DNA from: Escherichia coli
Lineage (GTDB): Bacteria > Pseudomonadota > Gammaproteobacteria > Enterobacterales > Enterobacteriaceae
Reading direction: 5' to 3' (one strand)
DNA length: 64,000 nt
NCBI RefSeq assembly: GCF_001677475.2
Contig: NZ_CP015229.1
Shown: in pieces, positions 1 through 64,000 of the stretch
How the letters are laid out: each line of letters opens with the position of its first letter
Position numbering within the stretch: position 1 is the stretch's first letter
Translations under genes and position numbers: made by a program
Notes under the pieces: generated by a model
Databases searched by the model: none
Told to the model about the DNA's origin: nothing
The model's input: the letters and a program-made list of their open reading frames with translations, nothing else

Positions 1-918
1 CCGGAACATACTCCGCTGCAGGATTCTAACGATAACTTCCTCGCTAACATCCAGAAAGACGGCACCTACTCGGTGATCCCGCGTTCTCCGGGCGGTGAAA
101 TCACCCCGGAAGGGCTGATGGCGGTAGGTCGTATCGCGCGTGAATTTAATCTCTACACCAAAATCACCGGCTCCCAGCGCCTGGCGATGTTTGGCGCACA
201 GAAAGACGATCTGCCGGAGATCTGGCGTCAGCTGATTGAAGCCGGCTTCGAAACCGGTCATGCCTATGCGAAAGCACTGCGTATGGCGAAAACCTGCGTG
301 GGTAGCACCTGGTGCCGCTACGGCGTTGGCGACAGCGTCGGCCTCGGCGTGGAACTGGAAAACCGCTACAAAGGCATCCGTACGCCGCACAAAATGAAGT
401 TCGGTGTCTCCGGCTGTACCCGTGAATGTTCAGAAGCTCAGGGTAAAGACGTAGGTATTATCGCCACCGAAAAAGGCTGGAACCTGTACGTTTGCGGTAA
501 CGGCGGCATGAAACCGCGTCATGCAGATCTGCTTGCAGCGGATATCGATCGCGAAACGCTGATCAAATATCTCGACCGCTTCATGATGTTCTACATCCGT
601 ACCGCCGACAAACTGACGCGTACCGCGCCGTGGTTAGAAAACCTTGAAGGCGGCATCGATTACCTGAAAGCGGTGATCATTGACGACAAACTGGGGCTGA
701 ACGCACATCTGGAAGAAGAGATGGCGCGCCTGCGTGAAGCGGTAGTATGTGAGTGGACTGAAACGGTCAATACACCGTCCGCGCAGACTCGCTTCAAACA
801 CTTCATCAACAGCGACAAGCGTGACCCGAACGTGCAGATGGTGCCAGAGCGCGAACAGCACCGTCCGGCAACGCCGTATGAACGTATCCCGGTAACTCTG
901 GTGGAGGACAACGCATGA
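1..918 (+). CDS. nirB: Nitrite reductase [NAD(P)H] large subunit, C-terminal part (5' end lies upstream of window)
   Basis: Frame-1 ORF open from position 1 to TGA at 916-918; translated sequence recognised as NirB C-terminus; followed by overlapping nirD and nirC as in the nir operon. Confidence 0.9.
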   Translation, partial: PEHTPLQDSNDNFLANIQKDGTYSVIPRSPGGEITPEGLMAVGRIAREFNLYTKITGSQRLAMFGAQKDDLPEIWRQLIEAGFETGHAYAKALRMAKTCVGSTWCRYGVGDSVGLGVELENRYKGIRTPHKMKFGVSGCTRECSEAQGKDVGIIATEKGWNLYVCGNGGMKPRHADLLAADIDRETLIKYLDRFMMFYIRTADKLTRTAPWLENLEGGIDYLKAVIIDDKLGLNAHLEEEMARLREAVVCEWTETVNTPSAQTRFKHFINSDKRDPNVQMVPEREQHRPATPYERIPVTLVEDNA

Positions 919-1241
919 GCCAGTGGAAAGACATCTGCAAAATCGATGACATCCTGCCTGAAACCGGCGTCTGCGCGCTGTTAGGTGACGAGCAGGTAGC
1001 AATTTTCCGCCCGTATCACAGCGACCAGGTGTTTGCGATCAGCAACATCGACCCGTTCTTCGAGTCCAGTGTGCTGTCACGCGGGCTGATTGCTGAACAC
1101 CAGGGCGAGCTGTGGGTCGCCAGCCCGCTGAAAAAACAGCGTTTTCGCTTAAGTGATGGCTTGTGCATGGAAGACGAACAGTTTTCCGTAAAGCATTACG
1201 AAGCACGAGTGAAAGACGGCGTGGTACAGCTACGCGGTTAA
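915..1241 (+). CDS. nirD: Nitrite reductase small subunit (Rieske-like)
   Basis: 108-aa ORF; ATG overlaps nirB stop (ATGA at 915-918); length and sequence match NirD. Confidence 0.9.
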   Translation: MSQWKDICKIDDILPETGVCALLGDEQVAIFRPYHSDQVFAISNIDPFFESSVLSRGLIAEHQGELWVASPLKKQRFRLSDGLCMEDEQFSVKHYEARVKDGVVQLRG

Positions 1242-1250
1242 TGTTTTAAC

Positions 1251-1276
1251 GGGAGGCGCAATGCCTCCCCTTTTTG
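1251..1276 (+). terminator. GC-rich hairpin plus T-run between nirD and nirC (possible attenuating stem-loop)
   Basis: gggaggc-gcaat-gcctccc stem-loop at 1251-1269 followed by cttttt. Confidence 0.45.
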
Positions 1277-1366
1277 CATGGTCCTGTAATAACCTTCGGT
1301 ATATTGCAGGACATTTTTTAAACTTTTTGTTTTATTTTTTGTTTTTATTTTTTAAAGGATAATCAA

Positions 1367-2173
1367 ATGTTTACAGACACTATTAATAAGTGTGCGGCTA
1401 ACGCTGCGCGCATTGCACGCCTGTCGGCAAATAACCCGCTCGGCTTCTGGGTCAGCTCCGCAATGGCGGGCGCGTATGTGGGTCTTGGGATCATCCTGAT
1501 TTTCACGCTCGGTAATTTGCTCGATCCGTCCATACGTCCTCTGGTGATGGGCGCGACCTTTGGTATCGCCTTAACGCTGGTGATTATCGCCGGTTCTGAA
1601 CTGTTCACCGGACACACCATGTTCCTCACCTTTGGAGTGAAAGCGGGCACTATCAGCCACGGGCAAATGTGGGCAATCCTGCCGCAAACCTGGCTGGGTA
1701 ACCTGGTCGGTTCCGTCTTCGTTGCCATGCTCTATAGCTGGGGTGGCGGTAGCCTGCTGCCGGTAGATACCAGCATCGTTCACTCCGTCGCGCTGGCAAA
1801 AACCACTGCACCGGCAATGGTACTGTTCTTCAAAGGTGCATTGTGTAACTGGCTGGTTTGCCTGGCAATCTGGATGGCGCTGCGCACTGAAGGGGCGGCG
1901 AAATTTATCGCTATCTGGTGGTGTCTGCTGGCATTTATCGCGTCCGGCTACGAGCACTCCATCGCTAACATGACGCTGTTCGCCCTCTCCTGGTTCGGCA
2001 ACCACAGCGAAGCCTACACGCTGGCGGGTATTGGTCATAACCTGCTGTGGGTGACGCTGGGTAATACTTTATCGGGTGCCGTATTCATGGGATTGGGTTA
2101 TTGGTATGCTACGCCGAAAGCGAATCGTCCGGTTGCGGACAAATTTAATCAAACTGAAACAGCTGCCGGTTAA
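1367..2173 (+). CDS. nirC: Nitrite transporter (formate/nitrite transporter family)
   Basis: 268-aa hydrophobic ORF, position after nirBD, length matches NirC. Confidence 0.9.
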   Translation: MFTDTINKCAANAARIARLSANNPLGFWVSSAMAGAYVGLGIILIFTLGNLLDPSIRPLVMGATFGIALTLVIIAGSELFTGHTMFLTFGVKAGTISHGQMWAILPQTWLGNLVGSVFVAMLYSWGGGSLLPVDTSIVHSVALAKTTAPAMVLFFKGALCNWLVCLAIWMALRTEGAAKFIAIWWCLLAFIASGYEHSIANMTLFALSWFGNHSEAYTLAGIGHNLLWVTLGNTLSGAVFMGLGYWYATPKANRPVADKFNQTETAAG

Positions 2174-2191
2174 TTACTAAGGGGTTTTTAC

Positions 2192-3565
2192 GTGGATCAT
2201 TTGCCTATATTTTGCCAATTACGCGATCGCGACTGTCTGATTGTCGGCGGTGGTGATGTCGCGGAACGCAAAGCAAGGTTGCTGTTAGACGCGGGTGCTC
2301 GCTTAACGGTGAATGCATTAGCGTTTATTCCACAGTTCACCGCATGGGCAGATGCAGGCATGTTAACCCTCGTCGAAGGGCCATTTGATGAAAGCCTTCT
2401 CGACTCCTGCTGGCTGGCGATTGCTGCGACGGATGATGACGCGCTTAACCAGCGCGTCAGTGAAACCGCTGAAGCTCGTCGCATCTTCTGTAACGTGGTC
2501 GATGCGCCGAAAGCCGCCAGCTTTATTATGCCGTCAATTATTGACCGCTCACCGCTCATGGTAGCGGTCTCCTCTGGCGGCACCTCTCCGGTTCTGGCGC
2601 GCCTGTTGCGTGAAAAACTTGAATCACTGCTGCCGCTGCATCTGGGTCAGGTGGCGAAATATGCCGGGCAGTTACGTGGTCGGGTAAAACAGCAGTTCGC
2701 TACAATGGGTGAACGTCGCCGTTTCTGGGAAAAACTGTTCGTTAATGACCGCCTGGCGCAGTCGCTGGCAAACAACGATCAGAAAGCCATTACTGAAACG
2801 ACCGAACAGTTAATCAACGAACCGCTCGACCATCGCGGTGAAGTGGTGCTGGTTGGCGCAGGTCCGGGCGATGCCGGGCTGCTGACACTGAAGGGTCTGC
2901 AACAAATTCAGCAGGCAGATGTGGTGGTCTACGACCGTCTGGTTTCTGACGATATTATGAATCTGGTACGCCGCGATGCTGATCGCGTTTTCGTCGGCAA
3001 ACGCGCGGGATACCACTGCGTACCGCAGGAAGAGATTAACCAGATCCTGCTGCGGGAAGCGCAAAAAGGCAAACGCGTGGTGCGGCTGAAAGGCGGCGAT
3101 CCGTTTATTTTTGGCCGTGGTGGCGAAGAGCTGGAAACACTGTGCAACGCGGGTATTCCGTTCTCGGTGGTTCCGGGTATTACCGCAGCTTCTGGTTGCT
3201 CTGCCTATTCGGGTATTCCGCTCACGCATCGCGATTATGCTCAGAGCGTGCGCTTAATTACCGGACACTTAAAAACTGGTGGCGAGCTGGACTGGGAAAA
3301 CCTGGCGGCAGAAAAACAAACGCTGGTGTTCTATATGGGACTGAATCAGGCTGCGACTATTCAGCAAAAGCTGATTGAACACGGTATGCCTGGCGAAATG
3401 CCGGTGGCAATTGTCGAAAACGGAACAGCAGTCACGCAGCGCGTGATTGACGGTACGCTCACACAGCTGGGCGAACTGGCGCAGCAAATGAACAGTCCAT
3501 CGCTAATTATTATTGGTCGGGTTGTTGGCCTGCGCGATAAACTGAACTGGTTCTCCAACCATTAA
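2192..3565 (+). CDS. cysG: Siroheme synthase (uroporphyrinogen-III methyltransferase / precorrin-2 dehydrogenase / ferrochelatase)
   Basis: 457-aa ORF with GTG start ([10 protein letters not shown]...), Rossmann GGG motif near N-term; length matches CysG. Confidence 0.9.
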
Positions 3566-3574
3566 TTTAACCAG

Positions 3575-3597
3575 GGCCAGAGAATTCTGGCCTTTTT
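3575..3597 (+). terminator. Intrinsic terminator downstream of cysG
   Basis: ggccaga-gaat-tctggcc hairpin immediately followed by ttttt. Confidence 0.6.
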
Positions 3598-3819
3598 CGT
3601 TTACAACTCTCTTTATATATTCAGCAGATAAAAATATAACTCATTAACAAAAATCATTTGTTTTTGTCCCGTTATATTCACCGTTACAGCGAATTACAAA
3701 ATTAAGTCATTCGCTCACTGACGCCAATTAAATATTCCTGTATCGTTCTAAATGAGCAGTCTGCTTATATTCATATAATCAATGAATATTAATTAATATA
3801 TAATACATAGGGAATGTAA

Positions 3820-3987
3820 ATGAACAAATTTATTAAAGTTGCACTGGTAGGTGCAGTACTGGCTACGTTAACTGCATGTACTGGTCATATTGAAAACCGT
3901 GATAAGAACTGCTCTTACGACTACCTGCTGCACCCGGCAATTTCTATTTCTAAAATCATTGGCGGTTGCGGTCCTACTGCACAGTAA
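3820..3987 (+). CDS. yhfL: Small lipoprotein (55 aa)
   Basis: ATG at 3820, 55 codons, TAA at 3985-3987; signal peptide with lipobox LTAC (MNKFIKVALVGAVLATLTAC...); below the ORF-track length cut-off; preceded by AT-rich promoter-like region. Confidence 0.6.
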   Translation: MNKFIKVALVGAVLATLTACTGHIENRDKNCSYDYLLHPAISISKIIGGCGPTAQ

Positions 3988-4028
3988 GTCTCTGACTGAA
4001 AGCGGCTAACACCGGTTTAATTGCCCGA

Positions 4029-4060
4029 CGCCCTCTGGATTTTCCGAGGGCGTATTTGTT
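4029..4060 (+). terminator. Candidate terminator downstream of yhfL
   Basis: cgccctc...gagggcg inverted repeat followed by a T-rich tract. Confidence 0.4.
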
Positions 4061-4231
4061 TCTACGTCCTTCTTGCTCCCCGCCCGTAAAAATATTTTCA
4101 CTTTAATTTCAATTGGATAACTACATCCATTAGCCACAGCGCGATCCTGTGCGAAATTTTGTGATCTTCCTCCACATTACATAACATCATATGTTGTTAT
4201 ATTCATCATGCATTGTCATGTTACCTTTTAA

Positions 4232-5620
<1,389 letters not shown>

Positions 5621-5640
5621 TGTTATCTGGAGAAAATAAA

Positions 5641-6663
5641 ATGTTGGATATTGATAAAAGCACCGTGGACTTTCTGGTCACCGAAAATATGGTTCAGGAA
5701 GTGGAAAAAGTTCTCAGCCATGACGTTCCGCTGGTGCACACCATCGTGGAAGAGATGGTGAAGCGCAACATTGATCGTATTTATTTCGTTGCCTGCGGAT
5801 CGCCACTCAACGCGGCGCAAACGGCGAAACATCTGGCGGATCGCTTTTCCGATCTTCAGGTCTACGCCATTTCCGGCTGGGAGTTCTGCGATAACACCCC
5901 GTATCGCCTCGACGATCGTTGCGCAGTAATTGGCGTTTCTGACTACGGTAAAACAGAAGAGGTAATCAAAGCGCTGGAGCTGGGGCGGGCCTGCGGCGCG
6001 CTCACTGCGGCATTCACCAAACGCGCGGATAGCCCGATTACCTCGGCGGCGGAATTTAGCATTGATTATCAGGCCGACTGTATTTGGGAAATTCATCTGC
6101 TGCTCTGCTACAGCGTGGTGCTGGAGATGATCACCCGCCTCGCGCCGAACGCGGAAATCGGCAAGATCAAAAACGATCTCAAGCTGTTGCCGAATGCGCT
6201 CGGTCATCTGGTACGCACCTGGGAAGAAAAAGGCCGCCAGCTTGGTGAACTGGCCAGCCAGTGGCCGATGATTTATACCGTTGCTGCGGGTCCGCTGCGT
6301 CCGCTGGGTTACAAAGAAGGCATTGTAACGCTAATGGAATTTACCTGGACGCACGGCTGCGTGCTCGAAAGCGGAGAGTTCCGCCACGGCCCACTGGAAA
6401 TTGTCGAGCCGGGCATTCCGTTCCTATTCCTGCTCGGCAATGACGAAAGTCGCCACACCACCGAACGCGCCATTAACTTTGTAAAACAGCGTACTGACAA
6501 CGTGATCGTCATTGATTACGCCGAAATTTCGCAAGGGCTGCACCCGTGGCTGGCACCGTTCCTGATGTTCGTGCCAATGGAGTGGCTCTGCTACTACCTG
6601 TCTATTTACAAAGATCACAACCCGGATGAACGCCGCTATTACGGTGGTCTGGTGGAATATTAA
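5641..6663 (+). CDS. frlB: Fructoselysine-6-phosphate deglycase (SIS domains)
   Basis: Track ORF 5620-6663; start trimmed to MLDIDKST (340 aa). Confidence 0.85.
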
Positions 6664-6712
6664 TCCCTCTCCCGGCCCGGCAACGGGCCGGATTTACGCA
6701 AGGAGTTACCCG

Positions 6713-7543
6713 ATGAAAACAGGTATGTTTACCTGCGGCCACCAGCGGCTGCCTATTGAACACGCATTCCGTGATGCAAGCGAGCTGGGTTACGACGGCA
6801 TCGAAATTTGGGGCGGTCGCCCGCACGCGTTCGCGCCGGACTTAAAAGCGGGCGGCATCAAACAGATCAAGGCGCTGGCGCAGACGTATCAGATGCCGAT
6901 TATCGGTTATACGCCAGAAACCAACGGCTATCCGTATAACATGATGCTGGGCGATGAACATATGCGTCGCGAAAGCCTGGACATGATCAAGCTGGCGATG
7001 GATATGGCAAAAGAGATGAACGCCGGTTATACGCTGATTTCTGCGGCCCACGCGGGCTATCTCACGCCACCTAATGTTATCTGGGGACGGCTGGCAGAGA
7101 ACCTAAGCGAACTGTGTGAGTACGCGGAAAACATCGGCATGGATCTAATCCTCGAACCGTTAACACCGTATGAATCGAACGTCGTGTGTAATGCTAATGA
7201 TGTGCTTCATGCGCTGGCGCTGGTGCCTTCGCCGCGCCTGTTCAGCATGGTCGACATTTGCGCGCCGTATGTCCAGTCGGAACCGGTGATGAGTTATTTC
7301 GACAAACTGAGCGATAAATTGCGTCATTTGCATATTGTCGACAGCGACGGGGCCAGCGACACGCATTACATTCCCGGCGAAGGCAAGATGCCGCTGCGGG
7401 AGTTGATGCGCGATATTATTGATCGGGGCTACGACGGTTACTGCACGGTGGAACTGGTAACGATGTATATGAACGAACCCAGACTCTACGCTCGCCAGGC
7501 GCTGGAACGCTTTCGCGCGCTGCTGCCGGAGGATGCGAGATGA
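6713..7543 (+). CDS. frlC: Fructoselysine 3-epimerase (sugar-phosphate isomerase/epimerase TIM barrel)
   Basis: Track ORF 6626-7543; start trimmed to [11 protein letters not shown] (276 aa); SD-like aggag upstream. Confidence 0.85.
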
Positions 7544-8325
7544 AAAACCTGGCGACAATCGGCGATAACTGCGTCGATATCTACCCGCAACTGAATAAAG
7601 CGTTTTCTGGCGGTAATGCGGTGAACGTGGCGGTGTACTGCACTCGCTACGGCATACAACCCGGATGCATTACCTGGGTGGGTGACGATGACTACGGCAC
7701 AAAGCTGAAGCAGGATCTTGCCCGCATGGGCGTCGATATCAGCCATGTCCATACGAAACACGGCGTTACCGCACAAACTCAGGTGGAACTGCACGACAAC
7801 GATCGCGTTTTTGGCGACTACACCGAAGGCGTGATGGCCGACTTTGCCCTGAGCGAAGAGGATTACGCCTGGCTGGCGCAGTATGACATTGTGCACGCGG
7901 CAATCTGGGGACATGCGGAGGACGCATTCCCGCACCTGCACGCAGCGGGCAAACTTACCGCTTTCGACTTCTCCGACAAGTGGGACAGCCCGCTCTGGCA
8001 GACACTGGTGCCGCATCTCGATTTTGCCTTTGCCTCCGCGCCGCAAGAAGACGAAGCGTTACGTCTGAAGATGAAGGCGATTGTTGCCCGTGGCGCAGGC
8101 GTGGTGATTGTCACGCTGGGCGAAAACAGCAGCATTGCCTGGGATGGCGCGCAGTTCTGGCGTCAGGCTCCTGAACCGGTGACGGTTATCGACACCATGG
8201 GTGCCGGAGATTCGTTCATTGCCGGATTCCTTTGCGGCTGGTCTGCGGGGATGACATTACCGCAGGCGATGGCGCAGGGAACGGCGTGCGCGGCACAAAC
8301 TATTCAGTACCACGGTGCCTGGTAG
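7540..8325 (+). CDS. frlD: Fructoselysine 6-kinase (PfkB/ribokinase family)
   Basis: 261-aa ORF, ATG overlaps frlC stop (ATGA); GAGD motif near C-terminus typical of PfkB kinases. Confidence 0.85.
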
Positions 8326-8424
8326 GCATAACGTTGGCGTGAGCATCTTCACGCCAACGTGCTGTTACTTGCCGGAAAACGACCCTATAATCCGTGTAAT
8401 TCATTCTTTATTTCAGGGTCGATT

Positions 8425-9156
8425 ATGTCAGCTACGGACCGCTACTCTCATCAACTCCTCTACGCTACCGTCCGCCAGCGGCTGCTGGATGATATCGCGC
8501 AGGGGGTTTACCAGGCCGGGCAACAGATCCCTACCGAAAACGAGCTTTGTACGCAATATAACGTCAGCCGCATTACCATTCGCAAAGCCATCAGCGACTT
8601 AGTGGCAGACGGCGTACTGATCCGCTGGCAGGGCAAAGGCACCTTTGTACAAAGCCAGAAAGTTGAAAACGCCCTGCTTACTGTCAGTGGTTTTACCGAT
8701 TTTGGCGTCTCACAAGGCAAGGCGACGAAAGAGAAAGTGATCGAGCAGGAACGGGTCAGCGCCGCGCCGTTTTGCGAAAAGCTGAACATCCCCGGAAACA
8801 GCGAAGTGTTCCATCTCTGCCGGGTGATGTATCTCGATAAAGAGCCGCTGTTTATTGATAGTTCATGGATCCCGCTGTCGCGTTATCCTGACTTTGATGA
8901 GATTTACGCCGAAGGAAGCTCCACCTATCAGTTATTTCAGGAGCGTTTTGACACGCGAGTGGTCAGCGATAAAAAGACCATCGATATTTTTGCCGCCACC
9001 CGCCCGCAGGCAAAATGGCTGAAATGCGAACTGGGCGAACCGCTGTTTCGCATCAGCAAAATCGCCTTTGATCAGAATGACAAACCGGTGCACGTCTCCG
9101 AACTCTTCTGCCGCGCCAATCGCATCACCTTAACGATTGATAATAAAAGACATTAA
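8425..9156 (+). CDS. frlR: GntR-family transcriptional regulator of the frl operon
   Basis: Track ORF 8359-9156; start trimmed to MSATDRYSHQ (243 aa); N-terminal HTH with UTRA-like C-terminal domain. Confidence 0.85.
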   Translation: MSATDRYSHQLLYATVRQRLLDDIAQGVYQAGQQIPTENELCTQYNVSRITIRKAISDLVADGVLIRWQGKGTFVQSQKVENALLTVSGFTDFGVSQGKATKEKVIEQERVSAAPFCEKLNIPGNSEVFHLCRVMYLDKEPLFIDSSWIPLSRYPDFDEIYAEGSSTYQLFQERFDTRVVSDKKTIDIFAATRPQAKWLKCELGEPLFRISKIAFDQNDKPVHVSELFCRANRITLTIDNKRH

Positions 9157-9161
9157 CCGTA

Positions 9162-9206
9162 GGCCGGATAAGATGCGCCAGCATCGCATCCGGCGATGCT
9201 GGCGCG
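9162..9206. repeat. REP (repetitive extragenic palindromic) element between convergent frlR and yhfS
   Basis: ggccggataagatgcgccagcatcgcatccggcg palindromic unit characteristic of E. coli REP sequences. Confidence 0.6.
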
Positions 9207-9263
9207 TTGAGGGGACCGTCCGGCGCTGAATTTAGCTTGATTGCCGAACGGGGCTATCCAGCA

Positions 9264-10349
9264 TTAAATACTGGCAATACTCTCACGCAAAATCCGCAGC
9301 ACCGTCTCTTCACCGCTGCGATTTGGGTTAATACGAATCGCGTAATGTTCGAGTTGCGGATTCGCCTGGCGAAACGTTCCGGAAAGGCGATAAAAAAGCG
9401 GCGGGATCTCATATTTCGACTCTGCACCAACCGGGTAAGGCAAGGCACCGCGCTTTTGCGCCTCTTCCAGTACTCTGGCGGCAATCGGCTGATGAAACTC
9501 CACAATCAACACCTTCGACTGTGCATTGGCAATCACCGCGCTTTTCACGTCCGCCACTGCGCCACCGTTAAGTAAAGCCAGCAACCGTTCAGATACCCCC
9601 GCCTGCACCGCGTGCATCACTGGCGCAAACACCAGCCCACGCAAGACTTCCAACGCCTGCGCGCCCTGAATCTGGCTGCCGCCGGAGTAAAGCGTGGCGC
9701 GAATACGGTTGATAACATCAGCATCGCCTACCACCGCGCCAACACCCTCTGGCCCAAATAGCTTGAAGCAGGAAAAAGTCGAGACATTCGCCCCGCATTC
9801 GCAGCCGATTCGCGCTACCTTCATCACCGCATAGTTGTCATCGGTTAAGGCTGGAACACTTGCCGCGCGCAACGTTGCCAGCACATCTGCCAGCACATAG
9901 CTATCCTGCGGCTGCTGGCGCGTATGCTGCACCAGCGCGGCATCTGGTTGTTGCTCGTCGACAACCTGCTTCAGTGCCGACAGGTCATTGAAATCAGCAG
10001 TGATAAGCGTCAGCCCCATCTGCTCAATAATGACCTGAGTCGTCGGGTAAACCGGCGCGTCATGCACCAGAAGACGCTGCCCCGGTTTGAGCAAAACCGC
10101 CAACGCCGCACGAATCGCTCCAGTACCCGCGCCCTGCACCAGCGCCGCAGCCTGTGCGTGAAATGCATCAGCCAGCACCTGTTCCACACGCTGGGTAATG
10201 CGCGGTTGATTCAGTCCCGGCGTTAAGCCTAAATCACCGCCAGCAAGAAACTCGCTGCCGGGAAAATGGCGGCAAATCGTGTCCACCAGCGCAAACTGCT
10301 TTTGCTGCGCCTCAATAAGCGTCAGGCTTTGCAGAGGAAACGTCTTCAT
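9264..10349 (-). CDS. yhfS: Uncharacterised putative PLP-dependent enzyme
   Basis: 361-aa ORF; recognised as YhfS by sequence and position; first gene (3'-most) of the php/yhf cluster. Confidence 0.8.
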   Translation of the reverse strand: MKTFPLQSLTLIEAQQKQFALVDTICRHFPGSEFLAGGDLGLTPGLNQPRITQRVEQVLADAFHAQAAALVQGAGTGAIRAALAVLLKPGQRLLVHDAPVYPTTQVIIEQMGLTLITADFNDLSALKQVVDEQQPDAALVQHTRQQPQDSYVLADVLATLRAASVPALTDDNYAVMKVARIGCECGANVSTFSCFKLFGPEGVGAVVGDADVINRIRATLYSGGSQIQGAQALEVLRGLVFAPVMHAVQAGVSERLLALLNGGAVADVKSAVIANAQSKVLIVEFHQPIAARVLEEAQKRGALPYPVGAESKYEIPPLFYRLSGTFRQANPQLEHYAIRINPNRSGEETVLRILRESIASI

Positions 10350-10360
10350 AGGTGCCTTCC

Positions 10361-11665
10361 TTAAGCTGGAACAAACAGACCAAGCCAGTAAAGAACATTC
10401 AGCAGAATACCGGTGATCATTACTGCCACGACCGGTGCCGCCATTTTCTGTACCGGACGGCCCAGGGATTCGTTGAAGAAGTAAATGGCAACCGCGATAG
10501 AGAATCCGGTATAATCCGCCATTTTAATTGCTGCGAAAATCGAACCGACCAGCAGCGCCACTTCCATCAGCATATTCATGGCGTTACGGATGTTATCCGA
10601 CGCATTACGCACCGACGGATAGCGCCCCAGCCATTTGCCAATCGAACGAAGCAGTAAGACTTCCGCCGAAATAACCACTGCGCCTAATACCGCTGCAACC
10701 ATCGGATTCGGCGAGAGATAGCCCACCGCATAAACAAAGGTAAAGCCCGCAACTGCATACACGCCAGTGGCTAACGCCGTGGTGGCAATCAACGGCACAA
10801 ACCCCAGTCCGCGCATAAATTCTGCCAGAGCCGCCTGATTAATCAGCGTTTGCGATTGTTCCGGCGTTACGCCTGCGGAATATGCTTTCTCCAGTGTGAA
10901 GATCGAAACTTCGCTACCAGCAAAAATCTTCATGCTGGCAACGGCGGCAATCAATGCTCCCACGATGGCGATATACGGTAAGTTTTTGATAATCCGCGAC
11001 GTGCGTTCTTCAAACACCGAAAGCCCGCTGGCATCAATGTCATTTTCATCACGATGACGCAAGTCGTGAGTTATCGCGATCCCCAGCAGCATCACCATGC
11101 CAATAAAGATTTCGATGGATTCAGGGTTAAGATGTGGGAAATAGCGCACGACGACCACACGGGTCATCAGTACCACCACGGCGGCGATCAGACTTTGCTT
11201 CCAGCCAAACTGGTAGAAAATCGCCACCAGCGGGAACAGTGCAAAAGCTGAAACCACCGGCGAGCTTAATTCCCCCAGGCTACCTAATACATCCACCGGT
11301 AGCGCGGTCAGCAGCTGGTTTACCGGCAACAGGCAAGTAAGGATCTACACGCCCCAGATAGCGCCAAGACCAAACGCCATCAGGCTGTTTATCGCCAGTA
11401 CGCCGAGGATATCGGTAGGAAGAAAGAGTAACCATGCGTTGAGCAGCCCGGTTTTCAGGGTAAACGAGATCCCCACCGAGGCCACAAAACCAATGCTCAG
11501 ACCAAAAGCGATACTCCCCGCCTCGCGACGGTTCATATAGCCTTCAATCAGTTGCGGCAGGATCGGGCGGATACCGTCATGAAAAACGGCCGCCGAGCGA
11601 TGCGCCAGAAGCGATGTCATACCCGTCAGGCACGCCACCACGATAATCTGAATATACAGATCCAT
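10361..11665 (-). pseudogene. yhfT: Putative inner-membrane transporter YhfT interrupted by an in-frame TAG stop
   Basis: Two same-frame ORFs (11345-11665, 106 aa; 10361-11329, 322 aa) separated by TAG (rev-comp of cta at 11345-11347) plus 5 sense codons; 106+1+5+322 = 434 codons, the length I recall for intact YhfT. Confidence 0.6.
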
Positions 11666-11676
11666 AGTCGTGCCTT

Positions 11677-12030
11677 TTATTTCAGATGGTTAATCAGCAT
11701 CGGAATCGCGTGTTCGACATGCTCAACGGAAAGCCCAAACGCCACTTTCCCTTCGGCGATCATTTTGGCGATATGTTCGTCTTTCGCTTTAATGCCTGGT
11801 TTGGCAATGGTGCAACTTTTGTTATAGCCAATCACCGCGATGGCAATCGACAATGCCGCGCCCGCACCGGTATTACACGCGCCGATGTAGTAATCCAGTT
11901 GCCCGGATTTCACTTTCATTGCCGCTTCCATGTCGTTGTGAATGAAAACTTCAAAACGGCCAGGAGCCGTCGCTTCAATGGTTTTTTTAATCTGCTCACG
12001 CTGTAAGCCTGCAACACCAATCTTTTTCAT
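11677..12030 (-). CDS. yhfU: Uncharacterised protein YhfU (117 aa)
   Basis: Track ORF 11677-12069; start trimmed to MKKIGVAGL; tightly spaced with php and yhfT. Confidence 0.75.
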   Translation of the reverse strand: MKKIGVAGLQREQIKKTIEATAPGRFEVFIHNDMEAAMKVKSGQLDYYIGACNTGAGAALSIAIAVIGYNKSCTIAKPGIKAKDEHIAKMIAEGKVAFGLSVEHVEHAIPMLINHLK

Positions 12031-12040
12031 GAGTCTGTCC

Positions 12041-12919
12041 TTATTGGAAAAATTGAGAGGGAGTTTCACGTAACATCACATCCACATCGGCCTGACTGAA
12101 TCCTGACTGGCGCAATTGCGGAATAAAGGTGGTCAATAAATAGTCATAGCCATAACCACCGTTGGCTTTTAAATGGGAGCGGCGCGTAATATCCATCGAC
12201 AGCATGACGCGGTTCAGCAACCCACGGTCGCGTAGCGCATGAAGCATCGCAATACGCATTTCGTCCGGGTAGTAACTGTTCTTACCAATGGTGTCGAACT
12301 GCACATACGCGCCGAGATCGATCATCTTCAAAATGTTGTCGAGGTTGTCTTTCAGATCGCAGTGACCAACGGTGACGCGCGAAAGATCAACTCCGTGGGC
12401 TTGCAGTAGCGCCAGTTGTTCCAGACCCATGGTGCTAAAAGAGGTATGCGTGGAGATCGGACGTCCGGTCTGGTTATGTGCCAGCGCGGCGGCAATAAAC
12501 ACCTTCTCTTCCAGCGGCGTAATCTTCCCTTCGCTGGAGCCGATCTCCGCGATGATCCCGGCTTTCAGCTCCGTGCCATCGATACCCTGTTCAATTTCAT
12601 CGACCATCTCCTGCGCCAGTTCCTGCACGCTGCGGGTCGCCACATGTTGCGGGAAAAACGCGTCCTGGTAATAACCGGTACAGGCCACCACGTTGATCCC
12701 GGTTTCGCGCATTACATCGAGCATAAATTGCGCATTGCGCCCCATATAACGGTTGGTCATCTCAATCACATTACGCACGCCCTGGGCCATCAGGTCGTTC
12801 ATCTCCTGGCAAATGAACGCATACTGATCAAGGCGGCAGTCCACGTTGTTTTTAAAGCCTGAGAGATCAATATGCAGATGCTCATGGGCGAGGGTGTAAC
12901 CCGTCGGATCAAAACTCAT
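12041..12919 (-). CDS. php: Phosphotriesterase homology protein (amidohydrolase-superfamily binuclear metal hydrolase)
   Basis: Track ORF 12041-12961; start trimmed to [21 protein letters not shown] (292 aa); HxH metal-binding motif visible at N-terminus. Confidence 0.85.
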
Positions 12920-14142
12920 AGGGTGTCTCCTGCAAACCGGAGGGAGGAAAGAAAAGAGCAACCATTTTGTGGCGGTGGCGCACGGAAAAATTCACACACG
13001 GTAGCCCCCACATCAGAAAGCGTGGTGCGCACACCGAGTTGCGTGTGGACCAGCCCTTGCTGATAAACCAGCACCGGCACCATTTCGCGGGTATGGTGGC
13101 TGTGACCGATTGTCGGATCGTTACCATGATCCGCCATCACGACCAGGCAATCATCTGGCTGCATCACCTCAACAAGCCGGGCAAGGTTTCGGTCAACGAC
13201 CTGCAAACGTTCGGCATAACGTGCGACGTCTTCTGCGTGACCAGCGAGGTCGGTTTCCTGGATATTGGTGCAAATAAACGCCGTCGGATGCGTGTTAAAT
13301 TCGTCGAGGGTGATATCCATAATCCGCTGGCTATCCACCAGGTTTTGCCAGCTCACGCCATAAGGATTGCTGGCAATATCCGCCACTTTCCCCACCAGCA
13401 CGGTTGGTACGCCCACTTCATACAGTTTTTGTGGCACCTGCACTTTATCATCGACACCGTAGCCCATATGCACGACCTGGAAGCCGTTGTCATAAGCGCC
13501 TGAACGCGGCGCATTGATACCAATAAAGCGCCCTTCTTTGCTTTCTGCGGCATCGAGAATGCGTTGACTGTCGGGTAACAGGCCGCCAAATGTAATGACC
13601 CGACCGACCTGTACCTGCTCACGCACAATACGACCAATTTTGATTGCGTCGTCAAAAGAGATCACAGAGAGATTGGCGGTGATGTTATAGACCTGGCCTA
13701 AATCCGCCTCGAGATTATCGCCAATCGCAACCGCCTGATTGACCCACAGAAATTGCAGATCATCGCCACGGCGCTCCACCTGCCAGCCTGCGGAAACTAA
13801 TGCCTGCTCAACACGGTCAATCACATCGCGAAAGGGCATCCGCAGCGGCGGTAACGGGCGCGTGCCTAAAATTTCCTGATGCCCCATAAAGGTATCGCCA
13901 CCTTCATGTTGCAGCTCTGCCACGCCCCAGGTTGCGGAGTCTGACGGCTGCATATCTCCAGGCGCATAACCTAATGCGTTGATTAGCCCCATTTTCTCCA
14001 GCATTGGTAGCTGCAAATGCGGCAACTGGCTCAGGATGTGACCACAGGTATTTGCCCCGGCATCCTGCGGACGCACCAACGTGACATCTTTCATTGCCCC
14101 TACGCCAAAGCTATCAATCACTAACACCACAAATCGCGCCAT
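12916..14142 (-). CDS. yhfW: Uncharacterised phosphopentomutase-like metalloenzyme
   Basis: 408-aa ORF; stop overlaps php start; contains ADHGNDPT motif typical of phosphopentomutase/alkaline-phosphatase superfamily. Confidence 0.8.
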
Positions 14143-15305
14143 TACGCCTCCAGAGGGTTGCCGAGGCTGTCATAACGACCCACAATCTCTGCCGCGCCAC
14201 GCTGAATACCAGACACCAGCACCACATCGCTACGGGTGACAAAAATCTGCGTGCGAAAACAGAGCACCACTGCACTGCTTACCGGATGCTCACCTGCCAG
14301 CGGCAGGGTGTAGTCGATACCGCTGTCATCCACGGCTTTGAGATATGTTTCAGTCACGCTTTGATTCTCTGGCGTAAACACCAACGCATGTTGCGCATGA
14401 CCACGACGGTAATAACCGCCGCCGTAGCAGTAGCTGTCACCACGGAAGTGATGGGAAATTTCGCTCAGCCAAAGCATCGCGATACGTTCAGGCTGGTCTC
14501 CCTGCTGGTTTACCGGAATCGTCCCCGTCAGTGCATGACCGGGTTCGGCATGAGTCACACCGTATTCCGCCAGTAATGGCAGCGAAGTGCAGCTGGTCGC
14601 TGAAGGCGCGTTCAGTTGCTCAATCGCAATACCAGATTTCGCCAGTTGATCCCGTACCTGTATCAGCGTGTGAAGATTCGGTGTCGGCAAAACTTTCCCG
14701 GCAGCCTCATCCCAAAGCAGGCAAGGGAAATGGGTTAGTCCGGCTAAATGCAGCCCCGGCAGTTTCTTAATTTCAGCAACCACCTCGTGCAGCGAATGCT
14801 GTACAAAACCGCTCTCCTGCCCCGGATAAAGAAAATCATCGTCGCTATAAACTTTGAGCAGCACAGACTGGATTCGCCCGGCCTTCACCGCCGCCGCAGA
14901 AACTTCCCGCGCTTTGTCGAGAGTAAACACGGTGATGACGTCGGTGCCCTGTTCAACGGCGTCAGCAACCTGATGACAAGGGATTTGTACCAGATGCCCC
15001 TGATGCGCCACCGGCAAACCAGCGCGGCGCATGACTCGCGCCTCTTTGTAATCCACCGCCACAATGCCGCTGTAGCCCAATGCCAGCAGTTTTTCCGCCA
15101 GCCACGGATTACGACCGAATTGTTTGGTCATCAGATACAGTTCAATGCCGTAAAGCCGTGCCGTCTCAATCAGCCGCTTACCGTTTTCCAGTATCTGATC
15201 CACGTCGATCACCCAGCTGTCCGGGGCGATCTTGCCCTGCTGCCACAGGCTTAGTGCGGCGGAAATCAGCGCCGGGTTCTGGCGTTTCAATGCTTCTACA
15301 AACAT
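14142..15305 (-). CDS. yhfX: Uncharacterised alanine-racemase-like (PLP fold type III) protein
   Basis: 387-aa ORF; 1-nt overlap with yhfW start; recognised as YhfX. Confidence 0.8.
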
Positions 15306-15388
15306 CTTGTTGCCTCGTTTCTGTTCCTTGAGTTAAATATTCATTTTTTTGAATATTTAGGTTGTGCGACGTGGATTTGTCGGGAGCT

Positions 15389-15751
15389 TCAAACCTCTTC
15401 GTTAGCAGCCATCCATAATCCATAAAGGTTGGCCAGCAAATAGCCTTCTTCACACGGGTTAACTTCCAATGCGAATTCCTTCAACAACACCTGATGCAAT
15501 TGCACAACGGCTTGCCAGTGGCTGGATTGCGCCAGCTCTGCCAGCAACTCGTTATCCAGTGGCTCAATTTCTTCACCACGGCGACTGCGCATAAGTGCAC
15601 TCGCCATATGTGTCATCGCCATCGTTCCTTGCTCACTGCGCACCGGCAGATGGCACTCTTTTTCCAGTACGTTGACGACCTGCATCATGCCTTTGCAGAT
15701 GTCCTTATCGATGACCCCTGCATCGCAAAGCAGGTTGAGTCTGGTTTCCAT
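15389..15751 (-). CDS. yhfY: Uncharacterised protein YhfY (120 aa)
   Basis: Track ORF 15389-15871; start trimmed to METRLNLLCDAG. Confidence 0.7.
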   Translation of the reverse strand: METRLNLLCDAGVIDKDICKGMMQVVNVLEKECHLPVRSEQGTMAMTHMASALMRSRRGEEIEPLDNELLAELAQSSHWQAVVQLHQVLLKEFALEVNPCEEGYLLANLYGLWMAANEEV

Positions 15752-15767
15752 TTCAGATGCCTTTGGT

Positions 15768-16673
15768 TTAATAACTGGGTTCCTGTTCCCCACTGACCAC
15801 TCGTTGTTGATGGGCAAGCAGGGCCTGTTTATCAACAACTGCACGCAGCAATTGTTGCATTGGGTAATCATCGACTCGCGTCAGGACCACGGCTTCGGTG
15901 GCCTGTAAAAATCGCGGATCGTCTGTGAGCGGCGTCGCTTCTAATCCCAGCATGGTCAGTTCGTTTTCCGCCACCACGTTCCAGATCACCGCATCAACAT
16001 CGCCTTTAACAATGCGTTGTAAACTCTCGTGATAAGAGAGATCGACACGTTCCACATCACTATCGCCAAAAAAGACATCGGTCATGATTTTCTGATCCGC
16101 CGAACGGTTATCCAGCCCCACGCGCTTCACGTTTGCGGACTCGCCTTTACGGCATATCAACTGGTGTTCGCCAACGTAGGTGTGCGGCCCCAATTCCAGC
16201 GCGAGGCATAACCCTTTTTGCGTGAGATAACTTTCCGCCGCCAGTCGGGAAACCACCGCCATGTCATACACGCCGTTAAGTAAACACTCCACGCGAATAT
16301 CCGCGCCGCGCATATGCGCATAGTAAAAAGGAATGCCATCAAACTGGGCTTTCAATCCGCTCGCTAAACCTTCGTACAAGCGGGTATAGGGCAAAGGCAT
16401 CGCACATACCACGTTGTTGATATCCACATGGCTCAGCAATGCTTTGTTATCCATCTCGACCAGATAACTGCCATTGCGCCCACGGCGTTCAATCCGTATC
16501 GCTCCGCTTGATTCCAGTGTTTTCAACGCTGCCTGCGTCAGGCCAACGGATGAACGGCATTCAGTTGCCAGCTCATCTATGGTTTTCAACCTATTACCGC
16601 ATTTTTCACCCAACAAATAACGGGCCAGCGTCGTGATAACGACGCCTTCTTTTTTGATAAACGTTCGACGCAT
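15768..16673 (-). CDS. yhfZ: Uncharacterised putative regulator YhfZ (N-terminal HTH-like region)
   Basis: 301-aa ORF; first gene of the yhfZ-to-yhfS co-directional cluster; AT-rich promoter region with palindrome upstream. Confidence 0.75.
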   Translation of the reverse strand: MRRTFIKKEGVVITTLARYLLGEKCGNRLKTIDELATECRSSVGLTQAALKTLESSGAIRIERRGRNGSYLVEMDNKALLSHVDINNVVCAMPLPYTRLYEGLASGLKAQFDGIPFYYAHMRGADIRVECLLNGVYDMAVVSRLAAESYLTQKGLCLALELGPHTYVGEHQLICRKGESANVKRVGLDNRSADQKIMTDVFFGDSDVERVDLSYHESLQRIVKGDVDAVIWNVVAENELTMLGLEATPLTDDPRFLQATEAVVLTRVDDYPMQQLLRAVVDKQALLAHQQRVVSGEQEPSY

Positions 16674-16702
16674 AATATATTTTCAATAAAATGAATGTTT
16701 AT

Positions 16703-16722
16703 ATCTTCATTAAAATGAAGAT
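16703..16722. promoter_or_regulatory. Near-perfect 20-bp palindrome in the yhfZ upstream region (candidate operator)
   Basis: atcttcatt-aa-aatgaagat, about 30 bp upstream of the yhfZ start codon. Confidence 0.4.
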
Positions 16723-16791
16723 AAGTGGCAACTGTGAGATGTGGAAACGGCGAGGCGCTTCACATTTTTTCGGATTATTGCAAATGAGGAT

Positions 16792-16817
16792 AAAAAAACC
16801 GGGTTTCCCCGGTTTTT
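16792..16817. terminator. Bidirectional intrinsic terminator downstream of trpS
   Basis: aaaaaaa-ccggg-tttc-cccgg-ttttt: stem-loop flanked by A-run and T-run, 15 bp past the trpS stop. Confidence 0.65.
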
Positions 16818-16832
16818 GGCATTAATGTTAAA

Positions 16833-17837
16833 TTACGGCTTCGCCACAAAACCAATCGCTTCGTACACCGCTTTTAGCGTACGGGAAGCGTGTGCGCTGG
16901 CTTTTTCCGCGCCATCTTTCATCACCTGTTGCAGGAAGGCTTCGTCATTGCGGAAACGGTGATAGCGTTCCTGCAATTCAGTCAGCATACCGGAAACGGC
17001 ATCAGCCACTTCGCCTTTCAGATGACCATACATCTTGCCTTCGAACTGTTTTTCCAGTTCCGGGATGCTCTGGCCCGTTACCGCAGAAAGGATATCCAGC
17101 AGGTTGGAAACGCCCGCTTTGTTCTGCACATCGTAGCGAACTACCGGCGGCTCGTCGGAGTCAGTGACCGCGCGTTTGATTTTCTTCACTACCGATTTCG
17201 GATCTTCCAGCAGGCCGATAACGTTATTGCGGTTATCGTCAGACTTGGACATCTTCTTGGTCGGCTCCAGCAGCGACATTACGCGCGCGCCAGATTTCGG
17301 AATAAACGGCTCCGGCACCTTAAAGATCTCACCATACAGCGCGTTGAAACGCTGAGCGATATCGCGGCTCAGTTCCAGGTGCTGTTTCTGGTCTTCACCC
17401 ACAGGTACCAGATTAGTTTGATACAGCAGGATGTCCGCAGCCATCAGCACCGGATAGTCAAACAGACCAGCGTTGATGTTCTCGGCATAACGCGCAGATT
17501 TATCTTTAAACTGCGTCATGCGGCTCAGTTCGCCGAAGTAGGTATAGCAGTTCAGTGCCCAGCCTAACTGCGCATGTTCCGGTACGTGGGACTGAACAAA
17601 AATGGTGCTTTTCTCAGGATCGATACCACAAGCCAGATACAAGGCCAGCGTATCCAGCGTCGCTTTACGCAGCTTCTGTGCATCCTGGCGCACGGTGATC
17701 GCGTGTTGGTCAACGATACAGTAAATGCAATGGTAGTCATCCTGCATGTTTACCCACTGACGCAGCGCACCCATGTAGTTACCAATGGTCAATTCACCTG
17801 AGGGCTGTGCGCCACTAAAAACGATGGGCTTAGTCAT
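16833..17837 (-). CDS. trpS: Tryptophan--tRNA ligase
   Basis: 334-aa ORF starting [21 protein letters not shown]; class I aaRS with KMSKS motif (KMSKS present). Confidence 0.95.
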
Positions 17838-18588
17838 TTTTCGATTCCTGATTTTCGCTATGCGGAAGCCCTAATGCGGGCAGAAGGTCATTTATAGACT
17901 GATAAATTACATCAGGCTGGCTGAGATCGATAGCCTCGCCGTAGTTATATCCGTAGGTTAAGCCAACGGATGGGCAACCTGCCGCTTTTGCCGCCTGAAT
18001 ATCATTGCGTGAGTCGCCGACAAACAGCATCTGTTGTGGGGCAATTCCCATCCGCTCAGCCACCAGTAACAGCGGGTCCGGATGCGGTTTTTTGTTTTGC
18101 ACATCATCACCGCCGATAACCACACTGAAGTATTTGGCGATATCTAAGGCTTCGAGCAGCGGCGCGACGAACGGCGTCGGTTTGTTGGTGACCAGGCCTA
18201 GCGGCAGGCCTTTAGCCTGCAACGCGCCCAACGTATCGGCAACGTGTGGGAACAAAAACGTCCCCTCTTCGGCAACCTCGCCATAGTAGCGATCGAACAG
18301 TTTACGCAGAATACGTATCTGTTCTTCTGCCGGAATGTCGTCATCAACGGGCGGTTTACCCATTGTTTTACGCTGAGTCGCACGTTCCTGACGCGCCCAG
18401 GTCAATGCGCGCTCCATCAGAACATCTGCGCCGTTACCAATCCAGGTAATAACGCGTTCTTCACCTGCGACGGGCAACTCCAGCGCATACAGCGCCATAT
18501 CTACCGCAGCAGCAAGACCAGGAGCACTGTCGACCAGCGTACCATCAAGATCAAAAGCGACGCCGCGAATATCTTCAAACTTATTCAT
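17830..18588 (-). CDS. gph: Phosphoglycolate phosphatase (HAD superfamily)
   Basis: 252-aa ORF; HAD DxDGTLVDS motif near N-terminus; 8-nt overlap with trpS start. Confidence 0.9.
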
Positions 18589-19258
18589 GACTTACCTTTG
18601 CCAGTTCACTGCGCATTTCATCAATGACTTTTTTGTAGTCTGGCTGGTCGAAGATTGCCGAACCGGCGACGAACATATCCGCGCCCGCCGCAGCGATTTC
18701 GCCAATGTTGTTCACCTTCACACCACCGTCCACTTCCAGACGAATGTCAAAGCCAGACTCGTCGATACGACGACGTACTTCGCGCAGTTTATCCAGTGTT
18801 TGAGGAATGAAAGACTGACCGCCGAAACCAGGATTGACGGACATCAGCAGGATCACATCCAGCTTATCCATCACGTAATCCAGATAGCTCAGCGGTGTCG
18901 CCGGGTTAAATACCAGACCCGCTTTACAGCCATTTTCTTTAATCAGTTGCAGCGTGCGGTCAACATGCTCGGAGGCTTCTGGATGAAAGGTAATGATGCT
19001 GGCACCAGCGGCAGCGAAATCAGGCACAATGCGATCGACGGGTTTCACCATCAGATGTACGTCGATAGGGGCGGTAATGCCGTAGTTACGCAAGGATTTC
19101 AGCACCATTGGCCCAATCGTCAGATTGGGAACATAGTGGTTATCCATGACGTCAAAATGCACGACATCAGCGCCAGCTGCCAGGGCTTTTGCGGTATCTT
19201 CACCCAGGCGGGCAAAATCAGCCGACAGAATTGAGGGGGCAATCAAATACTGTTTCAT
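18581..19258 (-). CDS. rpe: Ribulose-phosphate 3-epimerase
   Basis: 225-aa ORF; recognised Rpe sequence; overlaps gph start. Confidence 0.9.
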
Positions 19259-19275
19259 CCGCTTCTCCTTGAGAA

Positions 19276-20112
19276 TTATTTTTTCGCGGGTGAAACGACT
19301 CCTGGTTTGTACAAAGCCAGCAGTTCGTCCACCTTTTTACGTGTGCCGCCGTTGCTGCTTATACTGCGTCGAACTTTGACGACATGCAATTTTGCGCGCT
19401 GATACCACTCACGCGTTAACATCGTATCGTGATTGGAGATCAGCACAGGAATATGGCGATCAACCAGACCTTCGGCGATCTCCGCCAGATGCGCTTGTTG
19501 TTCAAGCGTAAAACTGTTTGTGTGATACGCCGTAAAGTTGGCGGTCGCAGACAGCGGTGCATAAGGCGGATCGCAATAGACGACGGATGCATCATCTGCG
19601 CGCGCCATGCTATCGGCGTAAGACTCACAATAGAAAAAGGCATTCTGCGCTTTTTCAGCGAAGTGATACAACTCTGCTTCCGGGAAATAGGGTTTTTTGT
19701 AGCGGCCAAACGGCACGTTAAACTCACCGCGCAGATTGTAACGACACAGGCCGTTGTAACCGTAGCGGTTCAAATATAAAAACAGTACCGCCCGACGGAA
19801 CGGATCCTGGCTTTTGTTGAACTCTTCGCGGAACTGATAGTAAACCTCGGCGCAATTTGTTTCGGGAACAAACAGCTCGCGTGCGGCCTGTACGTACTCA
19901 TCAGTACGCATTTTCACAATGTTATAGAGACTGATCAGGTCGCTATTGATATCGGCAAGGATATAACGAGAAAAGTCGGTGTTGAGAAACACCGACCCGG
20001 CACCTACAAAAGGCTCAACCAGACATTCGCCCTTGGGCAAATGCCGTTTAATATCATCAAGCAGGGGATACTTGCCCCCTGCCCACTTCAAAAAAGCGCG
20101 ATTTTTCTTCAT
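19276..20112 (-). CDS. dam: DNA adenine methyltransferase (GATC)
   Basis: 278-aa ORF; DPPY catalytic motif present ([11 protein letters not shown]). Confidence 0.95.
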
Positions 20113-20218
20113 GCTGACTAACTAATTACACCTTCTCCGGCTGTGGAGAAAGCTCCGACAGCATCCAGCGCTTCAGGCAGCTCCCGCAACGATAACCCAT
20201 TGCGGGAGATAACCTTGA

Positions 20219-21505
20219 TTACTTCAGATCGGCCTGTACCTGACGCAGCGGTTTCGCCCACGGGTTTTTGGCCTGGACATCTGCTGGCAATGTAGATACC
20301 GCTTTTTTCGCCTCTTCTTTCGAAGCGTACACGCCAGAAACCAGGACATACCACGGCTGACCATTACGCGTCGTTTCATAGACAACGTAGTTTTTCAGAT
20401 TCTCTTTCTTCGCCCAACCGTTCAGGTTGTCGTAGTTAGAGGAACTGCTCAGCTGCAGAGTGTAATGGCTGGACGGTGCCGATTTCAACGAACCAACATT
20501 ACCTGCGGTCTTCGCCCCAGCAGCGGGTGTTGCTGTGGTTTGCGCCGGGGATGCCGTCTGTACTGGAGCCGTAGTCGCCGTCTCTTTTGGTGCTGGCGTA
20601 GAAGTCGCAGCCGGTGCCTTCGTGCTCGCCACAGGGGCAGCTGGTTCAGTACGCTTCGGCGTCTGTGCTACCGGCTTCGGCTCCGTTTTCACGGTTGCTT
20701 GCGGTTTTTTCGGTTCAATCACCGCCTGCTGACGAGCTGGGCGCGTAGTGGCCGGACGTTCAGCGGTTTGCGTTTTCGCCGTGTCACGCGATGCATTGCC
20801 ATTGCGAACAGGCGCGACAGTCGCGGGTTCAGTCGGCAACGTGGAATTGACCGCCACATTGTTCAGCTGTTGCTGATTTTGTGGCTGGGTCAGCGCATTG
20901 TTCAGGTCACCCTGCACTTCAACACGTTGTTGACCATCCGTTGCCGCCGGGGTTTGCCCTTGAGTCGGCGTAGAAGAGATCGGTGGCAGAGAAACATCCT
21001 GCTGAGTATTTTCCGCAGACGTGGTTCCCGGCGCTGGCTGCACGCCATTCGCCTGATCGGTCGCATTGCCAGCAAGATCAATACTCTTCTCGCCAGACGC
21101 GGTTTGATCGCTGGAAGAGGTCGAGGGGGCTTTTAGCGCAGAACCGATACCGATGATCAACAGCAGTAGAACCAGAATGCCGACGCCCATCATCATATAC
21201 TGACGAGAAGCGGGTTTACTGGCTGCTTTTTTGCGCTTACGCGGACGACGCTCTACGCGCTCTTCATCCACGGTTTCATCTTCGGATTCGTCAATTTCTT
21301 CTTCGATTTCCGGTTCCTCATTGCGCTCTTTTTGCGCACGAGTCGGACGGCGATCGTCAGTGTCATCAAGTTCAATATCATCAAAATTGATCTGCGGTTC
21401 GCCACGTTCAGTACGCTCAGAACGTTCAGAAGATTGACGAGAACGACCAGTACGACGATCGCTGGGATCGGGTTTCAGCTCGTCTTCTGGTTTGAATTCA
21501 TCCAT
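20219..21505 (-). CDS. damX: Cell-division protein DamX (SPOR domain, low-complexity Pro/Thr/Ala/Gln-rich linker)
   Basis: 428-aa ORF; acidic N-terminus, single TM, long low-complexity linker, C-terminal SPOR-like domain. Confidence 0.9.
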
Positions 21506-21596
21506 TTAACACCCCACTAAAAGGTTAATGCTTACCACGTTGCAATTAACCTGAAGCTAATAGACCGCTTGATAAGCGGCCTGACCTTTCTTGTTG

Positions 21597-22685
21597 TTAC
21601 GCTGATTGACAATCGGCAATGGCGTTAAGAACAAGCTCGTGCGAAACGCCGCTGCGAACTTCACTCTTACCAATTGCCAACGGAAGAATTAAGCGTATCT
21701 CTCCCGCAAGGACTTTCTTGTCACGCAGCATATGCGGTAAATACGCCTGCGCGGACATTTCGCGCGGCCCATTGACCGGTAACCCAGCCCGCTTGAGCAG
21801 GGTTATAATACGCTGCGTTTCGGCAGAACTAAACTGCCCGAGACGTTCCGACGTCCGCGCCGCCATCACCATACCCGCAGCGACCGCTTCACCATGTAAC
21901 CAATTGCCATACCCCATTTCAGCTTCAATGGCATGACCAAAGGTGTGTCCCAGATTCAGTAAAGCACGTAACCCGGTTTCGCGCTCGTCGGCGGCGACAA
22001 CTTCTGCTTTCAGCTCACAACAACGGCGGATACAGTACGCCATTGCCGGACCGTCCAGACGCAACAACGCATCCAGATTCTCTTCCAGCCAGTTGAAAAA
22101 CGCACCGTCAAGAATAATGCCGTATTTGATGACTTCTGCCAGCCCCGACGCTAACTCACGCGGGGGAAGCGTTTTCAGACAGTCGAGATCCACCACCACT
22201 GAAGCAGGCTGGTAGAACGCGCCAATCATGTTTTTACCGAGGGGATGGTTGACCGCAGTTTTGCCGCCAACGGAGGAATCGACCTGCGACAGTAACGTCG
22301 TCGGGACTTGAATGAAACGTACGCCGCGCTGATAACTCGCCGCCGCGAAGCCGGTCAGATCGCCCACTACGCCGCCGCCAAGCGCCACCAACGTAGTATC
22401 GCGACCATGCGGCTTTTGTAACAACGCCGTAAAGACGGTATCGAGTACAGCCAGGCTTTTATACTGCTCGCCGTCAGGGAGGATAACGCTATCGACGTTA
22501 ACACCCGCCTGTTCAAGTACGCCGCGGACCTTATCGAGATACAGAGGAGCCAGGGTTTCGTTGGTGACCAACATGACCTGCTCGCCCGATTTCAGCGGTA
22601 AGAATGAAGCTGGTTCATTAAACAAACCAGATGCGATGGTAATTGGGTAACTACGTTCCCCGAGAGTAACGACAATCCTCTCCAT
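21597..22685 (-). CDS. aroB: 3-dehydroquinate synthase
   Basis: 362-aa ORF; recognised AroB sequence. Confidence 0.95.
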
Positions 22686-22741
22686 AACGCGACATCCACC
22701 TTAATTACTGTACCCGCAGACGAGTGTATATAAAGCCAGAA

Positions 22742-23263
22742 TTAGTTGCTTTCCAGCATGTGAATAATCTGGTTAGCGACCACTTTAGCGCTTTGATCAT
22801 CAGTACGAATGGTCACGTCGGCAATCTCTTCATACAGCGGATTGCGTTCATTGGCCAACGCTTCCAGAACTTCACGCGGCGGTGTTTCAACGTGCAGCAA
22901 CGGGCGTTTTTTATCACGCTGCGTGCGTGCAAGTTGCTTTTCGATGGTCGTTTCAAGATAAACGACAACGCCACGAGCGGAAAGACGGTTACGCGTTTCA
23001 CGGGATTTCACAGAGCCGCCGCCAGTAGCCAGCACAATACCCTGTTTCTCGGTCAACTCATTGATGACCTTTTCTTCGCGATCGCGGAAGCCTTCTTCGC
23101 CTTCTAAATCGAAAACCCAGCCCACATCAGCTCCGGTTCGTTTCTCAATCTCTTGATCGGAATCGTAAAATTCCATATTGAGTTGTTGAGCTAACTGGCG
23201 CCCAATAGTGCTTTTTCCGGCACCCATAGGCCCAACCAGAAAGATATTGCGTTTCTCTGCCAT
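22742..23263 (-). CDS. aroK: Shikimate kinase I
   Basis: Track ORF 22742-23464; start trimmed to [19 protein letters not shown] (173 aa); Walker [10 protein letters not shown]. Confidence 0.9.
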
Positions 23264-23663
23264 TTTTTCGGTACTACTAAGACTATTCGTTAATGATAAA
23301 CCCGCTTCGCTCAGAGAGCGCCGCAGGACATGAACTGAAACCTCATAAGATATTGCGAGAGTCAGACTGAAAATTATCTCAATACTCCAGCGGGTTTGGC
23401 AACTGAATAAATCACCCATCCCTCTGCATATCTGGTCGCTGCAAGCGCGCTGCCTTGCTACCACCGCTCTGGCGATAAATCACCGGGTAAGATTAGCGTA
23501 AAAAAGACAGCAAAATGCCGCCTGAATGATAAATCATCATCATGGAACGCAGGCAGCGAAGAGCACCAACTCTCAAATCGGTACTCCTTGTATGCTAAAT
23601 ACCTGCGCGCGTCAAATAGATGAAACACGTTCAGCGTAAAAACATTACCGCTTTTACGGCTGT

Positions 23664-24902
23664 TTACTCACTGGAAACCAGTCGTGGCGTGATAAACACC
23701 ACTAACTCGCGTCGTTCATCTTCTTTTCCGTCATGACGAAATAATTGCCCGAACCAGGGAATGTCGCCAAGCAACGGTACGCTATCCTGACCCGATTTAT
23801 TTTTACGGGTAAAAATGCCGCCCAGCGCCAACGTTTCTCCGCTTTTGACCTCGACCTGCGTTTCGATCTCCTGCTTATCAATCGCCAGCACTTCCCCATC
23901 AGCCTGCTGTAGCACCTGCCCCGGAACGTTCTGGCTGATGTGTAATTTCAGCCGGATGCGACCTTTATGTAACACCGTGGGCGTGACCTCCATCCCCAGG
24001 ACGGCCTCTTTAAATTCCACCGACGTCGCGCCACTTTCCCCGCTGGAAACCTGATATGGAATTTCGCTCCCCTGTTTAATGCTGGCAGGCTGAAGATGTG
24101 AGGCCAGCAGACGCGGACTGGCGATAATATCCAGCTGCTGTTTTTGTTCGAGCGCGGAAAGCTCAAGATCCAGCAAACGTCCGTTGATGCGTCCAATGTT
24201 AAAACCGACATGCGTTGTCGCCGTCGCTACGGAGAGGTCACTGCCAAGCGTGGTGACTTGCCCAACGCCACCAGCGTGTTGCGCATCAGCCAACGTCCAT
24301 TTCACGCCTAACTCACGCAAACTTTTTTCATTAATGGTGACAATATGCGCCGACAGCTCAACCTGCCCGACCGGCAGATCCATTTGCGCTACCCACTGTT
24401 CAAGCGCGCTTAACGCCGTTTTGTTATCTCGCAGCAAAAGGCGATTGGTGCGTTTATCGACGGTCATACTCCCTTTGGCACTCAGTAGCTTCTCCCCCGC
24501 TTTCGCCAGTTCTCCCGCGTCGGCGTATTGCAGGGTTATACTGCGATTTTCCAGCGGCAGATTTGCCTGCGCCCGCGCCTGCTCCGCCTCCTGACGGGCG
24601 ATATTGTCATTCTGCCAGGCAACGGAATGCACCGAGAGAATGTTGCCCTCCTGACGCGTTATCAGTCCGGCGCTTTTCACTACAGTTTGTAGTGCTTGCT
24701 TCCAGGGAACATCTGTTAGATGTAACGACACCGTACCGCTGACGTCTGGCGATACGACCAGGTTCAACTTCTCCTGTTCAGCCAGCGCCTGCAACACCTG
24801 AGCTACCGGAACGTCATCCACCATCAGCGTCACTTTTTGCGGCTTTGCCGCCTGTACGCCGGGTATCAGCATCAACAGTAGTGCGGCTATCCATTGCTTC
24901 AT
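23664..24902 (-). CDS. hofQ: Secretin-family outer-membrane protein (PilQ/ComE homologue) for DNA uptake
   Basis: 412-aa ORF with signal peptide; last gene of hofMNOPQ. Confidence 0.85.
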   Translation of the reverse strand: MKQWIAALLLMLIPGVQAAKPQKVTLMVDDVPVAQVLQALAEQEKLNLVVSPDVSGTVSLHLTDVPWKQALQTVVKSAGLITRQEGNILSVHSVAWQNDNIARQEAEQARAQANLPLENRSITLQYADAGELAKAGEKLLSAKGSMTVDKRTNRLLLRDNKTALSALEQWVAQMDLPVGQVELSAHIVTINEKSLRELGVKWTLADAQHAGGVGQVTTLGSDLSVATATTHVGFNIGRINGRLLDLELSALEQKQQLDIIASPRLLASHLQPASIKQGSEIPYQVSSGESGATSVEFKEAVLGMEVTPTVLHKGRIRLKLHISQNVPGQVLQQADGEVLAIDKQEIETQVEVKSGETLALGGIFTRKNKSGQDSVPLLGDIPWFGQLFRHDGKEDERRELVVFITPRLVSSE

Positions 24903-25218
24903 TTGTATCTCCTTGCCGTTGCCACAACCAGTGTGGCGGTTCGCAGTTTGTCCCGGTTCCCAGCGTTAGTGCGTCTGGCGTCAGCTGTAAGATCGTCCAG
25001 CCGTTTTCCAGCACATCGTTTTGCTGCACCCGTCGCCATTTTTTTTGCCCATCTTTTATTACACCGATGATGCGCTCGCCTCGCCCTACCATCCCCTGAT
25101 AGCGCCACTGGCTAAGTTCGCTAATCCGGCATAGATCTTCCGGCGGTTTAAAAGGGTCACGCATACCGGTTAAAAGGCACAATGCAATACCTGCCAACAA
25201 CCAGCGTTTAACCCTCAT
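24814..25218 (-). CDS. hofP: PilP-like DNA-utilisation protein
   Basis: Track ORF 24814-25257; start trimmed to MRVKRWLLAGIALCLL (134 aa); overlaps hofQ. Confidence 0.7.
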   Translation of the reverse strand: MRVKRWLLAGIALCLLTGMRDPFKPPEDLCRISELSQWRYQGMVGRGERIIGVIKDGQKKWRRVQQNDVLENGWTILQLTPDALTLGTGTNCEPPHWLWQRQGDTNEAMDSRTTVDADTRRTGGKAAKSDADGG

Positions 25219-25648
25219 GCGGCGTCTCCAGTTGTAGCGTGAACAAAAGGTCATCACCTTCCACGCTTAACGAAAAACGGCTCACTCTGACGTTGCGCTC
25301 TGCCAGCCGTGTAAATGCCAACGGCACTGCTTCCCACAGCGTTTTCAACGCCAACTCGCCTCCCTGCGCGGATGGATGCCAGTAAACCAGTTGTGCGTCG
25401 GGCAACTGAAAATCCAGTGGCGAAAAGAGCAGCGTTTTTTCCTCGCTGAAGGGGGTGGAGTCAACCAGGCGATACAGTGCGGCCCACTGCTGGTGATGAC
25501 TTGCCCGTAGTCGAATTAATGCGTCGCTCTCTTCCTGGTGTGTCGATGACAGAAAAATGAGCGTAACTAACATCAGCAACCAGACTGCCCAGCAAAGCTG
25601 GCGGAGGCGGGGTGATGTGGCGAACCACCAGTCAAAGAGCATGTCCAT
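25208..25648 (-). CDS. hofO: PilO-like DNA-utilisation protein
   Basis: 146-aa ORF; overlaps hofP and hofN. Confidence 0.7.
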   Translation of the reverse strand: MDMLFDWWFATSPRLRQLCWAVWLLMLVTLIFLSSTHQEESDALIRLRASHHQQWAALYRLVDSTPFSEEKTLLFSPLDFQLPDAQLVYWHPSAQGGELALKTLWEAVPLAFTRLAERNVRVSRFSLSVEGDDLLFTLQLETPHEG

Positions 25649-26171
25649 CGCTAACCTTCCTTGTTAACTGATACTCAAATTGCCAGCGTCCCTGCGCATC
25701 CTGCTGCGTGGCTCCCCTCTGATTGAGATGAAAAGATGCATCCTGGCGGAGTGACGTTTCTAGTGCGTTTAACGCGGTAATGCTTGTTGTCAGCCCCTTG
25801 ATCTCCAGCGTTCCCTGCTGCCAGCTTATCGTTGTCAGCCAGGCATGTTCGGGTAAAAGCGCCGCCAGTGCTTCCAGCGCAGATTGCCAGTCGCGGGTAA
25901 ATTCTCGCTGGCGCTGCCGTTGCAAACGCTGTTCGCGTAACTGCTGTTGCTCCAGCAAACGTGGTTTCGTTATCTGTAAGCTGTGGGCGAGTTGTTGTTC
26001 CGCCTGAAGCAAAACGGTGTTTACGCGTGCTTCGGCGTTGCTTGTCAGACGCAGTATTAGCGTTATCCCGACGGCCAGCAGCAGAGGTGCAACGAACATC
26101 AGCAACCAGAAACGAAGAAAAGCGGTCCGGCGTTGCTGTCGCCAGGGCAAAAAATTAATTGGCGGGTTCAT
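25632..26171 (-). CDS. hofN: PilN-like DNA-utilisation protein
   Basis: 179-aa ORF with N-terminal TM helix. Confidence 0.75.
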   Translation of the reverse strand: MNPPINFLPWRQQRRTAFLRFWLLMFVAPLLLAVGITLILRLTSNAEARVNTVLLQAEQQLAHSLQITKPRLLEQQQLREQRLQRQRQREFTRDWQSALEALAALLPEHAWLTTISWQQGTLEIKGLTTSITALNALETSLRQDASFHLNQRGATQQDAQGRWQFEYQLTRKVSDGHAL

Positions 26172-26950
26172 CAGTACGCCTTCCCAAGCGCCAGCCCCAG
26201 CGCGATGGCAAAGTCTCCACCTGGCGGCGGTAGCGGCGGCTGACGAACAGAAACGGCCTCCCAGGGGTCAAATCCGCCTTCGCCACATATCGCGACGCTT
26301 TCGGGATCAACGGATAACGCTGCCGCCAGCTCCTTCGCGCTAGTCATCCCCACCGCCAGTTTGCGCCCCCAGCGATAGCGCGTCGCCCACAGCCACTGTT
26401 CGTTATCACGCCAGGCCAGACATTGCTGATGAGAAGGCAAAAAAGGCAGGAATCGCTGTAATGCACTGGCATCCGGGGTGATCGCGCTAACATGAACGCG
26501 CAACCTTTCTGCCAGAGTAAGCAGCATTGCCAGCTCTTTGCTTTGCGCGGCAGTCACGTTATAAGCGGGGCTGAGTGAGTCTTCGCTGTAATCGAAGCGC
26601 AGGGAGTCCGGATCCATATCCAGCTCGCGGGCCATCGTCCCGGACAGCCAGGCCGTTTGCTCCCTCTCACCAAGGGACAACGACGGGCGCGGAAATGACC
26701 GCTGTAATGTGCGACTGGCGGGAAACGCCAACATAATATGATGACGCTGCGGCAGTTCGCGACTCCACGGTAACAACGTGTTAGCCAGCCGCTGCACATC
26801 GACAATCCGCCCATCTTTGATAATGTCGTTCTCCAGTGGCAACCGCCACCAGCGTTGCAATAAGCATTCTTTTGCGCCCCGCACGATAGCAACCGCTACC
26901 GCTTCTTGCTGTTGTAAATGCAAACCAATTTGCCAGATCTTAAATGCCAT
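26171..26950 (-). CDS. hofM: PilM-like DNA-utilisation protein
   Basis: Track ORF 26171-26977; start trimmed to MAFKIWQIGLHLQQQ (259 aa); divergent from mrcA. Confidence 0.8.
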   Translation of the reverse strand: MAFKIWQIGLHLQQQEAVAVAIVRGAKECLLQRWWRLPLENDIIKDGRIVDVQRLANTLLPWSRELPQRHHIMLAFPASRTLQRSFPRPSLSLGEREQTAWLSGTMARELDMDPDSLRFDYSEDSLSPAYNVTAAQSKELAMLLTLAERLRVHVSAITPDASALQRFLPFLPSHQQCLAWRDNEQWLWATRYRWGRKLAVGMTSAKELAAALSVDPESVAICGEGGFDPWEAVSVRQPPLPPPGGDFAIALGLALGKAY

Positions 26951-27069
26951 TGTGATGATCTCCTTATCACCCGTCACTCTGACGGGTATATCAATGCGTC
27001 TGGCTTGCCTTTATACTACCGCGCGTTTGTTTATAAACTGCCCAAATGAAACTAAATGGGAAATTTCCA

Positions 27070-29622
27070 GTGAAGTTCGTAAAGTATTTTTTGATCCTTG
27101 CAGTCTGTTGCATTCTGCTGGGAGCAGGCTCGATTTATGGCCTATACCGCTACATCGAGCCACAACTGCCGGATGTGGCGACATTAAAAGATGTTCGCCT
27201 GCAAATTCCGATGCAGATTTACAGCGCCGATGGCGAGCTGATTGCTCAATACGGTGAGAAACGTCGTATTCCGGTTACGTTGGATCAAATCCCACCGGAG
27301 ATGGTGAAAGCCTTTATCGCGACGGAAGACAGCCGCTTCTACGAGCATCACGGCGTTGACCCGGTGGGGATCTTCCGTGCAGCAAGCGTGGCGCTGTTCT
27401 CCGGCCATGCGTCACAAGGGGCGAGTACCATTACCCAGCAGCTGGCGAGAAACTTCTTCCTCAGTCCAGAACGCACACTGATGCGTAAGATTAAGGAAGT
27501 CTTCCTCGCGATTCGCATTGAACAGTTGCTGACGAAAGACGAGATCCTCGAGCTTTATCTGAACAAGATTTACCTCGGTTACCGCGCCTATGGTGTTGGT
27601 GCTGCGGCACAAGTCTATTTCGGTAAAACGGTCGACCAACTGACGCTGAACGAAATGGCGGTGATAGCCGGGCTGCCGAAAGCGCCTTCCACCTTCAACC
27701 CGCTCTACTCGATGGATCGTGCCGTCGCGCGGCGTAACGTCGTGCTGTCGCGGATGCTGGATGAAGGGTATATCACCCAACAACAGTTCGATCAGACACG
27801 CACTGAGGCGATTAACGCTAACTATCACGCGCCGGAGATTGCTTTCTCTGCGCCGTACCTGAGCGAAATGGTGCGCCAGGAGATGTATAACCGTTATGGC
27901 GAAAGTGCCTATGAAGACGGTTATCGCATTTACACCACCATCACCCGCAAAGTGCAGCAGGCCGCACAGCAGGCGGTACGTAATAACGTGCTGGACTACG
28001 ACATGCGCCACGGCTATCGCGGCCCGGCAAATGTGCTGTGGAAAGTGGGCGAGTCGGCGTGGGATAACAACAAGATTACCGATACGCTGAAGGCGCTGCC
28101 GACTTATGGTCCGCTGCTGCCTGCCGCAGTCACCAGCGCCAATCCTCAGCAAGCGACGGCGATGCTGGCGGACGGGTCGACCGTCGCATTGAGCATGGAA
28201 GGCGTTCGCTGGGCGCGTCCTTACCGTTCGGATACTCAGCAGGGACCGACACCGCGTAAAGTGACCGATGTTCTGCAAACGGGTCAGCAAATCTGGGTTC
28301 GTCAGGTTGGCGATACATGGTGGCTGGCACAAGTGCCGGAAGTGAACTCGGCGCTGGTGTCGATCAATCCGCAAAATGGTGCCGTTATGGCGCTGGTCGG
28401 TGGCTTTGATTTCAATCAGAGCAAGTTTAACCGCGCCACCCAGGCACTGCGTCAGGTGGGTTCCAACATCAAACCGTTCCTCTATACCGCGGCGATGGAT
28501 AAAGGTCTGACGCTGGCAAGTATGTTGAACGATGTGCCAATTTCCCGCTGGGATGCAGGTGCCGGTTCTGACTGGCAGCCGAAAAACTCGCCGCCACAAT
28601 ATGCTGGTCCAATTCGCTTACGTCAGGGGCTAGGTCAGTCGAAAAACGTGGTGATGGTACGCGCAATGCGGGCGATGGGCGTCGACTACGCTGCAGAATA
28701 TCTGCAACGCTTCGGCTTCCCGGCACAAAACATTGTCCACACCGAATCGCTGGCGCTGGGTTCAGCGTCCTTCACTCCAATGCAGGTGGCGCGCGGCTAC
28801 GCGGTCATGGCGAACGGCGGCTTCCTGGTGGACCCGTGGTTTATCAGCAAAATTGAAAACGATCAGGGCGGCGTGATTTTCGAAGCGAAACCGAAAGTAG
28901 CCTGCCCGGAATGCGATATTCCGGTGATTTACGGTGATACGCAGAAATCGAACGTGCTGGAAAATAACGATGTTGAAGATGTCGCTATCTCCCGCGAGCA
29001 GCAGAATGTTTCTGTACCAATGCCGCAGCTGGAGCAGGCAAATCAGGCGTTAGTGGCGAAGACTGGCGCGCAGGAGTACGCACCGCACGTCATCAACACT
29101 CCGCTGGCATTCCTGATTAAGAGTGCTTTGAACACCAATATCTTTGGTGAGCCAGGCTGGCAGGGTACCGGCTGGCGTGCAGGTCGTGATTTGCAGCGTC
29201 GCGATATCGGCGGGAAAACCGGTACCACTAACAGTTCGAAAGATGCGTGGTTCTCGGGTTACGGTCCGGGCGTTGTGACCTCGGTCTGGATTGGCTTTGA
29301 TGATCACCGTCGTAATCTCGGTCATACAACGGCTTCCGGAGCAATTAAAGATCAGATCTCAGGTTACGAAGGCGGTGCCAAGAGTGCCCAGCCTGCATGG
29401 GACGCTTATATGAAAGCCGTTCTTGAAGGTGTGCCGGAGCAGCCGTTGACGCCGCCACCGGGTATTGTGACGGTGAATATCGATCGCAGCACCGGGCAGT
29501 TAGCTAATGGTGGCAACAGCCGCGAAGAGTATTTCATCGAAGGTACGCAGCCGACACAACAGGCGGTGCACGAGGTGGGAACGACCATTATCGATAATGG
29601 CGAGGCACAGGAATTGTTCTGA
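27070..29622 (+). CDS. mrcA: Penicillin-binding protein 1A (bifunctional glycosyltransferase/transpeptidase)
   Basis: Track ORF 27046-29622; GTG start giving MKFVKYFLILAV (850 aa); transglycosylase and SxxK transpeptidase regions recognisable. Confidence 0.9.
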   Translation: MKFVKYFLILAVCCILLGAGSIYGLYRYIEPQLPDVATLKDVRLQIPMQIYSADGELIAQYGEKRRIPVTLDQIPPEMVKAFIATEDSRFYEHHGVDPVGIFRAASVALFSGHASQGASTITQQLARNFFLSPERTLMRKIKEVFLAIRIEQLLTKDEILELYLNKIYLGYRAYGVGAAAQVYFGKTVDQLTLNEMAVIAGLPKAPSTFNPLYSMDRAVARRNVVLSRMLDEGYITQQQFDQTRTEAINANYHAPEIAFSAPYLSEMVRQEMYNRYGESAYEDGYRIYTTITRKVQQAAQQAVRNNVLDYDMRHGYRGPANVLWKVGESAWDNNKITDTLKALPTYGPLLPAAVTSANPQQATAMLADGSTVALSMEGVRWARPYRSDTQQGPTPRKVTDVLQTGQQIWVRQVGDTWWLAQVPEVNSALVSINPQNGAVMALVGGFDFNQSKFNRATQALRQVGSNIKPFLYTAAMDKGLTLASMLNDVPISRWDAGAGSDWQPKNSPPQYAGPIRLRQGLGQSKNVVMVRAMRAMGVDYAAEYLQRFGFPAQNIVHTESLALGSASFTPMQVARGYAVMANGGFLVDPWFISKIENDQGGVIFEAKPKVACPECDIPVIYGDTQKSNVLENNDVEDVAISREQQNVSVPMPQLEQANQALVAKTGAQEYAPHVINTPLAFLIKSALNTNIFGEPGWQGTGWRAGRDLQRRDIGGKTGTTNSSKDAWFSGYGPGVVTSVWIGFDDHRRNLGHTTASGAIKDQISGYEGGAKSAQPAWDAYMKAVLEGVPEQPLTPPPGIVTVNIDRSTGQLANGGNSREEYFIEGTQPTQQAVHEVGTTIIDNGEAQELF

Positions 29623-29625
29623 TTA

Positions 29626-29648
29626 AAAAGGCGCTTCGGCGCCTTTTC
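29626..29648 (+). terminator. Intrinsic terminator downstream of mrcA
   Basis: aaaaa-ggcgc-ttcg-gcgcc-tttt hairpin 4 nt after the TGA stop. Confidence 0.7.
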
Positions 29649-29677
29649 AGTTTACTGACAAAGCGCACTTGTTTATG

Positions 29678-29773
29678 CCGGATACGGGTGAACGCGTTAT
29701 CCGGCTAACAAAATCGTGAAAATTCAATATATTGCAGGAACCCCATAAGCCTGATAAGCGTTGTGCATCAGGC
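29678..29773. repeat. Two REP-like palindromic units between mrcA and nudE
   Basis: gccggatacgggtgaacgcgttatccggc (29678-29706) and gcctgataagcgttgtgcatcaggc (29749-29773). Confidence 0.5.
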
Positions 29774-29786
29774 AAACTTCACGCAT

Positions 29787-30347
29787 TTACACTCGCCCCT
29801 GCCCTTTCAACCATTCGCGCACGAGGAAAAGCGCACTGACATTGCGCGCTTCATTGAAATCAGGGTCTTCCAGCAAATCCATCATATGAGCCAGCGGCCA
29901 GCGCACCTGTGGTAGCGGCTCTGGCTCATCGCCTTCCAGCGATTCCGGGTAGAGATCTTGCGCTACCACGATATTCATTTTGCTGGAAAAGTAAGACGGT
30001 GCCATGCTGAGCTTCTTCAAAAAAGTCAGATCGTTCGCACCAAATCCAACCTCTTCTTTTAGCTCGCGGTTAGCGGCTTCGTAGACGCTTTCACCCGGAT
30101 CAATTAATCCTTTCGAAAAACCTAATTCGTAGGATTCAGTTCCCACTGCGTATTCGCGGATCAGGATCAGGTGATCGTCCACAATCGGTACAATCATCAC
30201 TGCTTCCCGGTTGGTTGGACGCATTCGTTCATAAACACGCCGCACGCCATTGCTGAACTCCAGATCCACACTTTCGACGGTAAATAGTCGGGAACGGGCT
30301 ACAGTTTCAACATTCAGAATGGTGGGTTTTTGTAATGATTTGCTCAT
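29787..30347 (-). CDS. nudE: ADP compounds hydrolase (Nudix)
   Basis: 186-aa ORF; Nudix box GESVYEAANRELKEEVG. Confidence 0.85.
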   Translation of the reverse strand: MSKSLQKPTILNVETVARSRLFTVESVDLEFSNGVRRVYERMRPTNREAVMIVPIVDDHLILIREYAVGTESYELGFSKGLIDPGESVYEAANRELKEEVGFGANDLTFLKKLSMAPSYFSSKMNIVVAQDLYPESLEGDEPEPLPQVRWPLAHMMDLLEDPDFNEARNVSALFLVREWLKGQGRV

Positions 30348-30666
30348 CGTGGGATCTATGCTGTGAAATCAGCGGTTATTGTGCGATATCGGACACGCTT
30401 TCGGCAATGTGAATTGCATGTTATTTACATTTATGTAACTTAATAAATAATCGTCCTCAAATCAAATTAAAAGTCAATAGGTTGAAATAACTCCAGGAAT
30501 TTGCTGATATTCCGCCTTCAGAGGGTTTGCTATGATCAGCGGTTACTGTGATGTGCTTAATGATGCTCAAGTTAAACTCCACGCTTGCCGATAGCCAACC
30601 GCAGAATCATGTATTGTGTCCGGTGCGACTGACCACGCCTGACAGACTAAGTAAGATGGGGAAAGC

Positions 30667-32802
30667 ATGAGCACCATTGTAATTTTTTTAGCTGCTTTGC
30701 TGGCCTGCTCACTACTTGCGGGATGGCTGATAAAAGTGCGATCCAGACGGCGTCAGCTGCCCTGGACCAACGCCTTCGCGGATGCGCAAACGCGTAAACT
30801 CACACCTGAAGAACGTAGCGCCGTTGAAAATTATCTTGAGAGCCTGACGCAGGTATTACAGGTGCCTGGCCCAACGGGAGCCAGCGCGGCACCGATCTCT
30901 CTGGCGCTGAATGCCGAAAGCAACAACGTCATGATGCTGACACACGCTATCACGCGTTACGGCATCTCTACCGACGATCCGAATAAATGGCGTTACTACC
31001 TCGATTCGGTAGAAGTCCACCTGCCCCCTTTCTGGGAGCAGTACATCAACGATGAGAATACTGTTGAACTGATTCATACCGATTCGCTGCCGCTGGTTAT
31101 TTCACTCAACGGTCATACGCTGCAGGAGTACATGCAGGAAACGCGCGGCTATGCCTTGCAACCTGTTCCGTCAACGCAGGCGTCGATTCACGGGGAAGAG
31201 AGTGAGCAAATCGAGCTACTCAATATTCGCAAAGAAACGCACGAAGAGTATGCGCTGAGTCGTCCGCGCGGGCTGCGTGAAGCATTGCTGATCGTCGCCT
31301 CCTTCCTGATGTTCTTTTTCTGCCTGATTACCCCGGATGTCTTTGTTCCGTGGCTGGCAGGCGGCGCATTACTGCTGCTGGGCGCAGGTCTGTGGGGGCT
31401 ATTCGCGCCACCGGCAAAATCCTCCCTGCGGGAAATTCATTGTCTGCGCGGTACACCCCGTCGTTGGGGATTGTTTGGCGAAAACGATCAGGAACAGATC
31501 AACAATATTTCACTCGGTATTATCGACCTGGTCTATCCCGCACACTGGCAGCCATACATTGCTCAGGATCTCGGTCAACAAACCGATATTGATATCTATC
31601 TCGACCGCCACGTAGTGCGTCAGGGGCGATATCTTTCGCTGCATGATGAAGTAAAAAACTTTCCGTTACAGCACTGGCTGCGCAGTACGATTATCGCTGC
31701 GGGCTCGCTGCTGGTGCTGTTTATGCTGTTATTCTGGATCCCGCTGGATATGCCGCTGAAATTCACCCTCTCGTGGATGAAAGGCGCGCAGACCATTGAA
31801 GCCACCAGCGTAAAACAACTGGCTGACGCTGGCGTGCGGGTAGGCGATACATTGCGTATTAGCGGTACGGGAATGTGCAATATTCGCACTTCCGGAACCT
31901 GGAGCGCGAAAACCAATTCACCTTTTTTACCGTTTGACTGCTCGCAGATCATCTGGAATGACGCCCGCTCATTGCCATTACCAGAATCTGAGCTGGTCAA
32001 CAAAGCGACGGCATTGACTGAAGCAGTTAATCGCCAGCTGCACCCTAAACCGGAAGATGAATCTCGCGTCAGTGCCTCATTACGTTCAGCAATTCAAAAA
32101 TCCGGCATGGTATTGCTTGATGATTTTGGCGACATTGTACTGAAGACAGCGGATTTATGTTCTGCCAAAGATGACTGTGTGCGACTGAAAAATGCGCTGG
32201 TCAATCTCGGCAACAGTAAAGACTGGGACGCGCTGGTAAAACGCGCCAACGCCGGGAAGCTCGATGGCGTGAATGTGTTATTACGCCCGGTGAGTGCGGA
32301 ATCGCTGGATAACCTGGTGGCAACCTCCACCGCGCCGTTTATCACGCATGAAACGGCGCGAGCGGCACAATCACTAAACAGTCCGGCCCCCGGCGGATTC
32401 CTGATTGTCAGCGACGAAGGCAGCGATTTTGTTGATCAGCCCTGGCCTTCGGCATCACTTTACGACTACCCGCCGCAAGAACAGTGGAACGCTTTCCAGA
32501 AACTGGCACAAATGCTGATGCATACGCCGTTTAACGCCGAGGGTATCGTCACAAAAATCTTCACTGACGCCAATGGTACGCAGCATATAGGCCTTCATCC
32601 GATCCCGGATCGTTCCGGCCTGTGGCGCTATCTCAGCACCACTCTGCTGCTACTGACGATGCTGAGTAGCGCCATTTATAATGGCGTACAGGCCTGGCGG
32701 CGTTACCAGCGTCATCGCACTCGCATGATGAAGATTCAGGCCTATTATGAAAGCTGCCTGAACCCGCAACTGATCACACCTTCAGAAAGCCTTATCGAAT
32801 AA
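30667..32802 (+). CDS. igaA: Inner-membrane regulator of the Rcs phosphorelay
   Basis: 711-aa ORF with multiple TM segments; recognised as IgaA/YrfF. Confidence 0.85.
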   Translation: MSTIVIFLAALLACSLLAGWLIKVRSRRRQLPWTNAFADAQTRKLTPEERSAVENYLESLTQVLQVPGPTGASAAPISLALNAESNNVMMLTHAITRYGISTDDPNKWRYYLDSVEVHLPPFWEQYINDENTVELIHTDSLPLVISLNGHTLQEYMQETRGYALQPVPSTQASIHGEESEQIELLNIRKETHEEYALSRPRGLREALLIVASFLMFFFCLITPDVFVPWLAGGALLLLGAGLWGLFAPPAKSSLREIHCLRGTPRRWGLFGENDQEQINNISLGIIDLVYPAHWQPYIAQDLGQQTDIDIYLDRHVVRQGRYLSLHDEVKNFPLQHWLRSTIIAAGSLLVLFMLLFWIPLDMPLKFTLSWMKGAQTIEATSVKQLADAGVRVGDTLRISGTGMCNIRTSGTWSAKTNSPFLPFDCSQIIWNDARSLPLPESELVNKATALTEAVNRQLHPKPEDESRVSASLRSAIQKSGMVLLDDFGDIVLKTADLCSAKDDCVRLKNALVNLGNSKDWDALVKRANAGKLDGVNVLLRPVSAESLDNLVATSTAPFITHETARAAQSLNSPAPGGFLIVSDEGSDFVDQPWPSASLYDYPPQEQWNAFQKLAQMLMHTPFNAEGIVTKIFTDANGTQHIGLHPIPDRSGLWRYLSTTLLLLTMLSSAIYNGVQAWRRYQRHRTRMMKIQAYYESCLNPQLITPSESLIE

Positions 32803-32866
32803 CACGTTTGCGCGGCAGGTTATGCTACCCTGTCGCGCAAATTGCTTCACTCTGGAGATTTCCCTC

Positions 32867-33535
32867 ATGCATATCAACATTGCCTGGCAGGACGTAGATA
32901 CCGTACTGCTGGATATGGACGGCACGTTGCTCGACCTCGCCTTCGATAACTATTTCTGGCAAAAGCTGGTACCTGAAACATGGGGCGCGAAAAACGGGGT
33001 TACGCCACAGGAAGCGATGGAATATATGCGCCAGCAATATCACGACGTACAGCATACGCTAAACTGGTACTGTCTTGATTACTGGAGTGAGCAACTGGGT
33101 CTGGATATCTGTGCGATGACCACCGAGATGGGACCGCGCGCCGTACTGCGTGAAGATACCATTCCGTTTCTTGAGGCACTGAAAGCCAGCGGTAAGCAGC
33201 GAATTTTGCTCACCAATGCGCATCCACACAACCTGGCGGTAAAACTTGAGCATACCGGTCTGGACGCACACCTTGATTTATTACTTTCCACCCACACATT
33301 TGGTTATCCGAAAGAGGATCAGCGGTTATGGCATGCGGTGGCCGAAGCTACGGGTCTGAAAGCTGAAAGAACGCTGTTTATTGATGACAGCGAAGCGATT
33401 CTCGATGCTGCCGCGCAATTTGGTATTCGTTACTGCCTCGGCGTGACTAATCCTGACTCCGGGATTGCCGAGAAACAGTATCAACGCCATCCGTCACTGA
33501 ATGACTACCGCCGCCTGATCCCCTCGCTAATGTGA
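32867..33535 (+). CDS. yrfG: HAD-family purine nucleotidase
   Basis: Track ORF 32822-33535; start trimmed to MHINIAWQDVDTVLLDMDGTL (222 aa); HAD motif DMDGTL. Confidence 0.8.
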   Translation: MHINIAWQDVDTVLLDMDGTLLDLAFDNYFWQKLVPETWGAKNGVTPQEAMEYMRQQYHDVQHTLNWYCLDYWSEQLGLDICAMTTEMGPRAVLREDTIPFLEALKASGKQRILLTNAHPHNLAVKLEHTGLDAHLDLLLSTHTFGYPKEDQRLWHAVAEATGLKAERTLFIDDSEAILDAAAQFGIRYCLGVTNPDSGIAEKQYQRHPSLNDYRRLIPSLM

Positions 33536-33545
33536 AGGAGACGCC

Positions 33546-33947
33546 ATGAAAGAAAAACCTGCTGTTGAGGTTCGACTGGATAAATGGCTATGGGCTGCCC
33601 GTTTTTATAAAACCCGCGCGCTGGCCCGTGAAATGATTGAAGGCGGTAAGGTGCATTACAACGGGCAGCGCAGCAAGCCGAGCAAAATCGTCGAGCTGAA
33701 TGCCACGCTCACTCTGCGCCAGGGAAATGACGAACGCACGGTGATTGTAAAGGCGATTACTGAACAGCGTCGCCCCGCCAGCGAGGCAGCCTTGCTGTAT
33801 GAAGAGACTGTGGAAAGTGTAGAGAAACGCGAAAAAATGGCGCTGGCACGTAAACTTAATGCCTTAACCATGCCGCATCCGGACCGACGCCCGGACAAAA
33901 AAGAGCGCCGCGACCTGTTACGATTTAAACACGGCGACAGTGAATAA
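33546..33947 (+). CDS. hslR: Heat-shock protein Hsp15 (ribosome-associated, S4-like RNA-binding)
   Basis: 133-aa basic ORF; recognised Hsp15. Confidence 0.9.
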   Translation: MKEKPAVEVRLDKWLWAARFYKTRALAREMIEGGKVHYNGQRSKPSKIVELNATLTLRQGNDERTVIVKAITEQRRPASEAALLYEETVESVEKREKMALARKLNALTMPHPDRRPDKKERRDLLRFKHGDSE

Positions 33948-33971
33948 CTGTCACCTGTAAGAGAGATGATT

Positions 33972-34850
33972 ATGCCGCAACATGACCAATTACATCGCTA
34001 TCTGTTTGAAAACTTTGCCGTTCGCGGCGAACTGGTAACCGTTTCGGAAACCCTGCAACAGATCCTTGAGAATCACGATTATCCGCAGCCCGTTAAAAAC
34101 GTGCTGGCAGAACTGCTGGTTGCGACCAGCCTGTTAACCGCTACGTTGAAGTTTGATGGTGATATCACTGTACAGCTGCAAGGCGACGGTCCGATGAATC
34201 TGGCGGTTATTAACGGTAACAACAACCAGCAGATGCGCGGTGTGGCGCGCGTGCAGGGCGAAATTCCAGAAAATGCCGACCTGAAAACGCTGGTCGGCAA
34301 TGGTTACGTGGTGATCACCATTACCCCGAGCGAAGGCGAACGCTATCAGGGCGTGGTTGGTCTGGAAGGTGATACCCTGGCGGCCTGCCTGGAAGATTAC
34401 TTTATGCGTTCTGAACAGCTGCCGACGCGCCTGTTTATTCGCACCGGCGACGTAGACGGCAAACCGGCTGCAGGCGGTATGTTGTTGCAGGTAATGCCTG
34501 CGCAAAATGCCCAGCAGGACGACTTTGACCACCTGGCAACGCTAACCGAAACCATCAAAACCGAAGAACTGCTGACCTTACCGGCAAACGAAGTGTTGTG
34601 GCGTTTGTATCACGAAGAAGAGGTGACGGTTTACGATCCGCAGGATGTGGAGTTCAAATGCACCTGCTCGCGTGAACGTTGCGCCGATGCGCTGAAAACG
34701 CTGCCTGATGAAGAAGTCGATAGCATCCTGGCGGAAGATGGCGAAATTGACATGCATTGTGATTACTGCGGTAACCACTATCTGTTCAATGCGATGGATA
34801 TTGCTGAAATCCGCAACAACGCGTCTCCGGCAGATCCGCAAGTTCATTAA
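33972..34850 (+). CDS. hslO: Redox-regulated chaperone Hsp33
   Basis: Track ORF 33966-34850; C-terminal zinc-binding cysteines CTC...CDYC present; start may be the first ATG at 33966. Confidence 0.9.
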
Positions 34851-34858
34851 TGAGTATG

Positions 34859-34886
34859 TCCGGCAGAGAGGGCTCTGCCGGATTTT
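34859..34886 (+). terminator. Intrinsic terminator downstream of hslO
   Basis: 10-bp stem tccggcagag/ctctgccgga with loop aggg followed by tttt. Confidence 0.7.
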
Positions 34887-34978
34887 ACGACGTAATGGCC
34901 TGATGCGCTTACCAGGCCTATGAAATAAATCGCAAGTTATTTTGGTCAGATACAGCGTCGTATCCGATAAAAGCATTG

Positions 34979-36703
34979 TCACTTGCTTAAGTTTATTTCC
35001 AGCGTTTCACCATCTACCGCCAGATCGCGCCACGCTTTCGGCCTCGTCCCCAGCTTTCCATCCTTCGCAGCTGTGAGTAATTTTTCTTTCGTTATTTTGC
35101 GCGGAAGTAAACTCATATCAAGCGCGTCCCATTCTTTTCTGGCTGAGTCAAAGCCATAGACAATGACTCTGTCATCATTAAAAGCAAACAGGATCCGCTC
35201 CGCCTGACCATCACTATTCAGATCTTGCTCGACCAGTACGCAGGCGTCTTTTTCAATACAGGTCATCACGTTATAGCGATCCTGGATTAAGGCCGACCAG
35301 AATGTCGCATCCGGTTTACCAGAGCCTGGGGCAATTAACACATTTTCGGCTAATACTTTTTCCGATACCTGTTCCTGAAGATGTTGCTCTCCATCTAACG
35401 CCATCAGCAGATCCCGCGCGCGTTTCGGGTCTTTCATATACTCGGCATCGCTTTTCAGCGACTCAAGCGCCGCACGTCCATAGCGACCGCTCTGTTCGAG
35501 CATATAGAGACTTACCTGGTCTGGCGTGTTTTTGCCGCTCTGATAACGTGCCATATGACTGTTCACGCTAATACGCATACTGTCCAGCACCGGCGAATTA
35601 AGAAGCACCAGTATCACCAACACCAATAACGAAACCGCAAGGTTCACTTTGCCCTGAAGAACAAGGGGGTTTTGCCCTTTACGCCAGACGATACTGACAA
35701 AATACCCCAGCGACCATACCAGTAACACCAGCACCGCCAACGCGCCCTGCAAGCGGTCGACAGTCCAGCCGTACTGAGCGACCCGCAGCCATAACGCCCA
35801 GGCGGCGACGAACACATACAGCGGAGCAGCCAGCAGAGCGGTTTTAATCAGGCAACGCAACGGCCCTGTCCAGGGAAGTGACGCTTTTTGCGGATCGCGG
35901 ACAATAGCCATTAAGATCAATTGCAAAAATGCCAGCGTCAACAGCAACCCAGCGGCGGAGATGTGGCGAGAAATCGCGCTCAGGCCCGTAAACGGCAGGG
36001 TGATAATAAACATCAGGGTTAGCAATGATACTAACGGCAGCAACCCCGTGGCGATTAGCGTGAACAACTTTTGAATAGAGTCGATTAAACGTGACTGTGT
36101 ACGCGCGAGGATCACCGCCAGTGCGGTAACCAGACCTAATGTAAGATACATAAACCAGTCGGTTGCAAAAAAGAGCGTATTGAAAAACGTGATGCCAACA
36201 AGTTTAAACAACTCGCCCCACAGTAAAAGTACCAGCCATGTCAGGCCATTGGCGAGAAAAATCACCAGTAATATAAGTACGTTATGCCATACTGACTGGT
36301 AAAAATAGCGATAGCGGCTACTGTCATTGCGGATGCGAAGGCTTTGTTGTATCCACGGTAGCAACAACATTGCCATCAGCAGCAGATAGCAACCAAAATC
36401 CCAAAGCGCCTTTTCTGCTCTCCAGGGGTTCATGCCATCAGTTTGCCACTTCAGCCAACCGCTCATCCCTGTCGTGGCAATAAACACCAGCACCAGCCAT
36501 CCCCAAAGGCGCTTCTGTTTAAAGGAGATCACGGAGAAGAGTAAAACGGATGAAAACGCGACGGTCGCAGGCACGCCATAAACAATCCAACTGAGATTTT
36601 TTCCGGCAAGCCAGGCGATCAGCAAGTAGCAAACCAGCCCCTGAAGTAATCCGGTAGCAATCATCCCCCAGCGTGTTGCTGGTGAAAGTTCAACGTTATC
36701 CAT
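34979..36703 (-). CDS. yhgE: Putative inner-membrane protein YhgE
   Basis: 574-aa ORF with many TM helices. Confidence 0.75.
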
Positions 36704-37081
36704 GTTGGTTATCCAGAATCAAAAGGTGGGTTAATTATCGCATCCGGGCAGTAGTATTTTGCTTTTTTCAGAAAATAATCAAAAAAAGTTAGCGTGGTGA
36801 ATCGATACTTTACCGATTGAATTTGCATCAATTTCATTCAGGAATGCGATTCCACTCACAATATTCCCGCCATATAAACCAAGATTTAACCTTTTGAGAA
36901 CATTTTCCACACCTAAAATGCTATTTCTGCGATAATAGCAACCGTTTCGTGACAGGAATCACGGAGTTTTTTGTCAAATATGAATTTCTCCAGATACGTA
37001 AATCTATGAGCCTTGTCGCGGTTAACACCCCCAAAAAGACTTTACTATTCAGGCAATACATATTGGCTAAGGAGCAGTGAA

Positions 37082-38704
37082 ATGCGCGTTAACAATGGTT
37101 TGACCCCGCAAGAACTCGAGGCTTATGGTATCAGTGACGTACATGATATCGTTTACAACCCAAGCTACGGCCTGCTGTATCAGGAAGAGCTCGATCCGAG
37201 CCTGACAGGTTATGAGCGCGGGGTGTTAACTAATCTGGGTGCCGTTGCCGTCGATACCGGGATCTTCACTGGTCGTTCACCAAAAGATAAGTATATCGTC
37301 CGTGACGATACCACTCGCGATACTTTCTGGTGGGCAGACAAAGGCAAAGGTAAGAACGATAACAAACCTCTCTCTCCGGAAACCTGGCAGCATCTGAAAG
37401 GCCTGGTGACCAAGCAGCTTTCCGGCAAACGTCTGTTCGTTGTCGACGCCTTCTGTGGTGCGAACCCGGATACTCGTCTTTCCGTCCGTTTCATCACCGA
37501 AGTGGCCTGGCAGGCGCATTTTGTCAAAAACATGTTTATTCGCCCGAGCGATGAAGAGCTGGCAGGTTTCAAACCAGACTTTATCGTTATGAACGGCGCG
37601 AAGTGCACTAACCCGCAGTGGAAAGAACAGGGTCTGAACTCCGAAAACTTCGTGGCGTTTAACCTGACCGAGCGCATGCAGCTGATTGGCGGCACCTGGT
37701 ACGGCGGCGAAATGAAAAAAGGGATGTTCTCGATGATGAACTACCTGCTGCCGCTGAAAGGTATCGCTTCTATGCACTGCTCCGCCAACGTTGGTGAGAA
37801 AGGCGATGTTGCGGTATTCTTCGGCCTTTCCGGCACCGGTAAAACCACCCTTTCCACCGACCCGAAACGCCGCCTGATTGGCGATGACGAGCACGGCTGG
37901 GACGATGACGGCGTGTTTAACTTCGAAGGCGGCTGCTACGCAAAAACTATCAAGCTGTCGAAAGAAGCGGAACCTGAAATCTACAACGCTATCCGTCGTG
38001 ATGCGCTGCTGGAAAACGTCACCGTGCGTGAAGATGGTTCTATCGACTTTGATGATGGTTCAAAAACCGAGAACACCCGCGTTTCTTATCCGATCTATCA
38101 CATCGAAAACATCGTTAAGCCGGTGTCCAAAGCGGGCCACGCAACTAAAGTTATCTTCCTGACCGCAGACGCCTTTGGTGTGCTGCCGCCGGTTTCTCGT
38201 CTGACTGCCGATCAAACCCAGTACCACTTCCTCTCTGGCTTCACCGCCAAACTGGCTGGTACAGAGCGCGGCATCACCGAACCGACGCCAACTTTCTCCG
38301 CCTGCTTCGGCGCGGCATTCCTGTCGCTGCACCCGACTCAGTACGCAGAAGTGCTGGTGAAACGTATGCAGGCGGCGGGCGCGCAGGCTTATCTGGTTAA
38401 CACTGGCTGGAATGGCACTGGCAAACGTATCTCGATTAAAGATACCCGCGCTATTATCGACGCCATCCTCAACGGTTCACTGGATAATGCAGAAACCTTC
38501 ACTTTGCCGATGTTTAACCTGGCGATCCCAACAGAACTGCCGGGCGTAGACACTAAGATCCTTGATCCGCGTAACACCTACGCTTCTCCGGAACAGTGGC
38601 AGGAAAAAGCCGAAACCCTGGCGAAACTGTTTATCGACAACTTCGATAAATACACCGACACCCCAGCGGGTGCCGCGCTGGTAGCGGCTGGTCCGAAACT
38701 GTAA
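37082..38704 (+). CDS. pckA: Phosphoenolpyruvate carboxykinase (ATP)
   Basis: Track ORF 37013-38704; start trimmed to [17 protein letters not shown] (540 aa); kinase-1a motif GLSGTGKTT. Confidence 0.95.
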
Positions 38705-38751
38705 TGATTTGAAGCTGGAGAATATCTATCCAGTATCTTATAGAAAGCAAA

Positions 38752-38779
38752 ACGGGAGACACCTTCGCCTCCCGTTTTA
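38752..38779. terminator. Bidirectional terminator between convergent pckA and envZ
   Basis: acgggag...ctcccgt stem flanked by aaaa and tttt. Confidence 0.65.
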
Positions 38780-38780
38780 T

Positions 38781-40849
<2,069 letters not shown>

Positions 40850-41076
40850 TGTTTGTACTCCCAAAGGTTCGCAACAATTTGTAAGCGTGTATTCTTAAAA
40901 AAGCTCACGTTCGTCACCAGCTAAATCTGGTATGAATTTCAGCCTAAATTGTTACAAAGCATATTAAACAGCAGCTTAAGTATACAATTTATTCGGCGAA
41001 ACATTATTGATTCTGTTGATATGATCACGTTATACCCAATGTGCGCATTATCAAACAGACAAAGGGAATCAACGAG

Positions 41077-41553
41077 ATGAAAACGCCCCTGGTTACCCGG
41101 GAAGGGTATGAAAAACTCAAACAAGAGCTTAATTATCTCTGGCGTGAAGAACGCCCGGAGGTCACAAAGAAAGTGACCTGGGCCGCAAGTCTGGGCGACC
41201 GCAGCGAAAATGCTGACTATCAGTATAATAAAAAGCGCCTGCGTGAAATCGACCGTCGCGTGCGCTATCTCACTAAATGCATGGAAAATCTCAAAATCGT
41301 CGATTACTCCCCGCAGCAGGAAGGCAAAGTCTTTTTTGGCGCGTGGGTGGAGATTGAAAACGACGATGGCGTGACTCACCGTTTCCGTATTGTCGGCTAC
41401 GATGAAATTTTTGGCCGTAAAGATTACATCTCTATCGATTCCCCGATGGCCCGCGCATTGTTGAAAAAAGAGGTGGGCGATTTGGCGGTGGTGAATACCC
41501 CTGCCGGGGAAGCGAGCTGGTATGTTAATGCTATCGAGTACGTGAAACCGTAA
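41077..41553 (+). CDS. greB: Transcription elongation factor GreB
   Basis: Track ORF 41041-41553; start trimmed to MKTPLVTREGYEKL (158 aa). Confidence 0.9.
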   Translation: MKTPLVTREGYEKLKQELNYLWREERPEVTKKVTWAASLGDRSENADYQYNKKRLREIDRRVRYLTKCMENLKIVDYSPQQEGKVFFGAWVEIENDDGVTHRFRIVGYDEIFGRKDYISIDSPMARALLKKEVGDLAVVNTPAGEASWYVNAIEYVKP

Positions 41554-41649
41554 GGAAGAGTCTTAACCTCCTGCCGATGGCTGGCATTTTTGCCAGCCAG
41601 TCCGTATAACTATCCCCTGATTTTTGATCCGAAAAGATGAACTCAAACC

Positions 41650-43971
41650 ATGATGAATGATTCGTTCTGCCGCATTATTGCGGGTGAAATTCAGGCGCGC
41701 CCGGAACAGGTTGAAGCCGCCGTTCGCCTGCTTGACGAAGGGAATACCGTGCCGTTTATCGCACGTTATCGTAAGGAAATCACCGGCGGTCTGGATGACA
41801 CGCAGTTGCGTAATCTGGAAACGCGTCTGAGCTACCTGCGCGAGCTGGAAGAGAGACGTCAGGCGATCCTCAAGTCCATTTCTGAGCAAGGTAAACTCAC
41901 CGATGAGCTGGCGAATGCCATCAACGCCACCTTAAGCAAAACCGAACTCGAAGACCTCTATCTGCCCTACAAACCTAAACGCCGCACCCGTGGGCAAATC
42001 GCCATTGAAGCAGGTCTTGAGCCGTTGGCTGACCTGCTGTGGAGCGATCCGTCACACACGCCAGAAGTCGCCGCTGCACAATATGTTGATGCCGATAAAG
42101 GCGTGGCAGATACCAAAGCTGCGCTGGACGGCGCGCGCTATATCCTGATGGAACGGTTTGCCGAAGATGCCGCGCTGCTGGCAAAAGTGCGTGATTATCT
42201 GTGGAAGAACGCGCATTTGGTTTCTACGGTGGTGAGCGGTAAAGAAGAGGAAGGGGCGAAATTCCGCGACTATTTCGATCATCACGAACCGCTGTCAACG
42301 GTGCCTTCTCACCGCGCGCTGGCGATGTTCCGTGGGCGTAACGAAGGCATACTCCAGCTTTCGCTGAATGCCGATCCACAGTTCGATGAGCCGCCGAAAG
42401 AGAGCTATTGCGAGCAAATCATCATGGATCATCTCGGCCTGCGCCTGAACAATGCCCCGGCGGATAGCTGGCGCAAAGGCGTGGTGAGCTGGACGTGGCG
42501 CATCAAGGTGCTGATGCATCTGGAAACCGAACTGATGGGCACCGTGCGCGAACGTGCGGAAGATGAAGCAATCAACGTCTTTGCCCGTAACCTGCACGAT
42601 CTGCTGATGGCGGCCCCAGCCGGACTGCGTGCCACGATGGGCCTCGATCCGGGTCTGCGTACTGGGGTAAAAGTGGCGGTAGTCGATGCAACCGGCAAAC
42701 TGGTGGCGACCGACACCATTTACCCGCACACCGGACAAGCCGCAAAAGCAGCGATGACCGTTGCTGCCCTGTGTGAAAAGCATAATGTTGAACTGGTGGC
42801 GATCGGCAACGGTACAGCTTCCCGCGAAACTGAGCGTTTCTATCTCGATGTCCAGAAACAGTTCCCAAAAGTGACCGCGCAGAAAGTGATCGTCAGCGAA
42901 GCAGGCGCGTCGGTTTACTCGGCTTCAGAGCTGGCTGCACAGGAGTTCCCGGATCTCGACGTTTCGCTGCGTGGCGCGGTGTCTATCGCCCGCCGTTTGC
43001 AAGATCCGCTGGCGGAGCTGGTGAAAATCGATCCGAAATCTATCGGCGTAGGTCAGTATCAGCATGACGTCAGCCAGACGCAGCTGGCACGCAAACTGGA
43101 TGCAGTAGTAGAAGACTGCGTAAACGCTGTTGGCGTCGATCTCAACACCGCTTCTGTTCCGCTGTTAACCCGCGTGGCGGGCCTGACGCGCATGATGGCG
43201 CAAAACATCGTGGCCTGGCGCGATGAGAACGGTCAGTTCCAGAACCGTCAGCAACTGCTGAAAGTGAGCCGTCTGGGGCCGAAAGCCTTCGAGCAGTGCG
43301 CGGGCTTCCTGCGGATTAACCACGGCGATAACCCGCTTGACGCCTCTACCGTTCACCCGGAAGCCTATCCGGTGGTGGAACGCATTCTGGCAGCAACACA
43401 GCAGGCACTGAAAGATCTGATGGGTAACAGCAGCGAGCTGCGTAACCTGAAAGCGTCTGACTTTACTGATGAAAAATTCGGTGTACCGACGGTAACTGAC
43501 ATCATCAAAGAGCTGGAAAAACCGGGTCGCGATCCGCGTCCGGAATTTAAAACCGCTCAGTTTGCCGATGGCGTCGAGACAATGAACGACCTGCAACCGG
43601 GTATGATCCTCGAAGGCGCAGTGACCAACGTCACCAACTTTGGCGCGTTTGTCGATATCGGCGTGCATCAGGACGGCCTGGTTCACATCTCTTCATTGTC
43701 GAATAAGTTTGTGGAAGATCCGCATACCGTGGTGAAAGCGGGCGATATTGTGAAGGTGAAAGTGCTGGAAGTGGATCTTCAGCGTAAACGTATCGCCCTG
43801 ACCATGCGTCTGGACGAGCAGCCTGGCGAAACCAACGCGCGTCGCGGCGGCGGGAATGAACGTCCGCAAAACAACCGCCCGGCAGCCAAACCGCGTGGGC
43901 GTGAAGCGCAGCCTGCCGGTAACAGCGCGATGATGGATGCGCTGGCGGCGGCAATGGGCAAAAAACGTTAA
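41650..43971 (+). CDS. tex: Tex-like RNA-binding protein (YqgF/HhH/S1 domains)
   Basis: 773-aa ORF; C-terminal S1 domain; recognised YhgF/Tex. Confidence 0.9.
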
Positions 43972-43997
43972 ACGCCCTGATAGACAAACGTAAACCT

Positions 43998-44027
43998 GCC
44001 AGATAAGGCGTTCACGCCGCATCTGGC
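43998..44027. repeat. REP-like palindromic unit downstream of tex
   Basis: gccagataaggcgttcacgccgcatctggc. Confidence 0.5.
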
Positions 44028-44054
44028 AACGAACGCCTTGCCTGACATAAAAGT

Positions 44055-44079
44055 GCCGGAGAATATCTCCGGCCTTTTT
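44055..44079 (+). terminator. Intrinsic terminator downstream of tex
   Basis: gccggaga-ata-tctccggc stem-loop followed by ttttt. Confidence 0.7.
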
Positions 44080-44207
44080 ATTCCACAACCAAACTCTCAA
44101 TATATCCCGTTAATATTTATCACTTCATTAACAACTGAAACCTTAATTAAACATTAACCAGTCCTGGTAATTCGCTATTCGAATTATATTTTCGCTGCGA
44201 TATAACC

Positions 44208-44221
44208 TTGAGCCACATCAA
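44208..44221 (+). promoter_or_regulatory. Candidate FNR binding site in feoA promoter
   Basis: TTGAG-ccac-ATCAA matches the FNR consensus TTGAT-N4-ATCAA at 9/10 positions, about 190 bp upstream of feoA. Confidence 0.5.
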
Positions 44222-44275
44222 TATTGAGTCAGATTATTATTCAAACCAACATTCGCACACATTTTAAGTATTGCT

Positions 44276-44301
44276 GATAGAAACCATTCTCATTATCATT
44301 G
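44276..44301 (+). promoter_or_regulatory. Candidate Fur box in feoA promoter
   Basis: gatagaaaccattctcattatcattg resembles the GATAATGATAATCATTATC Fur consensus. Confidence 0.5.
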
Positions 44302-44410
44302 TGTTGTTGATTATTTAATCTCTCCTTCGTTGGCAAATCATCTGGTCTCATGTCGCTGTCAAACGCCCCATGAGGTAGTTATCCAGTTAATGAGAAACAA
44401 GTAGGCACCT

Positions 44411-44638
44411 ATGCAATACACTCCAGATACTGCGTGGAAAATCACTGGCTTTTCCCGTGAAATCAGCCCGGCATATCGCCAAAAACTGCTTTCTCTAGGC
44501 ATGTTACCTGGCTCCTCTTTTAATGTGGTGCGCGTCGCTCCACTCGGCGACCCCATTCATATCGAAACCCGTCGTGTGAGCCTGGTATTACGCAAAAAAG
44601 ATCTGGCCTTATTAGAAGTGGAAGCGGTTTCCTGTTAA
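44411..44638 (+). CDS. feoA: Ferrous iron transport protein A
   Basis: 75-aa ORF; recognised FeoA. Confidence 0.9.
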
Positions 44639-44654
44639 TACGGTGATAACAACA

Positions 44655-46976
44655 ATGAAAAAATTAACCATTGGCTTAATTGGTAATCCAAATTCTGGCA
44701 AGACAACCTTATTTAACCAGCTCACTGGTGCACGTCAGCGTGTAGGTAACTGGGCTGGTGTTACCGTCGAACGTAAAGAAGGGCAATTCTCCACCACCGA
44801 TCATCAGGTCACGCTGGTGGACCTGCCCGGCACCTATTCTCTGACCACCATCTCATCGCAGACCTCGCTCGATGAGCAAATCGCCTGTCACTATATTCTG
44901 AGTGGCGACGCCGACCTGCTGATTAACGTGGTGGATGCGTCTAACCTTGAGCGTAACCTGTACCTGACGCTGCAACTGCTGGAACTCGGCATTCCCTGCA
45001 TCGTGGCACTGAACATGCTCGACATTGCCGAGAAGCAAAATATTCGTATTGAAATTGATGCTCTGTCGGCGCGTCTTGGCTGCCCGGTGATCCCGCTGGT
45101 TTCAACCCGTGGTCGCGGTATTGAAGCGCTCAAGCTGGCGATTGATCGCTATAAAGCTAACGAGAATGTGGAACTGGTGCATTACGCACAGCCGCTACTC
45201 AACGAAGCAGATTCACTGGCAAAAGTGATGCCTTCCGACATCCCGCTGAAACAACGTCGCTGGCTGGGCCTGCAAATGCTGGAAGGCGATATCTACAGCC
45301 GCGCCTACGCCGGTGAAGCGTCGCAGCATCTGGATGCCGCCCTCGCCCGTCTGCGTAATGAGATGGACGATCCGGCGCTGCACATTGCCGATGCGCGTTA
45401 CCAGTGCATTGCTGCCATCTGTGATGTGGTAAGCAACACCCTGACGGCAGAACCCAGCCGTTTCACCACTGCGGTAGATAAAATCGTGCTCAACCGTTTC
45501 CTCGGTCTGCCGATTTTCCTCTTTGTGATGTACCTGATGTTCCTGCTGGCTATCAACATCGGCGGGGCGTTACAGCCGCTGTTTGATGTCGGTTCCGTGG
45601 CGCTGTTTGTGCATGGTATTCAGTGGATTGGCTACACGCTCCACTTCCCGGACTGGCTGACTATCTTCCTCGCCCAGGGCCTGGGCGGCGGTATTAACAC
45701 CGTGCTGCCACTGGTGCCGCAGATCGGCATGATGTACCTGTTCCTCTCCTTCCTTGAGGACTCCGGCTATATGGCGCGTGCGGCGTTTGTGATGGACCGT
45801 CTGATGCAGGCGCTGGGCTTGCCGGGGAAATCCTTTGTACCGCTGATCGTTGGTTTCGGTTGTAACGTACCGTCGGTAATGGGCGCACGTACGCTTGATG
45901 CACCGCGTGAACGTCTGATGACCATCATGATGGCACCGTTTATGTCCTGCGGCGCGCGTCTGGCTATCTTCGCAGTATTTGCGGCTGCCTTCTTCGGGCA
46001 GAACGGTGCGCTGGCGGTCTTCTCGCTGTATATGCTCGGTATTGTGATGGCGGTGCTGACTGGCCTGATGCTCAAGTACACCATCATGCGCGGTGAAGCG
46101 ACGCCGTTTGTCATGGAGCTGCCGGTCTACCATGTACCACACGTTAAAAGCCTGATTATCCAGACCTGGCAGCGTCTGAAAGGCTTCGTTCTGCGTGCTG
46201 GTAAAGTGATTATCATCGTCAGCATTTTCCTGAGTGCTTTCAACAGCTTCTCTCTGAGCGGGAAAATCGTCGATAACATCAACGACTCGGCGCTGGCTTC
46301 CGTCAGCCGGGTGATCACCCCAGTCTTCAAGCCGATTGGCGTGCATGAAGATAACTGGCAGGCAACGGTTGGCCTGTTTACAGGCGCAATGGCGAAAGAA
46401 GTGGTGGTGGGTACGCTCAACACCCTCTACACCGCAGAAAATATTCAGGACGAAGAGTTCAATCCGGCGGAATTTAACCTCGGTGAAGAGCTGTTCAGTG
46501 CGGTAGATGAAACCTGGCAGAGCCTGAAAGACACCTTCAGCCTTAGCGTACTGATGAACCCGATTGAAGCGAGCAAAGGCGACGGCGAAATGGGTACCGG
46601 GGCGATGGGCGTGATGGATCAGAAATTCGGTAGCGCAGCTGCCGCATACAGCTACCTGATTTTCGTCCTGCTGTATGTACCGTGCATCTCGGTGATGGGT
46701 GCTATCGCCCGTGAATCAAGCCGTGGCTGGATGGGCTTCTCCATCCTGTGGGGGCTGAATATCGCTTACTCGCTGGCAACATTGTTCTATCAGGTCGCCA
46801 GCTACAGCCAGCATCCAACTTACAGCCTGGTGTGCATTCTGGCGGTTATCCTGTTTAACATCGTGGTTATCGGTTTGCTGCGTCGCGCGCGTAGCCGGGT
46901 GGATATCGAACTGCTGGCAACGCGCAAATCGGTAAGCAGTTGCTGCGCAGCCAGCACCACCGGTGATTGCCATTAA
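44655..46976 (+). CDS. feoB: Ferrous iron transporter B (N-terminal GTPase plus membrane permease)
   Basis: Track ORF 44643-46976; start trimmed to [21 protein letters not shown] (773 aa); G1 motif GNPNSGKTT. Confidence 0.9.
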
Positions 46977-47212
46977 TGGCTTCACTTATTCAGGTGCGCG
47001 ATTTGCTGGCGTTACGGGGCCGTATGGAAGCGGCCCAGATAAGCCAGACATTGAACACTCCGCAGCCAATGATTAACGCCATGCTGCAACAGCTGGAAAG
47101 CATGGGCAAAGCCGTGCGGATTCAGGAAGAACCTGACGGCTGCCTCTCTGGCAGTTGTAAAAGCTGTCCGGAAGGCAAAGTCTGTCTGCGCGAGTGGTGG
47201 GCGCTGCGTTAA
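46976..47212 (+). CDS. feoC: Ferrous iron transport protein C (winged-helix with Cys cluster)
   Basis: ATG at 46976 overlaps feoB TAA by 1 nt; 78 aa; CxxGxCKxCPxxxxC motif. Confidence 0.8.
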
Positions 47213-47237
47213 CCATACTCCATCGCCTGTTTTGAAA

Positions 47238-47269
47238 AGCCCGGTATGCGTTTGCATCCGGGCTTTTTT
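47238..47269 (+). terminator. Intrinsic terminator downstream of feoC
   Basis: agcccgg...ccgggct stem followed by tttttt. Confidence 0.7.
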
Positions 47270-47414
47270 GCGTGCAGATTTCCATAAAAATGCAACTCTT
47301 GCAGCACGGCGTAAGTTCCTCTGAAAGCGTCTCGCAGGGATGAAAACTGGCTAATGCACAGGTGTGGAGTGGCGCGTAGAGTCGCGGCATTCAAATAACA
47401 GGTGAAGGAACGCC

Positions 47415-48308
47415 ATGAGCAAAAAGCAGAGTTCCACCCCACACGATGCGCTGTTCAAACTCTTTTTACGCCAACCGGAGACGGCACGCGATTTTCTTGC
47501 GTTTCATTTACCGGCACCCATTCACGCGCTCTGTGATATGAAAACCCTCAAGCTGGAGTCGAGCAGCTTTATTGATGACGATCTGCGTGAAAGCTATTCC
47601 GACGTGCTGTGGTCGGTGAAAACGGAACAAGGACCAGGATATATCTATTGTCTGATTGAACATCAAAGCACCTCAAACAAACTGATCGCATTTCGCATGA
47701 TGCGTTACGCCATTGCCGCAATGCAAAATCACCTTGATGCCGGATACAAAACGTTGCCGATGGTGGTGCCATTGTTGTTTTACCACGGTATTGAAAGCCC
47801 CTATCCCTATTCGCTGTGTTGGCTGGATTGTTTTGCCGATCCCAACCTGGCAAGGCAGCTTTATGCCTCTGCATTTCCGCTGATTGATGTCACCGTCATG
47901 CCTGATGATGAAATCATGCAGCACCGACGCATGGCGCTGCTGGAGTTAATTCAAAAACATATCCGTCAACGCGATCTGATGGGGCTGGTAGAGCAAATGG
48001 CCTGCTTATTAAGTAGTGGATACGCTAATGACAGACAAATCAAAGGGCTGTTTAATTACATCTTGCAAACCGGCGATGCGGTACGTTTTAACGATTTTAT
48101 CGACGGCGTTGCCGAACGTTCACCGAAACACAAGGAGAGTTTAATGACTATTGCGGAAAGATTGCGGCAGGAAGGGTTTCAGAAAGGTATACGTACCAAC
48201 GCCCTAAATATTGCCAAAACCATGCTGGATGCCGGAGTCTCTCTTGAGGACGTTCTGCGATTTACCAGCCTGACGGTTGAAGACCTTGCTGAAATAAATC
48301 ATCAATAA
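47415..48308 (+). CDS. rpnA: Recombination-promoting nuclease RpnA (YhgA-like, PD-(D/E)XK transposase_31 family)
   Basis: 297-aa ORF recognised as YhgA/RpnA; exact start uncertain by a few codons. Confidence 0.8.
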
Positions 48309-48325
48309 CGTAAAGGATGGTTTTA

Positions 48326-48499
48326 ATGACAGATGCAGAAAGAGAATATCTTATTAGTTACCTGATTGGTTATTTATTGGGTCGACGCCTGGAAGCCCTG
48401 GATATCGCCAAAAGAATGCTGTAATCCTGAGTCCCTCTTGCGGACATCATGCGTTTTACCGGGGTGTCAGAAGAAGAGTTGGCTGCGGCGAGTCAGTAA
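48326..48499 (+). repeat. Diverged, frame-broken tandem duplicate of the rpnA 3' tail (includes a 32-codon ORF at 48326-48424)
   Basis: Nucleotide and peptide similarity to rpnA 48144-48308: atgacagatgcagaaaga... vs atgactattgcggaaaga...; ...LDIAKRML vs ...LNIAKTML; VPLADIMRFTGVSEEELAAASQ* vs [23 protein letters not shown]. Confidence 0.6.
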
Positions 48500-48527
48500 A
48501 GTTCTGTCTCGCCATTTCAAAAGCTGT

Positions 48528-49316
<789 letters not shown>

Positions 49317-49317
49317 C

Positions 49318-50019
<702 letters not shown>

Positions 50020-50077
50020 AGCCTCGATGATGGGCGTATTATAACCAACTAAAATAGTCAACTATTAGGCCATTACT

Positions 50078-50653
50078 ATGATCCGTATTTCCGATGCTGC
50101 ACAAGCGCACTTTGCCAAACTGCTGGCAAATCAGGAAGAAGGGACACAAATCCGCGTATTTGTGATTAACCCTGGCACGCCTAACGCTGAATGTGGCGTT
50201 TCTTATTGTCCGCCGGACGCTGTAGAAGCCACCGACACTGCCCTGAAATTTGACCTGCTGACCGCGTATGTTGATGAGTTAAGCGCTCCTTACCTGGAAG
50301 ATGCAGAGATCGACTTTGTTACAGACCAGTTGGGTTCCCAGTTAACGCTGAAAGCGCCTAACGCCAAAATGCGTAAAGTTGCAGACGATGCACCGCTGAT
50401 GGAGCGCGTGGAGTATATGCTGCAATCGCAGATCAACCCACAGCTTGCTGGTCACGGTGGTCGCGTGTCGCTGATGGAAATCACCGAAGACGGTTACGCC
50501 ATTCTGCAATTTGGCGGCGGCTGTAACGGTTGTTCCATGGTCGATGTGACGCTGAAAGAAGGGATCGAGAAGCAGCTGCTGAACGAATTCCCGGAGCTGA
50601 AAGGTGTGCGCGATCTCACCGAACACCAGCGCGGCGAACACTCCTACTACTAA
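50078..50653 (+). CDS. nfuA: Fe/S biogenesis protein NfuA
   Basis: 191-aa ORF; C-terminal CxxC (GGGCNGCSM). Confidence 0.9.
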
Positions 50654-50711
<58 letters not shown>

Positions 50712-50836
50712 GTTGAACATGTGCCAGACGTTGGCGCAGCATTGCTTGGCAAATCCCTCCCTTCGTTTCCCCGCGATAATATGACCAACCTCTCATAATT
50801 TAAATTTACCCCGCTCTGGTGATTCTCAAACGCCAG

Positions 50837-50852
50837 ATGTTACCCGTATCAT
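50837..50852 (+). promoter_or_regulatory. Candidate GntR operator 1 in gntT promoter
   Basis: atgttacccgtatcat; GTTACCCG core typical of GntR operators. Confidence 0.5.
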
Positions 50853-50977
50853 TCACATGGGTACCAAACATACTCCTGACATCTGACTACAATAATTAGT
50901 TTTAGTGGGTATCAGTCGTGGTGCCGCAATATCTCTGTTCCCGATTGGGATAATTAGAGTTTGTCGTCAGAAAATTG

Positions 50978-50995
50978 ACGTTACCCATAACAAAT
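50978..50995 (+). promoter_or_regulatory. Candidate GntR operator 2 in gntT promoter
   Basis: acgttacccataacaaat, second copy of the GTTACCC core, about 20 bp upstream of gntT ATG. Confidence 0.45.
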
Positions 50996-51012
50996 GAAAG
51001 GCCAGGTAAATC

Positions 51013-52329
51013 ATGCCATTAGTCATTGTTGCTATCGGTGTAATCTTGTTGTTGCTCCTGATGATCCGTTTCAAAATGAACGGCTTCATCGCTCTCGTCC
51101 TCGTGGCGCTTGCTGTTGGATTAATGCAAGGAATGCCGCTGGATAAAGTTATTGGCTCCATCAAAGCCGGTGTCGGCGGGACGCTCGGTAGCCTTGCCCT
51201 GATCATGGGTTTTGGCGCGATGCTGGGCAAAATGCTGGCAGACTGCGGTGGCGCACAACGTATCGCCACCACGCTGATTGCCAAATTTGGTAAAAAACAC
51301 ATCCAGTGGGCGGTGGTACTGACCGGTTTTACCGTTGGTTTTGCCCTGTTCTATGAAGTGGGTTTCGTGCTGATGCTGCCGCTGGTGTTTACCATCGCGG
51401 CTTCCGCGAATATTCCACTGCTGTATGTTGGTGTACCAATGGCGGCTGCACTGTCTGTGACCCACGGCTTCCTGCCACCGCATCCGGGTCCGACTGCGAT
51501 TGCCACCATTTTCAATGCCGATATGGGTAAAACTCTGCTGTACGGTACTATTCTGGCAATCCCGACCGTGATTCTCGCCGGTCCGGTTTACGCTCGCGTG
51601 TTGAAAGGTATCGATAAGCCGATCCCGGAAGGTCTGTACAGCGCGAAAACCTTCAGCGAAGAAGAGATGCCGAGCTTTGGCGTCAGCGTCTGGACCTCTC
51701 TGGTGCCGGTAGTGCTGATGGCGATGCGTGCGATTGCCGAAATGATCCTGCCGAAAGGTCACGCTTTCCTGCCGGTGGCAGAGTTCCTCGGTGACCCGGT
51801 AATGGCTACGCTGATTGCCGTACTGATTGCGATGTTCACCTTTGGTCTGAACCGTGGTCGTTCAATGGACCAGATTAACGACACGCTGGTTTCTTCGATC
51901 AAAATTATTGCGATGATGCTGTTGATTATCGGTGGTGGCGGTGCGTTCAAGCAGGTGCTGGTAGACAGCGGCGTGGACAAATACATTGCTTCCATGATGC
52001 ACGAAACCAACATTTCTCCGCTGCTGATGGCCTGGTCGATTGCTGCCGTACTGCGTATCGCGCTGGGTTCCGCAACCGTTGCGGCAATCACTGCGGGTGG
52101 TATCGCGGCACCGCTGATTGCAACGACGGGTGTTAGCCCGGAGCTGATGGTTATTGCGGTTGGTTCCGGTAGTGTGATTTTCTCTCACGTGAACGATCCG
52201 GGCTTCTGGCTGTTCAAAGAGTACTTTAACCTGACTATCGGCGAGACCATCAAATCCTGGTCGATGCTGGAAACCATTATCTCGGTGTGCGGTCTGGTAG
52301 GCTGTCTGCTGCTGAATATGGTGATTTGA
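51013..52329 (+). CDS. gntT: High-affinity gluconate transporter (GntP family)
   Basis: 438-aa hydrophobic ORF; recognised GntT. Confidence 0.9.
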   Translation: MPLVIVAIGVILLLLLMIRFKMNGFIALVLVALAVGLMQGMPLDKVIGSIKAGVGGTLGSLALIMGFGAMLGKMLADCGGAQRIATTLIAKFGKKHIQWAVVLTGFTVGFALFYEVGFVLMLPLVFTIAASANIPLLYVGVPMAAALSVTHGFLPPHPGPTAIATIFNADMGKTLLYGTILAIPTVILAGPVYARVLKGIDKPIPEGLYSAKTFSEEEMPSFGVSVWTSLVPVVLMAMRAIAEMILPKGHAFLPVAEFLGDPVMATLIAVLIAMFTFGLNRGRSMDQINDTLVSSIKIIAMMLLIIGGGGAFKQVLVDSGVDKYIASMMHETNISPLLMAWSIAAVLRIALGSATVAAITAGGIAAPLIATTGVSPELMVIAVGSGSVIFSHVNDPGFWLFKEYFNLTIGETIKSWSMLETIISVCGLVGCLLLNMVI

Positions 52330-52340
52330 TAACACTGACT

Positions 52341-52361
52341 GCCGGATGCATCGCATCCGGC
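52341..52361. terminator. Palindrome between convergent gntT and malQ (likely bidirectional terminator/REP-like)
   Basis: gccggatgc-atc-gcatccggc perfect 9-bp inverted repeat. Confidence 0.5.
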
Positions 52362-52376
52362 ATCAACCGCACCCTA

Positions 52377-54458
52377 CTACTTCTTCGCTGCCGCTCTGCG
52401 CCGTCTGTCCAAATCCTTCAGCAACTTGTTCACGCCATCATCGGCAAACATCGCCTCAAGCGTTGCGGAGAGCTTGCGCCGCCAGTTTTTATACTGGTAA
52501 CTGGTGCCGGGAATATTTACCGGTTCGGCCATATCCAGCCAGTCTTCCGGCTGTAGTCCTAACAGAGCACTGTTACTGTCGGCAATGTAGCGCTGCAAAC
52601 CACGGTTCAGCGTCGGCGTCATCGACATCAACGATGCCTTATGCCCGGCACGTTTTGGCAGACAACCATATTTATGCAGTGCATCCAGCAGCCCTTGCTT
52701 CGCCAGTTCGCGATCCTGATACAGACCGCGCAGTACCACTTCATCCGGATACAGGCCCAGAGTTTTGCCCAGCGTTAGATCCCCGCTCTCCCAGTAACCG
52801 CGTAGCGTAGGCAGGTCATGTGTCGCCGCAACCGCCATCGACTGCTCCGGATACGCTTTCGGTGCACGGAACGTCTTCTCGTGGTCGTTTTCGAAATAGA
52901 GCACTTTGTAGGAGTACACACCGCTGCTGCGCAGCTTACCGACAATCTCTACCGGTACGGTACCGAGATCTTCACCAATCACCATGCAGCGATGACGTTT
53001 ACTTTCGAGTGCCAGAATCGAGAGCAGATCATCCACCGGATAGTGTACATACGCGCCCTGATCTGCCGTCTCGCCATACGGTATCCACCACAAACGCAGC
53101 ATCGACATCACATGGTCAATTCGTAATGCGCCGCAGTTTTGCATATTGGCACGCAACAGCTCGATAAACGGTTCATAGGCACGCGCGGTGATGATATGCG
53201 GGTCCATTGGCGGCAATCCCCAGTTCTGCCCCAACGGGCCGAGGATATCCGGCGGTGCGCCAACCGACGCTTTCAGGCAATACAACTCCCGGTCGCACCA
53301 GGTTTCTGCTCCACCCTCTGCTACACCAACGGCCAGGTCACGATACAAGCCAATCGGCATTTCATAGCCCTGGCTTATCTCCCAGCAGTCGGCAAACTGG
53401 CTGTAAGCCAGCCACTGCAACCAGAGATAAAAATCGACGTCATCACGATGTTCTTCGCAGAACTGGCGCACTTCTGGTGAATCCACGTTCTGATACATCT
53501 CTGGCCATGCAGGCCAGCCCCAGCGCATTTCGTCCTCTTTCACTTGCTGGGCATGTAGTGCGTCAAACGCCGCCTGCCAGAACAGGCTGTCGCCTTGCTC
53601 TGCAACAAACTGGCGAAACGCGGCCATCTGTTCATCATCACGTTGCGCGAAACCTTTCCACGCCATTCGTAATGCTGTCATTTTTAGGGCGGTAACCGTG
53701 GAGTAATCGACCCAGTCGGCATCCCGCGCCTGTTGCAGCGTCTGTTGCGTGGTCGGCAACTTCCACCAGGCCTGAGCCTCTTCGCTAAGATGGAAATCTT
53801 CGACGGCGTTAACGTCGATATAAATCACATTCAGCCAACGGCGAGAAGACGGGCTGTATGGGCTGGCACTCTCCGGATTTGCCGGATAGAGCGCATGAAT
53901 CGGGTTCAGGCCGATGAACGACCCGCCACGTTTTGCCACATCCACCAGCATCGCTTTGAGATCGCCAAAATCCCCAATACCCCAGTTTTTTTCCGATCGC
54001 AGCGTATAAAGCTGAACGCAGGCACCCCACAGCTTTTGTTTATTCAGCAACGCCTGCGGTTCGTAACAGCGTTTCGGGGCGACAATCACCCGGCAATGCG
54101 CGCGCTGGTCGTCCTGGGTGAGTGTCAGCGTGTGATAACCTTCCGGCAGCTTCGTCGGTAGATTGAACGCTTTGCCCCCCGTTACATGGCCTTTGTACTG
54201 TGTTCCTTCTTCGGTGGTCAGCAGCCAGCTATATTCGCCGCTGCCCTCCACCACCATCGGCATTTTTTTGCCGCTGGTATAAACCATGACATTCGGGACT
54301 GGCGTTACCGCCACTTTCGTGGCGGTACGTTGATGCATCGCGTCAAGCAAACGCCGTTTGGTTTCGGCGCTAATCGACTGCGGTTTACCGTGGGCATTGA
54401 TGTAATTGGGGCTGATCCCCGCCGCCAGCGCGGCATTATCCAGACGTTTGCTTTCCAT
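52377..54458 (-). CDS. malQ: 4-alpha-glucanotransferase (amylomaltase)
   Basis: 693-aa ORF beginning MESKRLDNAALAAGI; 9-bp spacer from malP stop. Confidence 0.95.
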   Translation of the reverse strand: MESKRLDNAALAAGISPNYINAHGKPQSISAETKRRLLDAMHQRTATKVAVTPVPNVMVYTSGKKMPMVVEGSGEYSWLLTTEEGTQYKGHVTGGKAFNLPTKLPEGYHTLTLTQDDQRAHCRVIVAPKRCYEPQALLNKQKLWGACVQLYTLRSEKNWGIGDFGDLKAMLVDVAKRGGSFIGLNPIHALYPANPESASPYSPSSRRWLNVIYIDVNAVEDFHLSEEAQAWWKLPTTQQTLQQARDADWVDYSTVTALKMTALRMAWKGFAQRDDEQMAAFRQFVAEQGDSLFWQAAFDALHAQQVKEDEMRWGWPAWPEMYQNVDSPEVRQFCEEHRDDVDFYLWLQWLAYSQFADCWEISQGYEMPIGLYRDLAVGVAEGGAETWCDRELYCLKASVGAPPDILGPLGQNWGLPPMDPHIITARAYEPFIELLRANMQNCGALRIDHVMSMLRLWWIPYGETADQGAYVHYPVDDLLSILALESKRHRCMVIGEDLGTVPVEIVGKLRSSGVYSYKVLYFENDHEKTFRAPKAYPEQSMAVAATHDLPTLRGYWESGDLTLGKTLGLYPDEVVLRGLYQDRELAKQGLLDALHKYGCLPKRAGHKASLMSMTPTLNRGLQRYIADSNSALLGLQPEDWLDMAEPVNIPGTSYQYKNWRRKLSATLEAMFADDGVNKLLKDLDRRRRAAAKK

Positions 54459-54467
54459 CGAGCTTCC

Positions 54468-56885
<2,418 letters not shown>

Positions 56886-56929
56886 TCAACACAACGTTAT
56901 CGCTAGTTTGCCAGGCTCGATGTTGACCT

Positions 56930-56976
56930 TCCTCATCCTGCGGGGGATTAGGCAGGGAGGAGTTGCGGGGATGAGC
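56930..56976. promoter_or_regulatory. Cluster of MalT-box-like motifs upstream of malP (malPp)
   Basis: GGATGAGG on minus strand (56930-56940) and GGGAGGAG / GGGGATGAG on plus strand (56953-56976), resembling the MalT box GGGGA(T/G)GAGG. Confidence 0.5.
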
Positions 56977-57477
56977 AAGGAAATGTGATCTCGACCACTT
57001 AAAGCTAGTGCAAACCACAGGATTAGCAGCAAATCAATGCCATACAGCGCAGAAAATCTGTATCTAAGTGCAAAAAATGGCCGTTGCGTATTTTCAAAAA
57101 GCGGAAGGTAACTCTATAAATTAAGTAAAGGAGTGAAACAGTTTCACAAGTAAAATATCCAGTGTGCTCCATCTTATTCTTAATAGATTTATTAAGATCA
57201 TCTTTTTAGATAGCACTTTCATCAGGAATGAAGAAGAAACCCTTGCTTAAATGAATCTGATGAACATAAGGGAAATACCGCACAACCCAGTATTCACGCT
57301 GTATTAGCGTCGTTTTAGGTGAGTTGTTAATAAAGATTTGGAATTGTGACACAGTGCAAATTCAGACACATAAAAAAACGTCATCGCTTGCATTAGAAAG
57401 GTTTCTGGCCGACCTTATAACCATTAATTACGAAGCGCAAAAAAAATAATATTTCCTCATTTTCCACAGTGAAGTGA

Positions 57478-60189
<2,712 letters not shown>

Positions 60190-60193
60190 GTTT

Positions 60194-60219
60194 AGCCGGA
60201 TGATGCGTCGGATCCGGCT
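60194..60219. terminator. Palindrome between convergent malT and rtcA
   Basis: agccggat-gatgcgtcg-gatccggct inverted repeat, 5 nt after malT stop. Confidence 0.5.
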
Positions 60220-60231
60220 TACATCTTTACA

Positions 60232-61251
<1,020 letters not shown>

Positions 61252-62478
61252 TTATCCTTTTACGCACACCACCTGACGCAGGGTGTAGATAACTTCCACC
61301 AGATCGCTTTGTGCCGCCATCACCGCATCAATATCTTTATACGCCATCGGGATTTCGTCGATCACTTCGGCATCTTTACGGCATTCCACATGCGCGGTGG
61401 CACGAATTTGATCTTCCACGCTGAACAGTTTTTTCGCTTTAGTACGGCTCATAACCCGCCCGGCACCGTGGCTGCACGAACAGAACGACTCTTCATTTCC
61501 CAGCCCACGGACGATAAAGCTTTTCGCTCCCATCGACCCTGGAATAATTCCATATTGACCAGCACGCGCAGACACCGCGCCTTTACGCGTCACGTAGATC
61601 TCTTCACCAAAGTGCTGTTCTTTTTGCACATAGTTGTGGTGACAGCTGATCTCTTCCATCGCCAGCGTTTGTGGCTGTCTGACCGTTTTCTGCGTAATGC
61701 TCTGCAACGCCGTAACCACGTTTTCCATCATCGCATCACGGTTAAGGCTGGCAAAAAGCTGCGCCCAGGCCACAGCTTTCAGGTAATCATCAAAGTATTC
61801 CGTGCCTTCCATAAAGTACGCCAGATCACGCGACGGCAACGTCTCAAGCGTTTCCTGCATCTCTTTTTGCGCCAGATCGATAAAGTAAGTCCCGATGGCG
61901 TTACCAATTCCGCGTGAACCGGAGTGCAACATAATCCACACCTGGTCCGACTCATCAAGGCAGATTTCAATAAAGTGGTTACCCGTTCCCAGCGTTCCCA
62001 GGTGTTTATAGTTGTTAGTGTTAAGGAAACGCGGATATTTTTGCGTTAACCACTGATAACCGGCTTCAAGCTCAGCCCATTTCGCATCGACGTTAACAGG
62101 CGGGTTTTCCCATGCGCCTTTATCACGTTTACAACGCCCGGTAGTACGCCCGTGCGGCACGGCAGTTTCAATGGCCTGACGCAGTTCCGCCAGGTTTTCC
62201 GGCAGATCTGCCGCCGTTAACGCGGTACGCAGTGCGTTCATTCCACAACCGATATCCACGCCCACCGCTGCAGGAATAATCGCCCCTTTGGTCGGGATCA
62301 CGCTACCAATGGTGGAACCTTTACCCAGGTGCACGTCAGGCATTACCGCAATATGTTTGAAAATAAACGGCATCTTCGCCGTATTAATAAGTTGCTGACG
62401 CGCATCGGCTTCTACCGGCACGCCTTTGGTCCACATTTTTACCGGGGCATTTTCAGTGGTCAGTAATTCGTAATTCAT
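61252..62478 (-). CDS. rtcB: RNA-splicing ligase RtcB
   Basis: 408-aa ORF; recognised RtcB; stop abuts rtcA start. Confidence 0.9.
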   Translation of the reverse strand: MNYELLTTENAPVKMWTKGVPVEADARQQLINTAKMPFIFKHIAVMPDVHLGKGSTIGSVIPTKGAIIPAAVGVDIGCGMNALRTALTAADLPENLAELRQAIETAVPHGRTTGRCKRDKGAWENPPVNVDAKWAELEAGYQWLTQKYPRFLNTNNYKHLGTLGTGNHFIEICLDESDQVWIMLHSGSRGIGNAIGTYFIDLAQKEMQETLETLPSRDLAYFMEGTEYFDDYLKAVAWAQLFASLNRDAMMENVVTALQSITQKTVRQPQTLAMEEISCHHNYVQKEQHFGEEIYVTRKGAVSARAGQYGIIPGSMGAKSFIVRGLGNEESFCSCSHGAGRVMSRTKAKKLFSVEDQIRATAHVECRKDAEVIDEIPMAYKDIDAVMAAQSDLVEVIYTLRQVVCVKG

Positions 62479-62515
62479 TTTGTTTTTCTCTTTTCATTGT
62501 TTGCTGTCCTGATAA

Positions 62516-62532
62516 TTGCAACCGTCGTGCCA
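62516..62532 (-). promoter_or_regulatory. Sigma-54 (-24/-12) promoter of rtcBA
   Basis: Minus-strand reading TGGCAC-gacgg-TTGCA (rev-comp of ttgcaaccgtcgtgcca), a near-consensus RpoN promoter about 40 bp upstream of rtcB. Confidence 0.75.
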
Positions 62533-62666
62533 GAAAATTAAATAAGCAGATTAATTTTTTTATTCATTGTTTTAAAAAAGATTATATCTTTACGTCCGTA
62601 ACCGGAGATTTCCCGCAAAGCCGATTTACCGATAATGAAATATCGTCTTTTATAAGGATATCTAAG

Positions 62667-64000
62667 ATGCGTAAAACAGTGGCTTTTGGCTTTGTCGGTA
62701 CCGTACTGGATTATGCCGGACGCGGCAGTCAGCGCTGGTCAAAATGGCGTCCGACACTCTGTTTATGCCAGCAAGAATCGTTGGTCATCGATCGACTGGA
62801 ATTATTGCACGACGCCCGCTCGCGCTCGCTATTTGAAACGCTTAAACGCGATATCGCCAGCGTTTCGCCAGAAACAGAAGTGCTGAGCGTTGAGATTGAA
62901 CTGCATAACCCGTGGGATTTCGAAGAGGTTTACGCCTGCCTGCATGATTTCGCCCGTGGTTACGAGTTTCAGCCAGAAAAAGAAGACTATTTAATTCACA
63001 TCACCACCGGCACCCACGTCGCGCAGATTTGCTGGTTTCTGCTGGCGGAAGCGCGTTACCTGCCCGCCCGGTTGATACAATCTTCACCTCCGCGCAAAAA
63101 AGAACAGCCGCGCGGCGCAGGTGAAGTGACGATTATCGATCTCGATTTAAGCCGTTATAACGCCATCGCCAGCCGCTTTGCCGAGGAACGCCAGCAAACG
63201 CTTGATTTTCTTAAGTCCGGCATTGCCACGCGTAACCCCCTCTTCAACCGCATGATTGAGCAGATTGAAAAAGTGGCGATTAAATCCCGCGCACCGATCC
63301 TGCTTAACGGCCCGACCGGCGCGGGTAAGTCGTTTCTGGCACGACGAATTTTCGAATTAAAACAGGCGCGGCATCAGTTTAGCGGCGCGTTTGTGGAAGT
63401 GAACTGCGCCACCTTGCGTGGCGATACCGCCATGTCGACGCTGTTTGGTCATGTAAAAGGCGCGTTTACCGGGGCGCGGGAATCTCGTGAAGGTTTATTA
63501 CGTAGCGCCAACGGCGGAATGTTGTTTCTTGATGAGATTGGCGAACTGGGCGCAGACGAACAGGCAATGCTGCTAAAAGCCATTGAAGAGAAAACCTTTT
63601 ACCCATTTGGCAGCGATCGCCAGGTGAACAGTGATTTTCAGCTTATCGCCGGAACGGTGCGCGATTTGCGCCAGCTGGTTGCCGAAGGCAAATTTCGCGA
63701 AGATCTGTACGCGCGGATCAATCTCTGGACCTTCACCCTGCCGGGTCTACGCCAGCGCCAGGAAGATATTGAACCGAACCTGGATTATGAAGTGGAGCGC
63801 CACGCCACACTCACTGGTGACAGCGTGCGTTTTAACACCGAAGCGCGGCGTGCCTGGTTGGCTTTTGCGACCTCTCCCCAGGCGACATGGCGCGGTAACT
63901 TTCGCGAACTTTCCGCCAGCGTCACGCGGATGGCCACCTTTGCCACTAGCGGACGCATCACTCTGGCCGTGGTTGAAGATGAGATAAACCGTCTGCGCTA
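62667..64000 (+). CDS. rtcR: Sigma-54-dependent activator of rtcBA (N-terminal CARF-like sensor, AAA+ domain), 3' end beyond window
   Basis: ATG at 62667, frame open to window end (I translated it manually); Walker A GPTGAGKS and GAFTGA motif present; not in ORF track because no stop lies in the window. Confidence 0.85.

Follow-up and report, generated by a model that had tools for sequence, protein, structure and literature searches.

Layout of the nirD-nirC intergenic region

Because nitrite is toxic in the cytoplasm, the level of NirC, which imports it, needs to be balanced against that of the NirBD reductase; how might such a balance be set when the genes for channel and enzyme lie in one operon? 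In the 64-kb stretch of Escherichia coli DNA analysed here (the window), the list of open reading frames gives the end of nirB, then nirD (915-1241), a spacer of 125 nt (1242-1366), nirC (1367-2173) and cysG (2192-3565). Gene order in the K-12 annotation is identical, and the reading frame at 915-1241 is nirD there. The spacer itself was detected in 5425 of 5426 complete E. coli genomes, with 80-99% identity. The analysis set out below leads us to propose, with good confidence, that this spacer is a composite control region, acting at the level of RNA, which uncouples the expression of nirC, and of promoter-distal cysG, from that of nirBD within the one operon. An earlier note on this DNA had pointed to a GC-rich stem-loop with a T run at 1251-1276 and to a tandem T-rich tract at 1326-1353, just upstream of nirC. 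Both lie exactly where they were described and have the sequence given for them, the stem-loop folding at -14.7 kcal/mol and the tract containing 26 T in the 30 nt from 1324 to 1353. The features to which the text refers are as follows.

1239-1241, + strand: nirD stop codon TAA, 9 nt from the start of hairpin 1 and 39 nt from the start of hairpin 2 (computed distances)
1251-1269, + strand: hairpin 1, GGGAGGC-GCAAT-GCCTCCC (fold, consensus scan, cross-genus conservation with compensatory changes)
1270-1276, + strand: C-TTTTT-G, the short U run 3' of hairpin 1 (sequence, alignment)
1281-1312, + strand: hairpin 2, GTCCTGTAATAACC-TTC-GGT-A-TATTGCAGGAC, 14 pairs and one bulge (fold, Escherichia alignment)
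1313-1319, + strand: A-TTTTTT immediately 3' of hairpin 2, the U tract of a possible second terminator (sequence, inference)
1324-1353, + strand: T-rich tandem tract of TTTTTG/TTTTTA-type units, 26 T in 30 nt (Tandem Repeats Finder)
1354-1368, + strand: putative pairing site for the sRNA NarS, AAAGGATAATCAAAT (15-nt exact complement of MG1655 narS)
1367-2173, + strand: nirC, nitrite channel, proposed to have its expression set by the spacer (reading frame, K-12 annotation)
1261-1362, + strand: reading frame of 33 codons starting in the loop of hairpin 1, judged non-coding (list of reading frames, relatives compared)

Prediction of RNA structure, one of the checks that the earlier note had suggested, revealed a stable structure: taken together, hairpins 1 and 2 give z = -6.7 for 1242-1320 when folding is compared with that of shuffled sequences. 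An Rfam scan of 800-2400 at E <= 10 returned only sub-threshold chance matches, the best overlap being with sroE (21.3 bits, E = 0.05, where the gathering threshold is 51), while IsrM reached 19 bits against 376.

Hairpin 1 is conserved across enterobacterial genera

Hairpin 1 is formed by GGGAGGC (1251-1257) and GCCTCCC (1263-1269) enclosing the loop GCAAT (1258-1262), and is followed by a C, by TTTTT (1271-1275) and by a G. ViennaRNA assigned it an energy of -14.7 kcal/mol (z = -3.1), and one of 200 shuffled sequences folded equally well. The consensus scan classed it as terminator-like, with eight pairs if G-T is counted. Terminator-like motifs are not rare (five in 1.6 kb against 2.1 +/- 1.6 expected), and because they are common by chance the case for a function of hairpin 1 rests on its conservation and on published experiments. 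In an intrinsic terminator a GC-rich hairpin is followed directly by a U tract of about 7-9 nt; hairpin 1 passes the consensus scan, but it has only five U, with a C before them. The T residues in the columns of this run are nevertheless at least 90% conserved in the alignment of spacers, and the segment 1270-1276 is the expected release site, or 3' tail, of the nirBD RNA and a candidate cleavage zone for RNase E. A bidirectional terminator was considered and rejected on reading the sequence: on the minus-strand side, hairpin 1 continues into GTTAAAACA, in which there is no T run.

To place these features in a wider context, 80 loci encoding NirD relatives were fetched from species-representative genomes and the nirD-nirC spacers were extracted. 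The spacers range in length from 67 to 402 nt; both ends are conserved and the middle is hypervariable. At the 3' end it is the ribosome-binding region AAGGATAATCAA that is widely conserved. At the 5' end, hairpin 1 lies 5-10 nt after the nirD stop codon in almost all the genera that keep nirC, which amount to more than 12 enterobacterial genera and include Escherichia, Salmonella, Citrobacter, Klebsiella, Leclercia, Huaxiibacter, Kosakonia, Silvania, Siccibacter, Phytobacter and Atlantibacter. Most of the genera that have lost nirC (Enterobacter, Kluyvera, Pseudocitrobacter) are also without hairpin 1, with three exceptions (loci L046, L076 and L028) that keep the hairpin though nirC is lost.

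In an alignment of 40 distinct hairpin 1 sequences, 87.5% of the cells are in standard pairs, against 46-67% when the 3' partners were slid out of register, and 26 cells are changed on both sides, against 1-10 in the same slid controls. The compensatory changes include GC to CG at the base of the stem and AU to GC in its middle. The covariation score was reached by none of 500 shuffles; this control can be exceeded through the relatedness of the sequences alone, so that the slid controls weigh more. On this comparison of sequences, the structure of hairpin 1 appears to have been maintained by selection across genera.

The reading frame of 33 codons at 1261-1362 offers quite another account of the same nucleotides, namely that they encode a small phenylalanine- and leucine-rich protein. 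Its ATG at 1261 is preceded by GGAGG (1252-1256) and the frame stays open to 1362; it is probably the historical 'nirE'. Translation of nirE is said not to have been detected by Harborne and colleagues in 1992. The ATG and the GGAGG both lie inside hairpin 1; E. albertii and Escherichia sp. MOD1-EC7003 have a frame of only six codons, and there is no ATG in Salmonella; in E. coli the common T7 allele shifts the frame at the C-terminus, and repeat expansion makes that end longer. Since neither the length nor the frame is conserved among relatives, the small-protein gene was rejected, and a coding role is scarcely credible. Five reading frames are mentioned in the title of the paper by Harborne et al. 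(1992). The 'nirE' of PMC3349551 is an unrelated methyltransferase.

Evidence for termination and processing at the junction

A counterpart of this element has been studied experimentally in Salmonella. Wang, Chao, Matera, Gao and Vogel (NAR 2020, PMC7038943) described an intra-operonic terminator downstream of nirD in nirBDC-cysG, to which they attributed termination or 3' protection of nirBD, and found that terminator and U track were needed for full control of nirC by NarS. Deletion of the hairpin and U track lowered the nirBD transcripts and raised nirC-cysG, and with the same deletion NarS repressed a nirDC-gfp fusion only about 5-fold, in place of about 30-fold (PMC7038943). On inactivation of RNase E, the nirC-cysG isoform was lost and the full-length RNA rose; by 5' RACE, several monophosphorylated 5' ends of nirC mRNA were mapped to a U-rich region that begins at the nirD stop codon (PMC7038943). 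Judged by its sequence, hairpin 1 is the orthologue of this intra-operonic terminator. At the position that hairpin 1 occupies in E. coli, S. enterica arizonae and diarizonae have GGGAGGCGCAACGCCTCCCC-T6, a hairpin that differs from that of E. coli only in the loop; the comparison with Salmonella was made on these two subspecies, the serovar of PMC7038943 being absent from the fetched loci. The earlier note had supposed that the region might partially terminate or attenuate transcription, or act in RNA processing or stability, so as to set nirC and cysG expression relative to nirBD, and the experiments on the Salmonella orthologue lend this idea support (PMC7038943).

The published E. coli datasets on coverage and 3' ends were all obtained aerobically, a condition in which expression of the operon is poor. 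In supplement 2 of Adams et al. 2021 (PMC7815308) a Rho termination region is entered at MG1655 3497031, with a Rho score of 3.95 (p = 6e-12), and by coordinate mapping this is nirC +29, or position 1395 of the window. DirectRNA-seq of untreated MG1655 gave 586 reads upstream and 24 downstream in windows of 800 nt around 1395, and after treatment with bicyclomycin there were 920 and 149 reads, respectively (PMC7815308, supplement 2). Coverage is thus far from uniform across the junction, the opposite of what would have counted against the earlier note: from these counts it drops 24-fold, of which a 6.2-fold drop is left with Rho inhibited, so that about four-fold is Rho-dependent. For Term-seq, also named as a check in that note, the curated tables for aerobic LB or M63 contain no 3' end in MG1655 3496800-3497099 (PMC7815308). 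Termination at the hairpins, predicted rather than seen in E. coli, would fit these coverage data.

Might Rho-dependent polarity be the main cause of the low level of nirC RNA, with a long untranslated spacer and a poorly translated nirC start serving to load Rho and the hairpins merely incidental? The Rho termination region at nirC +29, with its high score, is what such an account would predict, but the ratio of downstream to upstream reads is still 149/920 in bicyclomycin, the spacer is U-rich rather than C-rich and so a poor loading site for Rho, and selection on structure is indicated by the way in which hairpin 1 is conserved and covaries. The Rho data were, moreover, collected aerobically, with the operon barely induced. 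We consider this explanation distinctly unlikely.

A second alternative denies hairpin 1 any part in terminating transcription in E. coli and makes it a stability element only, a barrier to 3' exonucleases for nirBD RNA once RNase E has cut the U-rich spacer, with hairpin 2 giving 5' protection to nirC-cysG. The U run, short and interrupted as it is (C-U5-G), the lack of a Term-seq 3' end at the junction in the aerobic tables, and the dependence of the Salmonella isoforms on RNase E (PMC7038943) would all fit. So would the distance of 9 nt from the stop codon: Li et al. (PMC4824070) found that the tR2 terminator was nearly completely repressed by the ribosome when placed 8-9 bp after a stop codon, and that its termination was maximal beyond 30 bp from the stop. 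Against this, Wang et al. read the rise of nirC-cysG on deletion as lost termination (PMC7038943). Dar and Sorek 2018 did not list the nir operon as differentially decaying in aerobic E. coli; that they retained nirB-nirD-nirC-cysG in an operon set that excluded operons with internal terminator motifs counts, on the other hand, against the preferred reading (PMC5927463). The six-fold drop in coverage that persists with Rho inhibited also speaks for termination, but it is equally compatible with differential decay. A role in stability alone is possible, if doubtful. For the preferred reading, in which hairpin 1 terminates a fraction of transcripts, its position within the range over which tR2 was repressed makes masking by the ribosome a plausible reason why termination should be only partial.

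A second hairpin confined to Escherichia

Between hairpin 1 and the T tract lies a further hairpin that was absent from the earlier note. Hairpin 2 (1281-1312) folds at -17.5 kcal/mol (z = -5.0, with none of 200 shuffles as stable), which makes it stronger than hairpin 1. Among the spacers compared it was found only in Escherichia. It is present in 5425 of 5426 E. coli genomes, at a median of one place per genome, and a mobile repeat of the REP/BIME or ERIC type was ruled out on the ground that it is single-copy. Across 14 Escherichia sequences 94% of cells are paired, there is a compensatory change between GC and AU at the base of the stem, and the common E. coli polymorphisms are transitions that keep the structure (A-U to G-U and C-G to U-G). 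Its stem is followed, after one A, by six U; the upper half of the stem is AU-rich, and the consensus scan for terminators did not call it.

The most likely role of hairpin 2 with A-U6, 39 nt past the stop codon, is that of a second terminator lying beyond the reach of the ribosome. Alternatively, if the cut by RNase E falls within 1271-1280, hairpin 2 may protect the 5' end of the processed nirC-cysG RNA.

The spacers of other genera offer some indication of how this arrangement may have arisen. In S. enterica diarizonae, Klebsiella grimontii, Leclercia, Silvania and Huaxiibacter there is no insert, and hairpin 1 runs directly into a T-rich spacer. REP-like palindromes occur in Citrobacter spacers, and an ERIC-like repeat in those of S. 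enterica arizonae, some Citrobacter and Phytobacter; the E. coli spacer was without an ERIC-like or REP-like insert on the same comparison. The simplest reading of the sequences is that the E. coli T tract would continue an ancestral U-rich spacer that once followed directly after hairpin 1, and that hairpin 2 interrupts it.

The T-rich tract abuts a putative NarS pairing site

The sequence tttgttttattttttgtttttatttttt occupies 1326-1353, and Tandem Repeats Finder extends the tract to 1324-1353, with periods of 13 and 6. With its 26 T it is the T-richest 30-mer in the window, no other stretch of 30 nt reaching 22 T on either strand. The RNA of the tract is predicted by modelling to be unstructured and U-rich. 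Pairing of 1332-1341 with the ribosome-binding site at 1353-1362, as in the minimum-energy fold, would make an anti-Shine-Dalgarno element of it, and this candidate was rejected since the fold is at chance level (-7.9 kcal/mol, z = -1.3, 21 of 200 shuffles). The spacer contains nine starts of the RNWUU motif, against 2.25 expected per 125 nt, five of them in or at the edge of the tract (1322-1347).

Directly after the last base of the tract begins a 15-nt segment, 1354-1368 (AAAGGATAATCAAAT), that is the exact complement of ATTTGATTATCCTTT in NarS of MG1655 (b4813, 1279480-1279494). The adjacency of the two, and indeed any connection with NarS or Hfq, had been missed in the earlier note. The site covers the nirC Shine-Dalgarno sequence AAGGA (1355-1359) and reaches into the ATG as far as its second base; exact-match search found it to be unique in the window, and the seed-only duplex has an energy of -20.5 kcal/mol. 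The duplex predicted between the spacer and the whole of NarS was an unrealistic one with multiple loops, and these two methods took its place. NarS is an Hfq-dependent sRNA cut from the narK 3' UTR, which in Salmonella pairs with nirC from -12 to +1 (PMC7038943). In E. coli, a feature table derived from RIL-seq (data of Melamed 2016; PMC8175672, supplement 1) contains, in the rows compared, an entry nirD.nirC.IGT with 121 Hfq chimeric fragments and one partner, its position in the chimeras being strongly target-like. The features listed for that partner (four interactions, score 0.674051) equal those of the narK.narG.IGR row, that is, of NarS (PMC8175672, supplement 1). The partner is not named in the table, and from this match of features within the rows compared we infer that it is NarS. 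The Hfq-CLASH supplements contain no entry for nirC or nirD.

The predicted lack of structure, the RNWUU motifs and the abutment on the NarS site fit a role for the tract as an entry site for RNase E and a landing site for Hfq. The Salmonella authors likewise propose that the U stretch is an Hfq site, their own Hfq-CLIP data showing no signal there (PMC7038943).

The length of the spacer is not constant among strains of E. coli. Of 30 E. coli records taken at even intervals down the ranking, 12 are longer or shorter than the window over a 241-nt query. In the five length variants that were fetched, the differences comprise one or two additional T in the central T run, one additional C in the C run of hairpin 1, the loss of 1 nt from the loop of hairpin 2, and an expansion of the TTTTTA units by 24 nt. 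The alleles of the T tract among E. coli strains are T6, T7, T8 and a TTTTTA expansion, the copy number of TTTTTA being variable; this variation in T run and TTTTTA copy number was likewise absent from the earlier note.

A site on RNA to which protein S1 binds, or an AU-rich stretch, may act as a translational enhancer. This idea lies behind a further alternative, in which the T tract has no role in RNA decay or Hfq binding and is either a U-rich enhancer (S1 landing site) for nirC or a neutral spacer prone to slippage. It gains from the tract being unstructured and directly upstream of the ribosome-binding site, from the polymorphism in length just described, and from the observation that between genera composition is kept and sequence is not. 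Deletion of terminator and U track in Salmonella, however, cut control by NarS as described above (PMC7038943), and neutrality is hard to square with spacers that are 61-71% T despite differing sequence in seven cases (Klebsiella grimontii, S. diarizonae, an Enterobacter MAG, Leclercia, Silvania, Kosakonia oryzendophytica and Huaxiibacter). A tract devoid of any role in decay or Hfq binding is therefore judged unlikely; an enhancer role as such is compatible with roles in Hfq and RNase E action, and they are not mutually exclusive.

A tract that is the most T-rich stretch of the window might also act at the level of DNA, as an internal promoter, an UP element or a site for a nucleoid protein, driving or silencing nirC. 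The promoter scan found no sigma-70-like site on the + strand of 800-2400, and an internal nirC promoter was rejected on finding the + strand near the spacer empty. The nirC 5' ends in Salmonella are monophosphorylated processing products rather than primary ends (PMC7038943), and the tract repeats with periods of 6 and 13, which are out of step with helical phasing. An action on DNA is very improbable, and the proposal of a region that works on RNA is retained.

Proposed mechanism

The following sequence of events would account for these observations. Hairpin 1 with its U5, 9 nt after the nirD stop codon, would halt a fraction of RNA polymerases and would also cap the 3' end of nirBD RNA against 3' exonucleases, while the ribosome finishing nirD may partly mask the hairpin and so keep termination partial. 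RNA that is read through would contain a long, ribosome-free, U-rich stretch in which RNase E could cut to give nirBD and nirC-cysG halves, cleavage and its dependence on RNase E being known from Salmonella; the same stretch probably binds Hfq, as proposed in Salmonella. Hfq-bound NarS would then pair with the 15 nt after the T tract, cover the nirC ribosome-binding site and trigger decay of nirC. This pairing has been shown in Salmonella, and for E. coli its basis is exact complementarity and, indirectly, RIL-seq. With nirC untranslated, Rho might terminate transcription early in the gene, as the bicyclomycin data from E. coli suggest. Hairpin 2 would act as a second terminator or else as the 5' protective hairpin of nirC-cysG RNA. 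The spacer would in this way be the place where the balance between NirC and NirBD is set in one transcript, through partial termination, processing by RNase E, repression by Hfq and NarS, and Rho polarity.

It is tempting to go further and to suggest that Escherichia has rebuilt the spacer, either as a 'hairpin - cleavage site - hairpin' module or as a tandem terminator, together with a slippage-prone T tract that serves as a heritable dial. In the first version, one RNase E cut at 1271-1280 would leave nirBD capped at its 3' end and nirC-cysG capped at its 5' end; in the second, the first hairpin would be masked by the ribosome and the second would not; and in either case T6/T7/T8 alleles and two to six copies of TTTTTA might set the level of NirC, or its responsiveness to NarS and Hfq, strain by strain. 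We regard this extension as speculative and rather improbable.

Comparison with known systems

The closest known system is the Salmonella terminator. The operon is shared, the hairpin lies 8-9 nt after the nirD stop codon in both, and a U run follows. The stem (GGGAGGCG/CGCCTCC) is nearly identical, with -14.7 kcal/mol in E. coli and a reported -14.9 kcal/mol in Salmonella, and a NarS target at the nirC ribosome-binding site is conserved in both. The two differ in that the E. coli spacer is 125 nt long, against about 190-200 nt (194 nt in S. arizonae), has no ERIC-like insert, and contains an extra single-copy hairpin before the main U-rich tract; the distance between hairpin 1 and the NarS site is about 85 nt in E. 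coli and about 200 nt in Salmonella. Because hairpin 2 separates the long T tract from hairpin 1 in E. coli, the result of the Salmonella deletion may transfer inexactly. Functional tests of the element have been made in Salmonella only, the E. coli copy being known from its sequence and from published datasets.

Partial intrinsic terminators, or attenuators, are known within operons, an example being the rplL-rpoB attenuator. The nir element resembles attenuators of this type in that an intercistronic hairpin and U run would lower expression of the distal gene with no separate promoter, and differs from them in being coupled to RNase E processing and to control by sRNA and Hfq. With the malE-malF REP (Dar and Sorek 2018, PMC5927463) and with iscRSUA and RyhB it shares a stable 3' structure on the upstream segment of a processed RNA and the resulting discoordinate expression, a parallel with iscRSUA having been drawn by Wang et al. 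(PMC7038943). Unlike the malE-malF REP, hairpins 1 and 2 are not REP copies, and nir did not come out as differentially decaying in aerobic E. coli. In glmUS, too, there is an intercistronic cut by RNase E whose downstream half is then the target of an sRNA, and this parallel was likewise drawn by Wang et al. (PMC7038943), but GlmZ activates where NarS represses, and glmUS is without a terminator.

The control element is already known: in Salmonella, for which it has been published, it holds nirC expression lower than that of the genes for the enzyme, and the copy in E. coli is orthologous to it. What is of value here is that E. coli shares the core element and that the datasets from this species are in agreement with the mechanism. 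Three points are new, namely hairpin 2, the immediate neighbourhood of T tract and NarS site, and the polymorphism in length, and these are details rather than a new kind of system; two of them, hairpin 2 and the length polymorphism of the T tract, are specific to E. coli and previously undocumented, and they could alter the quantitative behaviour of an otherwise shared device.

Sequence variation in the E. coli spacer

The T tract of the nirD-nirC spacer varies in length within E. coli. Its T run is found as T6, T7 or T8 alleles, the number of TTTTTA units ranges from 2 to 6 among E. coli genomes, and strain VG38-53E1 carries a 24-nt expansion of these units. The variants lie at these places:

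Window 1335-1353; spacer of comparison locus L082; comparison loci L086 and L088: T-tract length variants

For the 241-nt stretch at window 1180-1420, length differs in 12 of 30 evenly sampled E. coli records, and no match above 98.8% was found for it among complete RefSeq E. coli genomes. Yet about 1,600 E. coli genomes match the 49-nt segment containing hairpin 2 (the Escherichia-specific hairpin at 1281-1312) at 100% identity, and the window and E. coli E69 have one and the same spacer sequence. The source strain of the window therefore has a few private changes in flanking nirD or nirC.

Antisense transcription

A region of antisense Rho termination has been mapped opposite the 3' end of nirD in MG1655 (position 3496855; window about 1219, - strand), with 262 and 12 reads in untreated samples and 405 and 66 in the presence of bicyclomycin (Adams et al. 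2021, PMC7815308). The spacer is therefore crossed by antisense RNA in aerobic LB. A promoter scan gave a promoter-like site on the - strand, running from 1868 to 1840.

Spacers in other genera

The nirC gene is absent from loci L029-L035, L040-L057 and L060 (Enterobacter, Kluyvera, Pseudocitrobacter and others), where cysG follows about 135 nt after nirD and the spacer (0-150 nt past the nirD stop) contains a different conserved hairpin, AACAGCAGGAAAA...CCTGCTGTTATCC. Hairpin 1, which follows the nirD stop at 1251-1269 in the window, is retained in Lelliottia (L046), Enterobacter sp. BIGb0383 (L076) and Intestinirhabdus (L028), the last of which has a nirC remnant. The spacers of Cedecea and Buttiauxella (L070, L071, L078 and L080) lack hairpin 1; in its place are 1-3 copies of a palindrome, CCCTCTCCC...GGGAGAGGG, flanked by GGGTGAGGG motifs, which looks like another dispersed intergenic repeat family.

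In the Leclercia adecarboxylata NCTC13032 record (L037, 2827-4213), the match to NirC does not begin until residue 83, and the match to CysG is divided over two frames, a pattern suggestive of frameshifts or of faulty assembly of this record.

A repeat common to the spacer and the narK 3' UTR

Salmonella enterica arizonae, several Citrobacter and Phytobacter carry an insert in the spacer (L007 spacer positions 85-149; also in L008, L012, L013, L017, L058 and L066). Over 65 nt this insert is 77-78% identical (E about 1e-9), on the opposite strand, to an insertion in the E. coli narK 3' UTR/NarS precursor (L085, 2386-2449). NarS and nirC, which are pairing partners, have thus each acquired copies of the same dispersed repeat independently, in different genera. 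Judged by the ERIC consensus, the repeat is taken to be ERIC-like.

Follow-up and report, generated by a model that had tools for sequence, protein, structure and literature searches.

Conservation of the 55-codon gene yhfL, a predicted DUF4223 lipoprotein gene between cysG and frlA of Escherichia coli

The window that we analysed, a stretch of 64,000 nucleotides of Escherichia coli DNA, carries a short reading frame at 3820..3987 on the + strand, downstream of cysG (2192..3565, with its stop at 3565). The frame starts with ATG and runs for 55 codons plus a stop, exactly as a preliminary description of this DNA had given it, and its translation is MNKFIKVALVGAVLATLTACTGHIENRDKNCSYDYLLHPAISISKIIGGCGPTAQ. 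That description had also named the frame yhfL. Set against the annotated gene, b3369 of K-12 MG1655, the window coding sequence is identical at 168/168 nucleotides in an alignment; it shares the cysG-yhfL-frlA position, and it is annotated in RefSeq, so the name stands. RefSeq calls K-12 b3369, located between cysG and frlA, “DUF4223 domain-containing lipoprotein YhfL” and uses “YhfL family protein” in other E. coli strains, and the gene order nirC-cysG-yhfL-frlA is common to K-12 and KL53. We assign the coding sequence from the ORF list, the identity to K-12, a Pfam match and the ratio of nonsynonymous to synonymous substitution (dN/dS). The gene is missing from the ORF track because its 55 aa fall below the length cut-off, as had been supposed; the default minimum of the ORF lister is 60 aa. 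What needs correction is the 250-bp gap that had been given between cysG and frlA. From the cysG stop at 3565 the distance is 717 bp to the RefSeq start of frlA at 4283 and 666 bp to its longest-ORF start at 4232, that is about 670-720 bp, and 250 bp fits only the cysG-yhfL spacer (254 bp). The two frlA starts correspond to proteins of 445 aa (ATG at 4283) and 462 aa (4232), and longest-ORF tracks therefore overstate the N-terminus of FrlA.

The protein belongs to a recognised family and the gene is nearly universal in the species. YhfL matches Pfam PF13978 (DUF4223) with 129.2 bits against a cut-off of 27 (E = 5e-38), the match spanning residues 1-54 on profile positions 1-54 of 54. In a search with the coding sequence only, yhfL is present in 5411/5426 complete E. 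coli genomes, with at least 80% query coverage in 5402 and at least 99% identity in 3900 of the 5426. A 681-bp region around the gene matches 5418/5426 complete genomes, the features beneath the matches being yhfL and cysG; the best identity is 98.4% and most E. coli genomes stand at 90-95%, because a patch at 3595-3670 of the spacer is polymorphic. This patch, right past the cysG terminator, differs from K-12 by several indels and about 20 substitutions, and between about 3671 and the yhfL stop hardly any difference from K-12 is left. The window belongs to an E. coli strain other than K-12. Its yhfL nevertheless agrees with K-12 b3369 in nucleotides and amino acids alike, in lying between cysG and frlA, and in its terminator. 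The gene itself shows no difference; the upstream spacer alone differs, in the polymorphic patch and in the -35-like hexamer of the promoter described below.

Hairpins that resemble terminators had been claimed on either side of the gene, and both are there, each stable and each followed by a T-run. The upstream hairpin (3573..3594, + strand) has a 9-bp G+C-rich stem with a GAAT loop, followed by TTTTCGTTT; it was called by a terminator scan, and its RNA fold of -14.3 kcal/mol (z -3.67) was equalled in stability by 0/200 shuffles. It begins 8 nt past the cysG stop, 225 bp ahead of the yhfL start codon, and it belongs to cysG. The downstream element (4028..4063, + strand) is the predicted terminator of yhfL itself, with a stem ACGCCCTC...GAGGGCGT at 4028-4053 followed by ATTTGTTTCT, the T-run past the hairpin being ATTTGTTT. 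Its fold is more stable still (-20.5 kcal/mol, z -3.78, 0/200 shuffles as stable), and the pattern scan missed it because the apical stem is bulged and extended. In alignment this terminator is identical in K-12 and KL53, and the orthologues of Salmonella and Xenorhabdus have a comparable hairpin plus T-run downstream. With a G+C-rich stem-loop and then a T-run, both hairpins fit predicted rho-independent terminators. The one Rfam match at the locus, a sub-threshold one to the enterobacterial sRNA family STnc180, covers 3411-3603, the 3' end of cysG and its terminator, with 17.9 bits against a gathering threshold of 50 (E = 0.73); it is probably a chance match or a diverged 3'-end-derived sRNA. 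The Rfam search of the locus returned no family overlapping the yhfL ORF.

Signals for expression can be placed in the spacer between the cysG terminator and yhfL. A Shine-Dalgarno-like AGGGA lies in the sequence at 3809..3813 (+ strand), 6 nt before the ATG, and forms the best anti-Shine-Dalgarno duplex, of -5.9 kcal/mol. Comparable elements precede yhfL in Salmonella and Serratia, and weaker ones in Xenorhabdus and Edwardsiella. The DNA upstream of the gene is 70% A+T in the window and 68-75% in these four other genera. A consensus promoter scan called nothing upstream of yhfL. Genomic SELEX placed an RpoD promoter, TTAACG-19-TATAAT, together with H-NS in the cysG-yhfL spacer (PMC3946193), and transferring this K-12 promoter to the window by alignment gives a probable sigma-70 promoter at 3749..3779 (+ strand), with a -35-like TAAATG at 3749-3754, a 19-nt spacer and a -10 TATAAT at 3774-3779. 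The -35-like hexamer is TAAATG here versus TTAACG in K-12 and KL53, and the -10 hexamer is unchanged. A SELEX peak of the RpoS holoenzyme also lies in this spacer (PMC5493296). Putting these reports together, yhfL would be transcribed from an A+T-rich, H-NS-bound spacer that the sigma-70 and sigma-S holoenzymes recognise in vitro. Over-production of Nac strongly lowers its transcription: in an experiment with induced Nac, yhfL was the most strongly repressed gene (PMC5217608).

Outside E. coli, the neighbours of yhfL differ in every genus examined. In Salmonella they are bigA and trpS, in Serratia the gene is located upstream of speFL-speF, in Edwardsiella it adjoins a phage-type integrase, and in Xenorhabdus its neighbours are NUDIX and Rep_trans genes, the latter of the replication-initiator type. 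We therefore rejected gene neighbourhood as a guide to function. The gene has its own terminator and unrelated neighbours in each genus, and so behaves as a self-contained monocistronic unit; the differing neighbourhoods hint at relocation or horizontal movement of such a unit. Published work touches yhfL at several points. Two CRISPRi spacers against it were enriched in a Salmonella antibody-agglutination screen, and a Salmonella null mutant had no phenotype in one assay reported (PMC12070745). A table of strain-specific coding changes includes the gene for the host-restricted Salmonella DT2 lineage, where it seems to be a pseudogene (PMC3760250), which indicates that yhfL is dispensable. RT-qPCR has been used to assay yhfL mRNA in Salmonella Choleraesuis (PMC10667801), and another study singled yhfL out as uncharacterised and found its expression to correlate with evolved resistance to antibiotics (PMC4351646). 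In the literature that we searched, no paper assigns YhfL a function, and nothing relevant was found on DUF4223 or b3369.

A frame of 55 codons in a spacer of 70% A+T could arise by chance, and for this reason conservation and codon-level selection are needed to establish a gene. A word-indexed HMMER search returned 269 homologues of YhfL, and all among the matches listed carry DUF4223; the named sources are Salmonella, Citrobacter, Cronobacter, Leclercia, Serratia, Erwinia, Mixta, Hafnia, Edwardsiella, Xenorhabdus and other Enterobacterales. In an alignment across 21 genera the invariant residues are M1, K6, T16, L17, C20, G22, N26 and C31, followed by Y33 D34 Y35, H38 P39, S42, S44 K45 and I47 G48 G49 C50 G51, and a set of 87 sequences shows at least 90% conservation at each of them. 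We then compared codons 1-52 with orthologous DNA from Salmonella, Xenorhabdus, Serratia and Edwardsiella by the Nei-Gojobori method. The proteins of these genera are 71-78% identical to that of E. coli. The proportion of synonymous differences is near saturation (pS 0.55-0.88), the nonsynonymous proportion is 0.13-0.17 (pN), and dN/dS is 0.05-0.15 wherever computable; third codon positions differ about 3x as often as first or second positions. This substitution pattern indicates that the yhfL frame is selected as a protein, under strong purifying selection. Support for the predicted translation is evolutionary. As weak negatives on the experimental side, yhfL was not found in the supplementary text, in each case possibly partial, of an E. 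coli acid-stress Ribo-seq study, of a Salmonella small-protein census or of RiboReport, a Ribo-seq benchmark.

The answer is the opposite for a second short frame, the 32-codon ORF after rpnA that had been suggested as another gene hidden by the cut-off. The rpnA gene (47415..48308) encodes 297 aa with the Pfam domain Transposase_31/YhgA-like. Relative to K-12, the window carries an insert of about 206 bp (about 48176-48385) past the codons for ...RLRQEG, and this insert brings its own C-terminal tail, unlike that of K-12, together with a stop codon. Downstream, what is left of the K-12-type tail is a stop-interrupted, out-of-frame remnant, the window having DIMRFTGVSEEELAAASQ* where K-12 has ...SKALHIAKIMLESGVPLADIMRFTGLSEEELAAASQ. 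The short ORF (48317..48424; 35 codons from the first ATG and 32 from the next) runs into this remnant. A Pfam search of the ORF gave no match. The insert is shared by 895/5426 E. coli genomes, and beneath it the genomes listed annotate rpnA, once an ISNCY family transposase, and never a separate small gene. With its end in the remnant, no family match and no separate annotation, we rejected the ORF as a hidden gene comparable to yhfL; it is best read as a by-product of the replacement of the rpnA C-terminal tail.

Analysis of the N-terminus supports the view that YhfL is made as a lipoprotein precursor. A signal peptide and an LTAC lipobox had been recognised before, and we find both. We judged the signal by a re-implemented PROSITE PS51257 rule alone. 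Residues 1-19 (3820..3876, + strand) form the predicted signal peptide, composed of the n-region MNKFIK, the h-region VALVGAVLAT and the lipobox residues L-T-A ahead of Cys20. The n-region places K3 and K6 within the first 7 residues, where PS51257 looks for K/R, and has a net charge of +2; the h-region has a mean Kyte-Doolittle hydropathy of 2.45; and LTAC agrees with the PS51257 pattern ([LVI][ASTVI][GAS]C, with the Cys at position 15-35). Among 95 homologues of 50-62 aa, the rule is passed by 94 and the lipobox is LTAC in 85, and an alignment of 87 homologues has L17 and C20 invariant. From these features we infer that the precursor would be lipidated and cleaved. The literature that we searched yielded no globomycin, lipid-labelling or intact-mass record of YhfL lipidation. 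The predicted mature peptide (3877..3984, + strand) comprises 36 residues from the predicted-lipidated Cys20, with a mass of about 3.9 kDa before lipid and a pI of about 6.9. Alignments place the conserved Cys31, Cys50, YDY, HP and GGCG within it, and the window protein has all of these family residues together with C20. Even between Escherichia and such genera as Xenorhabdus and Edwardsiella this mature part hardly varies.

A further question is where such a protein would reside. According to the “+2 rule” of the Lol pathway, a lipoprotein whose lipidated Cys is followed by Asp (position +2) is retained in the inner membrane, and exceptions to this rule exist. In YhfL residue +2 is Thr, hence no Asp stands at the sorting position, and among the 94 homologues that pass PS51257 the residue is Thr in 92, Ser in 2 and Asp in 0. 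Outer-membrane sorting of YhfL is predicted because +2 is Thr, not Asp.

We weighed these readings against others. A soluble peptide of the periplasm or the medium, cut by signal peptidase I after Ala19 and lacking a lipid anchor, would agree with the Ala at -1, a residue that suits this enzyme too. Lipoboxes typically have a bulky Leu at -3, a residue that signal peptidase I disfavours there, and in YhfL it is this Leu, together with the Cys at +1, that is invariant in the 87 aligned homologues. Absence of a protein of this kind from a membrane proteome could reflect low abundance or few tryptic peptides. The supplementary text, possibly partial, of an E. coli membrane-localisation proteome, in which YhfL was not found, can also be cited for a secreted peptide (PMC7055658), as can an older annotation that labels yhfL a “conserved secreted peptide” in a table (PMC5493296). 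The current RefSeq annotation of K-12 gives a lipoprotein instead, and 94/95 homologues pass the lipoprotein rule, which leaves a secreted peptide very improbable. Retention of a lipidated YhfL in the inner membrane is a little less remote and still unlikely: it draws on the known exceptions to the +2 rule, against which stand the Thr or Ser, never Asp, at +2 of the rule-passing homologues and two Salmonella papers that give YhfL as a putative outer-membrane lipoprotein, itself a prediction (PMC12070745, PMC3760250).

The most radical alternative is that the frame is there by chance and that the conserved element is non-coding, for example a regulatory RNA, a leader of frlA or a trailer of cysG. 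The shortness of the ORF, its A+T-rich surroundings and the sub-threshold STnc180 match at 3411-3603 are what speak for it. The low dN/dS, the near-saturated synonymous sites and the third-position bias are the reverse of what this reading needs, and on the low dN/dS and the third-position bias we exclude both a chance ORF and a purely RNA-level element. Moreover, the frame, its start, the lipobox and the three Cys residues persist in genera with entirely different genes around yhfL, yhfL has its own terminator ahead of frlA, and no Rfam family lies over the ORF. We consider the probability of a non-coding element to be negligible. The 55-codon ORF is thus, with high confidence, the E. coli core gene yhfL, encoding a precursor of the DUF4223/YhfL lipoprotein family from a stand-alone, monocistronic unit.

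Based on the general lipoprotein pathway, we propose the following as the most likely course for YhfL. The precursor would be exported by Sec; Lgt would put diacylglycerol on Cys20, LspA (signal peptidase II) would cut after Ala19, and Lnt would N-acylate the new N-terminus. LolCDE, LolA and LolB would then probably carry the lipoprotein to the inner leaflet of the outer membrane, given the Thr rather than Asp at +2. Cys31 and Cys50 would more likely than not form a DsbA-made disulfide that closes a small loop. With so few residues, the mature protein cannot be expected to work as an enzyme. The most plausible role, offered here tentatively and as speculation, is to assist or modulate another component of the envelope as a small partner. 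By analogy with LptM, which serves LptD, YhfL might be devoted to one conserved envelope machine as its partner or regulator, an idea that we hold to be doubtful; it might equally be a signalling or toxic lipopeptide.

The gene is an already annotated one, and the finding is correct but ordinary: yhfL has been annotated for decades in K-12 and in thousands of RefSeq genomes, and its rediscovery has little biological impact. Its use lies in showing that a 60-codon cut-off hides real conserved genes, and that conservation combined with codon-substitution patterns can tell genes such as yhfL from leftovers such as the ORF after rpnA. Among the small envelope lipoproteins of enterobacteria, YhfL counts with those that are highly conserved and yet uncharacterised, and finding its function would be a modest gain.

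Lastly, we compared YhfL with known structures and with known small lipoproteins. AlphaFold2 models built from 21 and 87 aligned sequences have mean pLDDT values of 63 and 62, which is low confidence; they contain a signal-peptide helix and a tentative beta-hairpin (residues 22-26 and 31-35), the mature part is mostly below 65, and the Cys50 segment is at about 48. Both models being of low confidence, they lend no structural support to the disulfide or to a fold. A profile search of PDB sequences gave no relative of YhfL. Among known systems, LptM (YifL) is likewise a very small enterobacterial lipoprotein, and its signal peptide and lipobox resemble those of YhfL. LptM resides in the outer membrane, where it helps the LPS translocon to mature, and serves as a model of a tiny envelope accessory factor. 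We rejected membership of YhfL in the LptM family (NCBIfam NF047847), for which it reaches 12.6 bits versus 27.7 and aligns over signal-peptide residues 1-20 only; the mature parts of the two proteins are unrelated. The entericidins EcnA and EcnB and the lipoprotein OsmB are also made as lipobox precursors of about 40-70 residues from stand-alone genes, often regulated by stress or stationary phase. None of the searches brought up a sequence relationship between YhfL and these proteins, its homologues among the matches listed being DUF4223 only, and, unlike EcnA/EcnB and OsmB, its mature part has two conserved Cys residues and no predicted amphipathic helix.

Follow-up and report, generated by a model that had tools for sequence, protein, structure and literature searches.

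A candidate PTS-linked locus for the uptake and catabolism of an amine-bearing sugar derivative in the yhfZ–yhfS cluster of Escherichia coli

The window analysed here is a 64,000-nt stretch of Escherichia coli DNA (contig NZ_CP015229.1). Between positions 9264 and 16673, its minus strand carries eight co-directional ORFs that correspond to the annotated E. coli genes yhfS, yhfT, yhfU, php, yhfW, yhfX, yhfY and yhfZ. The ORFs and the E. coli annotation agree with the initial annotation, which had placed eight minus-strand genes here, and the coordinates reproduce the overlaps that it reported, 4 nt between php and yhfW (12916-12919) and 1 nt between yhfW and yhfX (14142). Spacers of 11 nt separate yhfS from yhfT and yhfT from yhfU, and yhfU lies 10 nt from php. 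The statement that no spacer exceeds 12 bp fails at two junctions, yhfZ/yhfY (16 nt) and yhfY/yhfX (83 nt, 15306-15388). The 3' boundary of the cluster is a REP/BIME-like element (9162..9221) between the convergent genes frlR and yhfS, a partial match to Rfam naRNA4 (33.8 bits against a gathering score of 59.5). An earlier paper discusses elements of the BIME type close to yhfZ-class genes (PMC2965389).

Two of the genes encode regulatory proteins. YhfZ (15768..16673; 301 aa) is a regulator that joins a winged helix of the GntR type (HTH_41) to a ligand-binding domain, YhfZ_C; both are matched in Pfam. It scored 374 bits with NF041241 (cutoff 260), and PDB 2OZZ spans its residues 74-301. YhfY (15389..15751; 120 aa) is a stand-alone PTS regulation domain (PRD) protein. 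The present protein matched Pfam PRD with an E value of 3.9e-4, and all 19 orthologues matched at E≤0.1, 13 of them at E≤1e-3 (best 3e-11). YhfY also weakly matched TIGR03582 (E 1e-6), and its residues His48, Ala52, Arg55 and Glu101 are invariant.

Operator-like palindromes with TTCA-N6-TGAA cores occur at three positions. O3 (TAAATATTCA-N6-TGAATATTTA, 15334..15359) is located inside the 83-nt yhfY-yhfX spacer, with perfect arms of 10 nt and its core 34-49 nt upstream of the yhfX ATG. It is found once in the window, where shuffled sequences lead one to expect 0, and its position (-47 to -49) is kept in Escherichia, Citrobacter, Klebsiella, Trabulsiella, Pluralibacter and two isolates labelled 'Enterobacter sp.'. 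O2 and O1 (16676-16701 and 16700-16723) lie in tandem over the yhfZ promoter, O2 sitting between the -35 and -10 of the sole sigma-70-like match upstream of yhfZ (16701-16674, minus strand). Of 73 related loci, 52 have the motif ≤150 nt upstream of yhfZ, against 0.011 expected per upstream window; the set includes Vibrionaceae, and Sebaldella has three identical copies. A hairpin with a T-run on the minus strand (16794..16817, inverted repeat AAAAACCGGG/CCCGGTTTTT) stands 3' of trpS. With its 4-nt loop and few G-C stem pairs, it was not listed by the terminator scan and was identified by direct reading of the sequence; its probable role is to shield the yhf promoter from transcription continuing out of trpS.

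A single operon behind yhfZ had been considered probable. Since the palindrome in the 83-nt spacer is repeated at the yhfZ promoter, the cluster is probably organized instead as two YhfZ-controlled units, yhfZY and yhfXW-php-yhfUTS. A reproduced operon table (PMC4448311) groups php, yhfS, yhfT, yhfU, yhfW and yhfX together, without yhfZ or yhfY. A YhfZ dimer would bind 20-bp palindromes of the form ATMTTCA-N6-TGAAKAT, two at its own promoter and one before yhfX, and would thereby control both units. The sites and their conservation are observed; YhfZ binding and the sign of regulation are inferred.

Four genes encode enzymes. Php (12041..12919; 292 aa) is a phosphotriesterase-homology protein, a binuclear-metal amidohydrolase retrieved with NF007373 (648 bits, cutoff 486) and matching PDB 1BF6 and 4LEF at E 1e-193. 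H12, H14 (H12-x-H14), E125, H158, H186 and D243 are ≥97% conserved in 81 orthologues. YhfW (12916..14142; 408 aa) is a phosphopentomutase-like metalloenzyme of the alkaline-phosphatase superfamily that scored 728 bits with NF009049 (cutoff 254) and matched the phosphopentomutases in the PDB at 1e-30. In 71 orthologues D10, D83, H88, D298, H302, D338, H339 and H350 are invariant and residue 84 (T84) is Thr or Ser. The motif A337-DHGNDP-343 is conserved. YhfX (14142..15305; 387 aa) is a fold-type III PLP enzyme with an alanine-racemase-like barrel and a YhfX-specific C-terminal domain (Pfam Ala_racemase_N and YhfX-like_C; structure PDB 4KBX). In profile searches its next matches were alanine racemases (1e-4) and D-threonine aldolase (1.5e-3), and its PLP lysine, K61, is invariant. 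YhfS (9264..10349; 361 aa), an optional member of the cluster, is a fold-type I PLP enzyme (Pfam Aminotran_1_2 and YhfS-like_C) that corresponds to PDB 4J8L, deposited as 'Uncharacterized protein YhfS' (E 1e-226). Methionine gamma-lyases matched its profile at 1e-11 to 1e-9, its nearest solved relatives belong to the Cys/Met gamma-lyase and C-S lyase families, and the PLP lysine K196 and D170 are invariant.

The motifs first read from the translations (HxH in Php, ADHGNDP in YhfW and the PLP signatures of YhfX and YhfS) are therefore present and conserved in orthologues, and the folds proposed with them (a phosphotriesterase-type amidohydrolase, a phosphopentomutase-like enzyme, two PLP enzymes, a membrane protein and an HTH protein) are backed by family-model or PDB matches. 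The PRD identity of YhfY, the RpiB/LacAB likeness of YhfU and the three-fold palindromic operator are additions to that initial annotation.

YhfT (10361..11665; 434 codons) is a membrane protein of family PF10797. This family is rare, with 304 representatives in 1.84 billion proteins and occurrence in 150 of about 100,000 species. No NCBIfam model recognized YhfT, and its confident structural model matched no solved fold and showed no EIIC-like fold. YhfU (11677..12030; 117 aa, DUF2620) is an alpha/beta protein that resembles a truncated RpiB/LacAB, and the cysteine of its GAC(N)TG(A)GAA loop (Cys52) is invariant. Its match to Pfam LacAB_rpiB was marginal (E 0.17), and among its orthologues one matched Gly_rich_SFCGS at 8e-4 and three at ≤0.1. 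Structurally, YhfU is closer to RpiB sugar-phosphate isomerase than to EIIB, and on this comparison it could be an enzyme instead of a phosphocarrier. yhfU is always encoded beside yhfT, and the two also occur as a lone pair; the pairing and the fold are observed, and an uptake activity is predicted. In one locus (L068) yhfT is followed by an amidase-like gene, and YhfT is fused to an amidase in one AFDB entry, both hints of an amino sugar.

In the present strain, yhfT is a pseudogene. Leu107 has changed from TTG to an amber TAG (11345-11347), splitting the gene into ORFs of 106 and 322 aa. The nonsense lesion had been noticed initially, and the TAG at codon 107 is indeed shared by other assemblies: NCBI assembly L005, 1 base different over 14.9 kb, has the same split, and the exact 106-aa fragment was found on 34 public contigs. 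The stop is therefore a lineage allele and no read error. yhfT is intact in the near-identical strains L006 and L007. Because the amber removes three quarters of the membrane protein, this strain has most likely lost uptake, while the enzyme genes are still intact.

About 90 loci spanning four phyla carry the same families together, with their order rearranged. YhfZ, YhfY, YhfU, YhfT, Php and YhfX, mostly with YhfW, co-occur on one strand in Enterobacterales, Vibrionaceae, Fusobacteria (Sebaldella), Clostridia and Bacilli. Even at 27-29% YhfT identity, the PRD, DUF2620, YhfT, PTE, YhfX and mutase families are still together; yhfZ was not seen at these loci, which lie on short contigs. yhfS is absent from the clusters of Vibrionaceae and Yersinia, and yhfW from nine Yersinia loci. 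All eight genes are under purifying selection, with dN/dS of 0.011-0.119 among Escherichia lineages (dS 0.14-0.60) and yhfT the most constrained. The region is kept in 5,059 of 5,426 complete E. coli genomes, and 366 of the 5,425 with a match cover less than 80% of it. This co-occurrence and selection support the functional linkage first proposed, in which the eight genes would form one functional unit. The reported adjacency to the frl operon is present in the E. coli annotation, but comparison across genomes did not bear out the hinted link to Amadori-product catabolism: yhfS lies next to cysG/nirBDC in Citrobacter, Klebsiella, Buttiauxella, Cedecea and others, frl-like families were not found among the recurrent yhf neighbours there, and the clusters of other lineages have other neighbours.

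Genes of the phosphotransferase system (PTS) and of amino-sugar metabolism accompany some clusters. HPr and/or Enzyme I are encoded in line in six, all from Firmicutes or metagenomes. The HPr gene follows the last enzyme gene in L010, L084, L086, L087 and L099 (four of the five scored above the TIGR01003 cutoff, and the L086 call rests on a BLAST match), and Enzyme I is in line in L081, where it overlaps yhfW, and in L099. NagB is encoded directly downstream in three Bacilli (TIGR00502, 262-294 bits, cutoff 237), sugar-phosphate-type phosphatases are in line in some clusters, and a weakly matching NgcE-like ABC binding protein is encoded upstream in L099. No EIIA, recognizable EIIB or EIIC was encoded in any cluster examined. 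The L010 and L099 clusters also encode ABC sugar permeases, which weakens the case for YhfT as the importer, and the in-line HPr/Enzyme I and NagB genes could be lineage-specific additions.

We favour, at about an even chance, a self-contained, PTS-linked uptake and catabolism locus for an amine-bearing sugar derivative. The substrate is most likely a hexosamine-type compound in which a lactone, ester or amide bond can be hydrolysed. YhfT and YhfU (the RpiB/EIIB-like subunit, with Cys52 in its glycine-rich loop) would import the compound, possibly phosphorylating it. Php, with its intact binuclear metal site, would open or deacylate it; YhfW, whose phosphomutase site is intact, would move the phosphate; YhfX would epimerise or cleave at the amino-bearing carbon; and YhfS, of the PLP lyase type, would remove a substituent where it is encoded. 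The product would join central metabolism at glucosamine-6-phosphate, to be deaminated to fructose-6-phosphate. YhfY probably acts as the sensor, its PRD module conveying to YhfZ the phosphorylation state of the PTS (HPr~P or YhfU~P). The active sites are intact, and the chemistry of each step is predicted. Because whole genera dispense with YhfS or YhfW, this scheme is not universal. The cluster had been put forward as a possible undescribed system. Its genes are named and annotated and four of its proteins have deposited crystal structures, so only the function is undescribed: in agreement with the initial annotation, full-text literature searches found no paper assigning a substrate to the cluster, and a January 2026 paper lists yhfW as uncharacterised. 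For these already known genes, a function can now be tested.

The same genes could, though we consider it unlikely, form an ordinary catabolic operon independent of the PTS, with an amino acid derivative as substrate (for example a D-amino acid, an amino-lactam or a beta-hydroxy amino acid). In that case the compound would enter through YhfT as a secondary carrier, a lactam or lactone would be opened by Php, and racemisation and degradation of the amino acid would fall to YhfX and YhfS. YhfU would be a soluble enzyme of the isomerase type, and the PRD protein would impose only carbon-catabolite control. The relatives of both PLP enzymes fit such a pathway (alanine racemases, D-threonine aldolase and, weakly, ornithine racemase for YhfX; methionine gamma-lyase and C-S lyases for YhfS), as do the RpiB-like structure of YhfU, the missing EIIA and EIIC-like fold, and an Orn/Lys/Arg-type decarboxylase adjoining one distant YhfT. 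However, a phosphomutase with an intact active site is near-universal in the cluster and has no role in plain amino-acid catabolism. Catabolite control alone explains the six clusters with HPr or Enzyme I poorly, in-line NagB and phosphatases indicate sugar phosphates, and YhfU is constantly adjacent to YhfT, even as a lone pair.

That the locus serves to detoxify or salvage an organophosphate, phosphonate, or phosphorylated xenobiotic or antibiotic is improbable; Php would in that case be the phosphotriesterase or diesterase, and phospho transfer would be the task of YhfW. Php belongs to the PTE family and many of its PDB relatives are phosphotriesterases, but it falls far below the cutoffs for the organophosphate hydrolase OPH (100 vs 500 bits) and the phospho-furanose lactonase (99 vs 630). 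YhfW, of the alkaline-phosphatase superfamily, weakly matched a phosphonoformyl transferase, its over-expression raised the MIC of two antibiotics 3-fold in one published screen, and a yhfZ knockout was one of 10 hits in a peptide-resistance screen, but these phenotypes are small and unspecific. No defence-system model matched, and the pair of PLP enzymes, the PRD protein and the NagB, HPr and Enzyme I genes of some lineages suit nutrient catabolism. We consider it very improbable that the E. coli cluster has lost its function and is decaying, the yhfT stop being one symptom of general erosion: truncated YhfT entries are common among public E. coli assemblies, yhfT and yhfS are both split in Trabulsiella odontotermitis and some genomes cover the region incompletely, but the low dN/dS, the conserved catalytic residues, the wide retention of the region and the intact yhfT of near-identical strains argue against it.

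Among known systems, the adjoining frl (fructoselysine) operon likewise serves catabolism, there of a glycated amine, and carries a GntR-type regulator of its own. It has no protein families in common with yhf; the two are convergent, separated by the REP-like element, and their adjacency is not conserved outside Escherichia. RpiB/LacAB isomerases are about 150 aa long and not paired with a membrane protein, whereas the shorter, marginally similar YhfU always is. In the Salmonella dga (D-glucosaminate) operon, a PLP enzyme takes the amino group off the phosphorylated intermediate of an amino-sugar acid; its components are a mannose-family PTS, a SelA-like PLP lyase, KDPG aldolase and a sigma-54 activator. 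The yhf cluster would resemble it as PTS-linked catabolism with a PLP enzyme but has none of its families. A lactonase combined with PTS uptake and a dedicated regulator characterizes the Lmo2620/Bh0225 phospho-sugar-lactonase clusters of Listeria and Bacillus (PTE-family COG1735) as well as the E. coli ula (L-ascorbate) regulon; in these systems the imported compound arrives as a phosphorylated cyclic ester, which the hydrolase then opens. Php matches the NCBIfam phospho-furanose lactonase (E 4e-28), yet far below its cutoff; yhf lacks Asc- or Gat-type EIIA/EIIB/EIIC and has instead YhfU and YhfT, whose folds do not match, and only yhf has two PLP enzymes and a phosphomutase. A further cluster of conserved hypothetical genes, EF_0829/AHA_3910, is described in TIGRFAMs (TIGR03576-TIGR03583; Pfam Gly_rich_SFCGS); it is itself uncharacterised and therefore gives no function for yhf. 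Every yhf similarity to it is under the family cutoffs, and since YhfT matched no NCBIfam model, its membrane proteins are not detectably related to YhfT. Nevertheless, both have a stand-alone PRD protein (the TIGR03582 match of YhfY), a Cys-Gly-loop protein of ~120 aa (the Gly_rich_SFCGS match of one YhfU orthologue), a PLP enzyme (YhfS weakly matches TIGR03576), an amidohydrolase and membrane proteins outside known families, and they share a layout in which an orphan transport module, a hydrolase and a PLP enzyme are placed under PRD control.

The yhf genes are encoded together well beyond Escherichia. The family of the membrane protein YhfT is rare: 1.84 billion proteins yielded 304 representatives at 50% identity, and a scan of about 100,000 species genomes matched it in 150. 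This genome scan was seeded with a 14-sequence alignment, a 56-sequence one being too divergent as a seed. In 80 genome loci and additional metagenomic loci, YhfZ, YhfY, YhfU, YhfT, Php, YhfX and, in most of them, YhfW are encoded together on one strand, and gene order varies across Enterobacterales, Vibrionaceae, Sebaldella, Clostridia and Bacilli. The PRD, DUF2620, phosphotriesterase (PTE), YhfX and mutase partners are still present where YhfT identity falls to 27-31%. The functional unit claimed in the initial annotation thus holds, the same families occurring together in shuffled order across phyla. Clustering of 1,070 flanking ORFs retrieved no further cross-phylum partner gene. The yhfS gene is missing from Vibrionaceae and Yersinia, and yhfW from eight or nine Yersinia loci (L044, L046, L048-L051, L054 and L055 make up the eight); in L048, from Y. 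aldovae, yhfX is truncated as well. YhfU and YhfT were also found as a pair alone. Three Enterovibrio loci (L071, L075 and L076) keep yhfU, yhfT, yhfX and yhfW with no adjoining yhfZ, yhfY or php, and a short Shimwellia contig (L056) shows only php, yhfU and yhfT. In a metagenome-assembled genome (L011), three paralogous ATP-grasp genes (11815-16353) immediately follow a distant yhf-type cluster encoding PRD, DUF2620, YhfT, PTE, YhfS and YhfX proteins. Two AFDB models assigned to eukaryotes, A0A077ZJH0 (Trichuris trichiura, labelled 'Gasdermin-D') and A0A0A2WJZ4 (Beauveria bassiana), contain YhfT segments respectively 100% and 86% identical to the E. coli type, and are likely bacterial contamination or chimeric gene models.

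The adjacency to the frl operon had been taken as a hint of a functional link, which genomic-context comparison did not bear out. The recurrent neighbours in other genera (cysG, nirBDC, trpS, gph, rpe and dam) reflect lineage-specific synteny and include no frl-like family, so we rejected the link; in other Enterobacteriaceae the cluster adjoins cysG/nirBDC and trpS. The frl operon is therefore a red herring in the search for function. Within it, the mechanical ORF of frlC (6626-7543) begins 87 nt ahead of the 831-nt gene as annotated, probably from a mere upstream in-frame ATG and not as a genuine N-terminal extension.

The ORF listing over 7000-19000 placed yhfS (9264-10349), yhfT (10361-11665), yhfU (11677-12030), php (12041-12919), yhfW (12916-14142), yhfX (14142-15305), yhfY (15389-15751) and yhfZ (15768-16673) on the minus strand, in a gene-for-gene match to the RefSeq annotation of E. 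coli strain 1190. The initial annotation was accurate in giving eight co-directional minus-strand genes over 9264-16673, with overlaps of 4 nt (php/yhfW) and 1 nt (yhfW/yhfX); from yhfS to yhfZ the junctions measure 11, 11, 10, -4, -1, 83 and 16 nt. Its spacers of 12 bp or less are wrong at yhfY/yhfX (83 nt) and yhfZ/yhfY (16 nt). The 83-nt spacer contains a perfect palindrome, O3 (TAAATATTCA-N6-TGAATATTTA, 15334-15359), which is unique within the 64-kb window, none being expected in shuffled sequences. Two related tandem palindromes (16676-16701 and 16700-16723) lie just upstream of yhfZ, where the yhfZ-proximal one fills the spacer of the sole sigma-70-like match. Of the 73 yhfZ genes in 84 related loci, 52 have the core TTCA-N6-TGAA in the 150 nt upstream, against a background expectation of 0.011 per such window. 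Enterobacteriaceae have two tandem sites at yhfZ, Yersinia and Vibrionaceae one, and Sebaldella three identical copies; in Enterovibrio, where no yhfZ occupies that position, the palindrome precedes yhfU by about 220 nt. The motif accompanies yhfZ from one phylum to another, and the simplest reading is that it serves as the operator of YhfZ. Photobacterium has a second yhfZ copy, a paralogue of 48% identity, on the downstream side of the cluster at a distance of about 12 kb (L067, 20577-21293; L070, 20622-21293). A TTCA-N6-TGAA palindrome precedes this copy as well, and the genes it would control lie past the end of the retrieved sequence.

YhfZ scored 374 bits with NF041241 (cutoff 260) and contains HTH_41 and YhfZ_C domains, the C-terminal one being that of PDB 2OZZ. 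With its winged helix, effector domain and conserved candidate operator, it is assigned by sequence as a GntR-type transcription factor. The single operon from yhfZ to yhfS that had been proposed did not stand, since an 83-nt spacer and a conserved operator precede yhfX, and the operon table reproduced in PMC4448311 separates yhfZ and yhfY from a single operon of php, yhfS, yhfT, yhfU, yhfW and yhfX. Taken together, the conserved palindromes and this table suggest that the locus consists of two YhfZ-controlled units. Terminator-like sites inside the cluster did not exceed chance (10 found, 9.4 expected). On one side the locus is bounded by a hairpin and T-run that follow trpS (16794-16817), and on the other by a REP/BIME-like element (9162-9221) between the convergent frlR and yhfS, which matched Rfam naRNA4 at 33.8 and 24.3 bits on the two strands, below the gathering score of 59.5. 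A riboswitch or structured RNA in the spacers was rejected, because Rfam searches at E<=1 over 8500-17500 returned solely this sub-threshold REP-like match, outside the cluster; the yhf entries in a riboswitch-prediction paper refer to distant intergenic windows.

YhfY, which like YhfU had been left uninterpreted in the initial annotation, is a small protein of 120 aa in which residues 24-106 match the Pfam PRD profile (E 3.9e-4 for the window protein). All 19 orthologues examined matched PRD at E<=0.1, the best at 3e-11. His48, Ala52, Arg55 and Glu101 are invariant, while a second His is kept in Clostridia and is Asn in Proteobacteria. We therefore assign YhfY as a predicted stand-alone PRD with a conserved phosphorylatable-type His. 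No domain besides PRD was detected in the 120 aa, neither a fused CAT (RNA-binding) nor a DNA-binding output domain, and DNA binding is predicted to be supplied by the separate protein YhfZ, not by YhfY. A PRD protein is encoded in nearly all clusters. In five loci (L010, L084, L086, L087 and L099) an HPr gene comes in line after the last of the enzyme genes; four of these HPr genes scored above the TIGR01003 cutoff, that in L086 being a BLAST match; Enzyme I is encoded in line in L081, where it overlaps yhfW, and in L099. The cluster is thus genetically associated with general PTS proteins and with PRD-type control, and a link of the system to the PTS follows from the near-constant PRD protein taken with the HPr or Enzyme I genes of six independent clusters.

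How far this link extends to transport depends on YhfU and YhfT. YhfU has the RpiB/LacAB fold and the catalytic Cys motif, its invariant Cys sitting in a phosphate-cradle-like loop, but it fails full-length family membership, with 117 aa against 148-212 aa in the targets, and Pfam LacAB_rpiB aligned with residues 33-61 only (E 0.17). YhfT has a confidently predicted fold with no counterpart among solved structures, no EIIC-like fold and no homology to known EIIC families. The constant YhfU-YhfT pairing and the invariant Cys make a phosphorylating uptake module plausible, in which YhfU would be the candidate for the EIIB part. No EIIA family was detected among the cluster products, in the window or in about 90 related loci, and the structure of YhfU is nearer to an isomerase; with YhfT lacking an EIIC-like fold, we commit only to the description 'PTS-linked'. 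The same absences would suit a pathway for an amino-acid derivative that does not involve the PTS, the alternative that survives best; set against the in-line HPr and Enzyme I genes, we consider it unlikely, if worth retaining.

Structure and HMM searches of each protein, a check proposed in the initial annotation, assigned the PTE, phosphopentomutase-like, two PLP and HTH_41 families. Crystal structures exist for four of the cluster's products, under the label 'uncharacterized' or 'hypothetical'. Among them Php has, ever since its structure became available, been a textbook 'enzyme without a substrate'. It scored 648 bits with NF007373 (cutoff 486), is near-identical to PDB 1BF6 and 4LEF and conserves the metal ligands H12, H14, E125, H158, H186 and D243; it belongs to the PTE family of the amidohydrolase superfamily, a TIM-barrel with binuclear metal ligands. 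Its scores fell below the cutoffs for phospho-furanose lactonase (NF045706, 98.6 bits vs 630) and for organophosphate hydrolase (NF041153, 100.6 bits vs 500). Detoxification of organophosphates or xenobiotics, which membership of the PTE family might suggest, is accordingly very improbable. YhfW scored 728 bits with NF009049 (cutoff 254) and matched solved phosphopentomutases at 1e-30. With D10, D83, T/S84, H88, D298, H302, D338, H339 and H350 conserved, it is predicted to be a phosphopentomutase-like member of the alkaline-phosphatase superfamily with the metal site and Thr nucleophile of the family, below the canonical DeoB cutoffs (178 bits vs 256 and 142 vs 341).

The two remaining enzymes are predicted to depend on PLP. 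YhfX combines Pfam Ala_racemase_N with a family-specific C-domain (PDB 4KBX) and has an invariant K61; its next-nearest solved relatives are alanine racemases (1e-4, profile search) and D-threonine aldolase. It can be assigned as a putative fold-type III, alanine racemase-like PLP enzyme, outside any characterised racemase or aldolase subfamily (ornithine racemase NF040742, 32 bits vs 480). YhfS (PDB 4J8L) is a fold-type I PLP enzyme whose nearest relatives are methionine gamma-lyases and C-S lyases. Across 42-81 orthologues, conservation extends to the metal ligands of the other enzymes, the Thr/Ser nucleophile and the PLP lysines of YhfX and YhfS.

Genes accompanying the cluster in other genomes provide clues to the substrate. 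In three Bacilli, NagB is encoded downstream, at 12-37 nt from the cluster (TIGR00502, 262-294 bits, cutoff 237), and phosphatases in line in other loci include a Cof-type HAD sugar phosphatase and a ComB-like phosphatase. An amidase-like gene lies right after yhfT in Sebaldella (L068, 11347-12378), and in AFDB G5HJH7 (Clostridium citroniae) YhfT is fused to an amidase-signature domain, which hints at a substrate with an amide bond. An ABC binding protein in L099 bears its best, weak resemblance to NgcE. The enzyme set would comprise a metallohydrolase that opens a ring or removes an acyl group, a phosphomutase and either one or two PLP enzymes. Combined with NagB, the sugar-phosphate phosphatases, the amidase and the NgcE-like protein, it fits the breakdown of an amine-bearing sugar derivative to a point near glucosamine-6-phosphate. 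A bolder version, which we hold to be doubtful, is that YhfY, YhfU and YhfT constitute an unrecognised type of PTS permease and the downstream enzymes a new amino-sugar route to glucosamine-6-phosphate. Phosphate would then pass from Enzyme I through HPr to Cys52 of the RpiB-like YhfU, possibly with His48 of YhfY as an intermediate relay standing in for EIIA, and onto the substrate as it crosses YhfT; the downstream enzymes would form a new amino-sugar catabolic route with glucosamine-6-phosphate as its end point.

The nonsense lesion that had been reported in yhfT is present: at 11345-11347 the window reads TAG where other E. coli have TTG, the codon for Leu107. The same split occurs in one NCBI assembly that differs by 1 base in 14.9 kb, while yhfT is intact in two other assemblies with an identical YhfX protein. 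The exact 106-residue N-terminal fragment of YhfT was found in 34 public contigs (window 11345-11347; proteins P0270 and P0272), and a second variant of equal 106-aa length in 240 contigs, named E. coli. The stop in the second assembly and the 34 contigs indicate a real lineage allele, and the 34 and 240 contigs together indicate that at least one E. coli lineage of some size has fixed the truncation. Strains of the window's lineage carry a null yhfT and are unsuitable for phenotype screens. In Trabulsiella odontotermitis (L063, 10001-12381), yhfT and yhfS are each split into two ORFs, an independent inactivation at the same cluster end as the lesion in the window.

Such lesions might be taken as signs of a decaying remnant. 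In comparisons among Escherichia lineages (dS 0.14-0.60), dN/dS was 0.011-0.119 for all eight genes and lowest for yhfT and yhfU, which argues that the cluster has been kept by selection and that the yhfT amber codon is recent; decay is the least credible of the explanations weighed here. Among 5,426 complete E. coli genomes, the best identity was only 96.3% for the yhf region (9000-17000) vs 99.2% for the trpS-damX flank (17000-22000). Divergence from strain 1190 peaks at 10000-10999 and 14000-14499 (92-94%), which suggests that the yhf alleles of the window are mosaic or recombined. An origin in an Escherichia species other than E. coli, to which the 96.3% might point, was rejected on the identity of the flank and on the exact window proteins, which carry E. 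coli names in public databases. An anti-phage defence function or a phage origin was rejected, none of the products having matched a PADLOC or PHROG family.

The genes have long been catalogued, and the cluster itself is not a discovery. To our knowledge, it is one of the larger intact E. coli gene clusters still lacking a function. In the full-text literature outside subscription-only papers we found no assignment of a substrate or pathway, in agreement with the initial annotation; in the literature found, yhfZ appeared only as a screen hit or an entry in a BIME list, and a January 2026 paper called yhfW uncharacterised. What is new is the predicted operator with the division into two units, the recognition of YhfY as a PRD protein and of YhfU as an RpiB-like fold with an invariant Cys, the finding that the YhfT fold is an orphan, the conservation across phyla and the associations with PTS proteins and NagB. 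This comparative evidence narrows the search, pointing to PTS dependence and to an amine-bearing, sugar-type substrate leading to glucosamine-6-phosphate, and with a predicted operator defined, a reporter can be designed, so that these findings together turn an old question into a set of direct experiments. If YhfU and YhfT are a phosphorylating transporter, they would extend the PTS, whose inventory is regarded as complete, by a new family; otherwise YhfT would still represent an orphan family of transporters whose fold has no precedent.

Follow-up and report, generated by a model that had tools for sequence, protein, structure and literature searches.

The yhfT gene carried by this stretch of Escherichia coli DNA (64,000 nucleotides, hereafter the window) is very probably a young pseudogene, produced by a single T>A change that converted codon 107 from TTG to TAG on a short terminal branch of its lineage. 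In the course of events that we propose, this transversion replaced a leucine codon by an amber stop in an uncommon E. coli lineage, translation would end after 106 of the 434 residues, and about three quarters of a polytopic inner-membrane protein would be lost. The frame of 322 codons that follows would then be leftover coding sequence, devoid of translation signals of its own.

At the sequence level, the ORF list places two open reading frames in the same frame of the minus strand, at 11345..11665 (106 aa, ATG start) and 10361..11329 (322 aa, TTG start). A previous reading, made from the sequence only, had noted that a single TAG and five codons separate them, as both the sequence and the ORF list bear out (the five codons encode ILTCL), and that 106 + 1 + 5 + 322 gives 434, which is indeed the length of K-12 YhfT. 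On the minus strand, the context of codon 107 reads ATC TGG GGC GTG TAG ATC CTT ACT TGC CTG TTG CCG GTA. In K-12 (DH5alpha, NZ_CP025520.1), yhfT is one coding sequence of 1305 nt, that is, 434 aa plus the stop, lying between yhfU and yhfS, and the segment 11665..10361 of the window aligns with it end to end (1-1305), without gaps and at 97.85% identity. The two genes differ in 28 codons: besides 25 synonymous changes there are two missense ones (G384D and L397F) and the nonsense change at codon 107, leaving 431 of the 434 codons equal at the amino-acid level. With the TAG as the sole break in a gap-free alignment, the proposal of one nonsense point mutation in an otherwise whole gene is upheld; a reference yhfT with the same TAG, or of a different length, would have spoken against it, but the reference gene is free of the TAG and has 434 aa. 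The features of the locus are the following:

10361..11665, minus strand: yhfT pseudogene, a full-length and gap-free counterpart of the K-12 gene (K-12 alignment).
11345..11347, minus strand: premature amber TAG at codon 107, with the variant base at 11346; the ancestral codon is TTG (Leu) (sequence and comparators).
11348..11665, minus strand: N-terminal piece of 106 codons, still translatable, about one quarter of the protein (ORF list; same product in independent assemblies).
10361..11329, minus strand: frame of 322 codons from TTG codon 113, taken as a remnant and not as a gene (no Shine-Dalgarno pairing).
10514..10516, minus strand: codon 384, GAT (Asp) where K-12 has GGT (Gly), a missense change (K-12 comparison).
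10475..10477, minus strand: codon 397, TTC (Phe) in place of Leu, the second missense change, older than the stop (K-12 and the intact allele of GCA_019138615.1).

Thus, as in any nonsense pseudogene, the stop interrupts a frame that is full-length and collinear in K-12 and in two assemblies of the same lineage. No repeat tract is present at the site, and the lesion is a base substitution within GTGTTGATC; a phase-variable contingency locus was therefore ruled out, as the lesion lies outside any simple-sequence repeat.

As to the nature of the mutation, TGG (Trp) had been supposed to be the ancestral codon and a transition the change behind the stop. Both suppositions were wrong: K-12, the nearest relatives and all comparators have TTG (Leu) at codon 107, and TTG>TAG amounts, on the coding strand, to a T>A transversion. 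The distribution of the two alleles was evaluated by megablast with a 49-mer carrying the variant base at position 28, so that each 28-nt seed word spans it. In this analysis, which may miss a TAG closely flanked, on both sides, by additional polymorphisms of its haplotype, the TAG 49-mer was found in none of the 5,426 complete RefSeq E. coli genomes, and the TTG 49-mer, with a 49-nt context that is otherwise identical, was found in 3,642 of them. Moreover, leucine occupies position 107 in 23 of 24 diverse members of the YhfT family. The presence of TTG in K-12, in two intact alleles of the window's own lineage (L016 and L017, described below) and in 3,642 complete genomes, together with leucine in nearly all family members, establishes TAG as the derived state. 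Regarding the two missense positions, the family column (n = 24) at codon 384 consists of 22 Gly, one Ser and one Ala, and that at codon 397 of 21 Leu, two Met and one Ile. The Asp384 allele occurs in none of the 5,426 complete genomes and is private to the lineage of the window.

The premature stop was also found in other genomes. The exact 106-aa product is present in public assemblies, on 34 contigs, and direct reading of contigs with this product identified three true TAG carriers (L005, L006 and L007). Assembly GCA_018683435.1 carries the TAG in sequence with 0 mismatches to the window in 6,321 nt (L006, which has 10 further similar places) and with 1 mismatch in 12,164 nt (L015), and sequencing run ERR10434976 (L007) carries it with 1 mismatch in 5,501 nt; the remaining carrier, GCA_035825615.1 (L005), is considered further below. 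Taking the 34 contigs for 34 TAG carriers proved only partly valid, as the K-12-like contigs L009-L014 merely end at GTGTT and L008 is a phage Mu junction. Likewise, the 35 contigs with the K-12-type 322-aa fragment (P0106) were dismissed as a second TAG lineage, since most of them have a one-T deletion at nt 327; two of the contigs carrying P0106 are scaffolds with N-gaps. That the source genome contains a sequencing or assembly error, and that its yhfT is really intact, would be in line with a difference that amounts to one base and is shared by 0 complete RefSeq genomes. However, the same base is present in GCA_018683435.1, in ERR10434976, in more than 10 further similar places and in GCA_035825615.1, and the TAG co-segregates with two other derived SNPs. 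As these genomes were assembled independently, a sequencing error is excluded, and we regard an error in the source genome as vanishingly improbable.

We then considered the age of the mutation, using the exact YhfX protein of the window as a handle on its lineage. In the 24 contigs with this protein that were read, yhfT is split in 21 and intact, with 434 aa, in 3. One intact allele, from GCA_019138615.1 (L017), lies in sequence with only 3 differences from the window in 11,610 positions (11346, 15332 and 16518); it encodes 434 aa, has TTG at codon 107, and already carries D384 and F397. Another, from GCA_018428245.1 (L016), has the same bases as L017 at these three positions, in a sequence that shows a recombinant block over yhfU-yhfS and 41 mismatches in total. 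At 11346, 15332 and 16518 alike, K-12, L016 and L017 agree with one another, and the window and L015 hold the derived base. The two positions outside yhfT are:

15332: an intergenic SNP, derived and tied to the TAG sub-clade, located 27 nt ahead of the start of yhfX; C in the window and L015, T in L016, L017 and K-12 (coding strand).
16518: a synonymous SNP in codon 52 of yhfZ, ACG>ACA, also derived and tied to the TAG sub-clade (same comparators).

Because the comparators are ancestral at all three sites, the TAG arose on a short terminal branch of the lineage, and since the intact allele of L017 has G384D as well as L397F, these missense changes preceded the stop. The TAG marks a sub-clade of the lineage and is not private to one strain. 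In addition, an intact YhfT of the same haplotype (EHS3286108.1, the accession next to that of the lineage's YhfS, EHS3286109.1) is found on 24 contigs; with the intact protein on so many contigs and the split gene common, both alleles are well sampled.

A GenBank genome of 5,498,453 bp contains the exact YhfS, YhfW, YhfX and RtcA proteins of the window. There, yhfS is ANO91296 and yhfW is ANO91299, which leaves two accession numbers for yhfT, yhfU and php; this would fit an annotation of yhfT as a pseudogene in that genome. Over the 25 kb of core genes (17001-42000), no complete RefSeq E. coli genome (n = 5,426) is above 98.4% to the window, and the best of the same 5,426 reaches 96.3% over the yhf cluster (9000-17000) and 97.9% over yhfT. 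The lineage of the window is thus represented here by draft assemblies and one GenBank chromosome.

The age of the substitutions also determines what they can tell about selection. Relaxed selection after the stop was discarded as a readout, as the two missense changes predate it, and the 25:2 ratio of synonymous to missense changes reflects the history of yhfT before inactivation, being uninformative on post-stop selection. Constraint on yhfT may have been weak before the stop appeared, in view of the lineage-private G384D at a near-invariant glycine, and judging from this replacement the protein may perhaps have been impaired already.

The TTG>TAG change has a second background, GCA_035825615.1 (L005/L023), which shares about 96% identity with the window over the cluster and is devoid of the frl operon, with yhfS adjoining yhfL and cysG. 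This sequence is a mosaic: it is window-like only over yhfU and the 5' half of yhfT, a block of approximately 1 kb with 1-2 differences per 250 nt (5 in all), and from yhfT position 111 to position 405 it shows no difference from the window. Consequently, a single recent origin of the TAG requires that a recombination tract of no more than about 293 bp was transferred, or that the same mutation happened a second time. In this one assembly with the second background, the TAG could stem from a short recombination tract, from a shared allele of greater age, or from the same mutation arising independently. As an alternative, homologous recombination may spread a TAG allele of greater age from lineage to lineage, intact alleles such as L017 then being secondary repairs. 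The TAG block of GCA_035825615.1, with its 5 differences over about 1 kb, predates the divergence of the window from L017, and the intact L016 does carry a recombinant block over yhfU-yhfS (41 mismatches), as this alternative would have it. Nevertheless, in the intact L017 the flanks of the site are unchanged out to 4 kb, and its two other differences are ancestral states common to L016 and K-12, as expected if the TAG branch is the derived one; moreover, the second background is a single assembly. We therefore consider an old, mobile TAG allele unlikely, and retain a recent origin on the terminal branch.

Regarding translation, truncation after residue 106 of 434, with no signal for a restart, suggests that YhfT function has been lost. 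The TTG at codon 113 has no Shine-Dalgarno pairing (duplex of +0.4 kcal/mol, as to -3.2 to -9.3 for most real starts of the cluster). An internal GTG at codon 137 does have a Shine-Dalgarno-like sequence upstream (-8.4 kcal/mol), in a gene in which scores of -6 or below occur at about 5% of random positions. Hence, the 322-codon frame is best read as a remnant that seems to be open only since the mutation is so young. A naturally split, two-gene YhfT was rejected, as codon 113 lacks a ribosome-binding site and relatives do not share the split; a programmed read-through or recoding site was rejected as well, as the in-frame stop is absent from the 5,426 complete genomes and from L016 and L017.

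It could still be argued that yhfT works, with the TAG (followed by A) being read through, by a suppressor tRNA encoded elsewhere in the genome or by low-level natural leakiness, or with two separately made pieces assembling after translation has restarted at codon 113 (TTG) or codon 137 (GTG). The downstream frame is wholly open, the signal upstream of codon 137 could serve such a restart, and split membrane proteins can assemble from fragments. However, the open frame is fully explained by its youth, the window being 3 SNPs in 11.6 kb away from an intact allele. Codon 113 has no pairing, signals of -6 or below arise at about 5% of random positions in yhfT, the split is conserved in no relative, and a restart at codon 137 would remove 30 residues, including invariant positions. 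Furthermore, suppressors are rare in natural isolates, and no tRNA gene lies within the 64-kb window. Altogether, we hold it very unlikely that yhfT remains functional by either route.

The consequences of the stop may extend to the next gene downstream:

9264..10349, minus strand: yhfS, separated from yhfT by an 11-nt spacer, an intact 361-aa ORF that is gap-free relative to K-12 (K-12 alignment).

The Shine-Dalgarno pairing of yhfS itself is strong (-8.3). On the minus strand, no promoter-like or terminator-like site was detected between yhfT and yhfS, and the promoter and terminator scan of the cluster yielded nothing above shuffled expectation, except for promoter-like sites upstream of yhfZ. 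With the TAG in place, approximately 980 nt of mRNA ahead of yhfS would become untranslated, which may lower yhfS expression through Rho-dependent polarity.

The remaining genes of the cluster are undamaged:

11677..16673, minus strand: yhfU, php, yhfW, yhfX, yhfY and yhfZ, all full-length and gap-free relative to K-12 (K-12 alignment).

The order and spacing of yhfU, upstream of yhfT, and of yhfS, downstream of it, are the same as in K-12. That the other seven genes of yhfZYXW-php-yhfUTS are intact can be understood from the age of the stop, which has left almost no time for further decay. The same holds beyond the cluster, and the view of a local lesion among intact genes was corroborated: 54 other K-12 genes were compared and all are collinear in the window, none with an internal stop or a frameshift, while the partial nirB at its left edge is open.

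Two genes whose length or start had been singled out beforehand behave as anticipated. The malQ gene is one codon short, at 693 as to 694 aa, because its last sense codon (codon 694; 3' end at 52374-52379), AAG in K-12, is TAG in the window. As for rpnA (47415-48308), it is 93% identical to K-12, with 12 gap columns, and despite its in-frame indels it is open at 297 aa (292 aa in K-12); apart from the terminal codon of malQ, it is the only gene of the window with a change of length. Across the window, the differences from K-12 are overwhelmingly synonymous in most genes. The exceptions include yhgE (34979-36703), which has 38 synonymous and 23 nonsynonymous differences and a diverged 3' end at the same length, and hofO and hofN (25208-26171), in which the nonsynonymous share is unusually high (4 synonymous and 13 nonsynonymous in hofO, 7 and 10 in hofN). 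Within the cluster, yhfX (93.4%), yhfS (94.1%) and yhfW (95.4%) are among the genes of the window most diverged from K-12.

Concerning the protein itself, K-12 YhfT (b3377) matches Pfam family PF10797 ('YhfT, protein of unknown function') over positions 1-430 of 430, with E = 1.2e-180, and both fragments in the window have PF10797 in the precomputed matches of identical products. The window gene is an ortholog within this family, in the same eight-gene context, its protein being cut at residue 106 and having D384 and F397. YhfT is strongly hydrophobic (GRAVY 0.93), with many hydrophobic segments, and its homologs are found mainly in Enterobacterales, with some in Vibrio; the only functional names among them are 'putative permease' and 'integral membrane protein'. 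No NCBIfam model covers YhfT, the PDB holds no sequence relative or recognisable solved fold, and no similarity in sequence or fold was seen to solved members of the MFS, APC/LeuT, ion-transporter/TRAP, PTS EIIC or ABC permease groups. The description of yhfT as the only transporter gene of the cluster stood in part: YhfT is the only polytopic membrane protein of the eight, but it has no link to a known transporter family, and the label 'transporter' is unproven.

Other lesions and outright absence indicate how readily yhfT is lost. In 357 of the 5,426 complete genomes there is no match to yhfT at all. A one-T deletion in codon 98 (TTT, nt 294) exactly reproduces another public 106-aa product (P0003); it (L018-L021) is found in 7 of the 5,426 complete genomes, from human and cattle isolates, and on many draft contigs, and in strain 2014C-3061 (NZ_CP027548.1, C6992_RS25375) the RefSeq annotation calls the gene 'frameshifted'. 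Another one-T deletion, at nt 327 (codon 109, CCTTAC>CCTAC), is carried by L022 (SRR30600995) and 20 similar places, that is, at least 21, on a K-12-like haplotype beside a locus without the frl operon, and occurs in none of the 5,426 complete RefSeq genomes. Finally, in L008 (ERR5260610, locus 3319-3344), which has a K-12-like background, codon 106 is followed by 21 nt that match, base for base, the extreme right end of phage Mu (36697-36717 of 36,717), a probable Mu insertion. Five other runs gave K-12-like contigs (L009-L013) that all end at the same base as this junction, which suggests either a recurring Mu-insertion strain or an assembly-graph branch. Sporadic decay is also seen elsewhere in the cluster: in strain EC96 (L002, NZ_CP060748.1, locus 7317-8242), which is otherwise K-12-like, yhfS carries the annotation of a frameshifted pseudogene, its length being reduced by about 160 bp.

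Overall, yhfT is evidently dispensable across E. coli. As yhfT is dispensable and the lineage already carried the non-conservative G384D, its loss in the window's lineage was most likely neutral or nearly so. Whether positive selection instead favors yhfT loss in certain lineages of E. coli, as it might if YhfT admits a toxic compound, a colicin or a phage, has to be weighed against this. There are at least four independent lesions (T320A at codon 107, the nt 294 and nt 327 deletions and the Mu junction), an identical TAG in two backgrounds, and a TAG sub-clade to which most of the lineage's sampled contigs belong (21 of the 24 read). However, the look-ups return only products truncated near codon 107, so that the clustering of lesions there is an ascertainment effect, and public-health surveillance sampling can swell a clade. 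Moreover, the lesions are infrequent (T320A, nt 294 and nt 327 in 0, 7 and 0 of the 5,426 complete genomes, respectively), neighbors decay too, as yhfS does in EC96, and whole-gene absence in 357 genomes fits plain dispensability. Positive selection for YhfT loss thus appears quite unlikely to us, and a reading of yhfT as a recurrent target of selected loss in some lineages, with the TAG twice, the frameshifts and Mu as convergent events, distinctly so. Neutral or nearly neutral loss remains the preferred explanation.

The event is an ordinary one, in a dispensable and uncharacterised gene. It resembles other nonsense pseudogenes of E. coli and Shigella, such as those that NCBI PGAP labels 'internal stop', in having a single derived stop, an otherwise undamaged sequence and intact neighbors, and does not differ from them in substance; it is unusual only in that a near-isogenic intact relative exists (3 SNPs in 11.6 kb) and in that the same change is found in one unrelated background. 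The pseudogene of 2014C-3061 is the closest parallel within yhfT, the same gene being hit nine codons upstream and also yielding a 106-aa product, owing to a coincidental overlapping TGA; there, however, one base has been lost from a TTT run, the haplotype is K-12-like and of another lineage, and 7 complete genomes carry the lesion. Programmed read-through likewise involves an in-frame stop followed by an open frame, but the yhfT stop is unconserved, arose within the last few SNPs and has no evident recoding signal.

Single-gene nonsense pseudogenes are routine in E. coli, and the finding carries little weight in itself. In practical terms, annotation pipelines without pseudogene flagging report two spurious 'YhfT family' proteins, of 106 and 322 aa, which are already in public collections. 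If selected loss were true after all, YhfT would be costly in some niche, and the TTG and TAG isolates, being near-isogenic, would offer a natural way into what the orphan php/yhf cluster does. Irrespective of the cause of the loss, near-isogenic TTG/TAG pairs, 3 SNPs apart in 11.6 kb, could reveal a phenotype of the uncharacterised yhfZYXW-php-yhfUTS cluster.

Follow-up and report, generated by a model that had tools for sequence, protein, structure and literature searches.

The gap between yhfY and yhfX of Escherichia coli contains a perfect 26-bp dyad, here called O3, which is very likely an operator of the regulator encoded in the yhf cluster itself. A first-pass annotation of the window (the whole 64-kb stretch of DNA that was analysed) had noticed an inverted repeat at this place and had considered an internal operator among its possible functions. 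This reading was strongly supported: the dyad recurs at the yhfZ promoter, and the sites upstream of yhfZ and in the gap are both kept from Escherichia to Xenorhabdus and Providencia, with the yhfZ-proximal site retained as far as Vibrio. The most likely binder appears to be YhfZ, which would act as a repressor, perhaps under the influence of YhfY, the PRD protein encoded next to it. On balance, and with slightly more than even confidence, we propose that O3 may be a high-affinity site at which this yhf-specific regulator gates the read-through from the yhfZ promoter into yhfX-yhfS. The features concerned are listed below by window position.

14142-15305, minus strand, yhfX, the first structural gene downstream of O3, encoding an alanine-racemase-like PLP enzyme.
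15334-15359, no strand assigned, O3, a perfect 26-bp dyad (inverted repeat) in the yhfY-yhfX gap.
15389-15751, minus strand, yhfY, encoding 120 aa with a single weak PRD-domain match and no CAT domain.
15768-16673, minus strand, yhfZ, encoding the candidate binding protein, with an HTH_41 winged-helix domain (24-71) and a YhfZ_C domain (75-301).
16676-16701, no strand assigned, O2, the proximal dyad upstream of yhfZ, sense TAAACATTCA-TTTTAT-TGAAAATATA, 31.2 bits.
16700-16725, no strand assigned, O1, the distal dyad upstream of yhfZ, sense CTTATCTTCA-TTTTAA-TGAAGATATA, 33.7 bits.
16726-16731, minus strand, a -35-like hexamer TTGCCA of the presumed yhfZ promoter, its TTG invariant across representatives.
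16749-16764, minus strand, a CRP-like site TGTGAagcgccTCGCC, its TGTGA-N6-TC.C invariant in 21 representatives.

The window carries frlR, then the minus-strand genes yhfS-yhfT-yhfU-php-yhfW-yhfX-yhfY-yhfZ, and then trpS-gph-rpe-dam. A 1-kb query stretch was found at 95-98% identity in 5,070 of 5,426 complete E. coli genomes. The yhf cluster is present in ~94% of these genomes and is widespread in Enterobacterales. In E. coli Ec1120 (NZ_CP126598.1), only the yhfY-yhfZ part of the query matched (query 604-1001), which suggests a deletion or rearrangement that removed yhfX and the operator. In the strain of the window, yhfT (10361-11665, minus strand) has an in-frame stop at codon 107 (11345-11347), where K-12-like E. 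coli encodes Leu. This makes a pseudogene of the putative transporter gene here, and the remaining YhfT protein is almost identical to the K-12-like version. Two more perfect G+C-rich inverted repeats flank frlR (8331-8360 and 9175-9205). One lies just ahead of the frlR start; the other, between the convergent frlR and yhfS ends, is probably a terminator.

YhfZ was the only protein encoded in the cluster for which Pfam searches found a DNA-binding domain. It matches the Pfam HTH_41 model and not the GntR model; its RefSeq/NCBI name places it in the GntR family. The solved YhfZ structure (2OZZ) covers the C-terminal domain only. The gene yhfY adjoins yhfZ in 80 of 80 orthologous loci. The PRD match of YhfY is weak (E = 3e-4, below the Pfam cut-off), and no RNA-binding CAT domain was found in it by the Pfam domain search. 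The RefSeq product of yhfY varies by genome between 'PRD domain protein' and 'hypothetical protein'. The mechanical yhfY reading frame (15389-15871) comprises 160 aa and overlaps the yhfZ 3' end, and the annotated E. coli start corresponds to 15751 (120 aa, METRLNLL...).

The arms of O3, TAAATATTCA (15334-15343) and TGAATATTTA (15350-15359), are 10 nt each and 100% complementary. They enclose a 6-nt spacer, T6 on the given strand and A6 on the sense (minus) strand. Read on the sense strand, the site is UAAAUAUUCA-AAAAAA-UGAAUAUUUA, followed by ACUCAAGG; the sequence beyond the stem on the other strand is GGTTGTGC. The first-pass annotation had given 9-nt arms at 15334-15357. A repeat was indeed present, but the 9-nt arms sit at 15335-15358, so the quoted extent was off by 1-2 nt, and the true arms are slightly longer, at 10 nt. 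Its description of the 83-nt gap (15306-15388) as the sole sizeable one inside the cluster was borne out, since the remaining junctions overlap or measure 10-16 nt. The yhfY stop codon lies at 15389-15391 and the yhfX ATG at 15305-15303, both genes being on the minus strand, so that O3 is placed 29 nt past the yhfY stop and 28 nt ahead of the yhfX ATG. The Shine-Dalgarno sequence of yhfX, GAGG, is at 15313-15316. Perfect repeats with 10-nt arms and a loop of 0-12 nt occurred 14 times in the window, at about 9 distinct places, against an expectation of 0.93 +/- 1.07 per 64 kb (maximum 5) in first-order Markov simulations of the window. At position 15332, next to O3, the window has G (sense C, aaCTCAagg), as opposed to A (sense TTCA) in three other E. 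coli strains. The window thereby lacks an extra element resembling a TTCA half-site 7 nt downstream of O3, which is kept in several Escherichia, Trabulsiella and Citrobacter koseri sequences.

The core of the dyad, TTCA-N6-TGAA, occurs four times in the 64 kb, and three of these copies lie in the two yhf regulatory gaps: 15340-15353 in O3, and 16682-16695 and 16706-16719 side by side upstream of the yhfZ start codon. The spacers of O1, O2 and O3 consist of A and T only, and their arms extend in a similar way, as AT(A/C)TTCA ... TGAA(T/G/A)AT. For a wider comparison, 80 orthologous loci (686 kb) were fetched by alignment of YhfZ homologues from contigs of one genome per species. They represented Escherichia, Citrobacter, Klebsiella, Pluralibacter, Trabulsiella, Buttiauxella, Cedecea, Lelliottia, Superficieibacter, Chimaeribacter, Atlantibacter, Serratia, Photorhabdus, Xenorhabdus, Providencia, Vibrio and Photobacterium. 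The exact core had been defined from the window alone before it was counted in these loci. Of 174 exact cores, 154 fell within 14.3 kb (2% of the 686 kb), upstream of yhfZ or in the yhfY-yhfX gap; since YhfZ served to select the loci, motif and yhfZ co-occur in part by design. Exact cores inside yhfY of Citrobacter, Trabulsiella and Buttiauxella were not accepted as sites. They have G/C-containing spacers and score <12 bits, and we therefore treated them as coding-sequence coincidences.

A symmetric 26-column matrix of ~32 bits was built from the sites. In the window, its only matches of at least 10 bits were O3 (35.7), O1 (33.7) and O2 (31.2). In the 80 loci it matched 112 times upstream of yhfZ, 74 times in the yhfY-yhfX gap and 30 times elsewhere, counts in which only the Vibrionaceae, Xenorhabdus upstream and P. 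asymbiotica matches are independent, as the matrix was trained on the sites it scores. Nearly all of the 30 other matches stood at analogous positions outside the training set, and ~3 weak ones (12-14 bits) lay elsewhere. Conservation analysis, which had been suggested together with the first-pass annotation, gave a clear result. Among 27 species-level representatives, the O3 26-mer was kept at a mean pairwise identity of 0.87, as compared with 0.30-0.31 for the 40 nt on each side, and these flanks were essentially unalignable. O3 was identical in three E. coli strains that diverge from the window at 29-48 positions per kb. The variation that does occur in O3 is mostly at dyad positions 6/21 and 20 (the latter giving TGAT), and it affects only one arm in any given site.

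Enterobacterales retain the order yhfZ-yhfY-gap-yhfX, with the exception of Pluralibacter gergoviae; the gap typically measures 82-130 nt and is larger in a few loci. In P. asymbiotica the gap is 240 nt, and an insertion shifts the matrix-matched site away from yhfX. In P. gergoviae (locus L039, 3519-5010), the regulator genes are reversed, with yhfY first and yhfZ second; one site lies upstream of yhfY, the first regulator gene in this arrangement, and another at -47 from yhfX. The Vibrionaceae have the order yhfZ-yhfY-php-yhfU-yhfT-yhfX, and yhfY abuts php with zero gap. The matrix scan found a site of 22-24 bits ~180 nt inside php in all 5 of 5 Vibrionaceae loci (5456-5481 in L077, 5469 in L078, 5456 in L079, 5470 in L080 and 5526 in L081). 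Synonymous differences amounted to 0.11 at this site versus 0.56 in the rest of the gene, and the windows over the site ranked first and second lowest among 159. The suppressed synonymous change indicates that the DNA sequence itself is under selection within the coding region. Its location inside php also suggests that the distal operator can work without belonging to a promoter.

Extra sites and extensions were found in individual groups. Xenorhabdus has an additional site, TATATCTTCAAAATATTGATAATATT, 104 bp (~10 helical turns) upstream of O1 in ~20 loci (3357-3382 in L051 and 3846-3871 in about 20 other loci). A further TATATCTTCA half-site stands directly ahead of it, and the two together suggest short-range looping. 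In Citrobacter sp. R56 (L008, ~5300-5350), the dyad gains nine complementary bases on each side (ccttcacct ... aggtgaagg), giving 19-nt arms; this extension was absent in the other Citrobacter sequences examined.

The yhfZ promoter region was compared among 21 representatives, from Escherichia to Providencia, anchored on O1. In most Enterobacterales, the first base of the O1 core is at -46 relative to the yhfZ ATG. In the window, O1 begins at the base directly after TTGCCA, O1 and O2 are 24 bp apart centre to centre, and O2 ends 2 nt ahead of the yhfZ ATG. The CRP-like site, which matches the CRP consensus TGTGA-N6-TCACA, is centred 25.5 nt upstream of TTGCCA (counted to its first T), or at ~-61.5 if TTGCCA is the -35 element. 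These features suggest that the yhfZ promoter is CRP-activated. O1 would span the spacer together with the -10 region, and O2 would overlie the start region, which is the layout expected of an autorepressed CRP-activated promoter. The presence of O1 and O2 over the yhfZ core promoter and start, together with the CRP-like site, would imply autoregulation plus catabolite control. Between trpS and yhfZ, there is also a perfect G+C-containing hairpin (16794-16817, AAAAACCGGG-gaaa-CCCGGTTTTT), flanked on either side by runs of A and T. It is apparently the trpS terminator, which could keep transcription of trpS from running on into the yhfZ promoter.

The pattern of half-sites is consistent with a dimeric binder. 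The centres of TTCA and TGAA in O3 are 10 bp apart, about one helical turn, and therefore lie on one face of the helix. A dimer would touch the AT(A/C)TTCA and TGAA(T/G)AT half-sites across the A/T-only spacer. The genes for YhfZ and YhfY were accompanied by the motif through every rearrangement seen, in P. gergoviae as well as in the Vibrionaceae.

Given an operator, we rate a gate as an even or slightly better prospect and an internal promoter as a doubtful but possible one. In the proposed gate, transcription would start at the CRP-dependent yhfZ promoter and run through yhfZ-yhfY, and the regulator on O3 would bar its entry into yhfX-yhfW-php-yhfU-yhfT-yhfS. The block might be exerted by a roadblock, by looping to O1/O2 1.34-1.37 kb away, or by both, and it would be released by an inducer or by a PTS signal passed via YhfY. 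The roadblock or loop is inferred; as the best match to the motif, O3 fits a roadblock, which needs long occupancy. The first-pass annotation had also suggested that the cluster could be split into yhfZY and yhfX-yhfS units. A functional separation of this kind is probably right, but the dividing element would be a protein-operated gate and not an RNA structure.

In the internal-promoter alternative, which the first-pass annotation had considered as well, O3 overlaps a weak promoter of yhfX-yhfS, at which the regulator either occludes polymerase or activates, so that yhfZY and yhfX-yhfS form separate units. The candidate -10 elements inside the palindrome are AAAAAT at dyad positions 12-17 and GAATAT at 18-23. 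We think this possible, at clearly less than even probability. The position of O3 is classical for a regulated promoter, 28 nt and a Shine-Dalgarno sequence before the ATG, and the palindrome contains weak -10-like hexamers (AAAAAT, AATATT, GAATAT). In addition, the spacers of O1 and O2 vary far more than the A6 of O3, whose rare variants often resemble a -10 element (TAAAAT, AATAAT, TATTTT); this suggests that the O3 spacer is under a second constraint. The right half-site of O1 coincides with the likely yhfZ -10, a layout that could be reused at O3. The gap is retained in all Enterobacterales and is longer than an operator and a ribosome-binding site require. Finally, the operon tables reproduced in PMC4448311 split the cluster at this gap.

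Several observations nevertheless led us to favour the gate over an internal promoter. First, the only conserved promoter features, the invariant CRP-like site and TTG, sit at yhfZ, whereas conservation in the gap is limited to the 26-mer; a promoter scan of 14800-17100 found none in the gap on either strand. Second, a palindrome-anchored test in 27 species found -10-like hexamers of the gap only inside the palindrome, and the -35 scores 16-18 nt upstream of the candidate -10s were 2.4-2.6 matches, which is background. Third, none of 26 species has a terminator between yhfY and yhfX. Fourth, the equivalent site of the Vibrionaceae is intragenic, within php and without a gap.

It is improbable that O3 is the operator of another protein, either a global regulator with ArgR-like half-sites or an AT-preferring nucleoid protein. 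ARG boxes are 18-bp TGAAT-N4-ATTCA palindromes, usually two, 3 bp apart. The half-sites of O3 resemble the ARG-box halves TGAATA/TATTCA, and the whole site is AT-rich. However, its geometry is ATTCA-N6-TGAAT instead of TGAAT-N4-ATTCA pairs, the outer half-sites are absent, and the O1 sites carry CTTCA/TGAAG. The motif was missing from the unrelated flanking DNA of the 80 loci and from the remainder of the window (outside the regulatory places, the 64 kb of the window had no match of at least 10 bits, and the 686 kb of the loci had ~3 weak ones), which makes a global regulator unlikely. The motif also tracks yhfZ and yhfY through the rearrangements. Two specific candidates for O3 were rejected: an ArgR site on its wrong geometry and its outer flanks (left AACCT, right ACTCA), and a CRP site on geometry and sequence.

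An RNA function is still less probable. According to this reading, the functional form is the hairpin UAAAUAUUCA-A6-UGAAUAUUUA in the polycistronic mRNA, with a role in processing, stability or control of yhfX translation. The isolated hairpin folds at -7.4 kcal/mol, compared with -0.2 for shuffles (z = -13.6), and it lies in an untranslated spacer 17 nt ahead of the Shine-Dalgarno sequence. In its 96-nt context, however, the fold was unexceptional (z = -1.1), and covariation over the 10 pairs in 33 distinct orthologous sites was 0.051 versus 0.050 in shuffled sites. Pair 10-25 was broken without compensation in 17/33 sites and pair 11-24 in 7/33, and TGAT and TGAAGAT variants occurred alongside an unchanged left arm. 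The copies upstream of yhfZ share the TTCA/TGAA letters despite quite different arms. No Rfam match was found for the hairpin; a search over 15000-17000 at E <= 1 gave only an unrelated weak match at 16764-16835. Judged from these alignments, what is conserved in O3 is the letters and not the pairing.

The weak terminator or attenuator considered in the first-pass annotation, which would end yhfZY transcripts and might include PRD-type antitermination via YhfY, can practically be dismissed: a stem-loop does lie between two cistrons with a PRD protein encoded immediately upstream, but the stem has 1/10 G-C pairs and is followed by ACUCAAGG instead of a U-run, a consensus scan of 14800-17100 found no terminator in the gap on either strand, the gaps of 26 other species had none at the same criteria (a relaxed T-run criterion gave one irrelevant match), there was no scan or Rfam match and no covariation, and YhfY is without the RNA-binding CAT domain that the antitermination version calls for.

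We compared the yhf arrangement with known systems. Auxiliary operators that are located downstream of a promoter and act by looping or as roadblocks include lac O2 inside lacZ, gal OI inside galE and the PurR site in purB. Like these, the yhf motif stands at a promoter and again downstream in the presumed transcribed region. The downstream copy of the Vibrionaceae is embedded in the first structural gene, as in lac O2 and gal OI, and several sites are present per yhf locus, including the extra site of Xenorhabdus. Unlike in these systems, the distance in yhf is 1.34-1.37 kb and the intervening DNA consists of the regulator genes. The predicted downstream operator O3 is moreover the strongest match and not a weaker auxiliary.

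GntR-type repressors encoded first in the catabolic operon that they control, with co-control by CRP, include DgoR (dgoRKADT) and PdhR (pdhR-aceEF-lpd). In yhf, too, a regulator gene comes first, with dyads over its promoter and a CRP-like site upstream. It differs from these operons in having an extra operator between the regulator and the structural genes. The operators of the GntR family are palindromes around a GT-Nx-AC core, whereas no GT..AC core was present in the yhf half-site consensus, AT(A/C)TTCA / TGAA(T/G)AT, which is built on TTCA/TGAA. YhfZ itself consists of HTH_41 and YhfZ_C and has neither FCD nor UTRA, and a separate PRD protein is co-encoded with it.

The likeness to PRD antitermination is superficial. 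As with BglG, SacY and LicT, which act at an RAT hairpin and a terminator, a PRD protein is encoded beside a hairpin-forming sequence ahead of structural genes; in yhf, however, CAT domain, terminator and covariation are all missing, and copies of the motif are found in promoter DNA as well. O3 shares with the ARG box the half-site letters TGAATA/TATTCA and an A/T-rich centre, but orientation and spacing are reversed (ATTCA-N6-TGAAT) and tandem 18-bp boxes are lacking. With a Rho-independent terminator it has in common a stem-loop in an intercistronic gap, but its stem is A-U and neither strand has a U-tract.

We tentatively suggest, as a possibility that we regard as less than even, that YhfZ and YhfY constitute a two-protein PTS-responsive switch. 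It would combine a repressor with a winged-helix and a solute-binding fold with a free-standing PRD module, and it would act at a gate operator inside its own catabolic operon, after the regulator genes or, in Vibrionaceae, within coding sequence, through a roadblock or looping to the CRP-dependent promoter 1.35 kb upstream. We know of no description of PRD-linked regulation by such an intra-operon gate in Proteobacteria.

In the searchable literature, with curated regulon databases outside its scope, we found no description of this motif, of a YhfZ operator or of the regulation of the cluster; a search with the operator sequences returned only an unrelated human paper. The yhf genes were absent from the supplements of the E. 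coli Term-seq (PMC7815308) and SMRT-Cappable-seq (PMC6131387) papers. The operon tables in PMC4448311 list php-yhfSTUWX as one operon and leave yhfZY out. YhfZ is listed as a putative factor in a screen, and other mentions comprise a BIME attenuator note for yhfZ and a gene list. In kind, the predicted O3 is an ordinary dyad operator; the motif is new to the searchable literature.

The 26-bp motif at three positions and the conserved CRP-like site provide a concrete, testable regulatory model for the uncharacterised yhf cluster. If the gate mechanism is true, O3 would be a natural intra-operon operator that divides a regulator from its structural genes. Above all, the motif offers a way into this uncharacterised, widely conserved set of genes: with the yhfZ promoter or O3 fused to a reporter, one could look for the inducer and through it for the pathway substrate, and operator mutants could turn the yhf cluster on.

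Follow-up and report, generated by a model that had tools for sequence, protein, structure and literature searches.

The yhfS-yhfZ cluster and the YhfZ protein are among the E. coli genes without known function or regulation, and a palindrome in front of yhfZ raises the question whether it serves as the operator of a repressor that controls this cluster. In the 64,000-nucleotide stretch of E. coli DNA analysed here, referred to as the window, a 20-bp palindrome had been predicted at positions 16703-16722, about 30 bp upstream of the yhfZ start, as a candidate binding site of YhfZ or another repressor of the cluster. The sequence, which reads atcttcattaaaatgaagat, and its coordinates were confirmed, although the repeat extends by one base on each side: the full inverted repeat covers positions 16702-16723 and consists of the perfect 10-nt arms TATCTTCATT and AATGAAGATA around the 2-nt centre AA. 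Since yhfZ is the minus-strand ORF 15768-16673, the palindrome begins 30 nt upstream of the ATG, in accordance with the predicted distance. The window contains four perfect palindromes whose arms reach 10 nt or more and whose spacer does not exceed 4 nt, compared with 0.39 +/- 0.68 expected from first-order Markov sequences, and the remaining three are GC-rich hairpins, including the trpS terminator at 16794-16817. Further perfect palindromes with 9- to 10-nt arms were noted at 19975-19996, 29626-29647, 34859-34882, 41578-41599, 52340-52362 and 54306-54327; they are mostly GC-rich and probably represent terminators or REP-like elements. The candidate operator in front of yhfZ, designated O1, was assigned to positions 16700-16725, without strand, with the core TTCA-N6-TGAA at 16706-16719. 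As judged from the sequence comparisons described below, the functional unit appears to be this core together with its AT-rich flanking arms rather than the 2-nt-centred palindrome itself.

O1 is the distal member of two sites in the yhfZ promoter region. The original prediction had included a half-site, aaaatgaatg, about 15 bp further upstream; the distance of 15 nt was correct, but the sequence occupies positions 16688-16697 and is thus located downstream of O1 on the ATG-proximal side. Moreover, it is not a mere half-site but part of a second full dyad with the core TTCAATAAAATGAA at 16682-16695 and imperfect outer arms. This candidate operator O2 (16676-16701, no strand) ends 3 nt short of the yhfZ ATG, and its dyad repeats that of O1 at 18 of 20 positions as a direct repeat with a spacing of 24 nt from centre to centre. 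A third candidate operator, O3 (15334-15359, no strand), was detected in the yhfY-yhfX spacer, 29-54 nt upstream of the yhfX ATG; read on the minus strand, it consists of the perfect 10-nt arms TAAATATTCA and TGAATATTTA around the 6-nt centre AAAAAA. A scan of the window with a 26-nt symmetrised weight matrix (PWM) yielded exactly three sites above 12 bits, all of them in the yhf cluster, namely O3 with the top score of 38.1 bits, O1 with 35.2 bits and O2 with 33.7 bits. The matrix was built from the same sites that it scored, and the counts of the core pattern are the independent figures. TTCA-N6-TGAA is expected by chance about 1.2 times per 64 kb. A fourth core match in the window, at 53905, has a GC-rich centre and a score below 12 bits and was taken as a chance occurrence. 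The consensus sequence of the three putative operators is TTATMTTCA-N6-TGAAKATAA.

The original prediction had named a comparison of yhfZ upstream regions as a means of checking it. An alignment of 14 YhfZ orthologues was used to retrieve 80 loci, one per species, which span the Enterobacterales and Vibrionaceae from Escherichia to Vibrio and Photobacterium and reach down to 45-48% protein identity. With a threshold of at least 20 bits, a site was present upstream of yhfZ in 78 of these species-level loci, with the dyad kept at a fixed distance, and an internal site corresponding to O3 was detected in 75 of the 80 loci, i.e. in every locus of the Enterobacterales. In the 981 kb of these loci, the exact core TTCA-N6-TGAA matched 107 times within 60 nt upstream of yhfZ, 57 times at about +1200 to +1430 from the yhfZ start and only 12 times elsewhere. 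The downstream matches are mostly located in the yhfY-yhfX spacer, with a few near +1210 inside the yhfY coding sequence. The upstream cores occur at -46/-45/-44 and/or at -22/-25 relative to the ATG: the distal position is occupied in Escherichia, Citrobacter, Klebsiella, Trabulsiella, Buttiauxella, Cedecea, Serratia, Xenorhabdus and Providencia, the -22 site is kept in the Enterobacteriaceae and in Photorhabdus, and the Vibrio site is found at -25.

Several additional matches were recorded in individual lineages. Most Xenorhabdus loci (L054-L078) carry an extra weaker dyad, TATATCTTCAAAATATTGATAATATT, at about -149 from the yhfZ start and about 60 nt upstream of the CRP-like site described below, in a 450-nt spacer that is shared with a divergent alpha/beta-hydrolase gene. 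In Vibrio and Photobacterium (L080-L084), a motif match of 17-23 bits is kept at +1460 to +1530; it lies within the php coding sequence and was not counted as an operator. Stray sites 4.5-5 kb upstream in the Photorhabdus loci L039 and L045, and a weaker one of 19 bits in L041, were likewise not counted, as they are located between two convergent gene ends, which in L039 are those of a PTS IIC gene and a LuxR-type gene.

The presumed regulator YhfZ comprises 301 amino acids, with an N-terminal HTH_41 winged-helix domain (67 bits) and a C-terminal solute-binding-like domain, YhfZ_C (284 bits); the structure PDB 2OZZ covers residues 74-301. The protein matches NCBIfam NF041241 with 374 bits at a cut-off of 260. 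It carries the NCBI name 'GntR family'; nonetheless, the Pfam search of the window YhfZ gave no match to the GntR winged helix PF00392 at E <= 0.001, and weak precomputed matches to this domain were found in just two distant homologues. Among the products of the cluster, Pfam and NCBIfam recognised a DNA-binding domain in YhfZ alone. No binding site, regulon or function of YhfZ, and no binding site for its family, was found in the literature, although database-only predictions may exist.

A search of 1.84 billion representative proteins yielded 495 YhfZ-family clusters at E <= 1e-10, and contigs were recovered for nine distant members with 28-37% identity. Most of the longer contigs contain a cluster of the same type, comprising a PRD protein, DUF2620, YhfT, PTE and YhfS-like proteins. 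The core TTCA-N6-TGAA recurs on low-GC, Firmicute-like contigs whose YhfZ homologues show 33-35% protein identity. YhfZ proteins with a recognition helix starting with S-V-G-x-x-Q (E. coli, L085, L088, L090 and L094) are accompanied by the dyad TTCA-N6-TGAA, and those starting with x-R-G-T-x-Q (L086, L091, L092 and L093) by TACA-N6-TGTA, in each case 22-40 nt before the ATG of the regulator gene. The type of recognition helix and the type of half-site were therefore concordant in all nine lineages, a small sample in which the RGT group may represent a single clade. The contig L095, with an SRGT helix and a TACA-N6-TGTA dyad about 1 kb after the gene, was left out of this count because the context of its dyad is unclear. 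In the 981 kb of loci with the SVG-type helix, TACA-N6-TGTA occurs only 12 times. Since the motif changes together with the recognition helix of YhfZ, it is tied to YhfZ itself. Low-GC homologues also show further dyads, two at 2819-2989 of L088 and one at 1234-1259 of L090, in the interval that separates the yhfZ homologue from the PRD gene; these dyads mirror O3 of E. coli but are located one gene earlier.

The regulatory region of yhfZ is bounded by the trpS terminator on one side and by the yhfZ ATG on the other and thus covers about 120 nt. The trpS gene ends at 16833 on the same strand as yhfZ, and its intrinsic terminator hairpin (16794-16817, minus strand) is followed by a T-run and lies outside the operator system. 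Between the trpS stop codon and this terminator, K-12 contains an insert of about 130 nt and FORC_069 a different one of about 110 nt (loci L001 and L002); the window carries neither of them at 16818-16832. A CRP-like site, TGTGAAGCGCCTCGCC, is located on the minus strand at 16749-16764, centred 83.5 nt upstream of the yhfZ ATG, and deviates at two positions from TGTGA-N6-TCACA. A site with at most two mismatches is present in 66 of 76 loci, compared with 3.4% of random windows, and in 57 loci it is found at a fixed offset of 45 nt upstream of the O1 core. The site is also visible in the conservation footprint.

Directly 5' of O1, the minus strand contains the -35-like hexamer TTGCCA (16726-16731), whose role in a promoter is presumed; its TTG is kept across genera at -58 to -56, and K-12 has TTGCGC. 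The candidate -10 element GAAGAT (16703-16708, minus strand) coincides with the promoter-proximal half-site of O1 and was chosen only by its spacing of 17 nt from TTGCCA. With this element, transcription would start near 16695/16696, the CRP-like site would be centred at about -61, close to the -61.5 of class I CRP-dependent promoters, and O2 would extend over +1 to about +20. GAAGAT is a weak -10 sequence, and the alternative -10 element TATAAA (16698-16703) would result in a 22-nt spacer. A generic sigma-70 promoter scan did not report the TTGCCA/GAAGAT promoter; its only match on the minus strand, TAAACA-16-TATATT (16701-16674), was rejected as yhfZ promoter because the start would fall inside the ORF. 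No yhfZ start site was found in the supplements of the Cappable-seq paper. Vibrio deviates from the E. coli model in how the -35 and -10 elements are arranged with respect to the CRP-like site. Low-GC homologues with readable promoters show TTGACA-17-TAAACT, TTGACT-16-TAGAAT, TTGACA-17-TATAAC and TTGCAA-17-TAATAT, with the dyad covering about +1 to +30. This position just downstream of the -10 element suggests a repressor-type placement.

The promoter allele of the window is not that of K-12. The 72-nt promoter region is present in 5080 of 5426 complete E. coli genomes, at an identity of at least 99% in 1454 of them and of 80-90% in 2388, including K-12 with 83.3%; it is absent from the other 346 genomes. 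The whole yhfS-yhfZ cluster is missing from some E. coli, such as strain 122 (L004), in which frlR directly adjoins trpS. Alignments of seven E. coli alleles and of two other Escherichia species revealed little or no variation in the arms TTATCTTCA and TGAAG, in the proximal TTCA/TGAA and in the adjacent upstream TTG. In each dyad, the central six bases vary freely (TTTTAA, TTTTTA, AATTCA and AATTCC), and K-12 accordingly has 8-nt arms around a 6-nt centre. Twelve of the 72 promoter positions differ between K-12 and the window; six of these are located in the two N6 centres, and the two alleles agree throughout the 4-nt cores, the 8-nt arms of O1 and the TTG. The promoter region 16674-16745 is unusually polymorphic within E. 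coli, with differences between K-12 and the window both in the -35-like hexamer and in the O1 centre, and the promoter alleles may differ in expression between strains. The strain UPEC_U013 (L099) carries a 6-nt deletion of ATATAA between O1 and O2, equivalent to 16698-16703, which leaves a spacing of 18 nt instead of 24 nt between the two sites and cuts away the outer portion of one arm of O1.

Taken as a whole, the explanation of O1, O2 and O3 as operators of the cluster-encoded GntR-like regulator YhfZ is likely. The predicted role of the palindrome as an operator of YhfZ or another cluster repressor is supported by its conservation in 78 of 80 loci, by a recurrence restricted to the cluster and by the co-variation with the recognition helix, with binding itself being predicted. 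We infer the physical binding of YhfZ to the motif, and the position of the sites points to repression rather than activation. An unlikely variant of this explanation retains the sites as YhfZ operators and regards YhfZ as an activator or dual regulator that would act, for example, in a MerR-like manner by reshaping the over-long spacer of 22 nt between TTGCCA and TATAAA. It gains some weight from the location of O1 exactly between two conserved sequences, TTG and TATAAA/T, which are 22 nt apart in Escherichia and 20 nt apart in Serratia, and from the lack of a canonical promoter in the generic scan. However, the distance between TTG and TATAAA is inconstant among genera (22, 20 and 20 nt) and it is the 17-nt spacing to the half-site that is constant; moreover, the dyad lies downstream of the -10 element in the low-GC homologues with clear promoters, and the second site covers the leader beside the ATG.

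The binding of another protein to the dyad, either a global regulator or an AT-preferring nucleoid protein such as H-NS, Fis, IHF or an ArgR-like protein, is less probable still. The AT-richness of the sites would be compatible with such a protein, and the sequence ATTCA/TGAAT resembles the half-sites of ARG boxes, but the half-sites are everted relative to the ARG box, forming ATTCA-N6-TGAAT instead of TGAAT-N4-ATTCA. Furthermore, the motif is restricted to yhfZ clusters, accompanies the yhfZ homologues on low-GC contigs of Firmicute-like type and takes another form where their recognition helix differs, a behaviour that would be hard to assign to any other protein. A function of the palindrome as nucleic-acid hairpin, i.e. 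as a 5'-leader RNA structure, an attenuator or a cruciform, is very improbable. The perfect 10-nt arms can fold into a stem, with -11 kcal/mol for the 81-nt region, but this fold is no better than that of shuffled sequences (z = -1.3), the arms comprise only 8 nt in K-12 and a scan of Rfam gave no match. The terminator scan was silent at 16676-16725, where the stem is AT-rich and no T-run is present, and the palindrome was accordingly identified neither as an intrinsic terminator nor as a REP/BIME element. The sole variable arm pair (positions 6/21 of the 26-mer) is complementary in 13 of 33, 4 of 30 and 8 of 30 unique sites. Since the arm sequence is conserved and the variable pair is not kept complementary, the palindrome is to be regarded as a protein-binding site and not as a hairpin; the pattern corresponds to what a dimeric DNA-binding protein, rather than a structured RNA or a terminator, would leave. 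A survey from 2010 listed yhfZ among the genes preceded by BIME-type 'attenuators' (PMC2965389), which would speak for a hairpin, but this BIME is most likely the insert of about 130 nt near the trpS terminator of K-12, which is separate from the palindrome and is the only K-12 sequence that the window lacks in this comparison. Finally, a chance palindrome in AT-rich intergenic DNA has practically no probability left: short AT-rich palindromes are common and the core alone is expected about once in a window of this length, but the dyad is kept at a constant position in 78 of 80 species and occurs three times in one cluster, which refutes this explanation.

According to the preferred model of O1, O2 and O3 as YhfZ operators, a YhfZ dimer would bind each dyad via its N-terminal winged helix-turn-helix. 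O1 would fill the space between the TTGnnn hexamer and the probable -10 region, and O2 would lie over the probable transcription start and the short leader, so that occupancy of the two sites would shut off yhfZ-yhfY by autorepression. The position of O1 and O2 along with the CRP-like site suggests that autorepression is combined with activation by cAMP-CRP, whose binding at the conserved site 45 nt upstream of O1 would also be needed for expression. O3, located 1.34 kb downstream and before yhfX, would extend the control to yhfX-yhfW-php-yhfU-yhfT-yhfS. Since neither promoter-like nor terminator-like matches were found in the yhfY-yhfX spacer, O3 could serve either as a roadblock or as the partner site of a DNA loop. 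Release of the repressor would be brought about by a small molecule that occupies the solute-binding-like C-terminal domain, and the PRD protein YhfY might modulate this response. The distance of 24 bp between the centres of O1 and O2, which does not correspond to an integral number of helical turns, speaks against the model.

The genes that would be controlled in this way are arranged in a conserved order. The yhfY gene (15389-15751, minus strand) encodes a small protein with weak matches to the Pfam PRD domain (21.4 bits, below the cut-off of 23) and to TIGR03582, and it adjoins yhfZ in every mapped locus, following yhfZ except in Pluralibacter, where it precedes it. The genes behind O3, namely yhfX, yhfW, php, yhfU, yhfT and yhfS, occupy positions 9264-15305 on the minus strand, as deduced from ORFs, Pfam matches and synteny. 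The order in the Enterobacterales is yhfZ-yhfY-[O3]-yhfX-(yhfW)-php-yhfU-yhfT-yhfS, and that in Vibrio is rearranged. In the window, the 434-codon yhfT gene (10361-11665, minus strand) is split into two ORFs by an in-frame stop at codon 107 (11345-11347), and the transporter-like gene may be inactive in this strain.

A doubtful extension of the model combines YhfZ with the PRD-only YhfY in a two-protein switch, in which PTS phosphorylation of YhfY and a small molecule in YhfZ would jointly set the occupancy of the three operators, with a 1.3-kb repression loop over yhfZ-yhfY. If true, this switch would be a split, GntR-like counterpart of the single-chain PRD regulators and would control a catabolic island that is conserved from Firmicute-like low-GC organisms to Vibrio. 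Regardless of this extension, the operator motif provides a handle for finding the conditions of cluster expression, the inducer and the substrate, by means of three sites, a position in the recognition helix (V or R) that is predicted to determine specificity, and a probable input from CRP. It also allows the prediction of YhfZ-family regulons in other bacteria. The deduced regulatory logic of a local repressor combined with CRP would be conventional, but the analysis provides a family-wide motif and a proposed specificity rule for this uncharacterised regulator.

The proposed system resembles local repressors of the GntR family, such as FadR, GntR, PdhR, LldR, ExuR/UxuR and FrlR, which is encoded next door, in that an N-terminal winged-helix regulator would control its own gene and adjacent catabolic genes from a dyad operator of about 20-26 bp overlapping its own promoter. 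It differs from this family in the helix of YhfZ, which is of the HTH_41 type and not PF00392, and in the solute-binding-like C-terminus, which is not of the FadR, HutC, MocR or YtrA type. GntR-family operators are usually palindromes around GT-Nx-AC; TTCA-N6-TGAA lacks such a GT...AC core, and the homologues with RGT-type helices use TACA-N6-TGTA. The ARG boxes of ArgR (TGAAT-N4-ATTCA) and the MetR sites (TGAA-N5-TTCA) contain the same TGAA/TTCA tetramers in AT-rich surroundings, but the half-sites of the YhfZ motif face the other way and the spacing differs. The PRD regulators, i.e. antiterminators of the BglG/LicT type and activators of the MtlR/LicR type, come to mind, as the PRD protein YhfY is encoded directly after yhfZ in nearly all loci; unlike these regulators, YhfY lacks any domain for binding RNA or DNA, its PRD match is weak, and an influence of YhfY on YhfZ activity is speculation. 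The arrangement of two operators at the promoter, a remote one within or beyond the first genes and a CRP-type site upstream is also found in the lac (O1, O2 and O3), gal (OE and OI) and deo (O1, O2 and O3) systems. In this comparison, which considers the layout of the sites only, the distance of 1.34 kb to O3 exceeds those in lac and gal and comes closer to that in deo.

Follow-up and report, generated by a model that had tools for sequence, protein, structure and literature searches.

Very probably, the middle of the damX gene in the 64-kb stretch of Escherichia coli DNA analysed here (the window) encodes a disordered, two-part periplasmic tether, the long plus-strand open reading frames (ORFs) opposite it are shadow ORFs, and the rare length changes of the gene come about via short direct repeats. 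The observation is real but ordinary: the segment is the known DamX tether, and the antisense ORFs are a side effect of codon usage. The tether would link the single DamX membrane helix to the C-terminal SPOR domain binding septal peptidoglycan, and would consist of a membrane-proximal half with conserved short motifs and a distal half rich in Ala, Thr, Pro and Lys. The distal half would act as a flexible spacer tolerating substitutions and in-frame indels. Length changes would arise through slipped-strand or microhomology-mediated events between direct repeats of 8–12 nt; they would survive only in the two disordered regions of the protein and be rare in E. coli. Spacer function, slippage and any selection on tether length are what we infer here. 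The practical consequences are small: the annotation of this stretch as damX only is right, and the long antisense ORFs should not be called genes. The allele census adds a little: DamX length was near-fixed in E. coli, with indels confined to two disordered regions.

The damX locus

The interval flagged in the earlier note, 20400-21150, lay wholly within the minus-strand ORF at 20219..21505, and the coordinates and sequence facts given there for damX were correct. Annotated damX matched this DNA in 5,425 of 5,426 complete E. coli genomes, at identities of at most 99.5%. The genes dam (19276..20112) and aroB (21597..22685), named from the RefSeq annotation of matching loci, flanked it on the same strand, and that annotation agreed with the position of damX in the aroK-aroB-damX-dam-rpe operon region. 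Pfam placed the C-terminal SPOR domain of DamX (PF05036) at aa 345-418 (E=1.9e-14). PDB 2LFV ('Protein damX') was the sole solved structure matched, over residues 335-428, and an identical 428-aa DamX protein was already among public E. coli records. No Rfam family reached its gathering score on either strand of the whole window, which leaves the region unexplained by any known structured RNA. The gene and the parts of its product were as follows.

20219..21505, minus strand: damX coding sequence, 428 aa and stop, cell-division SPOR protein (ORF list, Pfam, complete-genome matches, synteny)
20222..20494, minus strand: SPOR domain, residues 338-428 (Pfam; AlphaFold2 pLDDT >90 with beta-sheet and helices at 337-427; PDB 2LFV)
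20495..20800, minus strand: distal linker half, residues 236-337, A/T/P/K-rich, of lowest complexity and most variable in sequence and length
20801..21136, minus strand: membrane-proximal linker half, residues 124-235, predicted disordered (pLDDT <55), with conserved short motifs
21137..21199, minus strand: transmembrane helix, residues 103-123, L/I/G/V-rich (AlphaFold2 helix 101-123, pLDDT 85-90)
21200..21505, minus strand: cytoplasmic N-terminal region, residues 1-102 (E 21%, R 17%, D 13%; pLDDT 40-60)

The wider surroundings were less well matched. Over positions 12000-32000, the best of the 5,426 complete E. coli genomes was only 98.0% identical over 20 kb, and separate 160-nt damX tiles matched separate genomes at 100%. 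Sequence identity suggests that this part of the window is a mosaic or comes from a poorly represented lineage. The draft E. coli assembly GCA_027552025.1 differed from the window by 2 mismatches in 5,287 nt. An artificial or a Shigella origin of the window, which the 98.0% figure had raised, was rejected on this match.

A predicted disordered linker between membrane helix and SPOR domain

E. coli DamX is described in the literature as bitopic, with a cytoplasmic N-terminus, a single transmembrane helix and a periplasmic linker, and septal localisation and denuded-glycan binding have been reported for it. An AlphaFold2 model of DamX was built on 54 family members. The predicted helix at 101-123 and its hydrophobic composition fit the bitopic topology, which is itself taken from the literature. 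Linker residues 124-336 were modelled at pLDDT 35-54 without secondary structure, and the distal half likewise at pLDDT 35-52; low pLDDT fits disorder without proving it. The predicted disorder of residues 124-336 agrees with the view of the linker in the literature.

Composition pointed the same way. Across residues 124-337 (20495-21136), Ala (17%), Thr (16%), Pro (12%) and Gln (10%) together made up 56% of the sequence, which bears out the earlier description of a Pro/Thr/Ala/Gln-rich linker. Sliding entropy had its minimum, 2.5-2.9 bits, at aa 271-330, and the plus strand over 20400-20850 reached a GC content of 0.59-0.61 and an AT skew down to -0.35. Low complexity, the lack of predicted structure and the variable length and sequence among homologues are those of an intrinsically disordered spacer, with the exception of the motif-bearing proximal half. 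As modelled, residues 124-337 are the known disordered periplasmic tether of DamX.

Antisense open reading frames

Both plus-strand ORFs were present precisely as the earlier note had listed them, with the compositions that it gave. They are set out below with five longer shadow ORFs (of 420, 395, 373, 258 and 225 aa), which lay inside other, longer ORFs of the window.

20465..21136, plus strand: 223-aa shadow ORF in the codon-aligned antisense frame, ATG start, R 26%, L 13%, not a gene
20535..20732, plus strand: 65-aa shadow ORF in another antisense frame, A 22%, V 18%, G 18%, not a gene
54186-55448, plus strand: 420-aa antisense shadow ORF
27412-28599, minus strand: 395-aa antisense shadow ORF
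60796-61917, plus strand: 373-aa antisense shadow ORF
45570-46346, minus strand: 258-aa antisense shadow ORF
16890-17567, plus strand: 225-aa antisense shadow ORF

In a codon-aligned antisense frame, stop codons are possible only opposite the sense codons TTA, CTA and TCA, and these are rare in E. coli. damX contained no TTA and no TCA, and CTA only at codons 113 and 124. The TAG stop of the 223-aa ORF (21134-21136) was the reverse complement of the Leu124 CTA codon, and the frame was open for 305 codons because no TTA, CTA or TCA occurs downstream of codon 124. The open runs in the three antisense frames measured 305, 88 and 77 codons. Synonymous shuffles within damX gave 270 ± 58, 96 ± 24 and 74 ± 16 codons (p = 0.35, 0.57 and 0.54, respectively), and in none of the three frames was a length beyond the expectation from codon usage found by this means.

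The ordinary shuffle p values and the existence of five longer shadow ORFs indicate that low complexity did not cause the length of the 223-aa ORF, only its odd composition. Compositional bias, which had been named as the cause of both ORFs, thus stood in part: their Arg/Leu and Ala/Gly/Val compositions mirrored the codons of the linker, whereas the 223-aa length came from the rarity of TTA, CTA and TCA. The Arg/Leu-rich 'protein' is the reverse complement of Ala, Thr, Pro and Gln codons. Statistical treatments of shadow ORFs (Mir et al. 2012) are cited in PMC7457138.

It is extremely improbable that the 223-aa ORF (or the 65-aa one) is a genuine overlapping gene inside damX. The 223-aa ORF is long, uninterrupted and begins with ATG, it was open in all sampled E. 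coli alleles, and E. coli does have antisense and nested genes (PMC7457138, PMC12350097). However, its length was within the range of the synonymous shuffles, and TTA or TCA codons broke it in E. albertii (codon 214), Salmonella (codons 176 and 337) and Citrobacter (codon 338). Substitutions were overwhelmingly nonsynonymous in the 223-aa frame. The ratio of synonymous to nonsynonymous changes was 24:5 in the sense frame and 2:27 in the antisense frame against E. coli GF4-3, 54:20 and 14:60 against E. albertii, and 87:56 and 20:123 in a third comparison; no purifying selection in the own frame of this codon-aligned ORF was found in the substitution counts. Despite its high Arg content, the 223-aa product gave no Pfam match, nor did the 65-aa one (E<=0.1). 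In the promoter and terminator scan, the numbers of sites equalled the shuffle expectation, and no promoter-like site stood upstream of the plus-strand ORFs or was otherwise suitably placed for them. A literature search found no antisense product of damX, and the sole published nested candidate in the gene lies on the sense strand, at 21253-21405. The antisense ORFs thus had neither excess length, intact conservation, selection in their own frame (for the 223-aa ORF) nor similarity to a family, and the earlier judgement that they are almost certainly not genes has good support. Some weak transcription or translation antisense to damX may occur.

The PIRT-Seq candidate 'in-damX' is unrelated to the flagged ORFs, as the primers used to tag it map it to the sense strand. 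According to these primers, given in the supplement, it corresponds to a 50-aa minus-strand ORF at 21253-21405 with a GTG start, on the damX strand and out of frame. 'in-damX' was chosen for SPA tagging and was seen in one selection replicate only (PMC12350097). The text of that paper is silent on whether its western blot was positive.

Repeats in damX

The linker had been described as carrying reiterated short motifs. At the protein level this held in part: QTA occurred three times and PAA, APV, TPA and TEP in three or four copies each, and tripeptide re-use showed a modest excess over shuffles (32 against 19 ± 3.9, p about 0.002), whereas the pattern PA..T..A occurred once only and tandem repeats were lacking. 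At the DNA level, re-use of 7-10-mers in the linker was not significant against chance (p 0.08-0.2). Tandem Repeats Finder at a minimum score of 30 reported no repeat in 20495-21136, so that head-to-tail repeats were not found there, and the DNA repeats of the linker were only scattered ones of at most 16 nt. The description of the linker as 'repeat-rich' was rejected for DNA, tandem and dispersed searches having given short matches at chance level only.

The only true tandem repeat in damX lay beyond the flagged interval, in the cytoplasmic part of the protein.

21404-21431, minus strand: 9-nt tandem repeat in 3.1 copies (SER-SER-TER), codons about 26-34 (Tandem Repeats Finder)

Three copies of this repeat were found in 5,395 of the 5,425 genomes, two copies in 19 (in two registers) and four in 11. 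Variation was thus present in 30 genomes (0.55%), which were of diverse backgrounds, for example E24377A and O157 493/89. This is the only damX site behaving as a slippage-prone repeat.

Length variation among complete genomes

Among 40 complete genomes spread over the identity ranking, 38 had a damX of 1,287 nt, one had lost 9 nt in the N-terminal 9-nt repeat and one had gained 12 nt in the linker. In addition, 160-nt linker queries were run as tiles against 5,425 complete E. coli genomes. Tiles of this size and junction queries revealed indel alleles better than a whole-gene identity ranking. The census is reliable for indels of at least 9 nt; for those of 3-6 nt, the check covered only the roughly 175 rows sampled. 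The four tiles were recovered as follows.

20815-20974 and 20975-21136: every genome at 95% identity or above
20655-20814: 90-95% identity in 8 genomes
20495-20654: 90-95% identity in 915 genomes, below 90% in 3

Every tile was covered to at least 80% in all genomes, and no large linker deletion was found in the 5,425 complete genomes. In tile 20495-20654, identity alone cannot exclude indels of at least 9 nt; about 9 of the 915 genomes in its 90-95% band were inspected for length and all were unchanged, and on these about 9 the band is driven by single-nucleotide changes. That tile aside, and besides the 12-nt allele treated below, an indel of at least 9 nt is possible in no more than 8 genomes of a single tile. 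In the spread sample of about 175 rows, GF4-3 was the only one with a linker indel. About 99% of the 5,425 complete genomes shared one common linker length.

Tile 20495-20654, at the SPOR-proximal end of the linker, far surpassed the other linker tiles in SNP diversity (915 genomes at 90-95% identity, against 0-8 elsewhere). In GF4-3, the one divergent allele compared there, the changes were mostly synonymous.

The 12-nt allele

The only linker indel seen in complete genomes concerns a 12-nt unit.

20588..20599, minus strand: 12-nt unit ACGCCAGCACCA (TPAP), codons 303-306 (alignments)

The resulting 432-aa allele carried the second unit, ACGCCAGCCGCA (TPAA), after S302, between 20599 and 20600; the two units were identical at 10 of 12 positions. 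As shown by a junction query, the insert was present in at least 39 of the 5,425 complete genomes, E. coli HS included. The inserted DNA was identical in HS, GF4-3 and E. albertii. The two differences from the adjacent unit and the sharing of the insert indicate that the allele is old and shared rather than newly duplicated. The long form was present in E. albertii, and protein alignments placed a four-residue insert at this site in E. marmotae (TPVA) and in Escherichia sp. E4694 (TPAA) as well; the homologous site in Salmonella was polymorphic by 4 aa (425 against 429 aa). By these sequences, the common form of 428 aa seems to be the derived one, produced by deletion.

Rare deletion and duplication alleles

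Other length alleles were found one by one. Duplications in the linker added EP in a 430-aa allele of Shigella flexneri, and VAP together with EP in a 433-aa allele. In the larger set of proteins from public assemblies, single-member clusters showed in-frame deletions of 13-39 aa. Eight linker deletions in proteins named as or grouped with E. coli removed residues 137-162, 186-213, 201-213, 289-311, 305-325, 297-325 (on two backgrounds) and 288-326. A ninth allele lacked about residues 219-242 and was also altered at the C-terminus, and one E. albertii allele had a similar linker deletion of 40 aa. Two alleles, one of them from Shigella sonnei, lacked residues 60-81 of the cytoplasmic acidic region. 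None of the rare deletion alleles had lost part of the transmembrane helix or the SPOR domain. Two stretches of the linker stood out.

20528..20644, minus strand: distal linker core, residues 288-326, hit by five rare E. coli deletion alleles (21-39 aa) and one of E. albertii
20857..20905, minus strand: exact 10-nt direct repeats CTGAACAATG at 20896-20905 and 20857-20866, bounding the 13-aa deletion of residues 201-213

The alleles of the distal core were P0010, P0011, P0014, P0015, P0018 and P0020, and one and the same 29-aa deletion occurred on two allele backgrounds. The junctions that were read as DNA lay in short direct repeats. In the window sequence, repeated 8-mers stood at codons 201 and 214, at the two ends of the stretch missing from the allele P0006 (residues 201-213), and the junction of a 399-aa allele was formed by imperfect 10-nt direct repeats, CACC(G/C)GCTGC, 87 nt apart. 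At the other junctions, short repeated peptides (PAA, APV) were seen in the alignment. The 399-aa allele was present in several independent assemblies and is therefore not an assembly error. In-frame indels are tolerated in both disordered regions of DamX; they probably arise at microhomologies, are rare and have not spread.

The earlier note had taken the region for a possible hotspot of in-frame length variation, to be refuted by a linker perfectly conserved in length across strains. The multi-strain comparison of damX did show linker indels. The hotspot itself was weakly supported: indels do occur and cluster in the disordered regions, but they are rare and about 99% of genomes have one length. 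A literature search on indel polymorphism of damX returned unrelated papers only.

A stronger version of the hotspot, in which the linker would slip often as a variable-number repeat locus and so give strains DamX proteins of functionally different length, is very improbable. In-frame linker indels of +12, +6 and +9 nt and the deletions of 13-39 aa exist, the 29-aa deletion recurs on two backgrounds, and the site after S302 is polymorphic in Salmonella too. Yet the linker has no tandem repeat and no significant re-use of DNA k-mers, large deletions were lacking among the complete genomes with their nearly uniform linker length, and the deletion alleles are single-member clusters. The 12-nt insert, being an old shared allele, does not speak for recurrent slippage. 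Frequent differences in copy number, as such a locus would have, were found neither at the linker 12-nt site (at least 39 of 5,425) nor at the N-terminal 9-nt repeat (30 of 5,425).

Family comparison and conserved motifs of the proximal half

To compare the parts of the protein, 54 DamX-family representatives with 35-96% identity to the window protein were aligned. Their transmembrane helices measured 19-21 aa and their SPOR domains 87-91 aa, the linkers 147-264 aa and the cytoplasmic regions 34-102 aa. Gaps in the alignment clustered at residues 251-320 of the window protein.

The near-constant linker length within E. coli may simply reflect how little the species has diverged and the absence of real repeats, length being effectively neutral and under no stabilising selection as a ruler spanning the periplasm. 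We regard this as a real possibility, if a somewhat doubtful one. The range of linker lengths in the family fits it, as do the many indels separating E. coli from Salmonella and Citrobacter and the isolates with deletions of up to 39 aa, one such allele being present in several independent assemblies. On the other hand, Escherichia, Salmonella and Citrobacter have kept the linker to a net 214-222 aa through several indels, and the alleles with large deletions have not spread.

Three blocks of the membrane-proximal half were conserved, at residues ~171-182, ~191-205 and 221-229 (STLPTEPAT), corresponding to about 20819-20993 of the window. Block identity across the 54 representatives was 0.49-0.66, close to the level of the SPOR domain, and the blocks were near-invariant among Escherichia, Salmonella and Citrobacter. 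The motifs stay conserved in homologues down to ~35% identity, yet AlphaFold2 predicts disorder for them. They may be binding motifs. It is possible, though on balance unlikely, that residues ~166-235 (window ~20801-21010) form an unrecognised periplasmic interaction module and that the distal half is a length-tolerant spacer, with a net length kept close to 215-220 residues in Escherichia, Salmonella and Citrobacter. Class A PBPs or divisome partners might, for example, be the targets of this putative module. Judged by the conservation of the proximal motifs, the DamX linker is not merely a passive spacer. These motifs are the only lead here with some biological value, the region usually being treated as an unstructured spacer.

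Comparison with known systems

The window allele encodes the same protein as E. coli DamX elsewhere, with the aroB-damX-dam synteny, the domain order and the 428 aa of about 99% of complete genomes. From DamX of K-12 it differs at three residues, S130, A187 and A252, and otherwise in nothing substantial.

The antisense ORFs have the same cause as other shadow ORFs in codon-aligned antisense frames of bacterial genes, where TTA, CTA or TCA is needed for a stop. Only their composition is unusual by comparison, and this is due to the Ala/Thr/Pro/Gln-rich segment encoded opposite them.

The length alleles resemble microhomology and slippage indels in other disordered regions, in that junctions lie in 10-nt direct repeats and the 9-nt repeat gains and loses units. 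They differ from true contingency loci, since the frequencies in damX are far lower, well below 1% per site, and the polymorphic tandem repeat is cytoplasmic and not in the linker.

The DamX tether itself resembles those of FtsN and DedD, other inner-membrane SPOR proteins with unstructured periplasmic linkers. The DedD tether is disordered by NMR, and among DamX, FtsN and DedD the tether of DamX is the longest (PMC7642682). Unlike this comparison set, the DamX tether has a proximal half with motifs conserved across the DamX family.
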